The notes below the pieces were generated by a model. It saw nothing but the letters and a program-made list of their open reading frames with translations. It searched no databases and was not told where the DNA came from. A stretch of 62,495 nucleotides of DNA, the filler included, from Kipferlia bialata (lineage: Eukaryota), in assembly GCA_003568945.1 (NCBI GenBank). It is 5 parts of 5 records of this genome, joined end to end, with 100 filler letters (N's around TTAATTAATTAA, not from the genome) between each part and the next. Parts side by side here need not be neighbours in the genome. Positions count along the whole stretch, not along the records: positions 1 to 17,577 come from BDIP01000524.1; 4 more parts are not named here. One strand, written 5' to 3'. Positions 1-62,495 of this stretch are shown here, in pieces. Positions within the stretch are counted from its first letter, which is position 1. Each line of letters begins with the position of its first letter. The position numbers and the translations under genes were made by a program.

Positions 1-9
1 GGGTGTGGT

Positions 10-44
<35 letters not shown>

Positions 45-109
45 AATCAGACCAAGTATAATGGTTTACGGCTCTACACTATAAGATCCGCCTGTATCTT
101 CCCACCTCG

Positions 110-265
110 TGTCTCCTTGACCCTCTGGGTGTCTGGGTGGCTGTATAGCATGGCGGCACACACACACACGGGCAGGATCTGGGCAGACTGCGGCCTGAGG
201 GAGTCATGGGCCCCTGGGACAGCAGCCACAGACTGCACAACACGACACAGAGGGATGGTACTCAT
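110..265 (-). CDS. Probable first exon of a hypothetical gene, divergent from the LMW-PTP and truncated by the contig start
   Basis: ATG at 265, ORF MSTIPLCRVVQSVAAVPGAHDSLRP... ending at a GT donor; no recognisable domain. Confidence 0.35.
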
Positions 266-398
266 CGCACTGGTCGGTTTCAGAGAGAGTGACCAAAGGC
301 AGACAAAGATATGAGAGAGCCAAACACGACATCACAAAAGGGTTCTTGTTGTGCTGAAGGAGATGTAAGGTTCCATGTCTCTTTTATCCACCTCTGCG

Positions 399-2490
399 AT
401 GAGCGCTGACACTCCCATCAAGTCTGTGTGCTTCCTCTGCACAGGTACATAGCCATATCTTACACAGAGTGATTGCTGCTGGTCTCTGGCTGCATGTCTC
501 CCAGGATATGTCCATCCAATCTGACACCCTTTGATATATAATATGCCCTGACCTTACCCCCAGGCAACATATGCAGGAGTGCCATGGCACACTACTTCTT
601 TGAGCACGAGATTCAGGTAACGCCCCCCCCCCCCTCCCCCTCCGTCCCTTCAACGCCTTCCGCTCCTATACCTATTCGTGTTCCTTATCACCCCCCTATT
701 TATTCTTACCCCAAGGCTGCTGGTGTAGAGTGTGAGGTCTTCAGCAGAGGCCTGCAGGCTATGACTGGTGAGTGCCTCTCCCCACAGTTACATGCCCAGA
801 ATCCGTATTTCTATTAACACTCATCCACATCAATTCAGATATGGTTGTTGCTATACTCTCATGTCTCTCTTCCTTTCCCTCCCTCCTATGTCTGTGCTTA
901 TTCCAGGCTGGAGTGCCACCGACGAGGCAGAGGCCGTGCTATCCAAGAGGTTCGGCATCGACATGTCACACCACATCGGTACGGTCCTGTACTATCTCCT
1001 ATACTCTATTCCTTGTCACACTATCTCTAACCCCAGCCCAGCAGTTCACAGACTATGTTCTTATATAATGATTCATTATANNNNNNNNNNNNNNNNNNNN
1101 NNNNNNNNNNNNNNNNNNNNNNNNNNNNNNNNNNNNNNNNNNNNNNNNNNNNNNNNNNNNNNNNNNNNNNNNNNNNNNNNNNNNNNNNNNNNNNNNNNNN
1201 NNNNNNNNNNNNNNNNNNNNNNNNNNNNNNNNNNNNNNNNNNNNNNNNNNNNNNNNNNNNNNNNNNNNNNNNNNNNNNNNNNNNNNNNNNNNNNNNNNNN
1301 NNNNNNNNNNNNNNNNNNNNNNNNNNNNNNNNNNNNNNNNNNNNNNNNNNNNNNNNNNNNNNNNNNNNNNNNNNNNNNNNNNNNNNNNNNNNNNNNNNNN
1401 NNNNNNNNNNNNNNNNNNNNNNNNNNNNNNNNNNNNNNNNNNNNNNNNNNNNNNNNNNNNNNNNNNNNNNNNNNNNNNNNNNNNNNNNNNNNNNNNNNNN
1501 NNNNNNNNNNNNNNNNNNNNNNNNNNNNNNNNNNNNNNNNNNNNNNNNNNNNNNNNNNNNNNNNNNNNNNNNNNNNNNNNNNNNNNNNNNNNNNNNNNNN
1601 NNNNNNNNNNNNNNNNNNNNNNNNNNNNNNNNNNNNNNNNNNNNNNNNNNNNNNNNNNNNNNNNNNNNNNNNNNNNNNNNNNNNNNNNNNNNNNNNNNNN
1701 NNNNNNNNNNNNNNNNNNNNNNNNNNNNNNNNNNNNNNNNNNNNNNNNNNNNNNNNNNNNNNNNNNNNNNNNNNNNNNNNNNNNNNNNNNNNNNNNNNNN
1801 NNNNNNNNNNNNNNNNNNNNNNNNNNNNNNNNNNNNNNNNNNNNNNNNNNNNNNNNNNNNNNNNNNNNNNNNNNNNNNNNNNNNNNNNNNNNNNNNNNNN
1901 NNNNNNNNNNNNNNNNNNNNNNNNNNNNNNNNNNNNNNNNNNNNNNNNNNNNNNNNNNNNNNNNNNNNNNNNNNNNNNNNNNNNNNNNNNNNNNNNNNNN
2001 NNNNNNNNNNNNNNNNNNNNNNNNNNNNNNNNNNNNNNNNNTATACATATGTTATATGATGTGTGTACTACTACCCCCTGGCACCAAGGACAGGGACGGG
2101 TCAGTCACAGGTATGTATGTATGTGTATATAGTATATGTGTATATAGTATATAGTATATAGTATATATACTATGTACCTTCACTCTTTGGATGGGTATAT
2201 GTGATTCTGTTACCACCAGACCCCTACTACGGCTCCCCCGGTGGCTACTACACATATGATACAATATTCACATATTATGTATTGATACGCGCAAGTATTT
2301 TGTATATAGTATGAGCCCGTGTTTGTATCTACCTTGAACCTTTACATCAGACCCCTACTACGGCTCCCCCGGTGGCTACTTTGATGTATTTGACTACATG
2401 AGACCTGCCCTGGATGTACTATTAGACGTGGTGCAGAGGGGAGGGTCTAGGGCTGACCTGGGTGCAGCCAAGGGAAGGGCACAGAGGTAG
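399..2490 (+). CDS. Low-molecular-weight protein-tyrosine phosphatase (LMW-PTP family), multi-exon, middle lost in the N gap 1081-2041
   Basis: Spliced GT-AG exons give MSADTPIKSVCFLCTG|NICRSAMAHYFFEHEIQ|AAGVECEVFSRGLQAMTG|WSATDEAEAVLSKRFGIDMSHHI...DPYYGSPGGYFDVFDYMRPALDVLL...R*. This contains the CTGNICRS P-loop and the DPYY motif. Confidence 0.9.
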
Positions 2491-2961
2491 GAGATGTATA
2501 GGTATACATGCATTGAGAGAATAGATACGTTATACACTGTGTTTTTGCCAAAGGGAAGGGCCCAGAGGTAGAATGGGTGAAGTGGAATATATGCGTTGCA
2601 TGTTCAGTAATACTCCACAGATGTGTTCAAAAGGTGACCTGGGCATTGGTGAAGATGTGACACTGAGAGATATATATCCAGTGTGTGTTGCCTGGAACAA
2701 GAAGGCATTTAGTAGAAACAGCATTACTCTATGGCACATTAGTCAGTGACTAGTGACTGGTCACACATCAAGTCATGTCTTCATATATATCCTCTGGCTG
2801 ACTAGAGTCTGTACAACAAGAGTATCCTCAGGGCATGCCACCAAATAACAAGTCAACTACCACTCCATATGTCTAACATCACATGCTACCCTGTAACATG
2901 TCTCATGTCACCTGCAACCCCTATATTAGGAGCATAACAACATGACTCATGTCACATGAGT

Positions 2962-4322
2962 CTACTCAAGGCAATCACCCAGTAACATGTCTGCTGTGAG
3001 CTGCCCCCCTGTCTCCTGCAGCAGAGACAGGTCCAGATGGAGCAGGTACCACTCATAGAAACCCTCCCCGTCCCAGTCTGAATCCATGTCGGAGTCTCCA
3101 TCATGCGTGTAATAGGGAGCAGCACTAATGTGAGTGGACGAACGCGACAGGTCTCTAGCAACTTAGTTAGTAGTTACATGATACATGTATTGATTGAATA
3201 CTATTGAACAAAACATACACGGATGGCCAAGTGATCTGAACCAGACAGAGCTCTGGTCCTATCTGGATCCCCTCAAGGTGGAAGTCCACATCCACCAGGT
3301 GCCTAATCTCATTGGACACCTCGTCAATGACAGATATCTCTCCTTCCGACACACATAGGGTGCTTCTGTTGCCCAGAGATGCAAGAAGGCCCCTGCAGAA
3401 GTAGCGGCCCACATCCAGTGGAACAAGAGCCTCCCACCCGCGTGTGTCACTGAACGATGCTACCCGAAGGCCCTCGGAAAGTGAGCGTGGGGGGGTGTCG
3501 ACAAAGGCAGTGCTGTCTCCAACTGTGATGGCAGTCGCATAGAAGTCGAGTGACCCTAGTGTGAGACGCCGCTAAGTGGAGTAACAACCATACAGGAATG
3601 TAGGGAGACCAAAGACATGGAGTAGTACTCTCAGAGTACAAGCAACAGAAGAGAGCCACCACCTCTACCTGACTGACGAGGTGGGGTGCCAGGTGCCCTC
3701 TCCCAGGTCTCACTCTCAGTGTCAAAGAGCCATAGCCCATCTGCTGAGTAGTGGAGGATCTTCTTACCGGCTGGAGACGCTGAGAGACTCTCACCAGTGG
3801 ACCCATCACACTGTGGGGGGCCAGTTGGGGGATTGCACCGGGTAAAGACGCCTGGCTGTGAGACACGGTAAGTACACTCAGAGAGAGGTCAAGCAAGTGA
3901 AAGGAATATCCCATCGCTATGTTTACAACACCTGTTCCCAGGTCGTACACGTCCGAGGAGAAAGGTGCGGGCTCTGTCAGGTCAAACTCCTCCCTGGTCT
4001 TGAGGTAGAGGCAAGAACCCACTCTGACACAGTCAGGGGGGACAACCCCACCACCTAATTCCGAGTCAGAGTGTATGTCCTCGTCAGGGGGAATGTTGGC
4101 AGCGTCAGAGGTCCTTGTCAGGGTTGGACATCCTTCCTCATACACCACTGTGTAGGCACACATGTCACAGAGGTTGAGGACGGTGTTGTGGGCTATCTGT
4201 ATGAAGTTCCGACTGTGTCCTGAGAGGTTCATCCCCCCTGAACGGTTTCTCACCCTCTCCAGCCACATGAATGAGTCTGTGGCATTGAGCAGATCTGACT
4301 CAGTCAAGAGACGGGGAGACAT
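2962..4322 (-). CDS. Hypothetical protein with few introns, possibly beta-propeller-like
   Basis: Long microsatellite-free ORFs (3447-4388, 3167-3412) and a terminal exon DLSRSSTHISAAPYYTHDGDSDMDSDWDGEGFYEWYLLHLDLSLLQETGGQLTADMLLGDCLE*. Likely start MSPRLLTESDLL at 4322. Internal exon boundaries are uncertain. Confidence 0.55.
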
Positions 4323-5294
4323 TTCCTGAGGGGTGAGGAAATGGGAAAGAGAGGGAGCTGTTCGGTCCAGTATCAGCATAAACAACAAATATGATGGGAA
4401 TAGTAGGGAAGAATGTAGGTGGGATCTCTGAGAGAGCTACGCTTCTCATATCACAAATATACACACAGATTCTCCTAAAAGTGACAGACTCACAAAGGGG
4501 ATTACAGTATGTATAGTATGACCCATAATAAGGGGGTTCTTGTGTCAGACGGAGGAACGGCTATAACGACAACCTGATAGATATGGCCCAAGTGTCAATG
4601 TCCAAACACAACACGTACACGACTCACAACTACAACTTGTAGTCTACAAGCGTCTTGGACCAAGACTCTTGGTCTGTATGGTACTGCTCAACCCTCATCT
4701 AAGTAATTCTTACCTACCTACAGTTGCACCAGCAGCTAGGGGTCGCTGTAAGAGAGTCGTATTGGCCCTACTAACTCTTTAGGGTGACTAACAGCTTGAG
4801 ATTTTCTCTAATCTGTGATTTTAGCGACGTGTAGACCTATGAACAGTGCAGGATATCTTGTCAGGTACTGTAGAGTGACTCTACTACAGTCTACAGTGTA
4901 GACAGTGATACACTCACATATTACTTGAGACGTAATGTGAGTGACAAAATGTGTGAGAGAGTAAGTCACAAGTCACATAGCAATGATCACGAGTGGGGTG
5001 ACAGGCTCTGTGACACAGAGTATTCAAAAGGAGCTTGCAGTCGGAGCAGAGTCACAGTTATGATTCATAACTTATGAACCACACCCTTCCAGGGTAATGT
5101 CTCCCCTCCTGTGTAGTACAACCGACAAATGACAGCTGAGTCTTGAGGCATGTATCTATCTCACAATATACTCCAATCACTAGAGCAACCATCAGGTCCT
5201 CTCTCTTCTCTCTAATCTCCCTCAGCCCGATACCAACTGGCTGTATAGCCTCACTGTCTGTGGGTACTGTGACTGAATCAACAGTGTCCTCTCT

Positions 5295-7273
5295 TTACTT
5301 CCCCTCTATAACCTGTCTTATCTTGCTAGCCTCGGCCTGTATGGCCTCACTGTCTGTATGGGCGGCTGTGACAGCGTCCAGTAAACCTAGCACACCACTG
5401 TCAACCATGGACTTGACGTTGGTATCTTAGGTGAGAGATATTACTGATAGTTACATCATAGTGACCTACATGAGTATAATCGAGTCAAAGAGAGGATATT
5501 GTAATATATCCTGCCACGTATAGTATATACATACCCCCTTCACAGAGTAGGGCCAGTGCCCCCAGTCCCACTGTAACAAGGTCACTATAGATGTACTATA
5601 TATGTATATAGCTAAATATATACATATATATGTAAATATGCACATATATGTATGTACCTTCACAGAGCAGGCCCAGTGCCCCCAGTCCCACTGTCACAAG
5701 GTCAATATACATATACATGTACATAGATACACGATTGTATATATATGTATATTAATGCATATACCCATACCTTCCTCTGCCATATATCCTAATGCACCCA
5801 GTCCCACTGTCACAAGGTCAATATACATATACATGTATATAGTCACACCATTGTATATATATGTATATAACTGCATCTACCCATACCTACCTCTGCCATA
5901 TATCCTAGTACCCCCAGTCCCACTGTCACAAGGTCAATATACATATACATGTATATATATACACCATTGTATATATATGTATATAACTGCATCTACCCAT
6001 ACCTTCCTCTGCCATATATTCTAGGGCACCCAGTCCCACTGTCACAAGGTCACTATGTATATGTGTATATGGACACATGTATGCATACATATGCATATAT
6101 ATGTATGTACCTTCACAAAGTAGGGCTAGTGCCCCTAGCCCTACTAAGACTAGATCACTCTGCTCCGGGTCTGTCCCGTACTGCTTGAGGGCACCCACCA
6201 CCCACTCTGTGCACCCATCACTTATCAGGGCCTTGACAGTGGACAGGCCTGGGGGTGAGATATATATATATATAGCTAGTAACGATTGAATACTCTATCT
6301 ATACAAGAAATCCAGAGTAATCCTAGCAGTATCCATGCCTGAGGGTAAGTGAGAGCACATTCTTGAACGATACCATGGATCAGTCTGAAAATACCTGCCC
6401 CTGCAAACTGCATGACCATCTCGCACATTGCCTCTGCTATAGGGGCCTCTGGGTATGTGTCCAGTGCAGCATGGGCCATTCTGTGTGTACCCATCTCATG
6501 CATGGGTTAGATTTACATAATGCTAGCAATGGGTATATTCTATCTATATGGGGTAGATATATATGGGTGTGGGAAGGGAGATATGTATATAGCAAGTTAT
6601 GGGTATATACTATCTATATGGAGTAGACATACATGGGTGTGTGCAGGGTGGGGCAGTGGCAGAGGTTGCCTAGGGCACCCAGGACAGCAGTCACCACAGA
6701 CTCGTCATCCTGGGTTAGAGACACACAGACAGTGACACTCATATACACAGACTTATACTTCTATAGTATATTGATAGCTCGTCACTGGGTGAGACACAGT
6801 AGATACCACCCACCTTGCATGTATCGAGGAATGTCACGAGCAGTCATATATATATATATATATATTACATATATGACTGTAGAGTGTATGTAACTAACCT
6901 TGCATGTATCGAGGAATGACACCAGCAGTCTCACAAAAATATCATACTGAATCTATATGTATGAATTTCTTGTATATCATGGTAACCAGGTGCAAGAGTC
7001 ACTGACCTTGCACGAATCGAGGAATGACACTAGCAGTGTGACATTGTCCATGTTAAACAGGTCGGGGCGGAAGGTCTCGTCTATCGGGTGAGTGTATATA
7101 TATGTGAGGTAACCTCTATCGGTGAGGGGAAATGTTCCACCGGATGCATATGATATTCACATACATACAAGTGAACCATGTAGTATATGATACAAACACC
7201 ACATGTAATAGTGCACGTTCAATATCTATAGAATGGTAATACACACCCCGACATGTTCCACAGGTAGGTACGG

Positions 7274-7304
<31 letters not shown>

Positions 7305-9435
7305 TAACAAACATACATGTAGAGTATGATGATGCTACACACAACATACCCACCTCCAAAGGACATGTTGCAGAGTATATGCATGGTAGAGATATGCTAT
7401 AAACGAATACATTTACATATAATATCATTGACGACACTGTAAGTATTCTTAAGAATTATATAGTATATATAAGTGCATATACCCGACACATATATAATCA
7501 TGATGACACTGAAACTATTCTTTTGTATCATAAAGTATATACAAATATATTTACCCCCGAATGACATGTTCCAGAGTATATGTATGGCATATATATATAC
7601 AACATACGTATATGTATATACAGATAATCACAGATGACACCAAAAGTATTCTTAGGTACTATAGAGTGTGCCCACCTCCAAATTACATGTTCCACAAGAT
7701 GGTGGCTGCAGCTGCCACAGATGCCAGGGCCTCCTCAGCTGGGTGGGGGTATGCCTAGTGTCAGTGTTACTACAATATATTGAGTTATCAGTTCATACAC
7801 TATGGTAATATACCACCCAGATGCCAGGGCCTCATCTGATGGGTGGGGGTATGCCTAGTATCAGTAACTACAGTGTATTAAGTTAGACGATCATACACTG
7901 GGTGATACATCAGATGCAAGTCCCTCCTCAGAGGTAGATATGCCTTCTGTAAGTGTTAGTAAACTATATATATACATGAACACACATACATTCTTGTAGG
8001 GGTTTTGCCTGAACTGTCAGTGTAAGCATAAAAGACCTTGCTGTATGACACATGTACCGTATTGCATGGAATTTTCTATTCAACATCACTAAAACAGAGT
8101 ATTCTTTATGTATAATACGATACTCTACGACGCATTACCGTGAGTATCCTGATGCCAGGTCGTCACTATATACTACATATAGATAGTGATACTGATACTA
8201 CATGAGGTGGGGTATGGTACCACCTTCAATATCAGCTATGTACCCTATATATACTAGATGGTATTACCGTGAGTAACCTGATGCCAGGGAATGACTATAT
8301 ATTATATGAGGAGAGGAGTGCTATACTTGCCTTAAATATCAGATATATATAATATATACATATACTAGACTGTATTACCTTCAGTATCCTGATAGCCAGA
8401 TCCTCACTATACGATATATGAGTACTATGCATACCTTCAATATCAGATATATACACTCTATGAGTACTCTACATACCTTGAGTACCCTGATGGCCAGGTC
8501 GTGACTACACACTACTTGAGTTCTATAGTATATATTATATAGTATATGAGTATATAGTATGACTACACCCACCTTCAATATCCTGATGGCCAGGTCATGA
8601 CCATTTACTATATGAGTACTATACATACCTTCAATATACTAAGTACTCATATTCTAATCTATAAGTACTATACCCACCTTCAATACCCTGATGGCCAGGT
8701 CGTGACACTCCGTCTCAAACAGATGGGCCTTGGTCTCATCCTCGGCTGGAGGGGTGAGAGAGTTTAGAGGATGTATACATACATATATAGATAGATATAT
8801 ATAGATATATATTCCATGTATATACTTTAGAGAGATGGGCCCTGGTCTCATCCTCGGCTGATGTCAGTAGTCTATGTACAGTATATATAGAGCTGGAGGG
8901 GTGAGAGAGTGTACAGCATGTATATAGGAATCTGTTACTATATATTCCATGTATATACTCAAGAGGGATGGGCCCTTGGTCTCATCCTCGGCTGGAGGGG
9001 TGAGAGATTGGACAGTATATATAGAGCTGGAGGGGTAATGGAGTGTAGAGGATATATATATGAACCTGTTATTATATATTCCACGTATATAATTTAGAGA
9101 GTGGGGCCTTGGTCTCATCCTCGGCTGGAGGGTCAGACACACTTAGCACACAGATATATACACTATATAACAGTGATGGGTAGTGGTCTAATGAGTAGTA
9201 TAGGTAAACGTGTAATTGACAATATGCTATATTACTCTATATATCATTGACTGCACTATATGGTTGACTGATGTCATGCAATTCACTTGTATGTGTATCT
9301 CATCATTCCCATACGCTCTGTGTCCTTGATACATATACACACACATATATATATGTGTGTGTGCGTGTGAGTGTGTGTGTCTACGTACGTTATGTGTCCT
9401 TGAGTCGTGTACAATCATCCTTCGTCATATCGTAT

Positions 9436-9470
<35 letters not shown>

Positions 9471-10054
9471 CACCATGCCCATACGTTCTGTGTCCTTGAG
9501 TCTGTCTATCAGAGACATGGCAAGCATAACAGCCTGGGGGGTGAGTACTATGGGTAATATATATATATTGTATTGTCAATGAGTGATATACTATACCTCA
9601 GCATCCTCTGTGTGGTCATCATGAGCATAAGGCACAGTGATCATAACTATATACATATCCACATGTATATACATCACCGTGCATATACATTCTGTGTATG
9701 TTAATGATATATACCTCTGCATCCTCTGTATGGTCCTCTATCACTCTCTTGGCCATGGGTACAGTGCCCAGGTGCAGCAGGGGGTAGAGGCTATCCTCTG
9801 GGGTTACTATTACTATTAGGGTAAACGAAAAGTGGGTTGTTCTACATGCTTCCCAATGTGTCTGGACACATCGATATACACTATATACATATAGACATAT
9901 CCACTCTACGTACCATGCTCCTCTGCCATTCTGCCCATGAATCAACAGACATGGACATACAATACATACATATAAACAATACACACACACACGCATATAT
10001 GTATACGTACAATGCTCCTCTGCCATTCTATCCATGTACTCTGACGAAAAAATG

Positions 10055-10088
<34 letters not shown>

Positions 10089-11595
10089 CTTTCCATACCA
10101 TGCTCCTCTGCCATCCTGCCAATGTGTCTGCATACAGTCTTGGCAAGCTCGGTGTGGTCTGAGTAAGATATATCATATCTATATCATATATATACATAGA
10201 GAGTCGGTGTGGTCTGAGTTAGACGGTGTGATATGGGTATTCACTTATGGGTATTCACTTATGCAGGTACATATATATGACATTGTGCCTACATACAGTC
10301 TTGGCTAGCTCAGTGTGGTCTGAGTTAGACTGTGTGATATATTCACATATATATAGATATATGTATGTATTACATGATAGGAATAGTCATACAGTCTTGG
10401 CAAGGTCAGTGTGGTCTGGGGGTGAGAATGGTACATGTACTTCTCTTGTATATGCATGAGTATACATATGGGGTAGGAACAGTCAGACAGTCTTGGCAAG
10501 GTCTACGTGGTACACTGCACCCACATTCATATAGACTGATACATATAGTACCACTATACAATACTCACAAGCTGGATATGCCTTCATGGCTACAATATGC
10601 AGAGTATACATATACTATCCAAGTGTATACCTATTCTCCCTCACCATATAGTACACAGTATATAGTACACAGTATTGTCTCTACCTGGATATGCCTCTCT
10701 GGCCTTGATGTGTATATGCTTATATACATTCGCATGTGTAGAGTGACACTACTTATATACAGTATACACACAATATCCACCTGGATATGCCTCTCTGGCC
10801 TTGAGTGCCTTGACGTGGGTACCAGCCTCAAAGAGGGTGGGGGCAGTGTCTGAGTGTCATACAGGGAGACAGAAACATAGTGGAGACACACAGTGTGCTA
10901 GTGAGCGACATAGATGTACGTGCAAATACATACACCCACCCTCACTCATCAGACTGGCCAGGGTATTGAGACAGGCCTCTAGGACCTGGTATTAGACGTG
11001 TTCCCTACAGTACACACCTGTGTGTTGTATATATATATATGTATATACTCATGTGTATACATACCTCTGCGTTGTCTGCATGTCCATCCAGCACAGCCAG
11101 GAGCAGAGGGACTGCTATCTATATCTATCAATAGACACTAATGACAATATATACATACACACACACCTCTGCGTTGTCTGCATGTCCATCCAGCACAGCC
11201 AGGAGTAAGGGAATGGCACCGGCCTGTACAATGGCAGTGACCACCTCCTCTTCTGGGGGATGAGGATATATACATATACTACATGTACTGGGGGATGAGT
11301 GAATATGATAAATTGACACATATACATACGTATTATCATATATATCTACATATATACTCATATATATATTTGAGTGCACTGACCACCTCCTCTTCTGGGG
11401 GATGAGGATATGGTATAAGTCTATATATATATAGTATATATAGTATGATGTATATGCACCACATGTACCCGGTATACACTACTAGCCCACACCCCTCTCC
11501 TCCTCCTCGGCCTGTGTCACCAGGATAGTAAGGAGTATATGTACTAAAACATATACTGTATGTAATATACACTATCGCACCCCTCTCCTCCTCCT

Positions 11596-11631
<36 letters not shown>

Positions 11632-13515
11632 TGTGTCTGCACATACCTCTCTCCTCCTCCTCTGCCTGTGTGACCAGGGTGGTCAGGAAGGCACAGGCCC
11701 AGTGGCACCTGAAGACGTGAGATGATGTATATAATATCAAAAATATGTGAATATATAGGTAGGTATGAGAGGTGACTGCACTTCATATTTTGTGAAGTAT
11801 TAGATGCACCTAGAGGGATGTTGGTGAGATGATATAGAGTATTACGTGTGCATAACCATATCCACATATATACTACACTTTACCCCACCTGTCCCTGCAC
11901 TCTGGGTGTACCAGTCAAGTATGTAATATACTCATATACAAATACTCATATACATATATATACTCATACTTAGTTTATACCTATCAACACACTCAGGCCA
12001 TGCCTTGAGCATGTGCAGTGTGTATACATATATACATATATACACCAGAGTGTATATATGGGCAGCATTGCATGCATATTAAAATACATAGCGGGTACCT
12101 GTCTACACACTCTGGGTGTGCCTTCAACATATGCAGTGCAGTGACGTGGGCACCGGCATCATAGACCATGGGGAAGGCCTTGGCTGGGGTGAGCAGTGTA
12201 TGTAAAACATACCCTTCCAATATACAAAACTACTACTATAATATGTACACTAATATATTGAATATAAAATATATATTGATTATTTAGTAGTCAGGTGGGC
12301 ACCGATATCATAGACCAAGGGGAAGACCTTGGCTGGCGGGTAAGTAAGAGGGGCAAGTAAGTAGAATCAGGGAGTGAGAGGCTTTCACTGAGAGCTACGC
12401 TTGTCAAAGAAATACTACCATCAGAATGATCACCGAGCTGCTCTCTTCACCGGATACATATATATATATACAATTTCTTATGCAGGAACACACTCACACC
12501 TGTACAGTGGGTCAGACACTCATACACACATATATATATATATAGATATACAGTGCATGTATATGTATATATATATATATACCCCCACCTGCACAGTGTG
12601 TCAGACACTCATATACATTTGTATTCATATATTGTGCATATATATACTCTAGTCCCCCACCTGCGTAGTGTGTGAGACACTCGAACAGCTGACACAGGGT
12701 GTCTAGACTGTCGGGAAGGGGGAGGGAGGTCTGATGGTTAGAGAGGTCAGTATGGAACCATATATTTGAATGGTTATACATATATATATATATATCGAGA
12801 GAGAGAGATAGAGAGAGAGAGACACAGGGTGTCTAGACTGTCGGGAGGGGGAGGGAGGTCTGGGGGTAAGAAAGGTGTATATATATAGAGGAGAGAGAGG
12901 AGGTAAGTTAATCTGAACAACAATATTAGGGAGGCGTATGAAGAAACAGTGTCATACCTCAGCGCACTGCACCACCAGATGTACTATGTATATGTATGTA
13001 TACCCACATATATATAAATATGAGTAGTATGTATCACACATATTAATACATACCTCCAGCTGTACCACGTATATACACACATATATAAATACATATATAT
13101 ACATGAATAGTATATCTCTCTATATACCTCAGCACAGTGCCCCACCAGCTGAACCAGGGGTGCTTGGCACAGCCTGTCTAGTGTATACACGGTATATACA
13201 GTATATGGTATACATTGCATGTATCACATACCTCCGCACACTGCACGACCGTCTGTACCAGGGGTGCCTGACACAGGTACTCCTCAGCCTGTCTAGTGAA
13301 CACATTCAGCAGCAGTGCTAGGTAGTATGAGGCAGCCTTGACTACGAGGGGGTCGGCTGGATGCGCCTAAGGGGTGAGAGGATATATATTCACTATGCAT
13401 ATATATATATAGTGCTGTTTAGTACGATGATTACATATACACATACACCCACTCACCATGAGTGCCACTGCATACTTGTGAATAGTGTATGAATGTGCAT
13501 GAGTATATCTCTCTT

Positions 13516-13558
<43 letters not shown>

Positions 13559-14274
13559 TTCTATATAGACACACTCACCATGAGTGCCACCACTGCATAC
13601 TTGTACATGGATCGTAGCATTAGGTATACATATTCATACTCGCCAATAACATTATAGACATGGATACACACTATCTATATAGGTATACATATATCCGCTC
13701 ATATATAAACACACTCACCATGAGTGCCACCACTGCATACTTGTACATGGCCTCCCTGCCCTGCTTGACTGGGCTGCATATCATGGCGTCGGGGATGCCT
13801 TCTGGGGGTGAAAACAGTATAGTGGCTATATAGATAGATACACTCATGTACATGGTTAACAGACTGGGTTAGATCATGGCGTCGGGGATTCCCTCTAGGG
13901 GTGAACAGGTGGATGATGTGTGAGAGTATAAGAAGAGGGGCGTTATATACATGGTTATTGGGGATGCCATCTGAGCCAGAACACAGATGTACCGGAAGTA
14001 TATGTGGAAAGAGAAGAGTACATAGAATATTACACATTGAGTCTCAATGCCCACCTGTGAAAGCTATGGCCCCCACTGCTGCTAGGACAGGGACACACAG
14101 GGAGGGGGGGTAGCTGATGATAAGATGGGTATTGGTAATAGCCTAGTACTACTAGGTCTCTTCGGTCTAGGCATATGGTTATATACACATATATAGTATG
14201 GCACCACCCACATACCCATGGCTATGCATGCTATGCATCAGTGTCTATGTACTGCTGGTGCCTCTGTGACAGTT

Positions 14275-14322
<48 letters not shown>

Positions 14323-14798
14323 GTATGACACCCTCCACACACCCATGGTCGTGCATTGAGTGCATCAGTGTCTCACAGACACCAGAGTCATGTAGCGCAA
14401 ACATACAGGAGTCTAGGGTGAGGGGTATATACTATAATATAGTAGTATCATACAAAGTTGACACATAGAATAATTCAAACTCATGCTTGAGTCTGAAAAT
14501 GAGATTCTCCAATATAAAAATGTGTGACAATACTCTATATATACAACACCCACCATCCTCTATCTCCTCTGCTATGGTCTGTACCAGGTAGGCACACTTG
14601 GTACAGACATCCAAGGAGGAGCCGTACTTCTGAGGGTGGGTATAGTGTATATTTCACGGTATGTATATAACTATACATATACTTAACACTATAAATACAC
14701 ACTTCATATGTAGCATATACTCATGTATCGTCATCTCTTCTATACATACCTCTATTATGGTACCAGTGTGGGCATACCAAGGGAGTAGACATACATGG

Positions 14799-14830
<32 letters not shown>

Positions 14831-15147
14831 CCACACACACACCTCTATTATGGACATTGCCAGTGCGGGCATACCCGAGGCATATAGCTCGCGGGCATAG
14901 CGAGATAGGACTGGAAGGGTGAGATTGTGGATACGTAGCAATATTCATTTACATATACGCATACGCACCCACCCACAAGTGATTACGTGTGTGTTAGAAT
15001 CAACACTCCCATACCTTTCTTTCATATGTCTCTGTCTTCACATACACTATATATATATATACGTTATATATATATACACATTACATTGAGGTGTACAGTA
15101 CATGCAGTATCAATGAATGTGCCCTCCTCCCCCGGGGCATGTAATAG

Positions 15148-15184
<37 letters not shown>

Positions 15185-15664
15185 TATATACACTTCTGTA
15201 CCTATCCCCGATGCCTTGTTGACACGTGCCACCAGCCTGTCAAGGGTACACTATATATATACATATATATAGGTAATATAGGCATGTATGTATATGTATA
15301 TACATGTATATATACACTTCTGTACCTATCCCCGATGCCTTGTTGACACGGTCCACCAGCCTGTCAAGAATACACTATATATATATATACTTAGGAAATA
15401 TAGGCATGTGTATATATATAATTATGTGTAAATCTACATATGTACCTATCCCCGATGCCTTGTTGACACGGTCCACCAGCCTGTCAAGGGTCTTGGAGAT
15501 GGAGGGGGAGGACTTATCAACCTGGGTGGGGAGAGAGAGAGAGAGATAGAGGGATATGGAGGGAGAGAGAGAGAGAGAGAGAGATGGAGGGGGAGGAGTT
15601 CGCAACCTGGTGTGTGTGTGTGTGTGTGTGAGGGGGGGAGGGGAGGACCTATCAACTGGGGGGT

Positions 15665-15706
<42 letters not shown>

Positions 15707-16215
15707 GGGGAGGAGTTCGCAACCTGGGGGGAGTGTGTGTGTGTGTGTGTGAGGGGGAGGGATCCCCTATCAAATGGGGGGTAGTGTGTGTGTGTGAGAG
15801 AAAGAGATAGACGGAGGGAGCAGTTTGACCTCTCAACCTGGGAGAGAGAGAGAGAGACATGAACACAGGGATGATATCACTATCATTACTACATGGACCA
15901 TTATATATATATAGTATAGTAGTATAGATAAATATGCCATACTCAGGATACCTCTCTCTGCCATGGTATAGGATGGACATTACTAATATATACATATATA
16001 TATATATAGTATATAGTAATACAGATACCTCTTCCTTTATATCCTTGACTCCAGATGCCATGGTATAGGATGGACACTACTATTATATTCATATATATAT
16101 ATAGTATAGGGTATACACTACCTCTTCCTTTAGATCCTTAACGCCAGATGCCATGGTATAGGATGGGTTCCTAAGTATGGACATGGTCAGAGGGTCAAAG
16201 GACCTTAAGTTAAGG

Positions 16216-16254
<39 letters not shown>

Positions 16255-17128
16255 CCTAAGTATGGACATGGTCAGAGGGTCAAAGCAAGGCCTGATTCAG
16301 TATCATAGTAAGATATATACATATGTGTGTATATATACTGAGGGCCTGGTACTATCAGCACAGAGAGGAACTGATATATATTGATACACCTGTGACAATG
16401 ATATATATACTTACCTGGTACTATCAGCCACAGTGACATCCTCTGCACTCTCTGGCTGGGGGGTCTCTGGCTGGGTGTGAGTAGGGAACATATATAGAGA
16501 GAGAATGGCAGAGAGGTAGAGAGAGGACGAGAGAGAGAGAGAGAGAGAAGGGGAGAGAGAGAGAAGGGGAGAGAGAGAGACCTAACAGATCAAACATAAC
16601 ATATTGGATGGGGGATTGAACCAGTGTACATGAGGGAGAGGGAGACAGAAAATGAAACCAATGCAGACATTGTATGGACGTCGTATAAAAGAACTCCTGG
16701 ACTATCATGCATGTGTCAATGCCCACATATATATATACCATATGCCTTAAGAGTCATAAGTCAAGACCCACCTTGACTCTGATGCACGTGTATGATAGAG
16801 AGAGTGGGGAGAGAGAGAGAGAGGGGAGAGAGAGTGACAGAGTGAGAGACACACCTTGACCCTGATGCACGTGTCTGTGTCACACTCCTCCCTGCACACA
16901 GGGCAGACACGCTCATCCTTGCCATCCAGCCATTCACCGAGACACTCTGTGTGGAACACATGCTGGCAGGGGGTGAAGAGGAAGGGGAGGGGGCGGTCTG
17001 GAGATGAGTGTATCAGTAAATTTCGGCACTCACTTAATAGACGGGGTAAATGCCTCCTTATACAAATAATATATTCCAACTGACACGTATGACCCACCTT
17101 CACCGCATATCTGACACTTCAGAGGCAT
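5295..17128 (-). CDS. RING-H2 finger plus armadillo/HEAT-like repeat protein (putative E3 ubiquitin ligase), many short exons
   Basis: Exons 1-2 give MPLKCQICGE|DRPLPFLFTPCQHVFHTECLGEWLDGKDERVCPVCREEC (C3H2C3). Later exons are ARM-like helices (EEVVTAIVQAGAIPLLLAVLDGHADNAE; DLVLVGLGALALLCE; KSMVDSGVLGLLDAVTAAHTDSEAIQAEASKIRQVIEGK*). The span could contain two genes. Confidence 0.7.
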
Positions 17129-17524
17129 CAATGGGCCCCTACTATATTATGTGTGTACCTAAACAGGATCGGTGTGGATACGTCACAAACGTGCATACAA
17201 AGGGTGTAGCTGAATACATAAAAACACAAAAGGGTGCATTGAGAAAATCTTCGTCAAACTTGCACTCTCTCACGACTCCACCCGTCGCCTCCGTTCCCTG
17301 ATCGATTGAAGCCTGACATTGGCTGTATAGGGATTAACAACATGTCTGGAGATGGGAGCCAGGACAACCTAGGTAGGGACCTGTGGTCGGGTGAGAGTTG
17401 ATAACCGGGAGGGAAATGCTGTGTCCGTCATGTGCTGAGTGGACGTTTGTCTGATGCACCACATATGTGTGTATGGGGTGGCCTGATTACAAACTTTTTC
17501 ACATGTGTGTTGTGTCTGGATAGA

Positions 17525-17577
<53 letters not shown>

Positions 17578-17621
17578 NNNNNNNNNNNNNNNNNNNNNNN
17601 NNNNNNNNNNNNNNNNNNNNN

Positions 17622-17633
17622 TTAATTAATTAA
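17622..17633. other. Artificial contig-joining spacer (stops in all six frames) within Ns
   Basis: TTAATTAATTAA flanked by N runs; the identical spacer recurs at 35271, 52918 and 59590. Confidence 0.95.
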
Positions 17634-17778
17634 NNNNNNNNNNNNNNNNNNNNNNNNNNNNNNNNNNNNNNNNNNNNATATATATATAGTATATATATAG
17701 TATATATATAGTATATATATAGTATATATATATAGTATATATATAGTATATAATAGTATATATATAGTATATATATAG

Positions 17779-20700
17779 TAGTCAAGGTGGGCAGTGGGAC
17801 TAAGGTAGGGGTATCTCTCTCTCTCTCTCTCTCTGCACTCATATATCCAGGTTGTCAAGATCCGTCTGTGTCTAGCTTTCTCTCTTGATATGTTCTTCCT
17901 TGTGCATCTATAGTCATTGCGCTAATTCCCACGTTGCCACCCACATTTTTTCTTTCCTTTCTCTCTCTACATGTATATAATCCACACAAAATATATATTA
18001 TTCCCAGGTTGCGACCCTCACCCCTCCCATGCCCACTCCACTGCCAGTGGACAGGCTGCTGCACCAGAGAGGGGCATTACTCACTATCTGTAGGTATGTA
18101 TATATATACACAGAGTATATAGTATATATTTATGTGTATAGTATATAGTATATGTGTGTGTATAGTATATAGTATATAGTTGATAGGGTGCTGCATCACA
18201 GAGGGGGCCTAATGACCATATGCAGGTATTAATATATATAGTATATATGTATATATTGTATATAGTGGATAGTGGATAGAGTGCTGCATCACAGAGGGGC
18301 GCTACTCACCATCTGTAGGTATGTATATATATACATAGAGTATATAGTATATGTATATAGTATATTGTTGATAGTTGATAGGGTGCTGCATCACAGAGGG
18401 GCATTACTCACTATCTGTAGGTATGTATATATATACATAGAGTATATAGTGTATAGTATATAGTTGATAGAGTGCTGCATCACAGAGGGGCATTACTCAC
18501 TATCTGTAGGTATGTATAAATGTGTATATATCAGAAACAGGTGTAGGACGTTTCGCGTGCTCTCTCTTACTCTCACCCAACCCAGCGATGCCCCAGACGG
18601 CCTCTCTCTCTCTCATCTCTCTCTCTCTCTCTCTCTCTTTGCCTAACCCAGTGACGCCCCAGACGGTCTCTGTCTTTACTCCCTAGACACCCAGGGCTTA
18701 ATCGAGATCAGGCCACTCCTTACTCGGTTCGGCCTTCCACAAGTATCCAGGGAGTCAAGAAGCGTCAAGGGGTCAAGAAGCGTCCAGGCTAAGGATGATG
18801 TTGACATTGATATGACTGGGGATGGTGTGCCTGTAGACGAGACAGAGGGCTCTCTGTTCATGTCTACTCTTCACGGAGAGGTGGTTATATACCACATCCA
18901 AGGTACACATCAGCTATTAACAAGTATTGTAATACCCCACGATGGTCTTTTCCTCTTATCTCTCTTCGGCCAGTAGTACTCTGTATTCATTACTATATAT
19001 TGTGTCTCTATACATTGGTGTCCAGGCACCCCCAGGTGTCACTCTGTACATGTGTATGTGTTCATATGTATATATATATATATATATACATATATATAGT
19101 CATTTGTACTCACCTCCAGGTGTCACTTTGTACAGAGTGTGTCCCTGGCTCTGTGGGGCCACAAACAGAGGTTAGGATATATATATACATATACACATAT
19201 ATAGAGTGTATATACTAATATGTGTATTATTGCATTTGAGCATGAATGTCTGGATACACAAACAGAGGTATGTATATATACATGTGTGTCAGTACGGGTG
19301 GGCATGTTCTTCGCGCTGGCTCCGTGTCCCAAACAGAGGTAATTATAACAACATGTATGACAGTACGACCAGTCAAATGGGACAATGTCATATAGTTATA
19401 ATTGTCACTCTTGGCTTGGTTCTGTTTCTCTCTCTATCTTGCCTCTCTCTGTCCTCACTCTCCAGTCATGTGGGACAGGGTCCTATCATTCGATTATACA
19501 TTAGAATATCGCTCATTTATGCTTGGTGTTGTGTTTTACTTCCTTAGTCCCTCACTTCAGTCATGTGGGACAGGGTCCTCTCCTTTGATGACCTTCACAG
19601 TATAGTATTCCCTCATGTATACTTGGAGTACTATTATGATAGCTCTCCAGTCGTGTTGTATATATGTATTATCATCTCTTTCTCATTCTCCAGTCATTTG
19701 GGACAGGGTCCTCTCCTTTGGTGACCTTCACAGAGTCAGTGATGAGCCAAGGACCCTCAAGGAGTTCCCAGGTATAATTATATATGTATATATATATATA
19801 CTACATACACTATTGAACCCTCAAGGAGTGAATTTTTGTCTCTCTTCAATGGCCCTCAAGGAGTTCCCAGGTATTATTATATATAAATATATGTAAATAT
19901 GTAATAGTATCTAAATACTATATACACTAATGAGTGATGACCCAAGGGCCCTCAAGGAGTTCCCAGGTGATATGTAAAATATATGTATGTATATATATAT
20001 ACTATATACACTATTGAGCGCTCAAGGAGTTCCCAGGTAATATGGTGTATTTGATTGGTCATCACACCAGTATATTTGCCTATACTCACTTCAGGTGTCC
20101 CTGTCAATGTGTTCACCTGGTATATACACTGTATTTTGATCTATGACTTGTGATTATACTGATCTTCTTGTGATTATACTCACTCTCCAGGTGTCCCTGT
20201 CAATGTGTTCAGTGCTCTGGTAGCTGCACAGGTATGCGTTAGTTACATAGAGTGTGTAGGTAGTTTCTACACTATAGATTGTTTGTGGATGCACAGGTAT
20301 GCACACTATATACATTGTATGTAACCATATATTTTATATAAGTTCCAGTGTAATATATATTCTGTATAATAGTATGTATTGTATGGATAGTTTGTTCGGT
20401 GCCTGGTGGATGCACAGTTGTGTACAACTGTATGTGTATAGTGTGTGGACATTGTGTATGTATATATAGTGTGTAGTGTGAGAGTGTTTGTAGTGAGTAG
20501 TATTGTAGTAAGACTGGTTGTGTGTATACTTACCGTCTAATGGTCTTAATTCCAGGACCTGGCCACCTAATTATATTACGTGTAGCATATATTTAGTCAT
20601 TAATTCCAGGACCTGGTCGATGACCTAAAGGCCACCGAGGACAGATCCACAGAGCCAGGTATACATACATATATGTATTGTTGACTCATATGTAATATTG

Positions 20701-23700
20701 TATTGTACTATATATGTATATGTACTGTATACACTATCAAGACCAAGGAGGACAGATCCACAGAGAGAGGTCTCAGTATATGTCTCTCGTATCATATTAT
20801 ATATATTAATTGTGGTATATATGTACTACATATGAGTACTCTATATATACTGGGAACCCAGAATTGATTTCTGCCCATTACTCAGAATACTATTACTCAT
20901 TCCTCAGATGCTGAGTCTGCCTGTGTTGTCCTATATCCTTAATACCTATCTATATATATTTTATGTCTGAATGTCTTGTATTGCCTCCTGATTGTATACT
21001 ATACCAGCTATACATATACTTTGTAAATACTGGATCCCAGAATTGATGTCTGTCTATTGAATACTCTTGATTGATTCCTCATTCCTCAGATGCTGACTCT
21101 GCCGGTGCTGTCCTGTCCTACAGACTGGCCCTGCTGTCACACTGCATACAGGGACTGTGATATGTATATATATAGTTTATCATATAATATATATATTATT
21201 TAATATATATGTGTATGTAAATTATTTTACTATATATAATGTGTATATATGTATATATAAGTGGCCCTGCTGTCACACTGCATACAGGGGCTGTGGTACG
21301 GATAGCGTCCTCCTACCTACCTCACAACCACGTATAGTATATATGTGGTGTATATATGTGGGCGTGGAGGAGTTATATGCAGGACCTGCCCCAATTCAGG
21401 AAAGACGGTGTGTGGTCTCTCTGTCACTACTCTACCCTCCCCTCCCTCACCCCTAGTACTGCTGCCAGGGGTGGTAGTATAACTATTGTTGAAATGCATA
21501 TATAGTGTATTTCTTCCTCCCCTCCCTCACCCCTAGTGCTGCTGCCAGGGGTGATGCACAGTGGAATTCGGATCTGCAGAGGTATATTAGTAAGATTGGT
21601 ATTCTATGTGACTGGTATAGTAGTATAATATCTCCATGCCGGTACTACGTTGTTGTATATATAGTCATAGATGCAGTATATCTAGCATAGTTTATTGTGC
21701 CCAGCGGGACTGGGAGCTCCAAGGGTATGATACAGTGCATTTTTCACCGGATGGTTTCAGTCACAAGTCATCAAATATCTCAGGTCTTTCTAGTGTCACC
21801 TCACCCCCAGGAGTGTTGTGTCTCTGTCCAGATGGGTGGATATGTCTTAGTTCTATATCGTGTAATTAATATATATATATCTATCCATGTACTCNNATGT
21901 CTTAGTTCTATATCGTGTAATTAATATATATATATCTATCCATGTACTCCTAGCTCATTCTCAGGAGTGTTGTGTCTCTGTCCAGATGGGTGGTGGGCAC
22001 ATCCGTGGTCAACTCGGTGAGTGCATCATGTCTCGCTCTCCTCTACGTCCCAATTGCCAATATTCTTCACTCTTCAATTACCCTGCCATCACCACCTCAC
22101 AGTCTCTCTCTCTCTCCGCCTAACCCCAGACCTCACTTATTAGCACTGCAGAGGACCATTTCTCACTGACCAATCTCTCTCTCTCACTCACTTTCTCTCT
22201 CTCTTATCTCAGACTGCCCTGGTTAGCACTGCAAATCTCTCTCTCTCTCCGTCTCTCCCCCCTCTAGCTTCCTCATATCAGACTGCCCTGGTTAGCACTG
22301 CAGAGGACCTTGTCTCACTGGCCAACATCCTGCACAAGCACAGCCAGGGAGTGCTGGCCACACAGATGCTGAGGTATTGATATTGTATATAGTAGTGTAT
22401 GCATATATATACTATTTGGAAGATGTTAACCGTGAAATATATTCTAATGTATATATCAAATATATACAACCACAGTCAGGGAGTGCTGGCCACACAGATG
22501 CTGAGGTATATATATAATTGTATTAATAAAATATATTAATAATGTATAAAAGTGTATAATAGATATATTATTATACCACACAGATGCTGAGGTCAGTAGT
22601 GCGAATGGTACTAGTACATATGAATGGAACACAGTAGGAATAGTATAGTAATTAATTCTATGTACATCAGAGAGTGCTGGCCACACAGATGCTCAGGTGA
22701 TATGCTCTGTTATGGCCGTTGTTTAGCTGTTCACTCATTAATTGCAACTATGTCTCTCTCTCTCTCTCCCTCTCTCTCTCTCTCTCTAACCCAGGTCTGT
22801 CTCTGCATGCCCTGTGTACCTGTCCCTGTCAGACCAGAGGGCACGGGATGCATTCACACAGGCCATAGGGTGTGTAGTAGTATATACAGTGAACATATTG
22901 TGTGTATCACACTCATATATGCATGGTTCTATTCATCAAGATATGACAGCTCCATACTGTCAACAGGTGTTCTTCCTTCATTTTCTCTATCACCAAGTAT
23001 TGTGTCAGTCATTGAGAGCATCCCTATATCCGCTGACGCAGGACCTTTACGGCGCAGGACAGTGGAACAAGTCAGACTGATAGGGGGAGGGAGAGAGAGA
23101 GAGAGAGGAAGCCTCAGCCGGGAGAGTCAAGGTATCCACAAGTTAATGTTCAGCAAATCCATTCTTGTACGTTTTCATTCTCTATCTATGAAACCAGCTG
23201 GCACTTGGCTTCTGATACCAGGCGTATATGGGTGTCTGTGAGAGACAGTCCCAGGGAGGACGTTCCACAGTTCCAGGTATAGCCATATATACCATATATA
23301 TACCATATATATACCATATATATACCATATATATCTTGACTTGTTCACAGTCGCGCAATGAAGCCTCCAATGATTCCCAAGGAATTCTGAGTGTTTTCCT
23401 ACTCTTTAGACAATTGCTGTGTTGTAAGACCGGATACAGTGTTTAATATCGTATGCCTCCCCACCCTAGGTCCCTGTCCCGCCCGATATATATTGTATAT
23501 ATATTGATATATATATTGTATATATATATATTGTATAGATATTACCTATTGGACTGACCCCCAGGTCCCTGTCCCGCCCGATGCAGATGCAGAGGGTCTG
23601 CTAGCCAGGGTGTGGGCCATGCGCAATGACCCTGAGGTATATACACCCTGACGACATGTAAATACTGATGGCATTTAAGTGCCAATATTGTATGGAAATT

Positions 23701-25410
23701 TCTCTATTTGACCCCCTCAGGTGTCTCTAGGCCCTGTCTGGACAGAGAGGGCTGTCCTCTCTGGGAGGGTCTTTGGACTGTTCTCCAACATCGTAAACAA
23801 GGTATAAGCAGTATATGTATATATACATGTGTATAAGGTACCGGTAGCTATAGTATATATATATATATATATGCTGACTCCATGGTATCATTCAAGGTAC
23901 AGTTACATTGTATATATGTACTATTGTACGTGTTTCTACCCTATTTGGGTATTCTGTCCTCTGTTCATTGGTTATCCATTTCAGTATCGCGTATTTTTGG
24001 AAATTCGGTCTTGGTTTCGGGCTACGCTCTAAGTTACATTTATAGGTCTGCTAATAAGTTCTATCCTATGATTAGTTCTATTCATTGGTCAGTTATTGGT
24101 TGGTTCTATCCTAATATTGCAGGTTAACCCTACGCAACAGCTCTCAGCCGTAAACACCAGACAGGGATACAGGCCGGGTATGTCGCGTTACCCCACTAAT
24201 CTACGCCTACCTACACCGACAACTCCATCAACGTATATATAGAACGAGTATGTTCTTTACTCTTACATATAGATAGAACGAGTTGGGTATGTTCCTCACT
24301 GGCTGTTTACGTCTAGTACAACTCTATAGTGTTCTTACTTCTTTTAGGAACCCGCACCTGTCCCTTTGTTGTCGTTCCTTACTCCCCCAAGACCATTAGA
24401 TACTCGGTACACGTGGGTACAGAGGTGTGTGCATTGTATACTCTCATGCATATGTGTATATAGGTGTGTGAATGTACTCTCCGCAATGTATACGAGTATT
24501 ACTATCCACAGGACTATGTGTATAAGTCATAATAGCCTCAATGAACGTAGCTACTGATGACTCATTTTCATGGATATGTTTATTACTACCACACTGACAT
24601 CAGCTCATGGGTCATGTCCGTCTGTCGGTCCTGCCCAGTACCCTCTTGGGTGACACTCTTGAGACACTGGTGCAGAAGAGGATGGAGGATATCAGGTATA
24701 TATATACTATACTATATATATATATATATATATATATACCCTGTTGGGTGACACCCTAGACACACTGGTCAAGGANNNNNNNNNNNNNNNNNNNNNNNNN
24801 NNNNGACACCCTAGACACACTGGTCAAGGAGAGGATGGGGGACATTAGGTATATATATATATATAATATACTATATATATACATATATATATATATACCC
24901 TCCTGGGTGACACACTAGACACACTGGTCAAGGAGAGGATGGGGTCATCAGGTATATATACACTAGATACTCTACATATACATATTGTATACATATATGG
25001 TGTACCATTGGTACTATATTCTTATGAATGTAGATGTCTTAGCGTACTGTTGTCGAATGTCATTGGTTGTTTAAGCGCTTACCCCTTAGAATGATCTCCA
25101 AGTACCCAAACCTGCCTGAACATGTTGTGAGGAGTGCCAGTCTCTACGAGCAGGCAGAGCTCAAGGGTGGCCTCACACCAATCACGAAGTGAGTGTCTCT
25201 CTCTCTCTCTCTCTCTCCGTATCTTATTCTATACGACGGCTACACACCAATCATGAAGTGAGTGTCTCTCTCTCTCCCTCTCTCTCTCTCTCTCCGTATC
25301 TTAATCTCTCTATATGCTCTCTGTGTCCCTTTTCTTTTTGCTGTCCGTATATATATTCAGCTCTGGGTTTTCTATTCTTGACTTCCTTTCTTCCTATCAG
25401 TATGAAGTGA
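17779..25410 (+). CDS. Large hypothetical protein, about 20 exons, 5'-truncated
   Basis: Consistent + strand GT-AG exons with open frames, e.g. DTQGLIEIRPLLTRFGLPQ...; TALVSTAEDLVSLANILHKHSQGVLATQMLR; MISKYPNLPEHVVRSASLYEQAELKGGLTPITK; ending MK*. No domain recognised. Confidence 0.6.
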
Positions 25411-25418
25411 GTGAGCTG

Positions 25419-25543
25419 CATTTGTCTATTGGCCTTCAATAACCTTCAGGCAAATCACCATTTGTCTATTGCCCTTCAATAACCTTCAGCCAAATCACCA
25501 TTTATCTATTGTCCTTCAATAACATTCAGGCAAATCACCATTT
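25419..25543. repeat. 40-bp tandem repeat, 3 copies, just after the stop codon
   Basis: CATTTGTCTATTGGCCTTCAATAACCTTCAGGCAAATCAC repeated three times with a few substitutions. Confidence 0.9.
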
Positions 25544-26106
25544 GGGATTGTATGGCGCCTGATCAAGTTGGGTTTAGTGGCGGGGAAGGCGCTCGTAAGG
25601 ACTTGGTCCTGAGACTGGATGTCACGGGAATAGAGCGCTAAGTGGATCTATTGTATATATAATGTGTATATATAATGTGTATATACGGAATGCGTGTTTG
25701 ATGAGTTGTGTCCCAACTTGTGATTGAGCGTACCACCTCAGCCTTAGCACTAAAGATGTCTGAATCACCAACACCCTGTTGGGCGTTCATGACCTTGACC
25801 TCCATCACTCGTCGGGTTGCAATGATGTGGAAGTCGGTGCGACCGTCGCACTGCGACGCCTCTATTCTGGTTTGTAGGCATGTACACGCGCGTCCGACTC
25901 TCATGTTCTTGAACTCCCTCTGTGACAGAGTCGGTCTCGTAAATCTCCTCTACTTCTCCTTGGCTTCTTTGGAAGTGAATAAAGAACTTCAAGGGGGGGA
26001 GGGGGGGGCGGGACAGATGCAGATACTGAAACGTCAATAGTCTGTGACAGACTATTAGTCTGTCACCTTCCCCACTAGAGAGTAGCTCCTCTATGGTCTC
26101 TCTCAC

Positions 26107-26558
26107 AGGCCAGCGGAGTGGACAAGGTACAGGTCAAAGAACGAGGCACCCAGTCTACATGTCAGATACTATGCCAGTGTAGTGTGAGTGGGTAGGGGAG
26201 TAGTTACCTCTTGAGACTACCCTCACATGCAAAGAGAGTACCCTCATACCTCATCTCAGCCACCCACACCTTTGGTCTCAGATCAAGACACACTACTAGG
26301 TACTAGTCAGATGAGAGTACAGTGGAGTGTACCCCACCTTTTCTGTGAAGAACACCCTCTCTCTCTCTCCACCCCGCTGTTAACCAGAGCCTGCCCAATC
26401 AGGGCCTCGTTCCCGTAGTAGGAGGCTGTGGGACACAGCATGTGTCTATCTTCCGGTACTCAGCGGTAAGGGCGGCCTCAATAGGTGCCAGAGTGTCTAA
26501 CTTGCAGAAACCGTACCCCAGTAGGGGCATCAAGGCACCAGTGGATAGTGTCACAGTG
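26107..26558 (-). pseudogene. Aldo/keto reductase pseudogene (N-terminal part)
   Basis: TVTLSTGALMPLLGYG...AALTAEYRKIDT / ASYYGNEALIGQALVNSGVERE / VFFTEK|VWVAEM / LGASFFDLYLVH..WP match AKR motifs. They are separated by frameshifts and an intron remnant lacking its GT donor. Confidence 0.75.
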
Positions 26559-26920
26559 CTGTGAAGGGTGAGGTGTGTTGTATCCCTTGGTACACTGTGT
26601 AAAGAGAACCCTCCCTTAGTATATGAGTCTCATATAATATGAGAGATGAGCCGTAGACCGAAGACCCGCCACAACAGATTCAACAGTAACCCATATGCTA
26701 AGAAGTGCCAGAGATACACCGAACACACGTATTGACAATTTCTACCATCCTGAGATTCTATTACTCCAGGGAGTTGACTAGGAGAGTATACCACGATCCG
26801 AACAGTAATCAAGCTACCGCAAGGAAAGACACCACACACCCTTCGTACCACCCCCTCTAACCATGTGATCACCCCTGTATGATGCACACATGGGTAAACA
26901 TCACCCTAATCCGTTACGTT

Positions 26921-28414
26921 CTAATGGCGACTTCTCTTGGAGGCGTAGTTGCCCTTCCCCTTCTTCTTGCCCTTCTTCTTTCCCCTGCTGGCCTTGCGAG
27001 TGGACTTGGGCTCCACCGCCACCTCCCCCTTGCAGCCAGAGACAGTATACGCCATGACAGCGGCGAGCTGCTCTGCCTCCCTGTCTCTGGGGTACATGGC
27101 TGTGAACACACCCTGGCTGATGGGTGTATCAAACACCGTGGACCACTGGGGGTTGGGCCCAGTCATGCTGCTGTACAGCTGGGGTGAGAAATCAGACTCT
27201 ACTATATATATACCAACCACGACTACGTCTCACTGGTATACATACATGAACAGACATCATACCTCGTGTGCCTCTGCGGCGTACACCCTCTCTGTAGGGT
27301 CCTCGCTCTCACAGTGGGTCTCGTGGATGGAGACTAGACCCTGATGTGAGCATGGCATGTACTACACGGGGCTACCAACTGTATAGCAGAACACGCACCT
27401 GAATGACACCGTTCCAACGCTTGTAGACGGCGGCCACTCGGTCTATGTCGTTGTGGATCTGGGAGAGAGGACTCTTGGGCATGTGCCACATGACATACAT
27501 GCTGTACTGGTCCCCTGTGGGGGGCACACCGGGGTAGACGGGCTTAAGGGAGGGAGTGGCAAGGAGAGTCTTGATCAGTGCGTGAAGGGCTGAGGTCAGA
27601 TCCATTAGACATCACCAATGAATGGGGGGGGGAGGAGAGAGAGGGGGGGAGACACACTGATTTCACTTTCCCAAACCTGGTGAGTATACATCCCTTGTAT
27701 CCTTTGTGGCCTTGCATTGGCGGATGAACACGTCCTCGAAGAGAGCCTGTGGGGTAAGAGGGGGGGTGGGCGTGGGGACGGGGACCCAAATATGATTTCC
27801 ACTAGCACCACACTACAACTCACTGTTCAACCTGCAAAGGCAGAGACTACCTGTACACACCTTCTCATGCAGCCACACAAGAGCAGCAAGCGAGTTCTTG
27901 TGCTCAGTCCTCAGCGTCTTCATGACAAGGGGCATGGTATCACGACATGCATTCTGGAGAGGCACACCTGTGTGGGAGAGAGAATATGGACTACAATAGG
28001 ACACTCACACATACCCACTCCTACCTGGGAGAGTGTATGCGATGCAAGAGGGGCGCTTGCACAGGTCTCCAATGAGCACGTCCAGTGACTGAAAGGGTGA
28101 GTGCTGGATGTAGAGAACATCCTTGAGAAGAGCAGCAACCCACCCCAATGTGAAGGAGTAACCTATATATCACACCTCGTCTGCCTTCTCTCTCTCTGGC
28201 AGAGTGAACACCGATGGGTCCAGCTTGGTGGCCCACTGGCGCAGCTGGAGCTCCGTAGCGGCTCCGATGTAGCTGTGGGTGAGAGAGATTGATGGGAGAG
28301 CGAAGAGAGAGGGGATAATTGACAGCAACCCAGGGCCTGCAATGTAACCCACAGAGTGTGAATGTCAACGTACTGAAGGATATCATCAATCTGCTGCTGC
28401 TGATGCGTGTCCAT
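26921..28414 (-). CDS. Hypothetical multi-exon protein with a basic Lys-rich C-terminus
   Basis: Start MDTHQQQQIDDILQ; internal exons such as DLTSALHALIKTLLATPSLKPVYP...; last exon ends ...SRGKKKGKKKGKGNYASKRSRH*. Confidence 0.6.
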
Positions 28415-28723
28415 CCTAGTGCAAACTACGAAAGACTGAAAAGAAAGAGCCGCTCAGTGAACGAATAGATACGACATACACATTTGTCTGTTCCTCCCTG
28501 CACCCTTTCTAGGTTACAATCTACTCGAACTCATTCTCACAACTCTTTTATCCATTGTAGCCTGACGTATTGTAACACTTCGTGTAGATCCATGAACCAC
28601 CCCCCACAGGAATCACTACCCTTCACAACGAGGGTACGCTGTGGGCAGTGGTACACTACAAACCACTCCGATTGCAATACGGCCGCTATTGGAGGTACTA
28701 CACTCGCCATCTCTATGGGTCTC

Positions 28724-30000
28724 TCACTTTCGGCCCTTCTTGGCGTTCCTGGCCTGTCTACGGGCCCTCCTCGCCTTGAGAGTAGCTGCTTGGGAGGATG
28801 TAGGCTTCTTTGCGTTGACTTCCCCTGACTTCCCGTGACTTCCCTTGGCAGCACCACTAGGGGTAGTCTTGATGCCCTTGGTCCAGGGTGCCAGATCCCC
28901 CTCGAGGGATGCCCAGCCCCCCTTGGCGACAGACCTACCAACAGGCTGGAGCGGCTGGTATTAGAGGGTCCGGAGGGTGTTTGAGACCAGTACAAGTACC
29001 ACAACTACCTGGCAAAAGAGACCAGTATAGATCAGTATATACCAGTATATATCAGTATCAGATATACCCATATCAATGTCTGTACCTTGTTCTTGACCAT
29101 GTTGGGTGTCACACCGAGACCGGGTGCCATAGGACATGCACTGGGGTTCACGCACCACTTCCTTAGGTCGGCGGCGCAGGGGTACTCAGTGCCCTCCCCG
29201 GCCGTCTGCAGCTGCCGTGAGGGATAGGGTGTGAGAGCAAGAGAGAGTGAAAGATGTCACTCACCAGAGCCTGCAGGTAGTTGTAACACACCCTCCGTAG
29301 CAGGTCGACCCTCTCCTCAGCAAGGGCGCCTAGCGATAAGACATACTATGGACACACACAGAGAAAGTACCCTACTATACGCTCAAACGAGAGAGAGAGT
29401 ACGGGAGCGCTCAAACGGGAGAGAGAGGGTACCTATGACCAGTCGGTGCAGAACGTCCACAAGGAACTGTGGGTTGCCTCCGAACTCTACGTTGCGCAGG
29501 TGGTAGAACTAGGATGGGATGCAGCAACGTGAACATAGTACATATGGCCTAGCAGTGATATGCATGCAAGTAGTTCTATATATATATATATATATAGATA
29601 TACCTCGAGACTGGCCGTCAGGAACCCGTTAGTGATGTGCCGACGTCCCATCTGACCCTGGGATGAGGCTATTGACAGGTATAGCACCAGGCATGTATTC
29701 AGGCGTCACACCGACACACAAGACTCCAGATACAGATATATACACACCCAGTAAAGGGAGGGAGGGGGGGGGGATGGGTAAAGGGGGGGGAGTCCATTAT
29801 ACCTCAGAGAGTGGCATGATCTGTGCCTGGATGGATGCCGTGGTCTCAGCACACCCCGGACCACACTGGACCCACCCCATATCAATGAGAGGGGTCTCGG
29901 TGAGCACCTCGTCGCCCTTGGCCAGGTCCTCTGTCGCATACATGCCAAGACCCTTCCCAGTGCTAGGGGCGAGCCTGAACTTCACGGAGACTGAACTCAT
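28724..30000 (-). CDS. Protein with an N-terminal SET-domain motif only (degenerate SET/SMYD-like)
   Basis: Exon 1 is MSSVSVKFRLAPSTGKGLGMYATEDLAKGDEVLTETPL (SET N-terminal motif). Spliced downstream exons end ...KARRARRQARNAKKGRK*. No NHSC motif was found. Confidence 0.6.
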
Positions 30001-30499
30001 CACCTACACTGACCTAAGAGAGCAAGTGCAAAGACTTTTTGTGTGTGAAAGGTTGTAGTGGTTGCATATGCAGACTGCACTTTATCCAATGGAATTACAA
30101 AGTCACTACCCATGCCATATGCCCTCTATGCTCTCAGTGAGAGCCTCTCACTCAGATAGAGGTGGAGCATACGTATGGTGCTTCTTTCGGTGCAACGGCA
30201 CATCACTACCCCTGACAGCACATACGAGATGGCAAAGTAGGGTGGATACTGACTATGATAGCATCAAACTCAAAAGGCGACTATGCATCTCTCTCTCCAG
30301 ACTTCATGAACTCCCAATCTCAACTCTATTGACACAAATACATGTACACACATCACTCAAAACTCTCATACATACTAACATCACCAAAGATAAACACTAT
30401 CCTGCAAAACCTCCCTACTCTCTCTCTCTCTTCCTAACGTACAATTGTTACGCTGTCACCCTCGTCCCACCTACTATCTCTCTCTCTCTCTCTCTGCAT

Positions 30500-30758
30500 C
30501 TAACGTACAATTGTTACGCTGTCACCCTCGTCCCACATCTCCACATAGGGACAGACTGCAGAGGGTAAGGAACTGAAGGCTGTGCCGCAGGGTGTGCCTT
30601 GAGTCAGAAAATAGACAGAGAGAGAGAGAGACCAGAAGGAAGAGAGACGTACCGTCTACAGCAAATGCCACACTCCTTGTGGCCATGTTGACTAGTACAG
30701 TCACTAAGGCACCCACACGGAAGCCCTTGCCATAGGTATAGGCCTGTGATTAAAGGGT

Positions 30759-30798
<40 letters not shown>

Positions 30799-33700
30799 AA
30801 TGAGATGAAGCCCTCGCCATAGGAATACCTTGTTAGCCGTGCATCTCTTCCCCCCACTGTATATGGCCCATCCCTGCTTGGTCCTGTGTACATTCTCAAG
30901 CCTGAGGGTTAGGGGTATCAACCATACATAATACTATATAATGAGAAGTATTACATTGTGAGAATAGTTCTATTATGAGAATGGTCCCGTGTACATTGTC
31001 AAGCCTACGGTAGGTATAGACATCGCATATTACCATATAATGAGAATGGTAGAGGGCTGGGGTATCAATCATCTCCAAATCGATATTAATAGAATACACA
31101 CTCTATAATAGTGGTAGTGAATCTTGGCATCAATTACTAGGGTCAATTACTAGGGTCAATTACTAGGGTCAATTACTAGGATCAATTACTAGGATCAATT
31201 ACTAGGATCAATTACTAGGATCAATAACATATATCAATCCTCACCTGACATTGGGGTCACACACCCCAAGCATGATGCCCTTGGCCATGGAGTCGATCCT
31301 GGGGGGTGAGGAAAAGATATCATATACATACTATACTGTTATACAATATTTCACTATAACTGCTTACTATGTATTATTACCTGAATGTGACTGAGTGCAC
31401 CCCCTCTGTCCAAGGCCCAGACACTAAGGCAGGCATCAATATATATATATATATATATACATATATATAATAGTATATACATATAGCATTACTATACCTG
31501 AAAGTGACTGAATGTACACCCTCTGTCCATGGCCCAGACACCAGGGCAGGCATCCACCCATGGCCAGCCTGATATAAGGGTGTAGAGGTAGGTAGAGAGA
31601 GAGAGAGAGAGAGAGAAGCGGGGAGATCATCAGAATTGAAGGCCGCTCTGGTCTAGTGCGAGAGTTTGTTCACCTGTCGACACAAACACTTCCGAGATAG
31701 AGACTGACAACACACCTTTCTCTCCACCATTGTACATAATGTCAGGCGATATACATATAGACGTAACATTGAGACTGGAATTCGTAAGACACACCTTTCT
31801 CTCCACCATTGTAGAGAGTATACATTGTGATATATATAATGATACTTGACAGGAGCCTTTCTCTCCACCATTGTAGAGAGAAAGAATTATTAGTCCACAC
31901 ATCAATCTCCGAAATAAGAAGCTGGGATACTTGGTATGGACTCACCTTTCTCTCCACCATTGTGTTCCCATGGCTGAATGTGACATCGGCATGACAGCTG
32001 GTGGGGCTGAAGACAACAGGGGGGTAGACGGGCTGAGTGTAAGTGAGCATATCAATATACACATATATACATATATATAGTTCTACTCCATGAGAGATGT
32101 CTACTGGTTTATATGAAGAGTTGGGGGGTTGAGAAACGGAAGATGCTCACCTTTCTAGGGTTGGGCGTGGACTGCCTAACACTCAGGCCCTTGCTGGTGT
32201 CCACACGCTCTCTCTCTCCCCTCTCCCCTCTCTCCCCTCTCTCTGTTGTGTCTACATGCAGGTGGGGGGTCCTCTGGGATGTCTGGGCACTCCTGAGGAT
32301 TAGGGGTGTAGAGAGAGAGAGAGGATTAAGGGTCTAGAGAGGGAGAGAGAGAGACTAGAGAGGAGTCATTAGGGCGTCACTGGAACTAGAAGAATGAGAA
32401 AATGCAGCATAAATGTGATATATACAAAGACATACAAATGTGTATCCTGACCTGAGCGTGGCCCCCGGTGTCTTGTCCAGCACCTTGGCCCCCTCTGTCT
32501 CATCTGCCTCTGGGTATGCTTGGTCCTGGGGTTAGATTGTAGAATACAAAATAATAGGAGTGAGATATCAATCAATACACACTACCTTCTGAGCAACGGA
32601 GAGTATGTCGAGTGCTTGGTATGTGGTAATATAACGTACACTTCAATTGAAAATGTAACAGAGGTGATAAGAGAACTTGTATTACAGTCATTATTCTATA
32701 CTACCTTCTGAGCCACGGAGAGTATGTCGAGAGGACCCTTGGAGACCATGAGGTTGGTACGGGAGTTACCGCGAGATAGCATGGCTGGAAGAGACTCTCT
32801 GAAGAATCAGGAAGATATACAGATATTTGACCATAACTAAAGGAAGAGAATATGTCCAGAGGAGATAGACTATGTAAGGGATTAGGTGATATATGTATAA
32901 ATAGAATACTTGCCTGACAGCCTGGAGTGTGACCTCTCTCTCCTTCTCCTTCTCTCTCTCCCACTCGAGGTCTCTCTCCCTCTCCCTCTCTATCCGGGCA
33001 TCGGCCTGGGTGATGTGCTGGGTGTAGAGCTTGTGCTGGGCCTAAGGTGAGGGGAAATATAAGTACAAAGCTTCAGTACTGTATCTACACAAAGAACAAT
33101 ATATATATGATATTGCAATACAGTGATTAATGCCAAATACTACTGCTAGTATACTATTAAGCTTCGGCCTGACTGATTTGCTGAGTGTAGAGCTTTTGCT
33201 GGGCCTAGGGAAAGGGTATTCTACTATTGCAGTATTATACATACTAAACTATATCGATCTTACCTCGATCTGTGCCTCCAGCCGCTGTATCCTGGCATCG
33301 GTCACTCTCTCTCTCTCCTTCACACCCTCCCTCTCCTTCTCAACATCAGCCCTGAGAGTCAGTGGGTTCTATAATACTATATCTATATAATATACTATAA
33401 ATACTATAATATACTAAATAGATATAGTTGGGGTGACGGGGGGTGGGAAGAGTCTATACTACTGACTAAATATCTCAGTATGGGATAAATAGGAAAAAAA
33501 ATAAATACTACTCGGGAGTGAGCGAAAGACCAATATATGCATGTACTTCCACCACTCCTGATATGATGAGTATGTGATAAACACTGTAGACAATACCTGA
33601 ATGCACTGAACTGCTGATAATATATACATGTATATATAATTAATATGTATGTATATATAGATAAAATATATATGGATACAACTTCAAACTGTTCTGAACA

Positions 33701-34499
33701 CAATGGTTATGTAATAGGCAGTGTACACAATACCTGAATGCACTGAACTGCTGATGGTCATTGACACATATATATCAGGTAATTCAGTGACTACACAACG
33801 ACCATGAAAGATGCAACATACACAACAGACACATACATACCTGAATGCACTGAACTGCTGAATTATGAGTATGTGATAAATATAATATATATAATATATA
33901 TAATATATATAATATTAAAATATATATAATAAACATTGTTTACAATACCTGAATGCACTGAACTGCTGACTGAGAGCATGCATACCCTGCACAACTACCT
34001 AGGGGTCAAGGGGAGTCAATATGGGTCAATAATAGTCAATAGTGACTTATGGGTCAATGGGAGTCAGAAAGTCAATGGCTGTCAAATACTGAAAGACACA
34101 CTTATCCACACACAGACATAGAGAAAGAGAGAGAGAGTGAGAGAGATTGTACCTCGTGCTGCTCCACTGTGACATATCTCTCGAGGGTGGACACGTGGAC
34201 ATACGCAGTGGCCTGGAGTCAGGAGTATACCTATATATATATGTACTCCTATAGTCTAACATATAGTTGTATATCACTTATACATCATTCACATACGTGG
34301 ACATACGGTGTGGCCTGGAGTCATGGATGAAGCGGGTAGAAACCAGAGAAAGAGAGAAATATATTATAATCAATATATAGTGAAGGGAAGAGAGAGAGAG
34401 AGTCTACCTCGTGCTTGGCCAGTGGGGTGCTGTCAGTCTCTCTGCCCCTATCACCCTCACTGTCCTTTCTAAAGAGAGGGGCCTGGTGTTAATGTAATA

Positions 34500-34538
<39 letters not shown>

Positions 34539-35067
34539 TATATATATGTATGTATTATTACATATATGTAACACTCTGTCACCCTCACTGTCCTTTCTAA
34601 AGAGAGGGGCCTGGTATCAGTGTAATATATAGACCCACTATACCTAGTATCAATATAATGCATGTATTACTATATATATGTAACACTCGGTCACCCTCAC
34701 TGTCCTTTCTGAAGAGAGGGGCCTGGCGTTAATGTAATATATAGACCCACGATATACATCGTATCAATACAACACACTTAGTACTACATATGTAACACTC
34801 TGCCACCCTCACTGTCCTTTCTAAAGAGAGGGGCCTGTCATCAGCATATTTATACATGTGTATGAGTGTATAAACATATATATAGTATCTGGACAAAAAA
34901 CAGTGAGATCAAGCGTTATTACACAATTGTGACGACCCTTACACTTGTGGATACTCTGCTCCGTATATGCCCAGTACTATATACCCCTTAGAGACAAATG
35001 CTCTACACACTATCAATACCTTTGAGATATCTGGGCGGATCTGGGCGAACTGAGTAGCTACTGCTGG
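30500..35067 (-). CDS. Coiled-coil protein with C-terminal SPRY/B30.2-like domain, 5'-truncated
   Basis: Terminal exons ...VTFSHGNTMVERK; GPWTEGVHSVTF; IDSMAKGIMLGVC; AYTYGKGFRVGALVTVLVNMATRSVAFAVDG|TPCGTAFSSLPSAVCPYVEMWDEGDSVTIVR* fit the SPRY C-terminal pattern. Upstream exons are E/R-rich. Confidence 0.7.
31131..31225. repeat. 13-bp tandem repeat, 7 copies, intronic
   Basis: CAATTACTAGG(G/A)T repeated seven times; the first three copies have G and the last four have A. Confidence 0.9.
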
Positions 35068-35167
35068 CTGAATGTAAGGCATACATACAAACAAGAAGAG
35101 AGAACCTATATATATACTACCCAAATGTATATACTGACACTTGTGTATGCTCACTAACCTCGAGAGG

Positions 35168-35203
<36 letters not shown>

Positions 35204-35270
35204 AGAGAGAGAGAGAGAGAGAGAGANNNNNNNNNNNNNNNNNNNNNNNNNNNNNNNNNNNNNNNNNNNN

Positions 35271-35282
35271 TTAATTAATTAA
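35271..35282. other. Artificial contig-joining spacer
   Basis: TTAATTAATTAA in an N run. Confidence 0.95.
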
Positions 35283-36123
35283 NNNNNNNNNNNNNNNNNN
35301 NNNNNNNNNNNNNNNNNNNNNNNNNNTCTCTGTGCTCTGAGAAGAAGAGAAGACGAGACCCAAGGCACTCACATCGAGGCCTAACCCAACTCAATCCAAC
35401 TGTAACAGAGGTGGGAATGGAGTGGACCCTTATTCTGTCCAAAAACAAAAACTCTGCCCCCTCAAATTTACTAATCAAATGGTTAATTAATGTTATATGT
35501 CAAGCCTGGCACTGTTACTGCTCTAAAGAGACTTTGAGATGGGAGGACCCGATTCTATGGTGACCCCCGATGAGGAGGTATGTGACACACTGGTTCTGCG
35601 TATATATAGCTTAGGAGTGGGTTTGAGTGGATATTGAGTGGATATGTGTCAACAACTGAATCGATCCGTTGACACCTACGCTGCCAACTTATCCTACTTG
35701 TATTATTGCACATATTATGCGATGCATGGTGTATACCATGTTTTCTGGGTTTAGGTCAATGAATCATTGAGACAAGTATAGAGCGTTTTGGGCATCGTGT
35801 ATATATGTTCTCTCTCCCTCTGACACACAGATCTTATTCACACGGTTATATCCGAGTCCCTTAAGGTAGTACTACTAGACTGCAGAGGGTTTTGCCGCAC
35901 TAATAACACTAAACAACTCATCAATAGCCACATCAGGGGATATATGTGTAATCTATTGAATCCTGGGAGTCCGGAGTCTTCATATCCGGTCATCTCTATA
36001 CCCTGTTGATGGTTCTGGTGGAGTACCCAGTATCTATGACATCTTGCCGTCTGGGTACCGTTACAGTACCACTGTACCCAGTACCCTCCAGCCTCCTAAC
36101 AGAGGTTGTGGAGAAGACGCCGC

Positions 36124-37885
36124 CTATATCCACTTACCCTCTGCGTCCCGTCTCCACTGCCTGGGTGCCTCCCTCTCCACCAGAGCCTCTAGCCTCTGGC
36201 TCTCTCTCCTCCCCACCCTGTTGCTACTGGCCACCACCACTCTGTCCCTCTCCTCTAGGTACTGTGTGTTGTGAGAGTGCACCATCTGTGCAACCCTGCC
36301 AACGGGGGTGTCTACCTCAGGCTGCCTCTCAGCCCTGTCAGCAGTCTCCGCTGCCACTTGGATGTGTCTCTCCAGTCTCTCAACATGGGCTATCTGAGGC
36401 TGAGCAGCGTCCCTCTCAGTAGCTGCCCTCCATACCCTCTGTGCATCAAGTGCCTCTAGGCCTGCCTGTACACGTCCCTCGGCAGTCACTCTCTCCCTCT
36501 CTCTCTCGGCCTGAGCCTCTCTCTCCCTCAGCTCCTGGGCCTCTCTCTCCCTCAGCTCCTGGGCCTCTCTCTCCCTCAGCTCCTGAGCCTCTCTCTCTCT
36601 CCTAGCCATAGCCTCCCTCTCTATCAGCTCCTGAGCCTCTCTCTGCCTCTGGGCCTGAGCCTCTCTCTCTCTCCTAGCCTCAGCCTCTCTCTCTCTCTGG
36701 ACCTGAGCCTCTCTCTGCCTCTGGGCCTTAGCCTCTCTCTCTCTTCTAGCCAGAGCCTCCCTCTCTATCAGCTCCTGAGCCTCTCTCTGCCTCTGGGCCT
36801 GAGCCTTTCTCTCTCTCCTAGCCCTAGCCTCCCTCTCTATCAGCTCCTGAGCCTCTCTCTGCCTCTGGGCCTTAGCCTCTCTCTCTCTCCTAGCCTCTCT
36901 CTCTCTCTGATCAGCAAGCATCTGGGCCACAATCTCTCTCTCTCTCCTAGCCTCAGCCTCTCTCTCCCTCAGCTCCTCAGCCTCTCTCTCCCTCAGCTCC
37001 TCAGCCTCTTGCATGGATGATACCTTCACTATCTCACCATCATCAGAAGCAGCGAGGGCCTGGGGTTAGTATTGTAGCTTACTTCTTCCGACTATACTAT
37101 GTACGTCAATGCCCCTACTGGCATAAGTACAATCCATCTTGGCTGTAGATCCGACATGGGGAGAACTACTCATGTACAGTAAACTGAACTGTATACCGGA
37201 TACACCATACATATTGTTGTAGCTAAACAGCATGTCTCTACAGTATCCAAGTCCACTCTACAGCAAACATGACATATTGGTATACAGTGTATACTATACA
37301 CACAAAGCAGAGAGAGGTCCAGACTGTGGCAGAATCAGTATCGGTTATTGTCTGTCATACGTATATACATTATGTATTACATACATACCTGAGAGGCCAT
37401 TCTCAGTAATAGCTCATTCTATGTATATGAGCCATATACATACCTGAGAGGTGTCCAGAATGTGGCAGTTGGGGAGAGAGATGTCCACTCCGCAGGGACA
37501 GGTGGCAGTTGGGCTAGGGGTGAGGGACATAGAGAGGGAGAGAGGTTGACAATGTGAGGCAGAAACTGATACTGACATCAAAACAGACACAGTGCCGCAA
37601 TATAGTATACTGTACAGTACTTGTGTCAAGGAGAACCGGAGTACACGGTCTGGTATATCATATACTATACCATATACTATATGGTGAAGTACATCCAGTG
37701 TGACCAACACCAAGAATGATACTTGAGGATTATTCGTACTTGAAGAGGCTGCCTCCGTTGTTGACGCATATGCGCTCCAGACACTCACAGTGCACCAGGT
37801 GACCACAAGGAGTACACACCCACTTGGACTGGGTCTCCTTGTGACAGTACGTGCAGTCAAGCGTGATGACACCCGCCTTAGTCAT
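36124..37885 (-). CDS. RING finger plus long E/R/A/Q coiled-coil protein
   Basis: MTKAGVITLDCTYCHKETQSKWVCTPCGHLVHCECLERIC...|PTATCPCG.. followed by the 301-aa ORF rich in REREAQ repeats. It may continue through a short intron to a stop near 36060. Confidence 0.7.
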
Positions 37886-37969
37886 CGCGTAGAGATTCAC
37901 TCGGGCGGGGGGGGGGGGGGGGGGGGGAGGGGGGAGGTCGGGCACAACAGACCCCCCCTCTGACCCCAG

Positions 37970-38380
37970 ATCCACTGGTGCAGCACCAAGTGCCCCACTG
38001 CAGAGGTCAGGGTCTACAACCACCTGTTCAAGTCCCCCAACCCCTACGAGCCCATTGTCGAGGGACAGGGAGAGGCCAAGAAGGCAGAGGCCAAGCCCGA
38101 GGCTGAGGTAGAGGCTGAGGCTGAGGTCGTCAAGGACCCCGCTGACAGGAACGCCTGGCTGAGCGACATCAACCCCGAGTCCATGGTTGTGTACAAGAAC
38201 GTGCCATACACCGGACACGTCGTGACAGACGGCAAGGGAGAGAGAGAGGGAGAGGGAGAGAGGTGCCAGTTCGAGAGGGTGGGATACTTTGTGACCGACC
38301 CCGACTCCGACATGTCCAAGAGAAAGGTCGTGTTCAACAGGATCGTGCCCCTCAGGGTCTCCAAGGCTAAGGGAGAGTAG
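37970..38380 (+). CDS. QARS: Glutaminyl-tRNA synthetase, last exon only (anticodon-binding domain)
   Basis: IHWCSTKCPTAEVRVYNHLFKSPNP...LSDINPESMVV...CQFERVGYFVTDPDSD...VVFNRIVPL matches the GlnRS C-terminus. It is preceded by a CTGACCCCAG acceptor; upstream exons are absent. Confidence 0.8.
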   Translation: MHWCSTKCPTAEVRVYNHLFKSPNPYEPIVEGQGEAKKAEAKPEAEVEAEAEVVKDPADRNAWLSDINPESMVVYKNVPYTGHVVTDGKGEREGEGERCQFERVGYFVTDPDSDMSKRKVVFNRIVPLRVSKAKGE

Positions 38381-38515
38381 GGAAGAAGCAGAATAGATAG
38401 ACACGTGGGTCAAGTAGTAGTGGTAAGGGGTAGATTCTTCTCATTCAGTCATCGAGCGTCTGAGCATCCAATGATCGTATCGTGCCCCCACGCTGATTCG
38501 ACGTTCTTCTTTCCT
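38352..38515 (+). repeat. Diverged direct repeat, copy A
   Basis: TCAGGGTCTCCAAGG..GAGAGTAGGGAAGAAGCAGAATAGATAGACACGTGGGTCA...TAGATTCT..TCATT.AGT.ATCGAGCGT..ATCGTATC.TGCCC.CAC.CTGAT aligns with 43426-43600. Confidence 0.8.
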
Positions 38516-38721
38516 CCTGACCTACTAGATTTGGACATAGAAGGAGGACGTGAGACAGATACATACCGATATGTAATGTCTCGTACAGCGTACTTTCAGC
38601 ATAAACCTCTATAGGCCAACATTCCACAAGAACGGATAGATAAGGCCACTTCAAGGTGATAACATTCATACAAAAACATACATATTATTTACTATCAAAA
38701 CTAGCCCGAAAGGATAGAGGC

Positions 38722-41700
38722 CTATTGGGGCACACTACCAAGCAGCTCTTGGCTGACTCTCTTATAGAAAGCCAGTGACCTGGGGTTCTGGACCTCTTCC
38801 ATGAGGATAAAACACTTCTTATACCAGATCTTCGCCTTTGAAATGCAGGAAGCACCGTCTTCATGGTTTCCATGCTCAATGAGCTCTTTCCCTTGTGAAG
38901 CAAACATGCCACCCAAGTTGCCACAACAATCAGCCATACCCTTCTTCTCCAAAGGGATTGCACCCTCATATACCCTAAGAGCCTTCTGCATGTATCTCAA
39001 AGCACAACCCCACATATGCTGCTCCGCATAGAGGCGGCCCAGGCTGCTCGCAGCTTTTCCATGTGTGTCTGTGAAGAAGGGTAGGTCCCTGCTCATCAGA
39101 AACGCTTCCCACTGGGACGTAAATGCCATTACGAACCACTCCTCCCATCGGGTGTCAGCAGGGTTCTCTCTGTGGTCAGAGCACTGCTTGGACGCCTGCA
39201 AACACCTGGAGCCGAAGTCATGGAGGGTTGAGGCCACCTGGATGAAATCTTGGCACTCTTTGGCAGCTTCACACTCTAACCACAGCAGGCATATAGCCAC
39301 TTCAAGCTTCCCATTCTTCGCCATGGCATTTGCACGGTGTCCCTCAAGACGTGTCTGACTGAAGTAGTCCGGAGAGTTCTGTACGGCTGCGTCCAGTACT
39401 TCTTCAGCATCACCATGCTTCTCCTCCATCTGCAGTGCCACTCCCTTCACTCTGAGAAGGCTCGCACGTGTGCTGGCCGAGAGGTCCTGGAGGTGGTTGT
39501 TGGCCTTATCAAGGAGAAGAGAGGCATCATGAGGCCTCCATTCATCCAGACACGCTTGTGCCGCAGAGCAGAGAAGAATGACAGCCCGCTCAAACTCGGC
39601 TCCCAGGAGGAGATACTCTGCTGCATCAATCCTCTCAAGGGGATCTGAGGACGTGTAGAACCTTCCCTGTAGTTCAGTGCCCAGGCGACAAAACAGAGTT
39701 ACGTCCGCCTCTGCGTTCCAGCCAGGGCTCTGGCGGCGGCGCAGCCTCCCAACAAGGGTGGACACAAACGCACCCACCACTGGTAGAACCACGTATAGCC
39801 GCTTGGCACCAATAAGGTGCTTGGGGCCACTGTCCACCTCCCAGTCCCTCTGTTCCTGCACAAGAGAGTAGTTGACTAGCCGTAGCAGGACATCGCCATC
39901 CTCATCCCCATCTCTTCCAAGCAGTGCCATGAACTCTCGATCCATGGGGCGGAGCACAAGAGTGGCACGATACAGGAACTGCTGACAGTCATCACTTAAA
40001 CACCCCCAGAGCTCTTGCAGAGACAGATCACTCCGTATCGACCTGGTCACGCTCTGAAGGTGGCCATATAGAGAATCATACTCTGTTCTCCCCGGAACAG
40101 CATCTCGGGAAATGAGACTCTCAAGCAAATCAGCTCCTCTGTGGCAATGCAGGAGCTGCTTCTCTGCCAGCCTCCTTCGACAGTCGTATGAGAGTTGCCG
40201 GAGGTGAGGGAACCACTGCATGAGGCGCAGTACAGTATGGGTTCCCAATGGACCAACAGGGATGCACTCCCTGTCTAGGATATCGGGGTTGCGGTACCGA
40301 GTGCTGGCCACTAACACCAGTCTGGCCTGCCTGGCAGAGGAAGATAGGTACTTCCACACATACTCACACTCATGACTCCGCCACTGACCAATCCGCCTAC
40401 CAGCAGGATGCATGAGGGACTCCATGTTGTCAAGGTAGACCACAAGCTGGGGGCCTTTACGCTTCTCTATGATGGTCTCGAGAGCCATTTCAAAGTCTAC
40501 AGTCTCCCACTCACTACGCCCCACCTTCCCTCTCTCCTTGATTTGTCGTTCAAGACATCGTCGCTGCTTTGTAGTCCCATGTCGCTGAATGTAGCAATGT
40601 ACACTCGACGTGATGTCATGCACTAGCCTTCTGGGGCTCATCTCCTTGCACCAGATAGGCAGGAGGGGCAGGGTGTCCTTGTGCCCTCGAGTGTCCCTCT
40701 GAAGCATGAGAGCAGAGTGGTACGCCAGAGCTGTCTTGCCAAGGCCTCCAAGTCCGTGAAACACGAAGACATGTACTGGAGGAAGACTAGTGCGGTGCAA
40801 CCGCCGGACAAGGTGCCGCTCTCGTCTGCGACCGAGGAAGCCAGTGGCCAGGCATACTTCATTCCCGTCTTTGTCTGTCACATATGTACGCTCTGGTGGT
40901 GCCAGTTGGTTGAGTTCTGTGGAGTCACCCAATTCTACCCTCTTGCTCAGGGGCCAGCCACGGCCACCCCGGGAGAATACCACAAGCTGGGCCCAAGCAA
41001 AAGGATACTTTCTGAGGTTATCCCTCACAAGGGGACTCTGACCCTCACTCCCTAACAGCAGCCTACGACGTGCTGCCGCAACTGCCTCGAAGGTGAACAT
41101 TCCCCTGCTGATACCAGCATACACATCGGCTTCTGCGGCAATGCACAGACAATCCGCCACAGTACCATAGTAAGCAACCACATGTGTGATTCCTTGCTGG
41201 TGGAGATGAAAGGCGGTGGTGGTGTCCGTGCCATGGGCTGTGTCGAGTGTGTTTCCGTGACACCCCCCAAGGAAACAGAACTGAGGCGCAAGGGTACAAT
41301 CCCCACTGATAGCTTCCATGAGGTTGTGCACTGAAACACTATCACTGTACCCTTCATCGTCCTCAAACTCTAGGTGACCAGGACGTCCATGTCCTGAGAA
41401 GTGGATTCCGGTGGGTTTGGAGTCTCCAATCGCACCACAGAACTCAGACACAGTCCCAAGATCAGTAAATGACAGGCCCACTTGGGTGTGCAGGGCCTGA
41501 CTGATGCGCCAACTCTCTTCCTCGTAGTTGAGAGGATACTTGCCACTGATCTCGGGTGATGACACATTCACCAGGAGTGACATCGGGGTGGATGCCTTGC
41601 GGAGTGGCCTCTCAAACCCCTTGACACAGCACACAGGGGAGGTACGCACGACATCAACACGTCCAGTCTTGACTACGTACTGATCCTGGATTTGGAGCAA

Positions 41701-42039
41701 CTCCCATGGTAGGCTAAGCACTCTGGCATCACTACTCTCAATAATATAGAGACGCCGGGGTCCCTCTGCAGCTCCTAGGTCCCCATCTAAGTGGAGTATC
41801 TTAGCGAACCACTTTCCGAGCCCTGACGCGCATGCGTTAAGTCTTTCCCTGTCGCTCCCACTCGTTTCCTCCGACACATGCGCCAGAAAGTATTCAAGTG
41901 CCTTTCCAACACGAGACCCAGGTTGGAAGGGTGATCGGTGGAGATGGCTGAACTCTCCTGAACTGACCCTCAACCCACAGGCCTCAGAGGAGATCTTGAA
42001 GTGTCTGTCCTCGGCATCTATACGCCCTCGCCCAACCAT
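38722..42039 (-). CDS. CHAT (caspase-like) protease - STAND/NB-ARC-like NTPase - TPR protein, 1105 aa, intronless
   Basis: CHAT motifs LSLPWELL, IHFSGHG (catalytic His), FLGGCHG (catalytic Cys) and PFAWAQLVVF. NTPase motifs FLGRRRE, Walker A HGLGGLGKT, Walker B VVYLDNME and VASTR. C-terminal TPR-like helices (ASSLGRLYAEQHMWGCALRYMQKALRVYE; CGNLGGMFASQG). Confidence 0.9.
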   Translation of the reverse strand: MVGRGRIDAEDRHFKISSEACGLRVSSGEFSHLHRSPFQPGSRVGKALEYFLAHVSEETSGSDRERLNACASGLGKWFAKILHLDGDLGAAEGPRRLYIIESSDARVLSLPWELLQIQDQYVVKTGRVDVVRTSPVCCVKGFERPLRKASTPMSLLVNVSSPEISGKYPLNYEEESWRISQALHTQVGLSFTDLGTVSEFCGAIGDSKPTGIHFSGHGRPGHLEFEDDEGYSDSVSVHNLMEAISGDCTLAPQFCFLGGCHGNTLDTAHGTDTTTAFHLHQQGITHVVAYYGTVADCLCIAAEADVYAGISRGMFTFEAVAAARRRLLLGSEGQSPLVRDNLRKYPFAWAQLVVFSRGGRGWPLSKRVELGDSTELNQLAPPERTYVTDKDGNEVCLATGFLGRRRERHLVRRLHRTSLPPVHVFVFHGLGGLGKTALAYHSALMLQRDTRGHKDTLPLLPIWCKEMSPRRLVHDITSSVHCYIQRHGTTKQRRCLERQIKERGKVGRSEWETVDFEMALETIIEKRKGPQLVVYLDNMESLMHPAGRRIGQWRSHECEYVWKYLSSSARQARLVLVASTRYRNPDILDRECIPVGPLGTHTVLRLMQWFPHLRQLSYDCRRRLAEKQLLHCHRGADLLESLISRDAVPGRTEYDSLYGHLQSVTRSIRSDLSLQELWGCLSDDCQQFLYRATLVLRPMDREFMALLGRDGDEDGDVLLRLVNYSLVQEQRDWEVDSGPKHLIGAKRLYVVLPVVGAFVSTLVGRLRRRQSPGWNAEADVTLFCRLGTELQGRFYTSSDPLERIDAAEYLLLGAEFERAVILLCSAAQACLDEWRPHDASLLLDKANNHLQDLSASTRASLLRVKGVALQMEEKHGDAEEVLDAAVQNSPDYFSQTRLEGHRANAMAKNGKLEVAICLLWLECEAAKECQDFIQVASTLHDFGSRCLQASKQCSDHRENPADTRWEEWFVMAFTSQWEAFLMSRDLPFFTDTHGKAASSLGRLYAEQHMWGCALRYMQKALRVYEGAIPLEKKGMADCCGNLGGMFASQGKELIEHGNHEDGASCISKAKIWYKKCFILMEEVQNPRSLAFYKRVSQELLGSVPQ

Positions 42040-43425
42040 GTCAGCCAGAGGGAATGCAAGTCAAGTGGGATTCTCCTCTGACTCCGTGGCTACGAGCCTG
42101 GAGGTGGGTAGAGACTGGGGGTAGACACAAACGGATACCAGAGTGTATCTATAGAGTATACGCACCCTGCAAGTGACTGTTTGTAACCTCAGGGAGATGC
42201 TTTCACCCTACAGTGAGTGACCCTATGGGGGAGATACAGACGCTGGGTTTGCACCAGGGGGGGGAGGGGGGATATGAGTGTGGAGTGTATACGGTGGGGA
42301 AAACAGTGGATGATGTGTATATATGGCAGACACAACACATAGAGAGAGAGGGGATGGTGTATACATGGCAGACACAGAGGGAGAGAGAGGATGGTATGTA
42401 TATATATAGCAGGCACATAGAGAGAGAGGGTGTGTGAGTGATGGTATGTATACACAGCAGGCACATAGAGAGAGAGAATGGGAGCCATACTAGTGACCTA
42501 CAGCACTGGAGTGGGTAGAGTGTACACAATACGGAGAATGAAAGAGAGAGACCTTGCGCGGTGGAATGTATGTGGGAGAGAGAGAGAGGAGAAGCATGTG
42601 CGACCTGGGGGGGGGGGCGGGGGAGGCATAGAGAGATGTATAGTATGGTGGTTGAGAGAGAGAGGCGTATATCATGACAAAATCCAGGGGGGGGGGGGAC
42701 ACGGCAGGGAGAAGATAACTTGTCTACGGAGACGGGTGGAATACTGCAGGGGACAGTGTCAGTCACGTACTGAGGGTTCACTATGGAGTACACAGTATAC
42801 CTTGAAGAACCGGGAGTGCAGTCCAGGGCTCCTGGTAGTGTTCTGGAGTCAGTGACGCTGGACTGAAATAGTAGATCCATAGTATTGAAGGGGCAGAGTG
42901 AGACATCGTCGTGTATATCATGGGACAGAGGGAAGAGTGTTGTGTATACAGTGTAGGACAGAGAGAATAGGGGCTGGGGATGGTGTCACCCAAGTCAGGG
43001 GTGATAAGTCGAGATATGGTAATGATATATATATGTCTGTTATTATATGGTAATGATATATATACCCTTGACAGCTCAGTGTATACTAAGGTCAAGCATG
43101 CGATATACAAATACATTTTTGACATCCAGGCTTGTACAAGAAACAAATACACTCATGTAGTCAGTGTGGTTGTGCCCACACTCATGTCTGTAGGACGAAG
43201 AGGGAAAGCCGCCCAATTTCAAACTCTGCCACGAGGCAAGCTCCCTGCAAATATCTCACACTACCGTAGCTCCATAACTCACTTAAAAAATACACGCAAG
43301 AGGACCAAGTGACTCACTTAAGGAGGTGGAGGGACTACCGGTACTGATGCACCCAGCTGATTCATTTATGAGAGGGTCCAAAAACGGATCCCACACATAG
43401 TACAACGATTGGCATTATTCGTCCG

Positions 43426-43600
43426 TCAGGGTCTCCAAGGGAGAGCAGGGAAGAAGCTGAATCGATAGACACGTGGGTCAGGTGGTGTGTGGGATGTGGT
43501 ATAGATTCTAGCTGGCAGATGCATCTCATTTAGTCCATCGAGCGTTCTCCGTTCGTCCAAGCAATCGTATCTTGCCCTCACACTGATGCAATCTCCTCTT
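43426..43600 (+). repeat. Diverged direct repeat, copy B
   Basis: TCAGGGTCTCCAAGGGAGAGCAGGGAAGAAGCTGAATCGATAGACACGTGGGTCA... is homologous to the GlnRS 3' end and flank at 38352-38515. Confidence 0.8.
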
Positions 43601-43615
43601 CGTAGATTCATAGGA

Positions 43616-44187
43616 ATGGCCGCTGCTTCCTTCCTCCTCGCTGTCGTGCTTGTACTGTGCACATTCGTATTGGGGTGCAAGGTAGGGCGGGAATAGGGAT
43701 ATGAGACCGAGAGTTGACCTATCTCTTGTAGATTTAGTACTATCCATCTTATCCCTCCTGACCCCCAGGCCTCTGACTCCTATGAGGACTGCGATGTGTG
43801 CTATGCCATGATGGAGGAGACAGAGCACTACATGGCAACAGGACCCACAGAGGAGGTATGGACACACACAACACTCACTCAATCTAATGTTGATGTGCTC
43901 TGACCCCGCAGGACCTGCTTGCCTTTGTCCAGACTGGGTGCTGCCAGGTGCTCTATGACAATGTGAGGGAGGAGCACTCCGCCACACTCGCCAGTGAGGT
44001 CCAGAGGGACTGCCTCCAGGTGGGTGACACTCTACCATCTCTCTCTCTCTCTCTCTCTCTATATAGTTTCTGCTACCTCTCTTTTTACTCTCAGGTCGGC
44101 TCCAGATATGGCAAGGACCTCATGACCCTTCTCCTGGACGACTACTCCCCAGATGTGGTGTGCTCTGTGGTGGGGGTGTGCCACTAG
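43616..44187 (+). CDS. Secreted saposin-like protein (SAPLIP), 4 exons
   Basis: Signal peptide MAAASFLLAVVLVLCTFVLG, then ...EDCDVCYAMMEETEHYM...|DLLAFVQTGCCQVL...RDCLQ|VGSRYGKDLMTLLLDDYSPDVVCSVVGVCH*. This is the saposin-B cysteine pattern with the terminal P..VC..G.C. Confidence 0.8.
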
Positions 44188-44500
44188 ACAATACCTCAGG
44201 CTTAGCCACTACGAGGATAAGCATATAGCCACCCGTTTAGATACAGTACCCACCTTTAGTGTGTTGGAGTTTGATTAGTAGGCATTGGTAGACTAGTACC
44301 CAATCCCCCCTTAGTTCGTTGCAAGTAGAGGTAACATCATAATAGATATGTCGTCCTTTGTGTCTGGGTTCTCTGGTCAGGGTATCCACTCTGTCTCTCC
44401 CCCCTCTCTCACGGACTAACCCGTAGAGACACGTGGCAAATGACTATGTCCACGAATGCATGATACGGGGGACGGGACTAGACCTACGCGGCATAATCAA

Positions 44501-45119
44501 ATGCCGTTGACAAGGTCAAACACCAAGTGCGGGTATCTCTTCTCCTCTGGTGTCGCAGAGCCATGGTTCGTAGGCCTCTTCTGGCAATGCCCCTCTCTCT
44601 CTCTGTGCACTGACCCCCAGTCATGTCGCTACCGTTCCTGGGTGCGTAGAGTGTGTGTAATAGTGTATGGCTGCATGGGGTTGGTCCCAGTGCTCATATT
44701 CCTATTTCTGCAATATCGACTACTAACCCTGTATATTTGCCACATATATACACACCCTTACACCCTAGGGAAGTTCCAGTGGGCCAAACGAGTGAAGGAT
44801 GCAGCCATGCAGGATGTGGACGGTTAGACTCTCTCTCTCTCTCTGTCAGATTGTCATGCACTGTCTCTAGCTCTCTCATGTCCCCCCCCCCCCCCCCTCG
44901 ACTATTAGTCACTGTCCACTCTCATCTCTCCGTTCACCCTACTGATGACCCCAGGCCAGCCCAACTGGAGCCGTGTTATGATCCTGTGTGACACCACCAG
45001 CCACACAGCCACAGGTACATGCCCTCTCTCCCTTCACCCCACCCCTTCTCTCTCTCCCCCCAGGTCTCCATAATGTCATCATAGGACTACGTTCTCTCTC
45101 TCTGCCCCCCCCCCCCCCC

Positions 45120-45151
<32 letters not shown>

Positions 45152-45458
45152 CCCACTTCTCTCTCTCTCTCTCTCTCTCTCTCCTTCTCTCTTCTCCACT
45201 AGGTGTATTACTCACTCCACAGGTCATCCGGCTGCATATGTAGATATAACGACATACAGGATATATATATACTATATTACATTTTGTATACACTCATGCC
45301 TAGGTCATCCAGCCCTCTGAGGACCAGGCCTCTGCCTATATACATACAGTATATATATATATATATATATGTACTATATATATGTATATATACACTTATA
45401 CCCAGGTCATCCAGCCCTCTGAGGACCAGGCCTCTGCCTATATACATACAGAATACAG

Positions 45459-45491
<33 letters not shown>

Positions 45492-46227
45492 GCTTTATAT
45501 ATATGTATATATTATGTACCTATACCCAGGTCATCCAGCCCTCTGAGGACCAGGCCTCTGCCTGTGACACCATGGAGATACCAGACCTGGTACAGGCCCT
45601 AATCGATGGTACATACAGGATATCTATAGTATATAGTATATAGTATATGTATACACTATAGTAGTGTGACACCATGGAGATACTAGACCTGGTGACAGCA
45701 CTGATAGATGGTACGTATATATATACATATTTTACAAAATGTACAGTATTCATAGAGTGTATAGAGTATGGAGATACCAGACCTCGAACAGGTGCTGATA
45801 GATAGTATGGGGATATATACTGTATGCATGGATATACCATACATGGCTATACCATACTAGTATACATTGATATAGATTGATGAATACACAGTACCACCCA
45901 GACCGCAATCTCAACTTCTTAAGTATCTCTTCCTCTCTCTCTCTCTCTCTCTCTCTTTCTAGACCCTTATATTAGGCTACAATGTCAACNNNNNNNNNNN
46001 NNNNNNNNNNNNNNNNNNNNNNNATATTAGGCTACAATGTCAACTTTTTGGCCAGACTCTCTCTCTCTCTCTCTCTCTCTCTAGACCCTTATATTAGGCT
46101 ACAATGTCAACTTTTTGGCCAATGGGCAGACTGGGAGTGGCAAGACACACACAGTGTTTGGGCCTCCAACAAGTACGACACTCTCTCTCTCTATGTATCA
46201 AGTATGGATATATACTACTATTCCCTA

Positions 46228-46258
<31 letters not shown>

Positions 46259-49200
46259 CATCTATCTATATATCTAACATTAACAAGCATGTAATCACAC
46301 ACATAGTAGTGTTTGGGCCTCCATCAAGTATGTATATGAAAGTGTAATTCAAATATATCGGCATAGATCTATATATGTATGCTGTTGTACCTCGCTACTC
46401 TATTAGGTTGACTGGGCGTACTCTGATTTTGGGTAATGTCCATCTCTCTTTCTACATATATATGTACATATATCCATATATGCCTCTTTCAGTTGACGGG
46501 ATATAGTCAGCCTCTCTCTCTCTCTCTCTACTAATACATATTCATATATTCACCTACTAACATTTAGTCGATTGTGAATCCTCTGACTCTGCCCCAGACT
46601 AAGACAATACTCTCTCTCTCTCTCTCTCTCTACCCCTAGTTGACTGGGCCTCCTCTGCCTCTGCCCCAGACTATGGGTTCCTTCCTAGGGCAGCACTGCT
46701 CATCCATGAGAGACTGCAGGAGATGGAGGGTATGGTATAGTCCCATACCTCTAGATTACTATCAATGTGTACAATTGGGCGTCCACGTTTACGTCTTTCA
46801 CATATATATAGATACTCATACGTTTCTGACATTCTCTAGGCCTATCTTGGTACATACATGTATGATTGGTACACATGTCTCACCCCAGCCACCACTGGTG
46901 ACACCCACGTGCTGACAGGGGCCATGCTGGAGACAGGGTATAACACACACCTGCACATTCACATATACGTATATGTGTGAATGTATTCTGATATACTACT
47001 ACTATATATATATATATATTCATATTAGACAGGGTAGTGTATATATGTGCTGACAGGGGCCATGCTGGTGACAGTGTAATGGTAATACATATGTATATAG
47101 CAACACAGCTTAGTATATATATGCAGTATGTGTATAGTATATATATACAGTATGTGTATAGTATATATAGTATATATATACAGTATGTGTATAGTATGTA
47201 TAGTATATATATACAGTATGNNNNNNNNNNNNNNNCAGTATGTGTATAGTATGTATAGTATATATATACAGTATGTGTATAGTATGTATATACATACTGG
47301 ACACGGTCCATGCTGGAGGCAGGGTGGGTATAGAGATCTGAATACTGCAAGTTAAGATCCTATGAACTAATTACGTACTTACTCAGGTACGTACCTCTTT
47401 GAGCTTCTCGACACTAATACTAATACTATTCTAATGCTAATCTAAAACTAAGCTAATACTAATCTAATACTAATCTAATGCTGATGTATGAGACACTGAT
47501 GGTATTCTTAGAATGTTCTTAGATACCTTTGAATCAGTATTGTACTTACTCAGGTATGCGTACCTCTTTGACCTACTGGACAACAAGAAGATCTGCTATC
47601 TGGACCAGGACCATGAGGTGGTGGGGGCACAGCAGGTATGCAGTATATATATGTATATGTGTATGTGTGTGTATTTGTACTGTTCACTTCTATATAATAT
47701 AGATACTTATATGTATACTACAATTATATATATTCATATGTCTATCTGGACCAGGACCATGAGGTGGTGGGGGCAAAGCAGGTGTGTATATAGATATATA
47801 CTAATCTGAATACCATATTGTGTGTGTGTATATACATTATTGTAGAATATTTTCTGAATATGCCTTGGGGCACAGCAGGTATACAGTATATATATGTATA
47901 TATACATGAATTTGTATCATTGTGTTTCCATACATGATATATAGATATATGGCCCGGAGCCTAAGATCGGGACACCAAGTATATGTGTATGAGTATCTCT
48001 TTGTCTCTCCCCCTCCCTCTATCTCTCTCTCTATATCTAACGCCAGGTCTCCCTAGTCTCTCTCTCTCCCCCCTTCCTATATATATCTATCTCCTTCCAA
48101 CCCCAGGTGTCCCTAGACTCTCCTTCTGCCATCCTCTCCTTCATAGCTAGGGTCGAGGACAGGTCCACAAAGGCCACGGTGAGTATTGACCATAATAGTA
48201 TACTGCAAATATCTATATATATATCTATAATAGTCTATACTGCATATATATACAATAGTCTATACTATATTGATGTGTGGTGAGTATGCTTAGTGCACAA
48301 AGCACTAGTGGTTCATAATGGTTGACACCATTGACTCCATGTTCTAAGAAGTACAAGCATTCACAAAACCACAGCAAGTACTGTCCATAATATAGGCGTA
48401 AATAGCTATATCAGTACATGTCATTTCTTTCTTCCCCTTTGTTCTTTTCCGCAACACGTAGTCCAAGACCCTATTGTTCTCTCTCTCTCTCTCTCTCCCT
48501 CTACAACCTTATTCCAGGGCATGAATGATACTTCCTCCAGAACACACTGTGTCGTGCAGCTTAGGTACTGGATATTCAGTGTATATTAGACATAGTATAC
48601 GTGTTTCGTCGTGGTATCTTCATCCATATATTACTACTGGATATAGCAGCGACATACGATATATTTCTGTTGCATTTGCACTGTAATTGCCCTTGCCCAG
48701 TCCAGGCTCTGGAGACACAATTGATGGTATGCATGTAGTGTATGTATATAGTTAAGTATATTGCTACCCCCAGGCTCTGGAGACATAACAAGAAGACGGG
48801 CAAAGTTAGATCCAGCACACTCAATGTGTTGGACCTGGCAGGTGCGTTTGACTTCTGCAGACCTAGCATTGACCACCCTTGACTGGCCTAACTCGCAGGG
48901 GCAGAGCGACTATCGGAGGCACATGAGATGTACATGGACTTGGGAAATGCCACTGCCGCCCAGAAGAAGTACGTAAATAGATGTTTATCCGGACAATGAT
49001 ATATTCATCTATTGACACATTCATACACACTGATTCACTGACTTCCAAACGGTTTGTACTCATATCTAGGAGCATTCGAATTCTAGAAGGGACACAATTG
49101 TATATAGCTATTCTCCAGTCGTCCGATATTAATTCATTATATCTTGTGTATATTATCTAATTGTATCTTATTATATTGATATACTATACCTTATATTGAT

Positions 49201-51932
49201 TAACTATACCTTATACACAGGAGCATTCTAGAGGGAATGTTCAACAACTTCACTCTACACACCTTTGACAGGCTGGTACTGCAGATACACGACAACATGA
49301 GGAGAAAGAGAGACCCAGGTGATATATATATATATATATATTTATACTTACATGTATATCTATATATCTATATATATATATCTGTATAGATCATACTGAT
49401 ACACTACAACATGAGGAGAAAGAGAGACTCAGGTGGATACACAACATACTGAATACGTTTCAAACAAATGGCAGTACTAACTATTATGTATCTCTAGTGT
49501 GTATCTGCATGTATGAGTATGCCTCCCAACATCAGGTGCCGGTGTACTATCTATGCATCTATAATGTATATACATGTATATGCATTAGTATGCCACCCAA
49601 CATCAGGTGCCGGTGTACAGTTCAGGGTGTGCTGTCTCACTAGGTAAGCATACTCTCTAGCCTATATAAGAAAGTGAGTCACATATATACATGTATATAC
49701 TAATAGTATATAGTATAGTATATAGTATATACTATGCAGCCATCACAAGTGACAGTTCAGGGTGTGCTGTCTCACTAGGTACGATCTCTCTCTCTCTCTC
49801 TACGATACATATACAATAGATGCATATCCTTACCCAAGGCATGGTTACTCTTTATGTATAATATATATATATAATATATATATAGAGTACAGTTCAGGGT
49901 GTGCTGTCTCACTAGGTACGAGGCAGAATCTAACCCATAATTGTGCCAAGATTCAATAATGTATTAGCATGTCTCTTTCCCAGTATCGTGTAAGATGACT
50001 GTAACTGCCATATGTACACTGGCGCTGACCCTCAGGGTCCTGAGAGGAAGTCTGTGTCCAGACAATGCAGCCATCACAAGTGAGTCACACATGATACTAA
50101 TAGTATATAGTATAGTATATAGTATATAGAGTACGTATCTTCATATCTGTATAGCCATCACAAGTGAGTCACACATGATACTAACAGTTAGACGTTGATA
50201 TCCTGTATTTGTGTTAATAGTACATAATGAGATGAATGAACTGCCCCAGTATTGCTTTGCATACCCAAGGAACTGTGTGGTTGTTGTTGCTGTATCGAGA
50301 AATAGCTCATTATTCTATACTTGTCTCTGTTCCAGTGTTGGTAATGTATACTGACAGGACATTATACACATGTATACATATCCTTACCCAAGGCATGGTT
50401 GTTCCTGTGTCCCAGAACCCTGCCAACTGGAGACCCACAAAGTATGTAGTAGGACTATATTTGTTGCAGTATATCTAATATAGATACAATATGACTGAAG
50501 CTAGTATATTAGTAATAATTAATACAAATATTGCAATAGTGTAGAAGTACTATGTAATGATAATAATAAGTACGATAATAATGAGTACATAGAATAATGA
50601 TTAGAGACCCACACATCGTATGGCACTATAAATCATACTGTATGTTTGTGAATGGTTGTATATTGAATTGATACTTCTCACTCTCCAGAGACGCCCTAGC
50701 CCTTGGAGAGAGGATATCCATGCTCAGGTAACACGATATGCGATATTCTCCTATATACATATATATATATATACATATATATACATATATATATATATAG
50801 AGAGAGAGAGAGGATATCCATGCTCAGTTACCGCAGAATTCATATGTGCTATTTCCACCATTCATTGTAAGCTACTGGAGAACGGCAATACGTCACCTTC
50901 ACCTACGTAGATGGCTGTCTATGTATGTATATGTATGTATATGTATATGTATATGGTATAGAATGTATATATATGTATATGTATTTATATGGCTGTGTGG
51001 CAGATGGATTGTCTGGGTGGGGGAATACGCTACACAACTAGCATTCTCTCTATTGTTCATCCGACCGTAGGATGCTGTAGATAGACAATATAGTAATGTG
51101 ATGTATTATAATGTAATATATAAATAGTTAGTATAGACAATATAATATAATATATATGTTAGTATTATGCACTGATAGCAGGATGAAACCCAAGCGGCAG
51201 AGGGCCGTGCCTCTTGATAGACTGGTATCACAGCTGGAGAGGTCTCTCTCTGAGGCAAAGGCCACCCTCAAGAGGTAAAGATGTATAGACAGTGGGGTAT
51301 TTTAGTATATATTGTATACTACCAGGCATAGATATCCCAGTGTGTTGATATACATATATATACACTTAGATATATGGGTGAGTATGACTGCACTATCGAT
51401 CATATTGAATATATATGTATATATTGTAGATACATACATATATACATACGTACATGGTTGTACTAACCCCTAGGATGAAGTCCTCTGCCATGTGTGCCGG
51501 TGGCAACCTGTCAATATGTATATATATGTATATATATGATGTAATAGTATGGTATCTATATATGAGTATATGTCTCTAACCCCTAGGATGAAGTCCTCTG
51601 CCATGTGTGCCGGTGGCAACCTGTTAATTTGTATATATATATATATATATGATGTAATATTGCACAGAATAGTATAGTATCTATATATGAGTATATCTCT
51701 CTAACGTCATAGGATGAAGTCCTCTGCCATGTGTGCCGGTGGCAAGACATACAAGTACACGGGGATCAGAGAGGGAGGTACGAAGGCAGTACTATACCCA
51801 TATAGTTGCTATATCCACTACATACACATACACGTGTTCCCACTGATATATGTTATGTATATGTACTCACTCACAGAGATACGTTCTGGCTACCCCCTTC
51901 TGGAGTTACTGAAGGGACTATCAGAGAGCTAG
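44501..51932 (+). CDS. Divergent kinesin motor protein, about 20 exons; start uncertain
   Basis: GYNVNFLANGQTGSGKTHTVFG (P-loop), YGFLPRAA, YLFDLLD, MNDTSSRTH (switch I), LNVLDLAG|AER (switch II), LTRVLRGSL; ends ...LLKGLSES*. Confidence 0.88.
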
Positions 51933-52633
51933 AACAGACACATAGATAGATATGAGAGAGAGAGAGAGAGAGACAGGAGGACTGTGGAGCGATGCGGAGT
52001 ATTAGGGAAGCTATAGGTAGCGAGTCTCTCCGAGAGACTCTGATGTAGTCTTAGTAGCACTATGATACCATGACTGGCATTACCCAGCCAGATACCAGTA
52101 GAAGGGTCAGACAGGTGTATGTATCGATGTATGTTCACTCAATAGACTGTATAGATAGTGTATTCTGAGTGTAGTATACTACATATGGGTATACTCTCAG
52201 TTAACAGAGTGGATTCTGAGGACAACTGATATCAAGTGTTACTGAATGTATCGATTCTATGGCGATGTCCTTGTCAATATATTGAATGTATTGACACACT
52301 GAGAACAATTGACACTGCTACTAATACTGAGTATTCAGAATTTGGACCATTGGTTTTAGTCTCAAACTTTGGGACCACCCATTACACAAATAGGTTTAGT
52401 ATTTATGTTGAATTGTTCAAACATCGACAGTGGAAGAGATTCTCATCAAGCCAAGCAGATGAACTGACTGGAGCCTTAGACATGCAGCAGTGGTCACAAC
52501 ACATTCCATCTATCACCAAACACAACGATATCCCTCACTACAACACAGTGGTGCGTCCAACAAGACCTTGCCTCCTATTCTCCCCTCTCTCGAACCAGTA
52601 CACATAATGTACACCCTGACTCCTGGAACTAGG

Positions 52634-52833
52634 CTAGTAGACCCCCTCAAGCATCATGTTCTTCAGCCTCTGCACCGTTGTTGTCCTCCATCTTACATCA
52701 GTAGTATATATTGTAGACTCTCTTAGATACTGATACTGATACTGACACTGATAAGTAGCAGTCTACTACCTATACTGATGTTACTTATACTGATACTGCT
52801 GCTCACCTCACACAGGGGTAGGGCTGGGCCAGC
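52634..52833 (-). CDS. Last two exons of an unidentified gene, truncated by the contig end
   Basis: LAQPYPCVR|WRTTTVQRLKNMMLEGVY* with GT-AG boundaries. Confidence 0.35.
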
Positions 52834-52917
52834 TATATATTATTTATATATATAAAATTTGAAAATATATAATNNNNNNNNNNNNNNNNNNNNNNNNNNN
52901 NNNNNNNNNNNNNNNNN

Positions 52918-52929
52918 TTAATTAATTAA
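52918..52929. other. Artificial contig-joining spacer
   Basis: TTAATTAATTAA in an N run. Confidence 0.95.
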
Positions 52930-52992
52930 NNNNNNNNNNNNNNNNNNNNNNNNNNNNNNNNNNNNNNNNNNNNATCATCTATCTCACCCCAG

Positions 52993-53445
52993 GCGTGTGA
53001 GGGAACTGGAGGAGAGGGACAGGGAGAGGGAGAGAAGGCCTGGCTCAAAGGCTAGGTATGTGGATATATCGGTATGTTGTAGCAATGGTGTTTGTGGTTC
53101 TATGTTTGTGTTATTCTCTACAGTATTACCATGTAGAATTTCTCTGAGAATTTCTGTATTGTATTGCAATTGACCCCCCAGGAAGGCTGTGCAGCGTGGT
53201 GTCAGGGGCCGGTCACCCTCGCCCATGGCCCAGAGGGCAGGGGTGGATAGGCTATCAAGGTATACAATATATGTATATATATATAGAGAGAGAGAGAGTG
53301 AGTCACCCATGGCCCAGAGGGCAGGGGTGGATAGGCTATCAAGGTATATACAATATATGTATATATAGAGTAGATAGAGAGAGAGAGTCCCCCTCCCCCA
53401 TGGCCCAGAGGGCAGGGGTGGACAGACTGTCAAGGTATATACAGG

Positions 53446-53481
<36 letters not shown>

Positions 53482-54842
53482 TCCCCCTCCCCCATGGCCC
53501 AGAGGGCAGGAGTGGATAGGCTATCAAGGTATATACAGTATATATGTATAGAGAGAGAGAGAGAGAGAGTCCCCCTCCCCCATGGCCCAGAGAGCAGGGG
53601 TGGATAGGCTATCAAGGTATATACAGTATACAGTACTTGTGCATGTAGAATAGTGTCTCCTTACCCCCGGGTCCAGGGCACAGTATGTTACATATGTTAT
53701 ATGTTATACATTGTATATCCAGCTACTCTTAACTCGCAGGCCCAGGGCAGGCAGGACAGTGTCCAGCAGCAGGAGGGACAGGAGGTCACCATCGCCAGGT
53801 ATATACATTCAATATTACACGACATTTATACAATCTCAGTACAGTATCCCTGACTATCCTCTGCTTCGCCGTAAGTCCCCTCCCACCCCCCATATCTACT
53901 CATCCTCCACTGTGCATTATATATATGTATCTCTGATACAAGGTCTGCGCCGCCGTCGGTCCCCCTCCCCCGCCAAGAGTGTGAGGTATCAGCATCAGTA
54001 TCTCTAACGTCTATACTCAGTGTATATGTCTGTATCAGCATCAGTATCTCTATCGTCTATACTCAGTATATATGTCTGTATCATTACATCGTTTAGTATC
54101 TCTATTATTGTGTTTTATACTTATACTCAGGTCAACTACCAGCAGGGCGTCGTCCAGATCAAGGTCCAGGGCTGGGTCAGTCGGTACGTACACATATATA
54201 TATATATATATAGTAGGACAGAGAGAGAGAGAGAGAGGGAGCATCATCAAGGTCAAGGTCCATGGCTGGGTCAGTGGGTACAGCTGTGTCTGTATGGATA
54301 CATTTATTGGATATTCTTCTCAATTACCTAGTACTAATAGTTTCTCTCATCCCAAGGCAAGAGAGGGGTGTCCCCCAGGAGGCCAGCGGGACGGACAGCG
54401 AAGGTGAGTATCATTATATATTAGTATATATGTTATATTACTATATATATTATACATGAGTAGTAGTAGATATCTATATAGGGGATGGACTGGTCTCCCA
54501 GGAGGCCAGCGGGACGGACAGCGAAGGTGAGAAGTAGTATCTATCTCTCTCTTTCTAGTCATTGTCGAGCCTTTATATATACTGATACTTCGCTTACGAT
54601 GATATTTCAATATATACTAGGCCTAGTATATCCGGGACGGACAACGAAGGTGAGGAGAGATGCTATATACATGTCTCTCTCTGATAGACACACTTCTGTG
54701 TATCTCTGTCATATTCCTACATACACATCCCATACACTATATATCCTCTCTATTGGCCTCTTACCCTGCAGGCCAAGGCTGTGACCAGACCACCCCCTGT
54801 GCCATCTGTACCCAGACAGAGAGAGAGAGAGAGGGAGAGGGA

Positions 54843-54874
<32 letters not shown>

Positions 54875-55323
54875 CCAGGAGGGAGAGAGAGAGGGAGAGA
54901 GAGAGATCGCTCTCCCGCAGGGGTACCTCTAGGGAGAGAGTCCCTGAGACGGTCACTCGCAAGAAGCGGGATAGAGAAAAGGGGGATAGAGAGAGAGAGA
55001 GAGAGAAGAGGAAGAGTGTGGACAAGGACGCCCTTCGTAGGGTGCTAGAGTTCCTAGATGATGGAGGGAGTGACAGTGAGGGGAGTGTCTCCTCGGACAC
55101 ACCTAGGGAGAGAGAGAGAGAGAGAGGGTCTAGGGAGAGACCATCTAGGGCATCTAGACCCTCTAGAGATAGGGGGAGAGGGAGGGAGAGAGGGTCCAGG
55201 AGGTCCAGCAGCAGGAGGGATAGAGAGAGGGGGGGAGAGGGAGTAGACTCCGATAAGGTGGTCAGTTTGCTAGACTCCCGCCTGAGTGTGCTCCAAGAGC
55301 TGATGGAGCAAAAGAGGAAATAG
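52993..55323 (+). CDS. Arg/Ser/Glu-rich low-complexity protein, C-terminal exons
   Basis: Exons ...RGRSPSPMAQRAGVDRLSR; RRRRSPSPAKSVR; STTSRASSRSRSRAGSV; long last exon ending VVSLLDSRLSVLQELMEQKRK*. Confidence 0.6.
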
Positions 55324-55499
55324 ATGTATCATTAGTGAAACCGATGTATGTATTCTGTGTCACTGCGTGGCTCTCAATTTGTGGCTCACTGATTGTGGTC
55401 TCTCTACCTTACAGTTATATATGTTATGATGCTTAATAATATATATATAATTAATATAATAATATATTATATATATATAATTAATGCTCTGCAGGATGG

Positions 55500-56007
55500 G
55501 TCTCTTCGCGGAGCACTCTCCATATCTATTCATTTGTGGTAGGCCCAATACACTGCGTGCTGGTGAATGAATAGGACTATATATGACTGCACAACATGAC
55601 CTATGAATCTGGGCACCCCACCAATGCACCCAGAGACATAAGGGCTCTATGTTACCACAGATATACATAGATACACACAGGGGGGGTGCACCAGATGACA
55701 GCATAGGTGCCTTCCCTCATACAATATGTGCATACATATCACCAGGAGGGACCCCTAGGACCCCATACAATATATGTGTACACATATTCACCCATAGGGA
55801 TCCGTAGAGCTCTGCTCACCAGAGGCTGGACGTCCTCGTGGGTGTCATGCAATACCCGAAAGCTGCAACACTACTTTGGAGAGATCACGGGCAGTCACAA
55901 ACACAGGGTCTGGTTCCCTAGGTAGGACAGGGTACACACACCGCTGGATCCATGGGTTGGTATCAGTATCAGTATCAGTATCTGGCTCACAAGGAGCAGA
56001 GAGAACA

Positions 56008-56047
<40 letters not shown>

Positions 56048-56490
56048 TTACTGCAGGTCTGTGACGAATGCCTCTGCCAGTGCCACATTCCTAGTGGTGT
56101 TCTGGTGCATCACCTGGGTGTCAATAATATATATATTCAACATATACACAAAAAATACATGAGTGGCATCAAAAATTCACTCCAACAACCGTGATACTTT
56201 CCTAGTGGTGTTCTGGTGCATCACCTGGGTGTCAGTAATTCAGAAGGAACCCACTCATAGCACTAGTATCAGGACTTAACTATACAATGAGGACTTCAAT
56301 AAGTGTAATATTCGTTCCCCCAGTCATAGATGAGTAGTCTCAGTGTCACATATGCGCTTACCTCAATCACTGAGAAGACCTCCTCATACGCCGCCTCCAT
56401 CTCATCCAAAGTGGCAGCACACACCTCCTTGGCACGCTCCACCGGGTCGTGCGTAGTCTCTACAATGCTGACTGGTAGGGGAGAGCTCAT
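55500..56490 (-). CDS. Small hypothetical multi-exon protein, divergent from HSP90; 3' end uncertain
   Basis: MSSPLPVSIVETTHDPVERAKEVCAATLDEMEAAYEEVFSVIE|VMHQNTTRNVALAEAFVTDL.|EPDPVFVTARDLSK with GT-AG boundaries. Confidence 0.5.
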
Positions 56491-56834
56491 GATAGTGTCT
56501 GAGTGCACTCACAAACGTGCTGTGTAGAGAGAGGCAGACTCATATCGGAATAGTCGATCTAGCCCAAACCCTTTTTCCAGAGTGATTCAGACAAAAATCC
56601 AGTAGATGTGGTATATATACACTATAGGGCAGAATAGACACAGATAGGACGCCTACAAGGGTTATATTTCTCTTGGGCAGCACAGAATCACACATATTTT
56701 CATTTCTAGGGCTTTGTGGCGGGATTGATCGTCAAAATCAAATTGATTAGATTAAACATCTGAGAATCAACTTTAGTCATCAATCAGAGAGTGATCATGC
56801 CGCGGCCTCCTTTTTGTCCAACACACTCAGAAAG

Positions 56835-59457
56835 ATGTCCGAGTCTGCCGTGGAGACCTTCGAGGTGAGTGCATAAGTGGTATATGTACTTCTGAGTGGG
56901 CTGTGGAGCCTCAGGTTGTGAGAATTGGAGAAATGTGATTTGAGTTCCGTTTCCGAGTCCTTTCAGTTGTGTTATCGCCGCGAGGGCGACTCTTTTGGTC
57001 TCAACTTGGAGTTGGTTGCTTTATGCTTCTTAGTTGTTGGTTATAATTGTTGTTGCAGCATGTTTAGTGGCACTGTACCAGATATGTCATCAGCTAGTCT
57101 CACCCCCAGTTCGAGGCTCAGATCAGCCAGCTGATGAGCCTCATCATCAACACCTTCTACTCCAAGAAGGAGGTGTTCCTCAGAGAGCTGATCTCCAACG
57201 CCTCTGATGCTCTGGACAAGATCAAGTATGTGTGTGGTGTATCTACATATATATCTTGTCAGGCATAGTCGTGTAGTGGTGTTGTAGAGTGTGGATACTC
57301 CCTCTTATCTCAGGTACCAGTCCCTCACTGACGAGTCTGCCCTTGCCACCACCGGTGACATGAAGATCCAGATCATCCCCGATCTCGAGAACAAGACCCT
57401 CATCATCCGTGATACCGGTATCGGCATGACCAAGGCCGACCTCATCCAGGTATACACATACCTATATGTATAGTAGATGGCCTCTATTTGAATGTGTCAT
57501 ATAGTCACAGACACAGAGGTTCTTGCCCCCCCCCCCCCCTCCCCCCCACTCATCATTTTCTCAATACTCGTCTGCCCTCTCTTCTTGTATCCTCTCCCTC
57601 ACCCCAGAACCTTGGAACCATCGCCAAGTCCGGCACCAAGCAGTTCATGCAGATGATCAACGAGGGCGCCGACCTCTCCCTCATTGGACAGTTTGGAGTG
57701 GGATTCTACTCTGCCTACCTCGTGGCCCACACTGTGGACGTTGTCTCCAAGAACAACGACGACGGATGCTTCCTCTGGAGGTCCACCGCCGGCGGCTCCT
57801 TCACTGTCGAGCCCGTCGAGCGCGAGGTACACTACTCCCCTCTCTCTCATTTTATTCTCTACACTCTTTTTCATCCGTTTTTGTCTTCAGCGATGACCTC
57901 ACCCTCCAGGACATGAAGCGCGGAACTGAGATCATCCTTCACATGAAGGAGGACCAGATGTCCTACCTCGAGGAGGCCTCCATCAAGGACCTCGTCAAGA
58001 AGCACTCCCAGTTCGTCGGATTCCCCATCGAGCTCATGACCACCAAGGTACAGCCATGCACACACTCTCTCTCTCTCTCTCTCTCTCTTGTATATATATG
58101 TGTGTGTATATCACACCGTTGCTGACCCACAGGAGGAGGAGGAGGAGGTCCCCGTTGAGGAGGAGGACGTCGAGGCCGAGGAGAAGAAGGAGGGCGAGGT
58201 ATGTACATGCACATATATACATATACAGTCATATGTTCTCATACAATAGTGTGTCTCTATATGCATATCTCACCCCCAGGAGGGAGACGCCGAGGAGGCC
58301 TCTGAGGAGGAGGAGGAGGGCGAGGAGAAGAAGCCCAAGACCACCACCATCAAGAAGGAGGTCAAGGAGTTCGAGCTCCTCAACGAGCAGACCGCCATCT
58401 GGACCCGCCCCGCCTCTGAGGTCACCGAGGAGGAGTACGCCGCCTTCTACAAGGTACAGTATAGTGTATATATATTGTGTACACATATAACTACCTGTCA
58501 CTCTATGCCTGACCCCCTCTCACCCTCCAGGAGCTCACCAACGACTGGGAGAAGCACCTTGCCGTCAGGCACTTCAACGTCGAGGGACAGGTCCAGTTCC
58601 GTGGAGTTCTCTACATCCCCGGCCGTGCCCCCAACGACATGTACGTCTCTCTCTCTCTCTCTCTCTCTCTCATGGACACTTGATACTTGATACTCTCTCA
58701 CCCTCCAGGTTCGAGTCCAAGAAGAACTCTCTCTCTCTATATATATACATATATAATCCTTAATGCTCTCCCTTTGCACCCTCTCACCCCCCAGGTTTGA
58801 GTCCAAGAAGAAGCACTCTGGCATCAAGCTCATGGTGAGGAAGGTGTTCATCACCGACGAGCTCGCCGACCTCGTGCCCGAGTGGCTCGGATTCGTCCGC
58901 GGAGTCCTCGACTTCAACGACCTCCCCCTCAACATCTCCCGTGAGACCCTCCAGCAGTCCAAGCTCGTCAAGAAGATCAGGAAGCAGGTCGTCAAGCAGG
59001 TCCTGACCCTCCTGTCCGAGCTCGCTGAGGACACCGAGGTTCGTGGTTCGATTCCCTCTCCTGTTATATTTCTCTTCTGACTCCCAGGAGTACAACAAGT
59101 TCTACAAGCTCTTCGGCCGCAACCTCAAGCTTGGAATCCACGAGGACTCTGCCAACAGGGACAAGCTCGCCAAGCACCTCCGCTACCACTCCACCAAGGT
59201 ATATATTACATATATACATTATATACACCATGTTATTCATATAGAGTGGTGCTGACCCCCAGGCCGACGAGGAGATGACCTCTCTCGACGACTACGTCAC
59301 TCGCATGCCCGAGCACCAGAAGAACATCTACTACCTCACTGGTGAGTCCCGTGCCGAGATTGAGGCCTCTCCCTTCCTGGAGCGCCTTGCTGAGAAGGGC
59401 TTCGAGGTCCTTTACATGGACGAGGCCATCGATGAGTACGCCCTCACCTACCTCAAG
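56835..59457 (+). CDS. HSP90: Cytosolic heat shock protein 90, 3'-truncated by the contig end
   Basis: [48 protein letters not shown]..., [36 protein letters not shown], acidic linker, DLPLNISRE. No signal peptide; 11 exons visible. Confidence 0.97.
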
Positions 59458-59495
59458 GTATATACATATATATACACATACATATATTCCTCATC

Positions 59496-59536
<41 letters not shown>

Positions 59537-59589
59537 CCCCCCCCCNNNNNNNNNNNNNNNNNNNNNNNNNNNNNNNNNNNNNNNNNNNN

Positions 59590-59601
59590 TTAATTAATTA
59601 A
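59590..59601. other. Artificial contig-joining spacer
   Basis: TTAATTAATTAA in an N run. Confidence 0.95.
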
Positions 59602-59754
59602 NNNNNNNNNNNNNNNNNNNNNNNNNNNNNNNNNNNNNNNNNNNNCGTCTCCTTCTCCTCCCACCTAGACATCGAGTATCTCTCTCTCTCTATATATATA
59701 CATATATATATATATGTATATACTCTCACTCTCTCTATTCTTCCTAACCGTCAG

Positions 59755-60462
59755 AGTGTCTCCTTCTCCTCCCACCTGGACATTGAGAACATCATCTGGC
59801 AGAAGCTCCTTGCCAATGCATCCACTAACTGTGTGGCTGCCATGACCGGTATGGGCATTCTCCCTCTCTCCCTCTCTCTCTTACCTTCCTCTCTTATGAC
59901 TGGTGCAGTTGTCCTGATAGAGGAGTGTAATCTATTATTATGTAGTATTATGTAATCTATTATCGTGAAGTGTTCAATCTATTGTCGTTTAGTATTGTTA
60001 TCTATCTGTGGCCTAGTTCCTATTCAATATTGCCCTAACTGCCAGGTCTGACTGCAATCCACATCCTGGCCAACGAGTCTACCAGGTACACTGAGTTCTT
60101 GACATATATGCTCATCAGCTATAGCTATACACAAACGAATCCACCAAGTACACTGAGTGTACAACAATTGCATGTGTATATACAGTGCTATACATTACTC
60201 ACCCCCTCAGATCCCTTCTCGAGGGCCTTGCTGAGGAGGTGGCACAGGTCGCTAGGGCTAAGGTATATATGGACGCATATATGTGTATGTACCTATAATG
60301 ATAGATAGGGAGAGAGAGAGAGAGTCTGAGGAGGTGGCACAGGTCGCTAGGGCAAAGGTATATGCATATACATGTCTTGGAGAGAGCGTAGCAGCACTAC
60401 CTTTCTCCATTCTCCTGTGTGCTTAACCCTTGAGGTCCCTCCTTCCATTGATGACCCCAGAA

Positions 60463-60497
<35 letters not shown>

Positions 60498-61643
60498 GTG
60501 TGTATATGTCTTTCTAACCCTTCAGGACCTATCCTTCCCTGCCCTTGATGACCCCGCTGGCTATGTCTGCACAGGGTTTGCTGGGACAAAGGACAACAAG
60601 GTAATGATATATATATGTATATATGTAGGATAATACATACATACATATTATGCCACTGGCTATGTCTGCACAGGCTTCTCTGGAACAAGGGACAACAAGG
60701 TAATGATATATATATATATATATTAGGATAGTACATACATACATATTGTGCCACTGGCTATGTCTGCACAGGGTTTGCTGGGACAAAGGACAACAAGGTG
60801 TGTGCTTCTATTCTGATGTGTAGTTATATATATATATATACATGTATATACATATATATGTGTGTCTGCACAGGCTTCGCTGGAACAAAGGACAACAAGG
60901 TTATGTCTTTATCTCTGTATAGACTGTTCCCCATCTTTCACCTGTGTCCTATTCACTGTCTTTCCCTACATATCTTGGATTGGAAAAATTGTTCACTCAT
61001 TTAGTGCAAGTGTATCTTCTCTCACCCCAGGTCTCCATGCTTCAGGACATCCCCTTTCTCTCTCTCTCTCTCTCTCTTATATGTATATTTACATATATAT
61101 TTATCCATATATACTTACCCCCAGGTCTCCATGCTGCAGGACATCGAGGCCGGTAGACCCACAGAGATTGGCACACTCAATGAGGCCATTTGCAAGGAGG
61201 GGAAGGTATGGGAATACGTGTCAAGTATCTGCACTTGAAGTACACATATTTGAGTTGTCTTGATGCATATATGTATACTCATCCTCCAGGCCCTTGGTGT
61301 GCCCACGCCACTCAATGCATTCGCTTCCCAGGTCATCAGGTACACAAGTGTATCAATATATAGATATATTATATAGATGTATTATCGATATACACATACT
61401 CCCTCGTATACTCTCTCATTGTCCCAGGTTATCAGGTACACTGGTATACTATATATATTTTTGATTAATAATAGGTATAGTCTCTCGTATACTCTCTCAC
61501 TGTACTCATCCCAGGGGCAAGGAGCTCATACTCACATATATACATGGATATGTAACTATACTATTTACATATATCCATATTCTCTTTTGGGTAATTGTTG
61601 ACTTACCCCCAGGGGCAAGGAGGTCTGCAACTCCCTGGCGTAA
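59755..61643 (+). CDS. panE: 2-dehydropantoate 2-reductase (ketopantoate reductase, PanE/ApbA family), C-terminal 7 exons
   Basis: DIENIIWQKLLANASTNCVAAMTG|...LAEEVAQVARAK|...NK|VSMLQDIEAGRPTEIGTLNEAICKEGK|ALGVPTPLN.. contains the ApbA_C motifs WxKLxxN, SMLQD and TEI..LN. Confidence 0.88.
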
Positions 61644-62452
61644 TCAATGCATATTGAATACAAGACAGCTATTTCGGCAGCATACAACCACCAGAGAGAC
61701 ATGTGATCCACGTTGCAGAGGTCCCATGCATGAGAAGTATACATGGCAATGGGTGTATACATACGCTGTACTCGATGACACGAGACCAACTATATATGCT
61801 GTGGGTGCAACCTAACCTCTTTCTAAGAACCCCTTTCAATGAGGCTCTTTCTAAACTTCCTATCCGTATTAAATTCCGTTTGACCTCCGTAACATGTCAT
61901 AAGCAGTTCCTCTCAGTATTCAAGAAGACCCGATCGCAATAATGCCTTGTGTCTATTGATTCATTAGTATAACGTCTAAACGGTCTCTTTCAGTCTCTCT
62001 CTGAATCGTCTGTTCCTCTTCCGAGTCGGGTCTCTCCACTGCTGTTACTGTTCTGAATCCTTTAGAACCCAGTGACACCACTTCTCTGAGGTTTCACTTA
62101 GGTGTGTTGGGTCCAGGGTAGTGAAGTCTTATGCTATGAATCATAGCCTATGATGGGTGCATATCATACGAAATGTGGTTCTATATATCAGTGTCTTTCG
62201 ATGACTCTGTTTAAGAAGCTAGTTGTCTGTCAGTATCGTATAGATGTGAAGTATGTATGTGTTATGTGTGGAGACATATTCTACCCCCCCCCCAGACATT
62301 CTTCTTCTCATGTCCCAAATACAATACCGACCCTATCCTCTCTCTCTACCTCCCTCCCTTCCCCCAGCCGCACACATTAGTCATCTGGAATAATCACTTG
62401 TTCCCATCGTGTGTGTGACTACATGAATTACTATCTCACTCTGTCATATCAG

Positions 62453-62490
<38 letters not shown>

Positions 62491-62495
62491 ACCCA

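Follow-up and report, generated by a model that had tools for sequence, protein, structure and literature searches.

Silent echoes of exon ends in introns of Kipferlia bialata and their coding-like divergence

In Kipferlia bialata, a fornicate metamonad protist, the borders of exons are repeated as partial copies, or echoes, in the neighbouring introns, and these echoes are real and widespread among the introns that we modelled in a window of 62,495 nucleotides (the whole stretch of DNA analysed, chained from short contigs). They are present in the DNA, carry donor bases of their own, are spliced out, diverge from their exons in a coding-like manner and, at exon 26 of a gene with RING and ARM families (Pfam), include residues of a paralog. 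We believe, with a probability of roughly 55%, that each echo is a silent, tandemly copied piece made up of an exon end and the intron start next to it, arising through recombination repair templated by diverged coding versions of the exon.

The gene with the clearest example, referred to here as the RING-ARM gene, was modelled by hand (Table 1), and the final 117 residues of the model are those of the annotated KIPB_002922 (100% identity to P0001). The exon at 6112-6246 has 100% identity to KIPB_002922, and another exon of the window to KIPB_002924. The 3' end of the gene is found in spliced RNA despite a TAA in frame in exon 22 and an AT acceptor at exon 25, and the gene may be a decaying duplicate. 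Two echoes of exon 22 have TCA and TCC (Ser) in place of the TAA. The idea that TAA is read as a sense codon derives from the hexamitid code and was set aside because genes in this window terminate in TAA; a bypass of this stop by splicing through an echo was also rejected, with no in-phase acceptor found by eye. At 3668-5428 (minus), one RNA contig links the last RING-ARM exon with the reading frame that follows, crossing a long untranslated region and an intron that is spliced out; the gene next to the RING-ARM 3' end has a second copy, approximately 83-88% identical, which has equal DNA depth and is also found in RNA.

Table 1. Positions, within the window, of the RING-ARM gene and of the features at and around its exon 26.
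Feature	Position	Strand	Basis
RING-ARM gene, 27 exons, 720 codons	5297..17128	minus	hand-built model
RING finger exon	16855..16997	minus	Pfam zf-RING_2, E=2.5e-09
In-frame TAA in exon 22	7683..7685	minus	gene model; echoes of exon 22
Exon 25 acceptor, AT instead of AG	6502..6503	minus	gene model
Exon 26, true exon; the echoes derive from its final 46 nt (6156-6111)	6111..6248	minus	open frame, AG/GT ends; at the next exon, RNA contig 9 has a loose end that is the same as the exon 26 end
31-residue run (DGCTE...VGLGAL) identical to the paralog, ending where the GYMAEE and LLCE tails part	6127..6219	minus	next longest identical run is 9
Intron 26, removed whole by splicing with all five echoes	5426..6110	minus	RNA contig record 9 and gene model
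Echo 1, DLVTVGLGALEYMAEE + GT, paralog-like tail	6003..6051	minus	sequence comparison
Echo 2, DLVTVGLGVLGYMAEV + GT, paralog-like tail	5887..5935	minus	sequence comparison
Echo 3, DLVTVGLGALGYMAEE + GT; GLGALGYMAEE is the exon end of the paralog	5771..5819	minus	sequence comparison
Echo 4, DLVTVGLGALGLLCE + GT; partner in the quoted exon-echo pair	5658..5703	minus	sequence comparison
Echo 5, DLVTVGLGALALLCE, donor GT lost	5538..5583	minus	sequence comparison
116-nt tandem array with GYMAEE units	5675..6056	.	Tandem Repeats Finder: 3.3 copies, 91% matches
Exon 27, coding to the stop	5297..5425	minus	RNA contig and gene model

Downstream of exon 26, five echoes of 46-49 nt start at 6051, 5935, 5819, 5703 and 5583 on the minus strand, and a GT follows four of the five, being absent only at the 5583 echo. 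According to Tandem Repeats Finder the 116-nt array is made of the three middle units, and the spacers after echoes 1-3 have identities of 0.90-0.96 among themselves and 0.61-0.66 to the other spacers. The initial annotation had reported the five echoes and, between the real exon end and the echo at 5703, nine synonymous changes among 12 differences; our recount agrees, with nine synonymous third positions and three non-synonymous changes. Its assumption that neutral decay would hit all codon positions equally is too weak a null, because the true exon keeps changing at synonymous sites: nine synonymous changes among 12 have P=0.0034 with two neutral copies, but P=0.068 with an exon that changes synonymously and an echo that decays, so that the quoted pair alone is not significant. 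Within the first 30 nt the echoes differ from one another at 1-4 positions and from the exon at 9-10, and since eight differences are common to all five, these are not independent observations. The synonymous pattern exceeds chance only after pooling across echoes, and the pooled bias holds.

A source for part of this variation is visible in the paralog KIPB_002048, with which the RING-ARM model is collinear (314 of 646 residues identical, 49%). At the exon-26 position the paralog protein reads DLVLVGLGALGYMAEE, with the exon end LGALGYMAEE, and the GYMAEE tail of echoes 1-3, extra codon included, equals the coding sequence of the paralog as compared at the protein level. Exon 26 has an identity of 0.82 to the paralog and the other exons 0.14-0.71; at the protein level it holds the run of near-identity amid diverged paralogs by which gene conversion is recognized, and the 31-residue run is likely a gene-conversion tract. 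Over the RING-ARM gene, the echo has the paralog residue at 10 of the 41 sites at which exon and paralog differ, where 4.7 are expected (a single mis-extended, gapped echo accounts for four of the 41 sites); in one instance, an echo reads LVGHCAE, the paralog LIGHCAE and the exon TVVQCAE. Of 61 amino-acid differences, 20 are at sites where the exon matches the paralog and the echo alone has changed. Judging from these comparisons, the exon-26 example appears best explained by exchange with a paralog, and the economical history, we infer, has two exchanges with KIPB_002048. One would have brought in the GYMAEE unit, which was then triplicated, and the other would have overwritten the body of the real exon up to GLGAL, leaving echoes 4 and 5 as probable copies of the gene's earlier exon-26 end. 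In echo 5, nine differences from exon 26 fall in the first 30 nt and one in the last 16, a split that fits this history and is not significant (Fisher P=0.13). The earlier proposal of divergent alleles captured by unequal exchange therefore survives in part: exchange fits, but the visible partner at exon 26 is a paralog and not an allele. A search for shorter fragments of the KIPB_002048 family found none. In a representative protein search other Kipferlia ARM proteins were at 25-39% identity, and the echo-type end is absent from the three other Kipferlia ARM sequences inspected; two scans of metagenomes for relatives gave 0 confirmed among 267 pattern matches and 0 matches, respectively.

The survey of echoes covers six hand-built genes with 91 introns, all in this window. 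Two of these models, gene 2 and the RING-ARM gene, were compared with proteins, gene 2 being in agreement with its annotated protein save for three exon edges. Exons were aligned ungapped to their flanking introns, with reversed introns as the control, and we found 139 echo matches compared with 4 in the controls. Before the count we removed five, three that we judged spurious and two that occurred in duplicate across an N gap, leaving 134. Echoes occur in 58 of the 91 modelled introns, and the median intron length is 380 nt with echoes and 145 nt without. On the donor side 60 of 86 echoes reach the exon end with a GT, and on the acceptor side 31 of 48 start at the exon start after an AG; the median exon part is 23-29 nt. 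The nearest donor-side echo almost always lies at a spacing of 69-155 nt. In HSP90 (56830-59460, plus), a highly conserved gene with short introns, echoes are present in one of the nine introns checked (exon limits approximate), which suggests that the number of echoes depends on the class of gene or on its expression.

Several other observations were made along the window. At exon 7 of gene 2 (21090-21300, plus), an echo has TG|GT where the exon has TG|AT, and the GT used by the exon seems to lie three bases further upstream, which makes the exon one codon shorter, in agreement with annotated protein P0091. In the kinesin gene (45203-45608, plus), the intron at 45223-45529 opens with a copy of the start of the next exon, of which this region holds two identical 34-nt copies, a candidate for intron gain by tandem duplication. 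A long intron-free reading frame at 38500-42100 (minus) is GC-richer and unlike its intron-rich neighbours. Over the whole window the observed/expected dinucleotide ratios are 0.39 for CG, 0.53 for AA, 0.52 for TT and 1.29 for TA, the TA excess being unusual, and several gaps have the same short linker between runs of N, marking contig joins.

A comparison by codon position had been proposed in the initial annotation, and across the six genes the differences are far from even, with 80, 61 and 222 at the first, second and third positions of the 134 echoes and a pN/pS of 0.30 (exon bootstrap 0.23-0.41). With one echo per exon side, pN/pS is 0.36 (P=0.013 against the synonymous-exon null). The donor-side value is 0.24 (0.19-0.33; 86 echoes, 43 exons), with none of 4000 bootstrap replicates at 0.5 or above; it is 0.23 (0.14-0.41) when the RING-ARM gene is left out and 0.23 (0.13-0.46) when echoes are compared with echoes, and the RING-ARM gene without exon 26 gives 0.30 (0.24-0.39). 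Acceptor-side echoes have a pN/pS of 0.60 (0.39-0.99), compatible with plain decay. A second method, using fixed windows of 15-24 nt, gave 0.32-0.34 for donors, with upper bounds of 0.46-0.50, and 0.47-0.54 for acceptors. The difference between the two sides is clear by local alignment, but we do not rely on it because it is not significant in fixed windows (P=0.08-0.15). Amino-acid changes in echoes are milder than neutral ones (BLOSUM -0.12 versus -0.45, P=0.03), and synonymous distance is as high as 0.5-0.7 in some echoes. A RIP-like or mutation-spectrum bias was rejected, the exon-to-echo changes being spread over all 12 types (kappa ~1.45), and pN/pS is 0.36 (0.28-0.50) even under a kappa of 4. 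In an exon-8 echo (14246-14216, minus), Ser is TCA in the exon and AGC in the echo, three base changes that leave the residue unchanged.

Plain slippage duplication could also produce tandem copies, with the echo decaying neutrally, the exon changing only synonymously and the extra bias being noise from a few related echoes. We consider this doubtful. The quoted pair taken alone, the acceptor-side echoes, the fixed-window upper bounds and the indels in echoes, 8 of 10 of which are frameshifting, are all in keeping with it, but neutral decay after duplication, simulated through the same detector, yields a pN/pS of 0.54-0.69, well above the donor-side value, and slippage is unable to place the GYMAEE of the paralog, with its extra codon, into an echo. 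In 30 one-haplotype settings with two-way conversion (60 replicates each), the ratios were 0.42-1.02 for exon versus echo and 0.63-1.08 for echo versus echo. The donor side thus shows a moderate to strong excess over decay and the acceptor side a weak one or none, and the size of the excess depends on the method.

Indirect selection would be another way to keep echoes codon-compatible, if frequent contraction or conversion moved them into coding position and harmful ones were purged. Echo 5 is a mosaic that is exon-like at its 3' end. Moreover, 20 of the 86 donor echoes do not differ from their exon, while echoes without synonymous change have intron parts at background identity (0.58), which points to conversion that is still ongoing. 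Simulations in which selection acts only when an echo takes over nevertheless do not reproduce the observed ratios, and we regard this explanation as improbable. Neither the order of an array nor the intron parts could be used for dating: the nearer echo is the more similar one in 20 pairs and the farther in 20, and intron-part identity is uninformative as a clock, being near background with a weak trend in the wrong direction (rho +0.32).

The echoes now look silent, non-coding and decaying. Echo donors match positions +3..+6 of their own intron at 2.41 (1.51 when shuffled), and because the echoes carry these donor bases the template was genomic or unspliced, which rules out mRNA or cDNA as the template. 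Stops are not significantly depleted (2 versus 3.9 expected, P=0.24), and in-frame and out-of-frame echoes are equally biased (pN/pS 0.23 and 0.24). Their use as alternative, translated exon ends or micro-exons, suggested in the initial annotation, is quite improbable. It would agree with a nearest donor echo that lies in frame at 23 of 40 exons (P=0.0014 in a post hoc test), with the GT kept in 60 of the 65 echoes that reach the exon end and with a frame that is open from exon 26 through echo 1; however, 19 of the 23 in-frame extensions contain stops and only 4 are stop-free, and the equal bias in and out of frame and the frameshifting indels also speak against use. The five intron-26 echoes have no usable acceptors: three have no AG within 40 nt upstream, the other two have an AG 1 nt upstream that is out of phase with the nearby exonic GT, and none offers both an acceptor and a donor that keep the frame. 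In silent-cassette antigenic variation, silent copies are converted in a programmed way into a single expressed locus for a surface protein, and the idea of swappable cassettes as an adaptive system does not suit echoes that are found in the RING-ARM gene, in kinesin and ketopantoate reductase genes and in further genes unrelated to these. What stands of the view that echoes were recently coding is that the two lineages, exon and echo, were both coding as they diverged, as indicated by donor-side ratios below the neutral simulations and by a GYMAEE tail that is coding in the paralog; the echoes themselves are silent now.

Contigs from two runs (X1 and X2) of one sample were aligned to 3600-5598 of the window, a stretch that includes, of the echoes, only echo 5. 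X2 represents spliced RNA since its contigs skip two GT..AG introns. An X2 contig enters exon 27 from the real exon 26 end, the only end seen at this junction, and within the stretch no X2 contig lies on echo 5, with the reservation that contigs drop rare isoforms; to this extent, the echo variants that the initial annotation proposed to look for in RNA did not appear. No allelic variants were found in the DNA contigs over the aligned part. In X1, an unbranched 146-nt DNA contig has two echo pieces 116 nt apart at a depth of 557 (460 for a neighbouring single-copy contig), which supports the tandem array at read level, even though X1 consists of short reads and may be the window's own source. 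Mis-assembly of allelic or paralogous reads in tandem is an unlikely origin for the echoes, and the one that we credit least: only short-read contigs are available, but this X1 contig spans two echoes, the echoes are partial with intron-like sequence before them, and HSP90 has echoes in just one of nine introns.

Recombination templated by diverged coding versions is the reading that we prefer. Homologous-recombination repair would make and reshuffle the echoes, with a diverged, still coding version of the same exon as its template; diverged coding copies would pair via conserved exon sequence and be resolved out of register, and captured echoes would then decay neutrally. It is the coding-like codon-position signal that argues for another coding copy, rather than the same strand, as the template. 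Where a gene has no visible paralog, other alleles from a recombining and very diverse population would supply the template or later replace the real exon, and allele capture in single-copy genes is plausible. Such a source needs very high synonymous diversity because synonymous distances reach 0.5-0.7, very high for alleles, and this counts against our reading. So do the acceptor-side echoes, which fit plain decay and are unpredicted by a recombination-template model, and the fixed-window upper bounds, which come near the neutral-decay range. The 20 sites at which the echo alone departs from the paralog, and the stops, which are not significantly depleted, point the same way. The data behind the reading come from one strain and, for the paralog, from its protein; a weak search for a second copy of gene 2 found none (1 protein among 33 candidates). 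Metamonads are described as being without NHEJ, and all fornicates examined as having lost Rad51A and kept two Dmc1 paralogs (PMC8516963), and Dmc1 is reported to tolerate mismatches (PMC8682777). A broader scheme, possible but decidedly tentative, is that mismatch-tolerant, Dmc1-only repair of breaks beside splice donors would copy exon ends genome-wide from alleles or paralogs into introns and back, making introns an archive of coding alleles that feeds the exons and one genome a sample of the population.

With echoes in about two thirds of the introns modelled, and without a GC-rich setting, K. bialata offers a culturable microbial system for exon stuttering, the anatomy of which was described in birds in 2026 (PMC12954441). 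The codon-position signal gives a new handle on the mechanism, and the chicken data could be tested in the same way. Should the echoes come from alleles, a single genome would suffice to estimate synonymous diversity and past recombination, and there would be a bearing on the claim that the intron richness of K. bialata is ancestral. Echoes are, moreover, a source of error in gene prediction and in the assembly of short reads. In the genome paper, which counts 124,912 introns (PMC5874029), the string 'duplicat' is absent and the passages on 'intron' or 'repeat' make no mention of echoes. Our literature search, with supplements and most subscription papers outside its reach, found no report of echoes in K. 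bialata or of a synonymous bias in such copies.

Among known systems, the first of the repeated units spans an exon-intron boundary in the human F7 IVS7 minisatellite, where the most upstream donor is used and those downstream are silent, as here, but that case is a single locus with identical pseudo-sites and without codon-level divergence (PMC1557585). Ectopic paralog conversion, interallelic minisatellite mutation (PMC2599865) and two-allele heterogeneous duplications (PMC6121789) illustrate that recombination can set diverged versions in tandem, as is proposed here; the Kipferlia unit differs in being a 20-60 nt exon edge that lies in an intron, in many unrelated genes, and is unexpressed. 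Intron gain by tandem genomic duplication (reviewed in PMC3443670) shares local duplication across AG|GT-like junctions, whereas most Kipferlia echoes lengthen existing introns without a new splice junction. The closest likeness is to exon stuttering on chicken dot chromosomes (Hron et al. 2026, PMC12954441), described as border-anchored partial exon copies with a median of 36 bp in 190 of 5,572 dot-chromosome introns (3.4%), in birds and also in gerbils, with repair or gene-conversion mechanisms offered as speculation. Both systems have partial copies of the adjacent exon, running from the exon border, in imperfect tandem clusters in the neighbouring intron; in Kipferlia, border-anchored copies exceed the reversed-intron control (139 versus 4), and imperfect local tandem units are seen in the 116-nt array (91%) and in the intron medians of 380 and 145 nt. 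Length polymorphism within species is a feature of stuttering in chicken (PMC12954441). Kipferlia differs as a metamonad protist with TA/CT-rich introns and echoes in 58 of 91 modelled introns; GC is 0.39-0.44 over most of the RING-ARM gene, with TA-rich introns, and in PMC12954441 the GC-rich setting of stuttering is an association and does not belong to the three features named there. The main text of that paper does not contain 'synonymous', 'codon', 'protist' or 'Kipferlia', and coding-like divergence and paralog-derived units are absent from its description. The Kipferlia echoes thus match the anatomy of exon stuttering, and coding-like divergence is their distinctive part.

Follow-up and report, generated by a model that had tools for sequence, protein, structure and literature searches.

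The window analysed here, 62,495 nucleotides of Kipferlia bialata DNA (GCA_003568945.1; filler between its five parts included), contains in the part from BDIP01000526.1 (positions 35,327–52,873) a single-copy gene, P0001, which we read, at a probability of about one half, as a host gene that was acquired whole from bacteria and whose product is predicted to be an alarm protease combining all functions in one protein, its ADP lock weakened. That P0001 is a genuine host gene is virtually certain, and its acquisition by bacteria-to-eukaryote horizontal transfer is very probable. Both the architecture and bacteria-to-eukaryote transfers of NLRs are already known; what is new is the present case, together with the changes to its switch. 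We found no literature account of P0001 or of a protist CHAT-STAND-TPR protein, although the supplements of PMC12803255, PMC8195603 and PMC7539657 could list the family. The protein itself is listed in NCBI, UniRef, nr and EukProt.

Gene structure and transcription

The gene model comprises the following features.

38722–42039, minus strand: uninterrupted coding sequence, matched with zero mismatches by an RNA contig over 38824–42096
42040–42097, minus strand: 5'UTR part of exon 3, with an in-frame TGA at 42061–42063
42098–42165, minus strand: 5'UTR intron 2, 68 nt, GT..AG, RNA joint
42166–42207, minus strand: 5'UTR exon 2, 42 nt, RNA contig
42208–42800, minus strand: 5'UTR intron 1, 593 nt, GT..AG, RNA joint
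42801–42830, minus strand: 5'UTR exon 1, 30 nt, RNA-supported

The 3.3-kb ORF proposed in a first-pass annotation of this DNA was recovered as 1,105 amino acids in a single frame, and, in agreement with the absence of repeat tracts reported there, (TA)n, (AG)n and poly-G/C are all missing from 39001–42000. Its description as intronless holds for the coding sequence but not for the gene, as a 3,346-nt RNA contig of run X2, with zero mismatches, shows two GT-AG introns spliced out. Because both lie upstream of the in-frame TGA, they are 5'UTR introns; the same codon rules out an N-terminal coding extension through new exons, and the 130-nt spliced leader (from 42830) contains no ATG. The short sides of the RNA joints are supported by 30 letters (593-nt joint) and 42 letters (68-nt joint), and intron 1 carries many microsatellites of the host type. 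A separate contig (depth 2.2) covers 42823–42984, near exon 1, so the transcript start may lie upstream of 42830; at the other end, the RNA contigs stop about 100 nt short of the 3' end of the coding sequence. RNA depth is zero in the bins 38449–38647, 42429–42627 and 43026–43622.

P0001 is thus transcribed and spliced, a point on which the first-pass annotation had made its interpretation depend. The transcript is present in X2, the sole RNA run containing it; the neighbouring saposin-like gene, but not P0001, was recovered from a second sample (run X3, 2.8 million letters; run X4, 0.8 million letters), whose runs are too small to be evidence for or against.

Domain architecture

The CHAT-STAND-TPR layout proposed at first pass was detected by Pfam below its curated cut-offs, with CHAT at aa 93–354 (E 2e-4; 21.5 bits, cut-off 24 bits), AAA_16 at aa 401–541 (E 2e-4) and one weak TPR, and its three parts were borne out by 180 full-length matches and by a fold model (pLDDT 81.8) in which the CHAT, STAND and TPR folds are all recovered. 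Effector, STAND and repeat sensor, as seen by Pfam, model and fold matches, are all in a single chain (counts below refer to 108 aligned relatives).

40960–42006, minus strand: CHAT module, aa ~12–360, alpha+beta pseudo-protease half and caspase-like half
41389–41391, minus strand: catalytic His217 (HFSGHG), His in 106/108 relatives
41260–41262, minus strand: catalytic Cys260 (GGCHG), Cys in 104/108 relatives
40270–40872, minus strand: STAND nucleotide-binding domain (NBD), aa 390–590, from Pfam, motifs and fold matches
40732–40755, minus strand: Walker A, GLGGLGKT, within the NBD
40420–40437, minus strand: Walker B, YLDNME, within the NBD
39670–40269, minus strand: helical domain 1 (HD1) and winged-helix domain (WHD), aa 591–790, from model and fold matches
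38725–39669, minus strand: divergent TPR-like helical repeats, aa 791–1105, predicted sensor, from model hairpins

The His/Cys dyad and both Walker motifs are intact at the positions given for them at first pass, and the sensor-1 STRY and the GFxGRR motif are also retained. Structural comparison of the modelled aa 2–361 returned Csx29/TPR-CHAT (8d9f_A; Z 21.2, rmsd 3.6, 294 residues aligned) and separase (5fc3_B; Z 20.4), while aa 387–784 matched a resistosome (9h2l_A; Z 19.9, rmsd 5.0, 313 aligned), the STAND matched CED-4 (8jol_B; Z 17.3) and the TPR region matched the LGN TPR (3ro2_A; Z 16.6, rmsd 12.8). Sequence searches of the PDB matched only TPRs or only the P-loop. Searched alone, the TPR region retrieved nothing other than itself among 3,593 candidates, being too divergent to match any bacterial relative on its own. 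Among STAND subclade profiles, the generic AAA_16 was the sole good match in 46 of 48 cores, with weak matches to NACHT (5), NB-ARC (4) and nSTAND5 (14). P0001 is somewhat more probably an active protease than an inactive one. EACC2-caspase resembles its N-terminal alpha+beta and caspase module (PMC8195603).

Altered switch motifs

Two motifs of the predicted nucleotide switch are changed in P0001.

40135–40152, minus strand: GHPR (GxP) site, here LHCHRG, with Gly and Pro missing
39784–39786, minus strand: Leu752 at the winged-helix His position, His in 106/108 relatives

At the GxP site the relatives have Pro in 108/108, Gly in 107/108 and the full GHPR in 105/108, whereas no Gly-x-Pro is found at this HD1 site of P0001 in either of two alignments, and the DNA and RNA contigs match the window there. 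The winged-helix His is near-invariant in the second alignment too and, inferred from its position, corresponds to the MHD/H443 His. The MHD-type His binds ADP (PMC6713354), and its change to Leu yields hyperactive NLRC4 and bNACHT16 (10.1101/2022.07.19.500537). On sequence grounds, the ADP lock of P0001 is predicted to be weakened, and the loss of GxP could cripple the switch instead of priming it. Since its ADP-lock motifs are altered, P0001 is not a standard STAND switch. Neither these two losses nor the flanking direct repeat described below appeared in the first-pass annotation.

The loss of both motifs beside a conserved catalytic dyad would also fit a repurposed bacterial gene whose STAND gates nothing and whose product serves outside defence, either as a scaffold or as a housekeeping protease that is constitutive or targeted by its TPRs. 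Erosion faster in HD1/WHD and TPR than in CHAT (conserved positions kept: CHAT 78/105, NBD 50/63, HD1/WHD 33/53, TPR 10/21), the single copy and the presence of the transcript in the one RNA run with P0001 are consistent with this explanation. A dead NTPase, however, need not retain Walker A, Walker B, sensor 1 and GFxGRR, and the full architecture has been preserved along a branch of length 1.96; we consider such repurposing possible, if on the unlikely side.

Composition and selective constraint

The CpG observed/expected ratio of P0001 is 0.49, compared to 0.73–1.46 in 50 bacterial relatives; in the host, four coding stretches range from 0.30 to 0.74, a fifth, repetitive one lies at 0.12, and the window as a whole has 0.39. 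P0001 is thus depleted in CpG like host exons. Identity to the nearest relative reaches 0.73 in conserved and 0.27 in variable CHAT columns, an excess that may in part be a legacy of its time in bacteria.

In CHAT, HD1/WHD and TPR, P0001 retains fewer conserved positions than any relative compared; in the NBD, 5/108 relatives are equally low. This poorest retention, together with the loss of two invariant motifs, the absence of an NADase and the singleton status, might indicate a transcribed relic under weak or newly relaxed selection that is becoming a pseudogene. Against this, the frame has stayed open over 1,105 codons despite host-like CpG loss (neutral-divergence simulations left it open in 24/500 cases at 2% and 0/500 at 5%), every catalytic residue is kept, the leader is spliced and free of upstream ATGs, and the predicted fold is confident. 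We therefore regard decay as improbable.

Bacterial relatives and phylogeny

Protein searches with P0001 returned 180 matches; the 119 listed are 27–36% identical to it, with alignments covering as much as 99% of its length. The organism-named matches among those listed are all bacterial (17/17) and none lists EukProt, while 26 shorter matches and 74 GTDB loci give the same bacterial picture. No eukaryotic relative occurs among the matches listed in these searches, and no paralogue was detected by them or by contigs placed on the window at 90% and 80%; for proteins above 1,934 aa, the coverage comes from one protein search (150 listed of 897 matches). A bacterial origin is likely because the relatives found are bacterial only.

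Most of these relatives are TIR- or SIR2-CHAT-STAND-TPR proteins: our own profiles identify a TIR or SIR2 NADase in about 79 of the 108 aligned, and the N-terminal domain is missing in 14. P0001 has no NADase domain, and a tblastn search with 254 relatives for a SIR2/TIR remnant upstream of its ATG gave nothing significant outside the ORF. Its nearest relative, P0002 (locus L012 of a Bacteroidota MAG), aligns at 35% identity, with a length coverage of 72%.

The inferred tree places P0001 among bacterial sequences, in a 10-row group (support 95/96) with mostly SIR2-bearing members, where the first-pass annotation had allowed for a grouping with vertically inherited eukaryotic homologues. Separate CHAT and STAND trees locate it near the same group, though the STAND-only tree differs. 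A position outside the ingroup is not rejected by the AU test (p 0.3), so neither the donor nor an NADase loss is established; both possible positions fall between bacterial groups. A Bacteroidota sister as donor (99, 87 and 93 SH-like; 93/93 in the careful analysis) was set aside on account of the long branch, the differing STAND-only tree and the AU result. Among 145 neighbouring ORFs at 23 bacterial loci, neither a common partner nor a gasdermin turned up; 9 of the 23 have mobile, toxin-antitoxin or restriction genes nearby, a count taken with no control loci.

An old eukaryotic gene, separase-related or derived from an early transfer, with its relatives lost or unsampled, would account for the structural likeness of the CHAT half to separase and for the long branch; one Atlas cluster is just 67% bacterial, and a distant eukaryotic match is possible given the 119/180 and 150/897 matches listed. 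Identity is nevertheless 17% with separase but reaches 49% with CHAT domains of bacteria, P0001 is colinear with bacterial proteins along nearly its whole length, its coding sequence is intron-free and either tree position lies between bacterial groups, which together make this ancestry highly improbable. We likewise rejected P0001 as a separase itself, from the 17% structural identity and from the domain order: separases have a C-terminal protease behind a large helical N-terminus, whereas in P0001 the protease comes first and a STAND domain lies behind it.

Genomic integration

The following features flank P0001.

37967–38380, plus strand: last exon of a GlnRS-type gene (left neighbour, convergent; PF20974, E 4e-11; RNA contigs)
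38349–38497, plus strand: direct repeat copy A, the last GlnRS codons and the spacer after them
43423–43587, plus strand: direct repeat copy A', immediately 5' of the saposin-like gene
43616–44187, plus strand: saposin-like gene, 117 aa, 3 introns (right neighbour, divergent; SapB_2, E 4e-5)

The gap-free placement between spliced eukaryotic genes claimed at first pass was confirmed, with no N in 35327–45989 and with the saposin-like gene spliced in runs X2–X4. Both junctions, which the first-pass annotation had singled out for verification together with coverage, are bridged by DNA unitigs, one (38267–42264; 4,024 nt) linking the GlnRS last exon to the P0001 ORF and the other (42687–44029) linking exon 1 to the saposin-like gene. 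Depth is host-like, at 534 for the P0001 unitig compared to 424–475 in four flanking unitigs, in a run (X1) that is possibly the assembly's own source. Taken together, the bacterial-only relatives listed, the unitig bridges and the spliced RNA uphold the horizontal acquisition originally proposed. Prey or contaminant bacterial DNA misjoined into a host scaffold would explain a bacterial-type coding sequence free of introns and microsatellites and a depth 12–26% above the flanking unitigs, and X1 may itself be the assembly source, but two spliceosomal introns removed in RNA, bridges at both sides, CpG depletion exceeding that of all 50 bacterial relatives, and the lack of operon context and of a sigma-70 signal (1 site, against 4.2 expected) render this explanation exceedingly improbable.

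P0001 is bracketed by the two repeat copies (~150 bp), which share 72% identity (E 6e-18) and align with a score of 171, compared to a mean of 37 and a maximum of 52 in 100 shuffles. The repeated sequence, which corresponds to the GlnRS 3' end, is likely an insertion-site duplication or scar, and the adjacency of P0001 and the saposin-like gene is accounted for by the insertion site. The saposin-like neighbour as a P0001 substrate, akin to fungal protease-gasdermin pairs, was set aside, its start being hydrophobic and signal-like.

Comparison with known systems

Bacterial CHAT-STAND-TPR proteins, headed by TIR, SIR2 or neither, are colinear with P0001 and share its His/Cys, Walker and sensor motifs; unlike them, P0001 is eukaryotic, has a spliced 5'UTR and no TIR or SIR2, and has lost GxP and the WHD His. 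PADLOC (2023) matches the bacterial family only through its TIR, SIR2 or TPR parts. The Avs/NACHT models in PADLOC (2023 library) and NCBIfam do not match P0001, for which these collections yield one weak TPR. We found no dedicated literature study of the two-effector bacterial family (TIR or SIR2 plus CHAT on STAND-TPR). Avs/bNACHT are bacterial NLR-related defence proteins, whereas the host of P0001 is a eukaryote, and the word 'CHAT' is absent from the main text of the Avs/bNACHT paper. All-in-one CHAT NLRs do occur in bacteria (10.1101/2020.01.06.895854).

A TPR-CHAT protein cleaves a gasdermin, and the fungal HET-Q2-like CHAT/S8 NLR-like proteins, also eukaryotic, carry the protease directly, as P0001 does (PMC8851545). 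In contrast to that group, no fungal sequence is among the matches listed, and no gasdermin was seen beside P0001 in the exon fragments of its neighbours. The two likely have independent origins.

The STAND core superposes on structures of CED-4, Apaf-1, Sr35, RPP1 and NRC with Z 14–20 at 11–15% identity. Activation by proximity, the principle of CED-4/CED-3, Apaf-1/caspase-9 and the resistosomes, is predicted for P0001 also; unlike apoptosomes and resistosomes, P0001 fuses protease and NTPase, its CHAT is not a classical caspase, and its repeats are TPR, not WD40 or LRR. Csx29/TPR-CHAT, SAVED-CHAT and separase share the two-half CHAT fold (Z 21.2, 19.5 and 20.4; 9–18% identity), but are gated by RNA, cyclic nucleotide and securin, respectively, and have no STAND.

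Proposed mechanism and implications

P0001 would have arrived as one intronless coding sequence, with a ~150-bp target-site duplication, the host promoter and the spliced leader being later additions. The TIR/SIR2 NADase would have been lost, or the source was already NADase-free, leaving the protease as the only effector. The TPRs would then detect a ligand or a partner, the STAND domain would assemble oligomers, and the CHAT domains, once clustered, would cleave a host protein. If the ADP lock is weak, the protein is probably kept off by the TPRs or by a bound host partner rather than through nucleotide exchange, and the trigger would most likely be a virus or a bacterial intruder. In CED-4, with which we compare P0001, the off state is held by a bound partner.

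A protease gated by sensor and oligomer has about even odds, and a role in defence or cell death is less likely than not. Immune receptors usually expand, and the lack of any paralogue of P0001 in the searches made counts against an immune role. The self-contained sensor-oligomeriser-protease envisaged at first pass is plausible, with the amendments that the NADase of most relatives is absent and that the ADP-lock motifs are altered. More speculatively, and doubtfully, a bacterial defence protein could have shed its NADase, acquired a spliced leader and exchanged its ADP-lock residues to become a one-chain apoptosome-plus-caspase, its STAND permanently primed, acting in a free-living protist as a partner-restrained innate-immune guard or suicide receptor; a host partner on re-tuned TPRs would restrain the primed protein.

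Evidence that NLR cores have passed repeatedly from bacteria comes mainly from deep trees (10.1101/2022.07.19.500537). P0001 represents a whole-gene transfer with legible steps: the duplication, introns confined to the 5'UTR, CpG loss, the missing NADase and changes in two switch motifs, of which one, the His-to-Leu substitution, is known to hyperactivate. The case also draws attention to a bacterial family that has two effectors per chain, and bears on infection sensing and regulated suicide in unicellular eukaryotes.

Domain architecture and altered switch of the NLR-like protein

The open reading frame of the NLR-like gene occupies 38722..42039 on the minus strand and encodes 1,105 aa (P0001), as the first-pass annotation had placed it, in a gap-free setting (35327-45989 without N). 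Microsatellites, present in most kilobases of the window, are absent from 39001-42000, also as claimed. Pfam matches of P0001 to CHAT, AAA_16 and, weakly, TPR all fell under their curated cut-offs; its three parts (CHAT, STAND and TPR) are settled by an AlphaFold2 model (alignment of 109 rows; pLDDT 81.8, pTM 0.78). In model alignments, residues 2-361 matched Csx29/TPR-CHAT (Z 21.2, rmsd 3.6, 294 residues), separase (Z 20.4) and SAVED-CHAT (Z 19.5), and residues 387-784 matched plant resistosomes (Z 19.9) and CED-4 (Z 17.3). P0001 is a member of both the CHAT fold and the STAND fold. The TPR-like repeats described after the STAND part were recovered as the weak Pfam TPR match and as a C-terminal alignment with LGN TPRs (Z 16.6, rmsd 12.8). 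The His/Cys dyad (His217, Cys260) and Walker A and B, reported as intact, are so and, like sensor 1, occupy columns that are conserved across 104-108 of the 108 relatives.

Conserved residues are retained by P0001 at 78/105 positions in CHAT, 50/63 in the NBD, 33/53 in HD1/WHD and 10/21 in the TPRs, lower than in almost any relative. Tests for STAND motifs found two missing: GHPR (GxP) reads LHCHRG, its Pro being present in 108/108 relatives, and the winged-helix His, present in 106/108, is Leu752. Because DNA and RNA contigs match the window, these losses are not assembly errors. In plant NLRs, ADP is held by the GLPL and MHD motifs, and altering MHD usually leads to autoactivation (PMC6713354); a WHD His-to-Leu change activated NLRC4 and made bNACHT16 toxic (10.1101/2022.07.19.500537). 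Judging from motif and model, Leu752 probably occupies this same WHD position.

We propose, with a probability of about 0.5, that P0001 is an alarm protease. The TPRs would take the input, the STAND part would then oligomerise, and proximity would activate CHAT to cleave a host protein; in the off state, the TPRs or a partner would serve in place of an ADP lock. CED-4 is likewise kept off through a partner rather than an ADP lock. A less likely second reading is that the protein is a repurposed, ungated protease or scaffold.

Residence in the host and selection

The CpG o/e of the gene (0.49) is below that of all 50 bacterial relatives compared (0.73-1.46) and within the range of four host coding stretches (0.30-0.74; window 0.39), and its CGN share of Arg codons (0.58) and NCG use (0.14) are intermediate between host and bacteria. 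Under simulated random substitution the ORF was still open in 24/500 cases at 2% and 0/500 at 5%, and identity to the nearest relative across CHAT and NBD was about threefold higher in conserved than in variable columns. By these sequence measures, purifying selection within the host is likely; that the gene is a decaying relic is improbable.

Bacterial relatives and origin

A near-length search returned 180 matches, of which the 119 listed besides the query showed 27-36% identity over up to 99% of P0001's length. Among those listed, all 17 organism-named rows were bacteria and none was a EukProt entry, although EukProt includes the query itself. The all-length search (897 matches, 150 listed) gave at best 46-48%, only over short CHAT pieces, and 19 looked-up rows among the closest or most identical of those listed had metagenome sources. 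None of 26 matches from a shorter-protein search was eukaryotic by name or source, and the TPR region alone found only itself among 3,593 candidates. Across all searches, the matches listed included no paralogue or eukaryotic orthologue of P0001. Nine of ten Atlas clusters were wholly bacterial CHAT-ATPase-TPR proteins, the tenth being 67% bacterial. The GTDB collection, which holds no eukaryotes, yielded 74 loci in Acidobacteriota, Planctomycetota, Pseudomonadota, Entotheonella, Chloroflexota, Bacteroidota and others.

With FastTree (225/302 rows, those with 75% core coverage), the query came out as sister to a Bacteroidota MAG protein, within a group of 20 rows most of which carry SIR2. Mixture-model IQ-TREE runs recovered the same sister, with support 87 in a quick run (56 rows) and 93/93 in a careful one (30 rows), there within a 10-row group (95/96). 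The query branch is long (1.5-2.0). Since the STAND-only tree gave a different sister and the AU test did not reject placement outside the ingroup (p 0.3), the donor and a loss of the NADase are not established. Both candidate positions fall between bacterial groups, so that a bacterial origin is well supported. The proposed horizontal acquisition is supported by the query's place among bacterial rows at both candidate positions and by the lack of a eukaryotic relative among the matches listed; descent from an old eukaryotic gene is very unlikely.

By our own, approximate profiles, with some rows cut by contig ends, the N-termini of 108 hand-picked near-full-length relatives comprised TIR (62), SIR2 (17), other (15) and none (14). 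Acidobacteriota, Planctomycetota, Entotheonella and other bacteria carry a family in which one chain joins two effectors, CHAT and either SIR2 or TIR, to a STAND-TPR core (loci L012, L032, L034, L044, L001; proteins P0002-P0132). PADLOC has no system model for it, and we regard it as a candidate defence system, a role suggested by the TIR/SIR2 effectors. Among 145 of 150 neighbour ORFs at 23 loci (five left out) there was no shared partner and no gasdermin; mobile, toxin-antitoxin or restriction genes lie near 9/23 loci, a count without a control set. An Entotheonella homologue (L044:7134-11995) ends early and is followed by a separate 273-aa TPR ORF, either a split sensor or a frameshift, with an integrase close by; the gene is likewise in pieces at L028, L031, L038, L040, L043, L045, L050 and L055-L057.

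Host integration and transcription

Four sequencing runs were found. In the DNA run, possibly the one from which the assembly was built, both junctions are bridged as the annotation required: a 4,024-nt unitig (38267-42264, depth 534) runs from the interior of the GlnRS last exon through the entire ORF, and a 1,385-nt unitig connects 42687-44029 with the saposin-like gene. Depth in this run is like that of the host (424-475 in four flanking unitigs). A second run, taken by guess as RNA, behaves as such (spliced joints, zero depth in spacer and intron bins) and supports expression, with a 3,346-nt contig matching 38824-42096 at zero mismatches. This contig extends across two minus-strand GT..AG joints of 68 and 593 nt, the latter with a short side of only 30 letters. 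An in-frame TGA follows both introns ahead of the CDS, and no ATG occurs in the spliced leader of 130 nt; the CDS is therefore uninterrupted and the introns belong to the 5'UTR. The description "intronless" thus holds for the CDS and not for the gene. Such introns are impossible for a bacterial contaminant, an explanation we consider negligible; the NLR-like gene is a host gene.

Proposed insertion site and other features of the window

A direct repeat (38349-38497 / 43423-43587; 72% identical, E 6e-18; score 171 vs a maximum of 52 over 100 shuffles) has only two copies within the window, one covering the final GlnRS codons and the spacer after them, the other just ahead of the saposin start codon (ATG, 43616). 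The arrangement is most simply read as the result of an insertion of about 4.9 kb into an ancestral GlnRS-spacer-saposin site, during which the spacer was duplicated.

Other features of the window
43616-44187, +, saposin-like protein, 117 aa, three introns, spliced in three runs
37730-37900, -, RING-like Cys/His exon, no Pfam match
within 36124-37900, -, 301-aa exon made of EREA-type tandem repeats of 8 residues (24-nt unit), no Pfam match
3447-4436, -, another long ORF free of microsatellites, 329 codons between stops, GC3 0.58, CpG 0.42, no Pfam family
57288-59544, +, cytosolic HSP90 gene, intron-rich
16750-17118, -, RING-H2 exon fragment (Pfam)
542-814, +, low-molecular-weight phosphatase exon fragment (Pfam, weak)
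61005-61235, +, ketopantoate reductase C-terminal exon fragment (Pfam)

The saposin-like gene stands head-to-head with the NLR-like gene; its product has a signal-like N-terminus and six Cys, and is a candidate amoebapore-type antibacterial or lysosomal protein. A 2,303-nt RNA contig (44092-44823, +) follows its exons beyond the stop through 44640 and across an intron (44642-44768), which would reflect either read-through to the gene that follows or a 3'UTR that is long and spliced. RNA letters of the second run that precede the GlnRS last exon (a loose end at 37894-37967) could not be located in the window, and a poly-G tract (37903-37943) interrupts the DNA unitigs, possibly through an assembly misjoin to the left of GlnRS or an upstream exon that is distant or finely split; the junctions of the NLR-like gene are untouched by this break. 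In the second run there was no real RNA cover in 37100-37900, the stretch with the RING-like exon. The 3447-4436 ORF resembles the NLR-like gene in composition and may be a further gene gained by acquisition or retroposition. In the HSP90 gene, a short exon start is present as two tandem copies near 58700, possibly an assembly artefact or an alternative acceptor.

Relation to known systems

All-in-one CHAT NLRs of multicellular bacteria (10.1101/2020.01.06.895854), bacterial Apaf-1 relatives fused to caspase, STANDs bearing TIR plus caspase (PMC8195603), fungal NLRs carrying a protease (PMC8851545) and repeated NLR transfers into eukaryotes (10.1101/2022.07.19.500537) are already published. 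Neither this gene nor a CHAT-STAND-TPR protein in a protist was the subject of any paper listed in our literature searches. The NLR-like gene of K. bialata is a real, domesticated horizontal transfer, and its product is predicted to work in the manner of NLR-related receptors.
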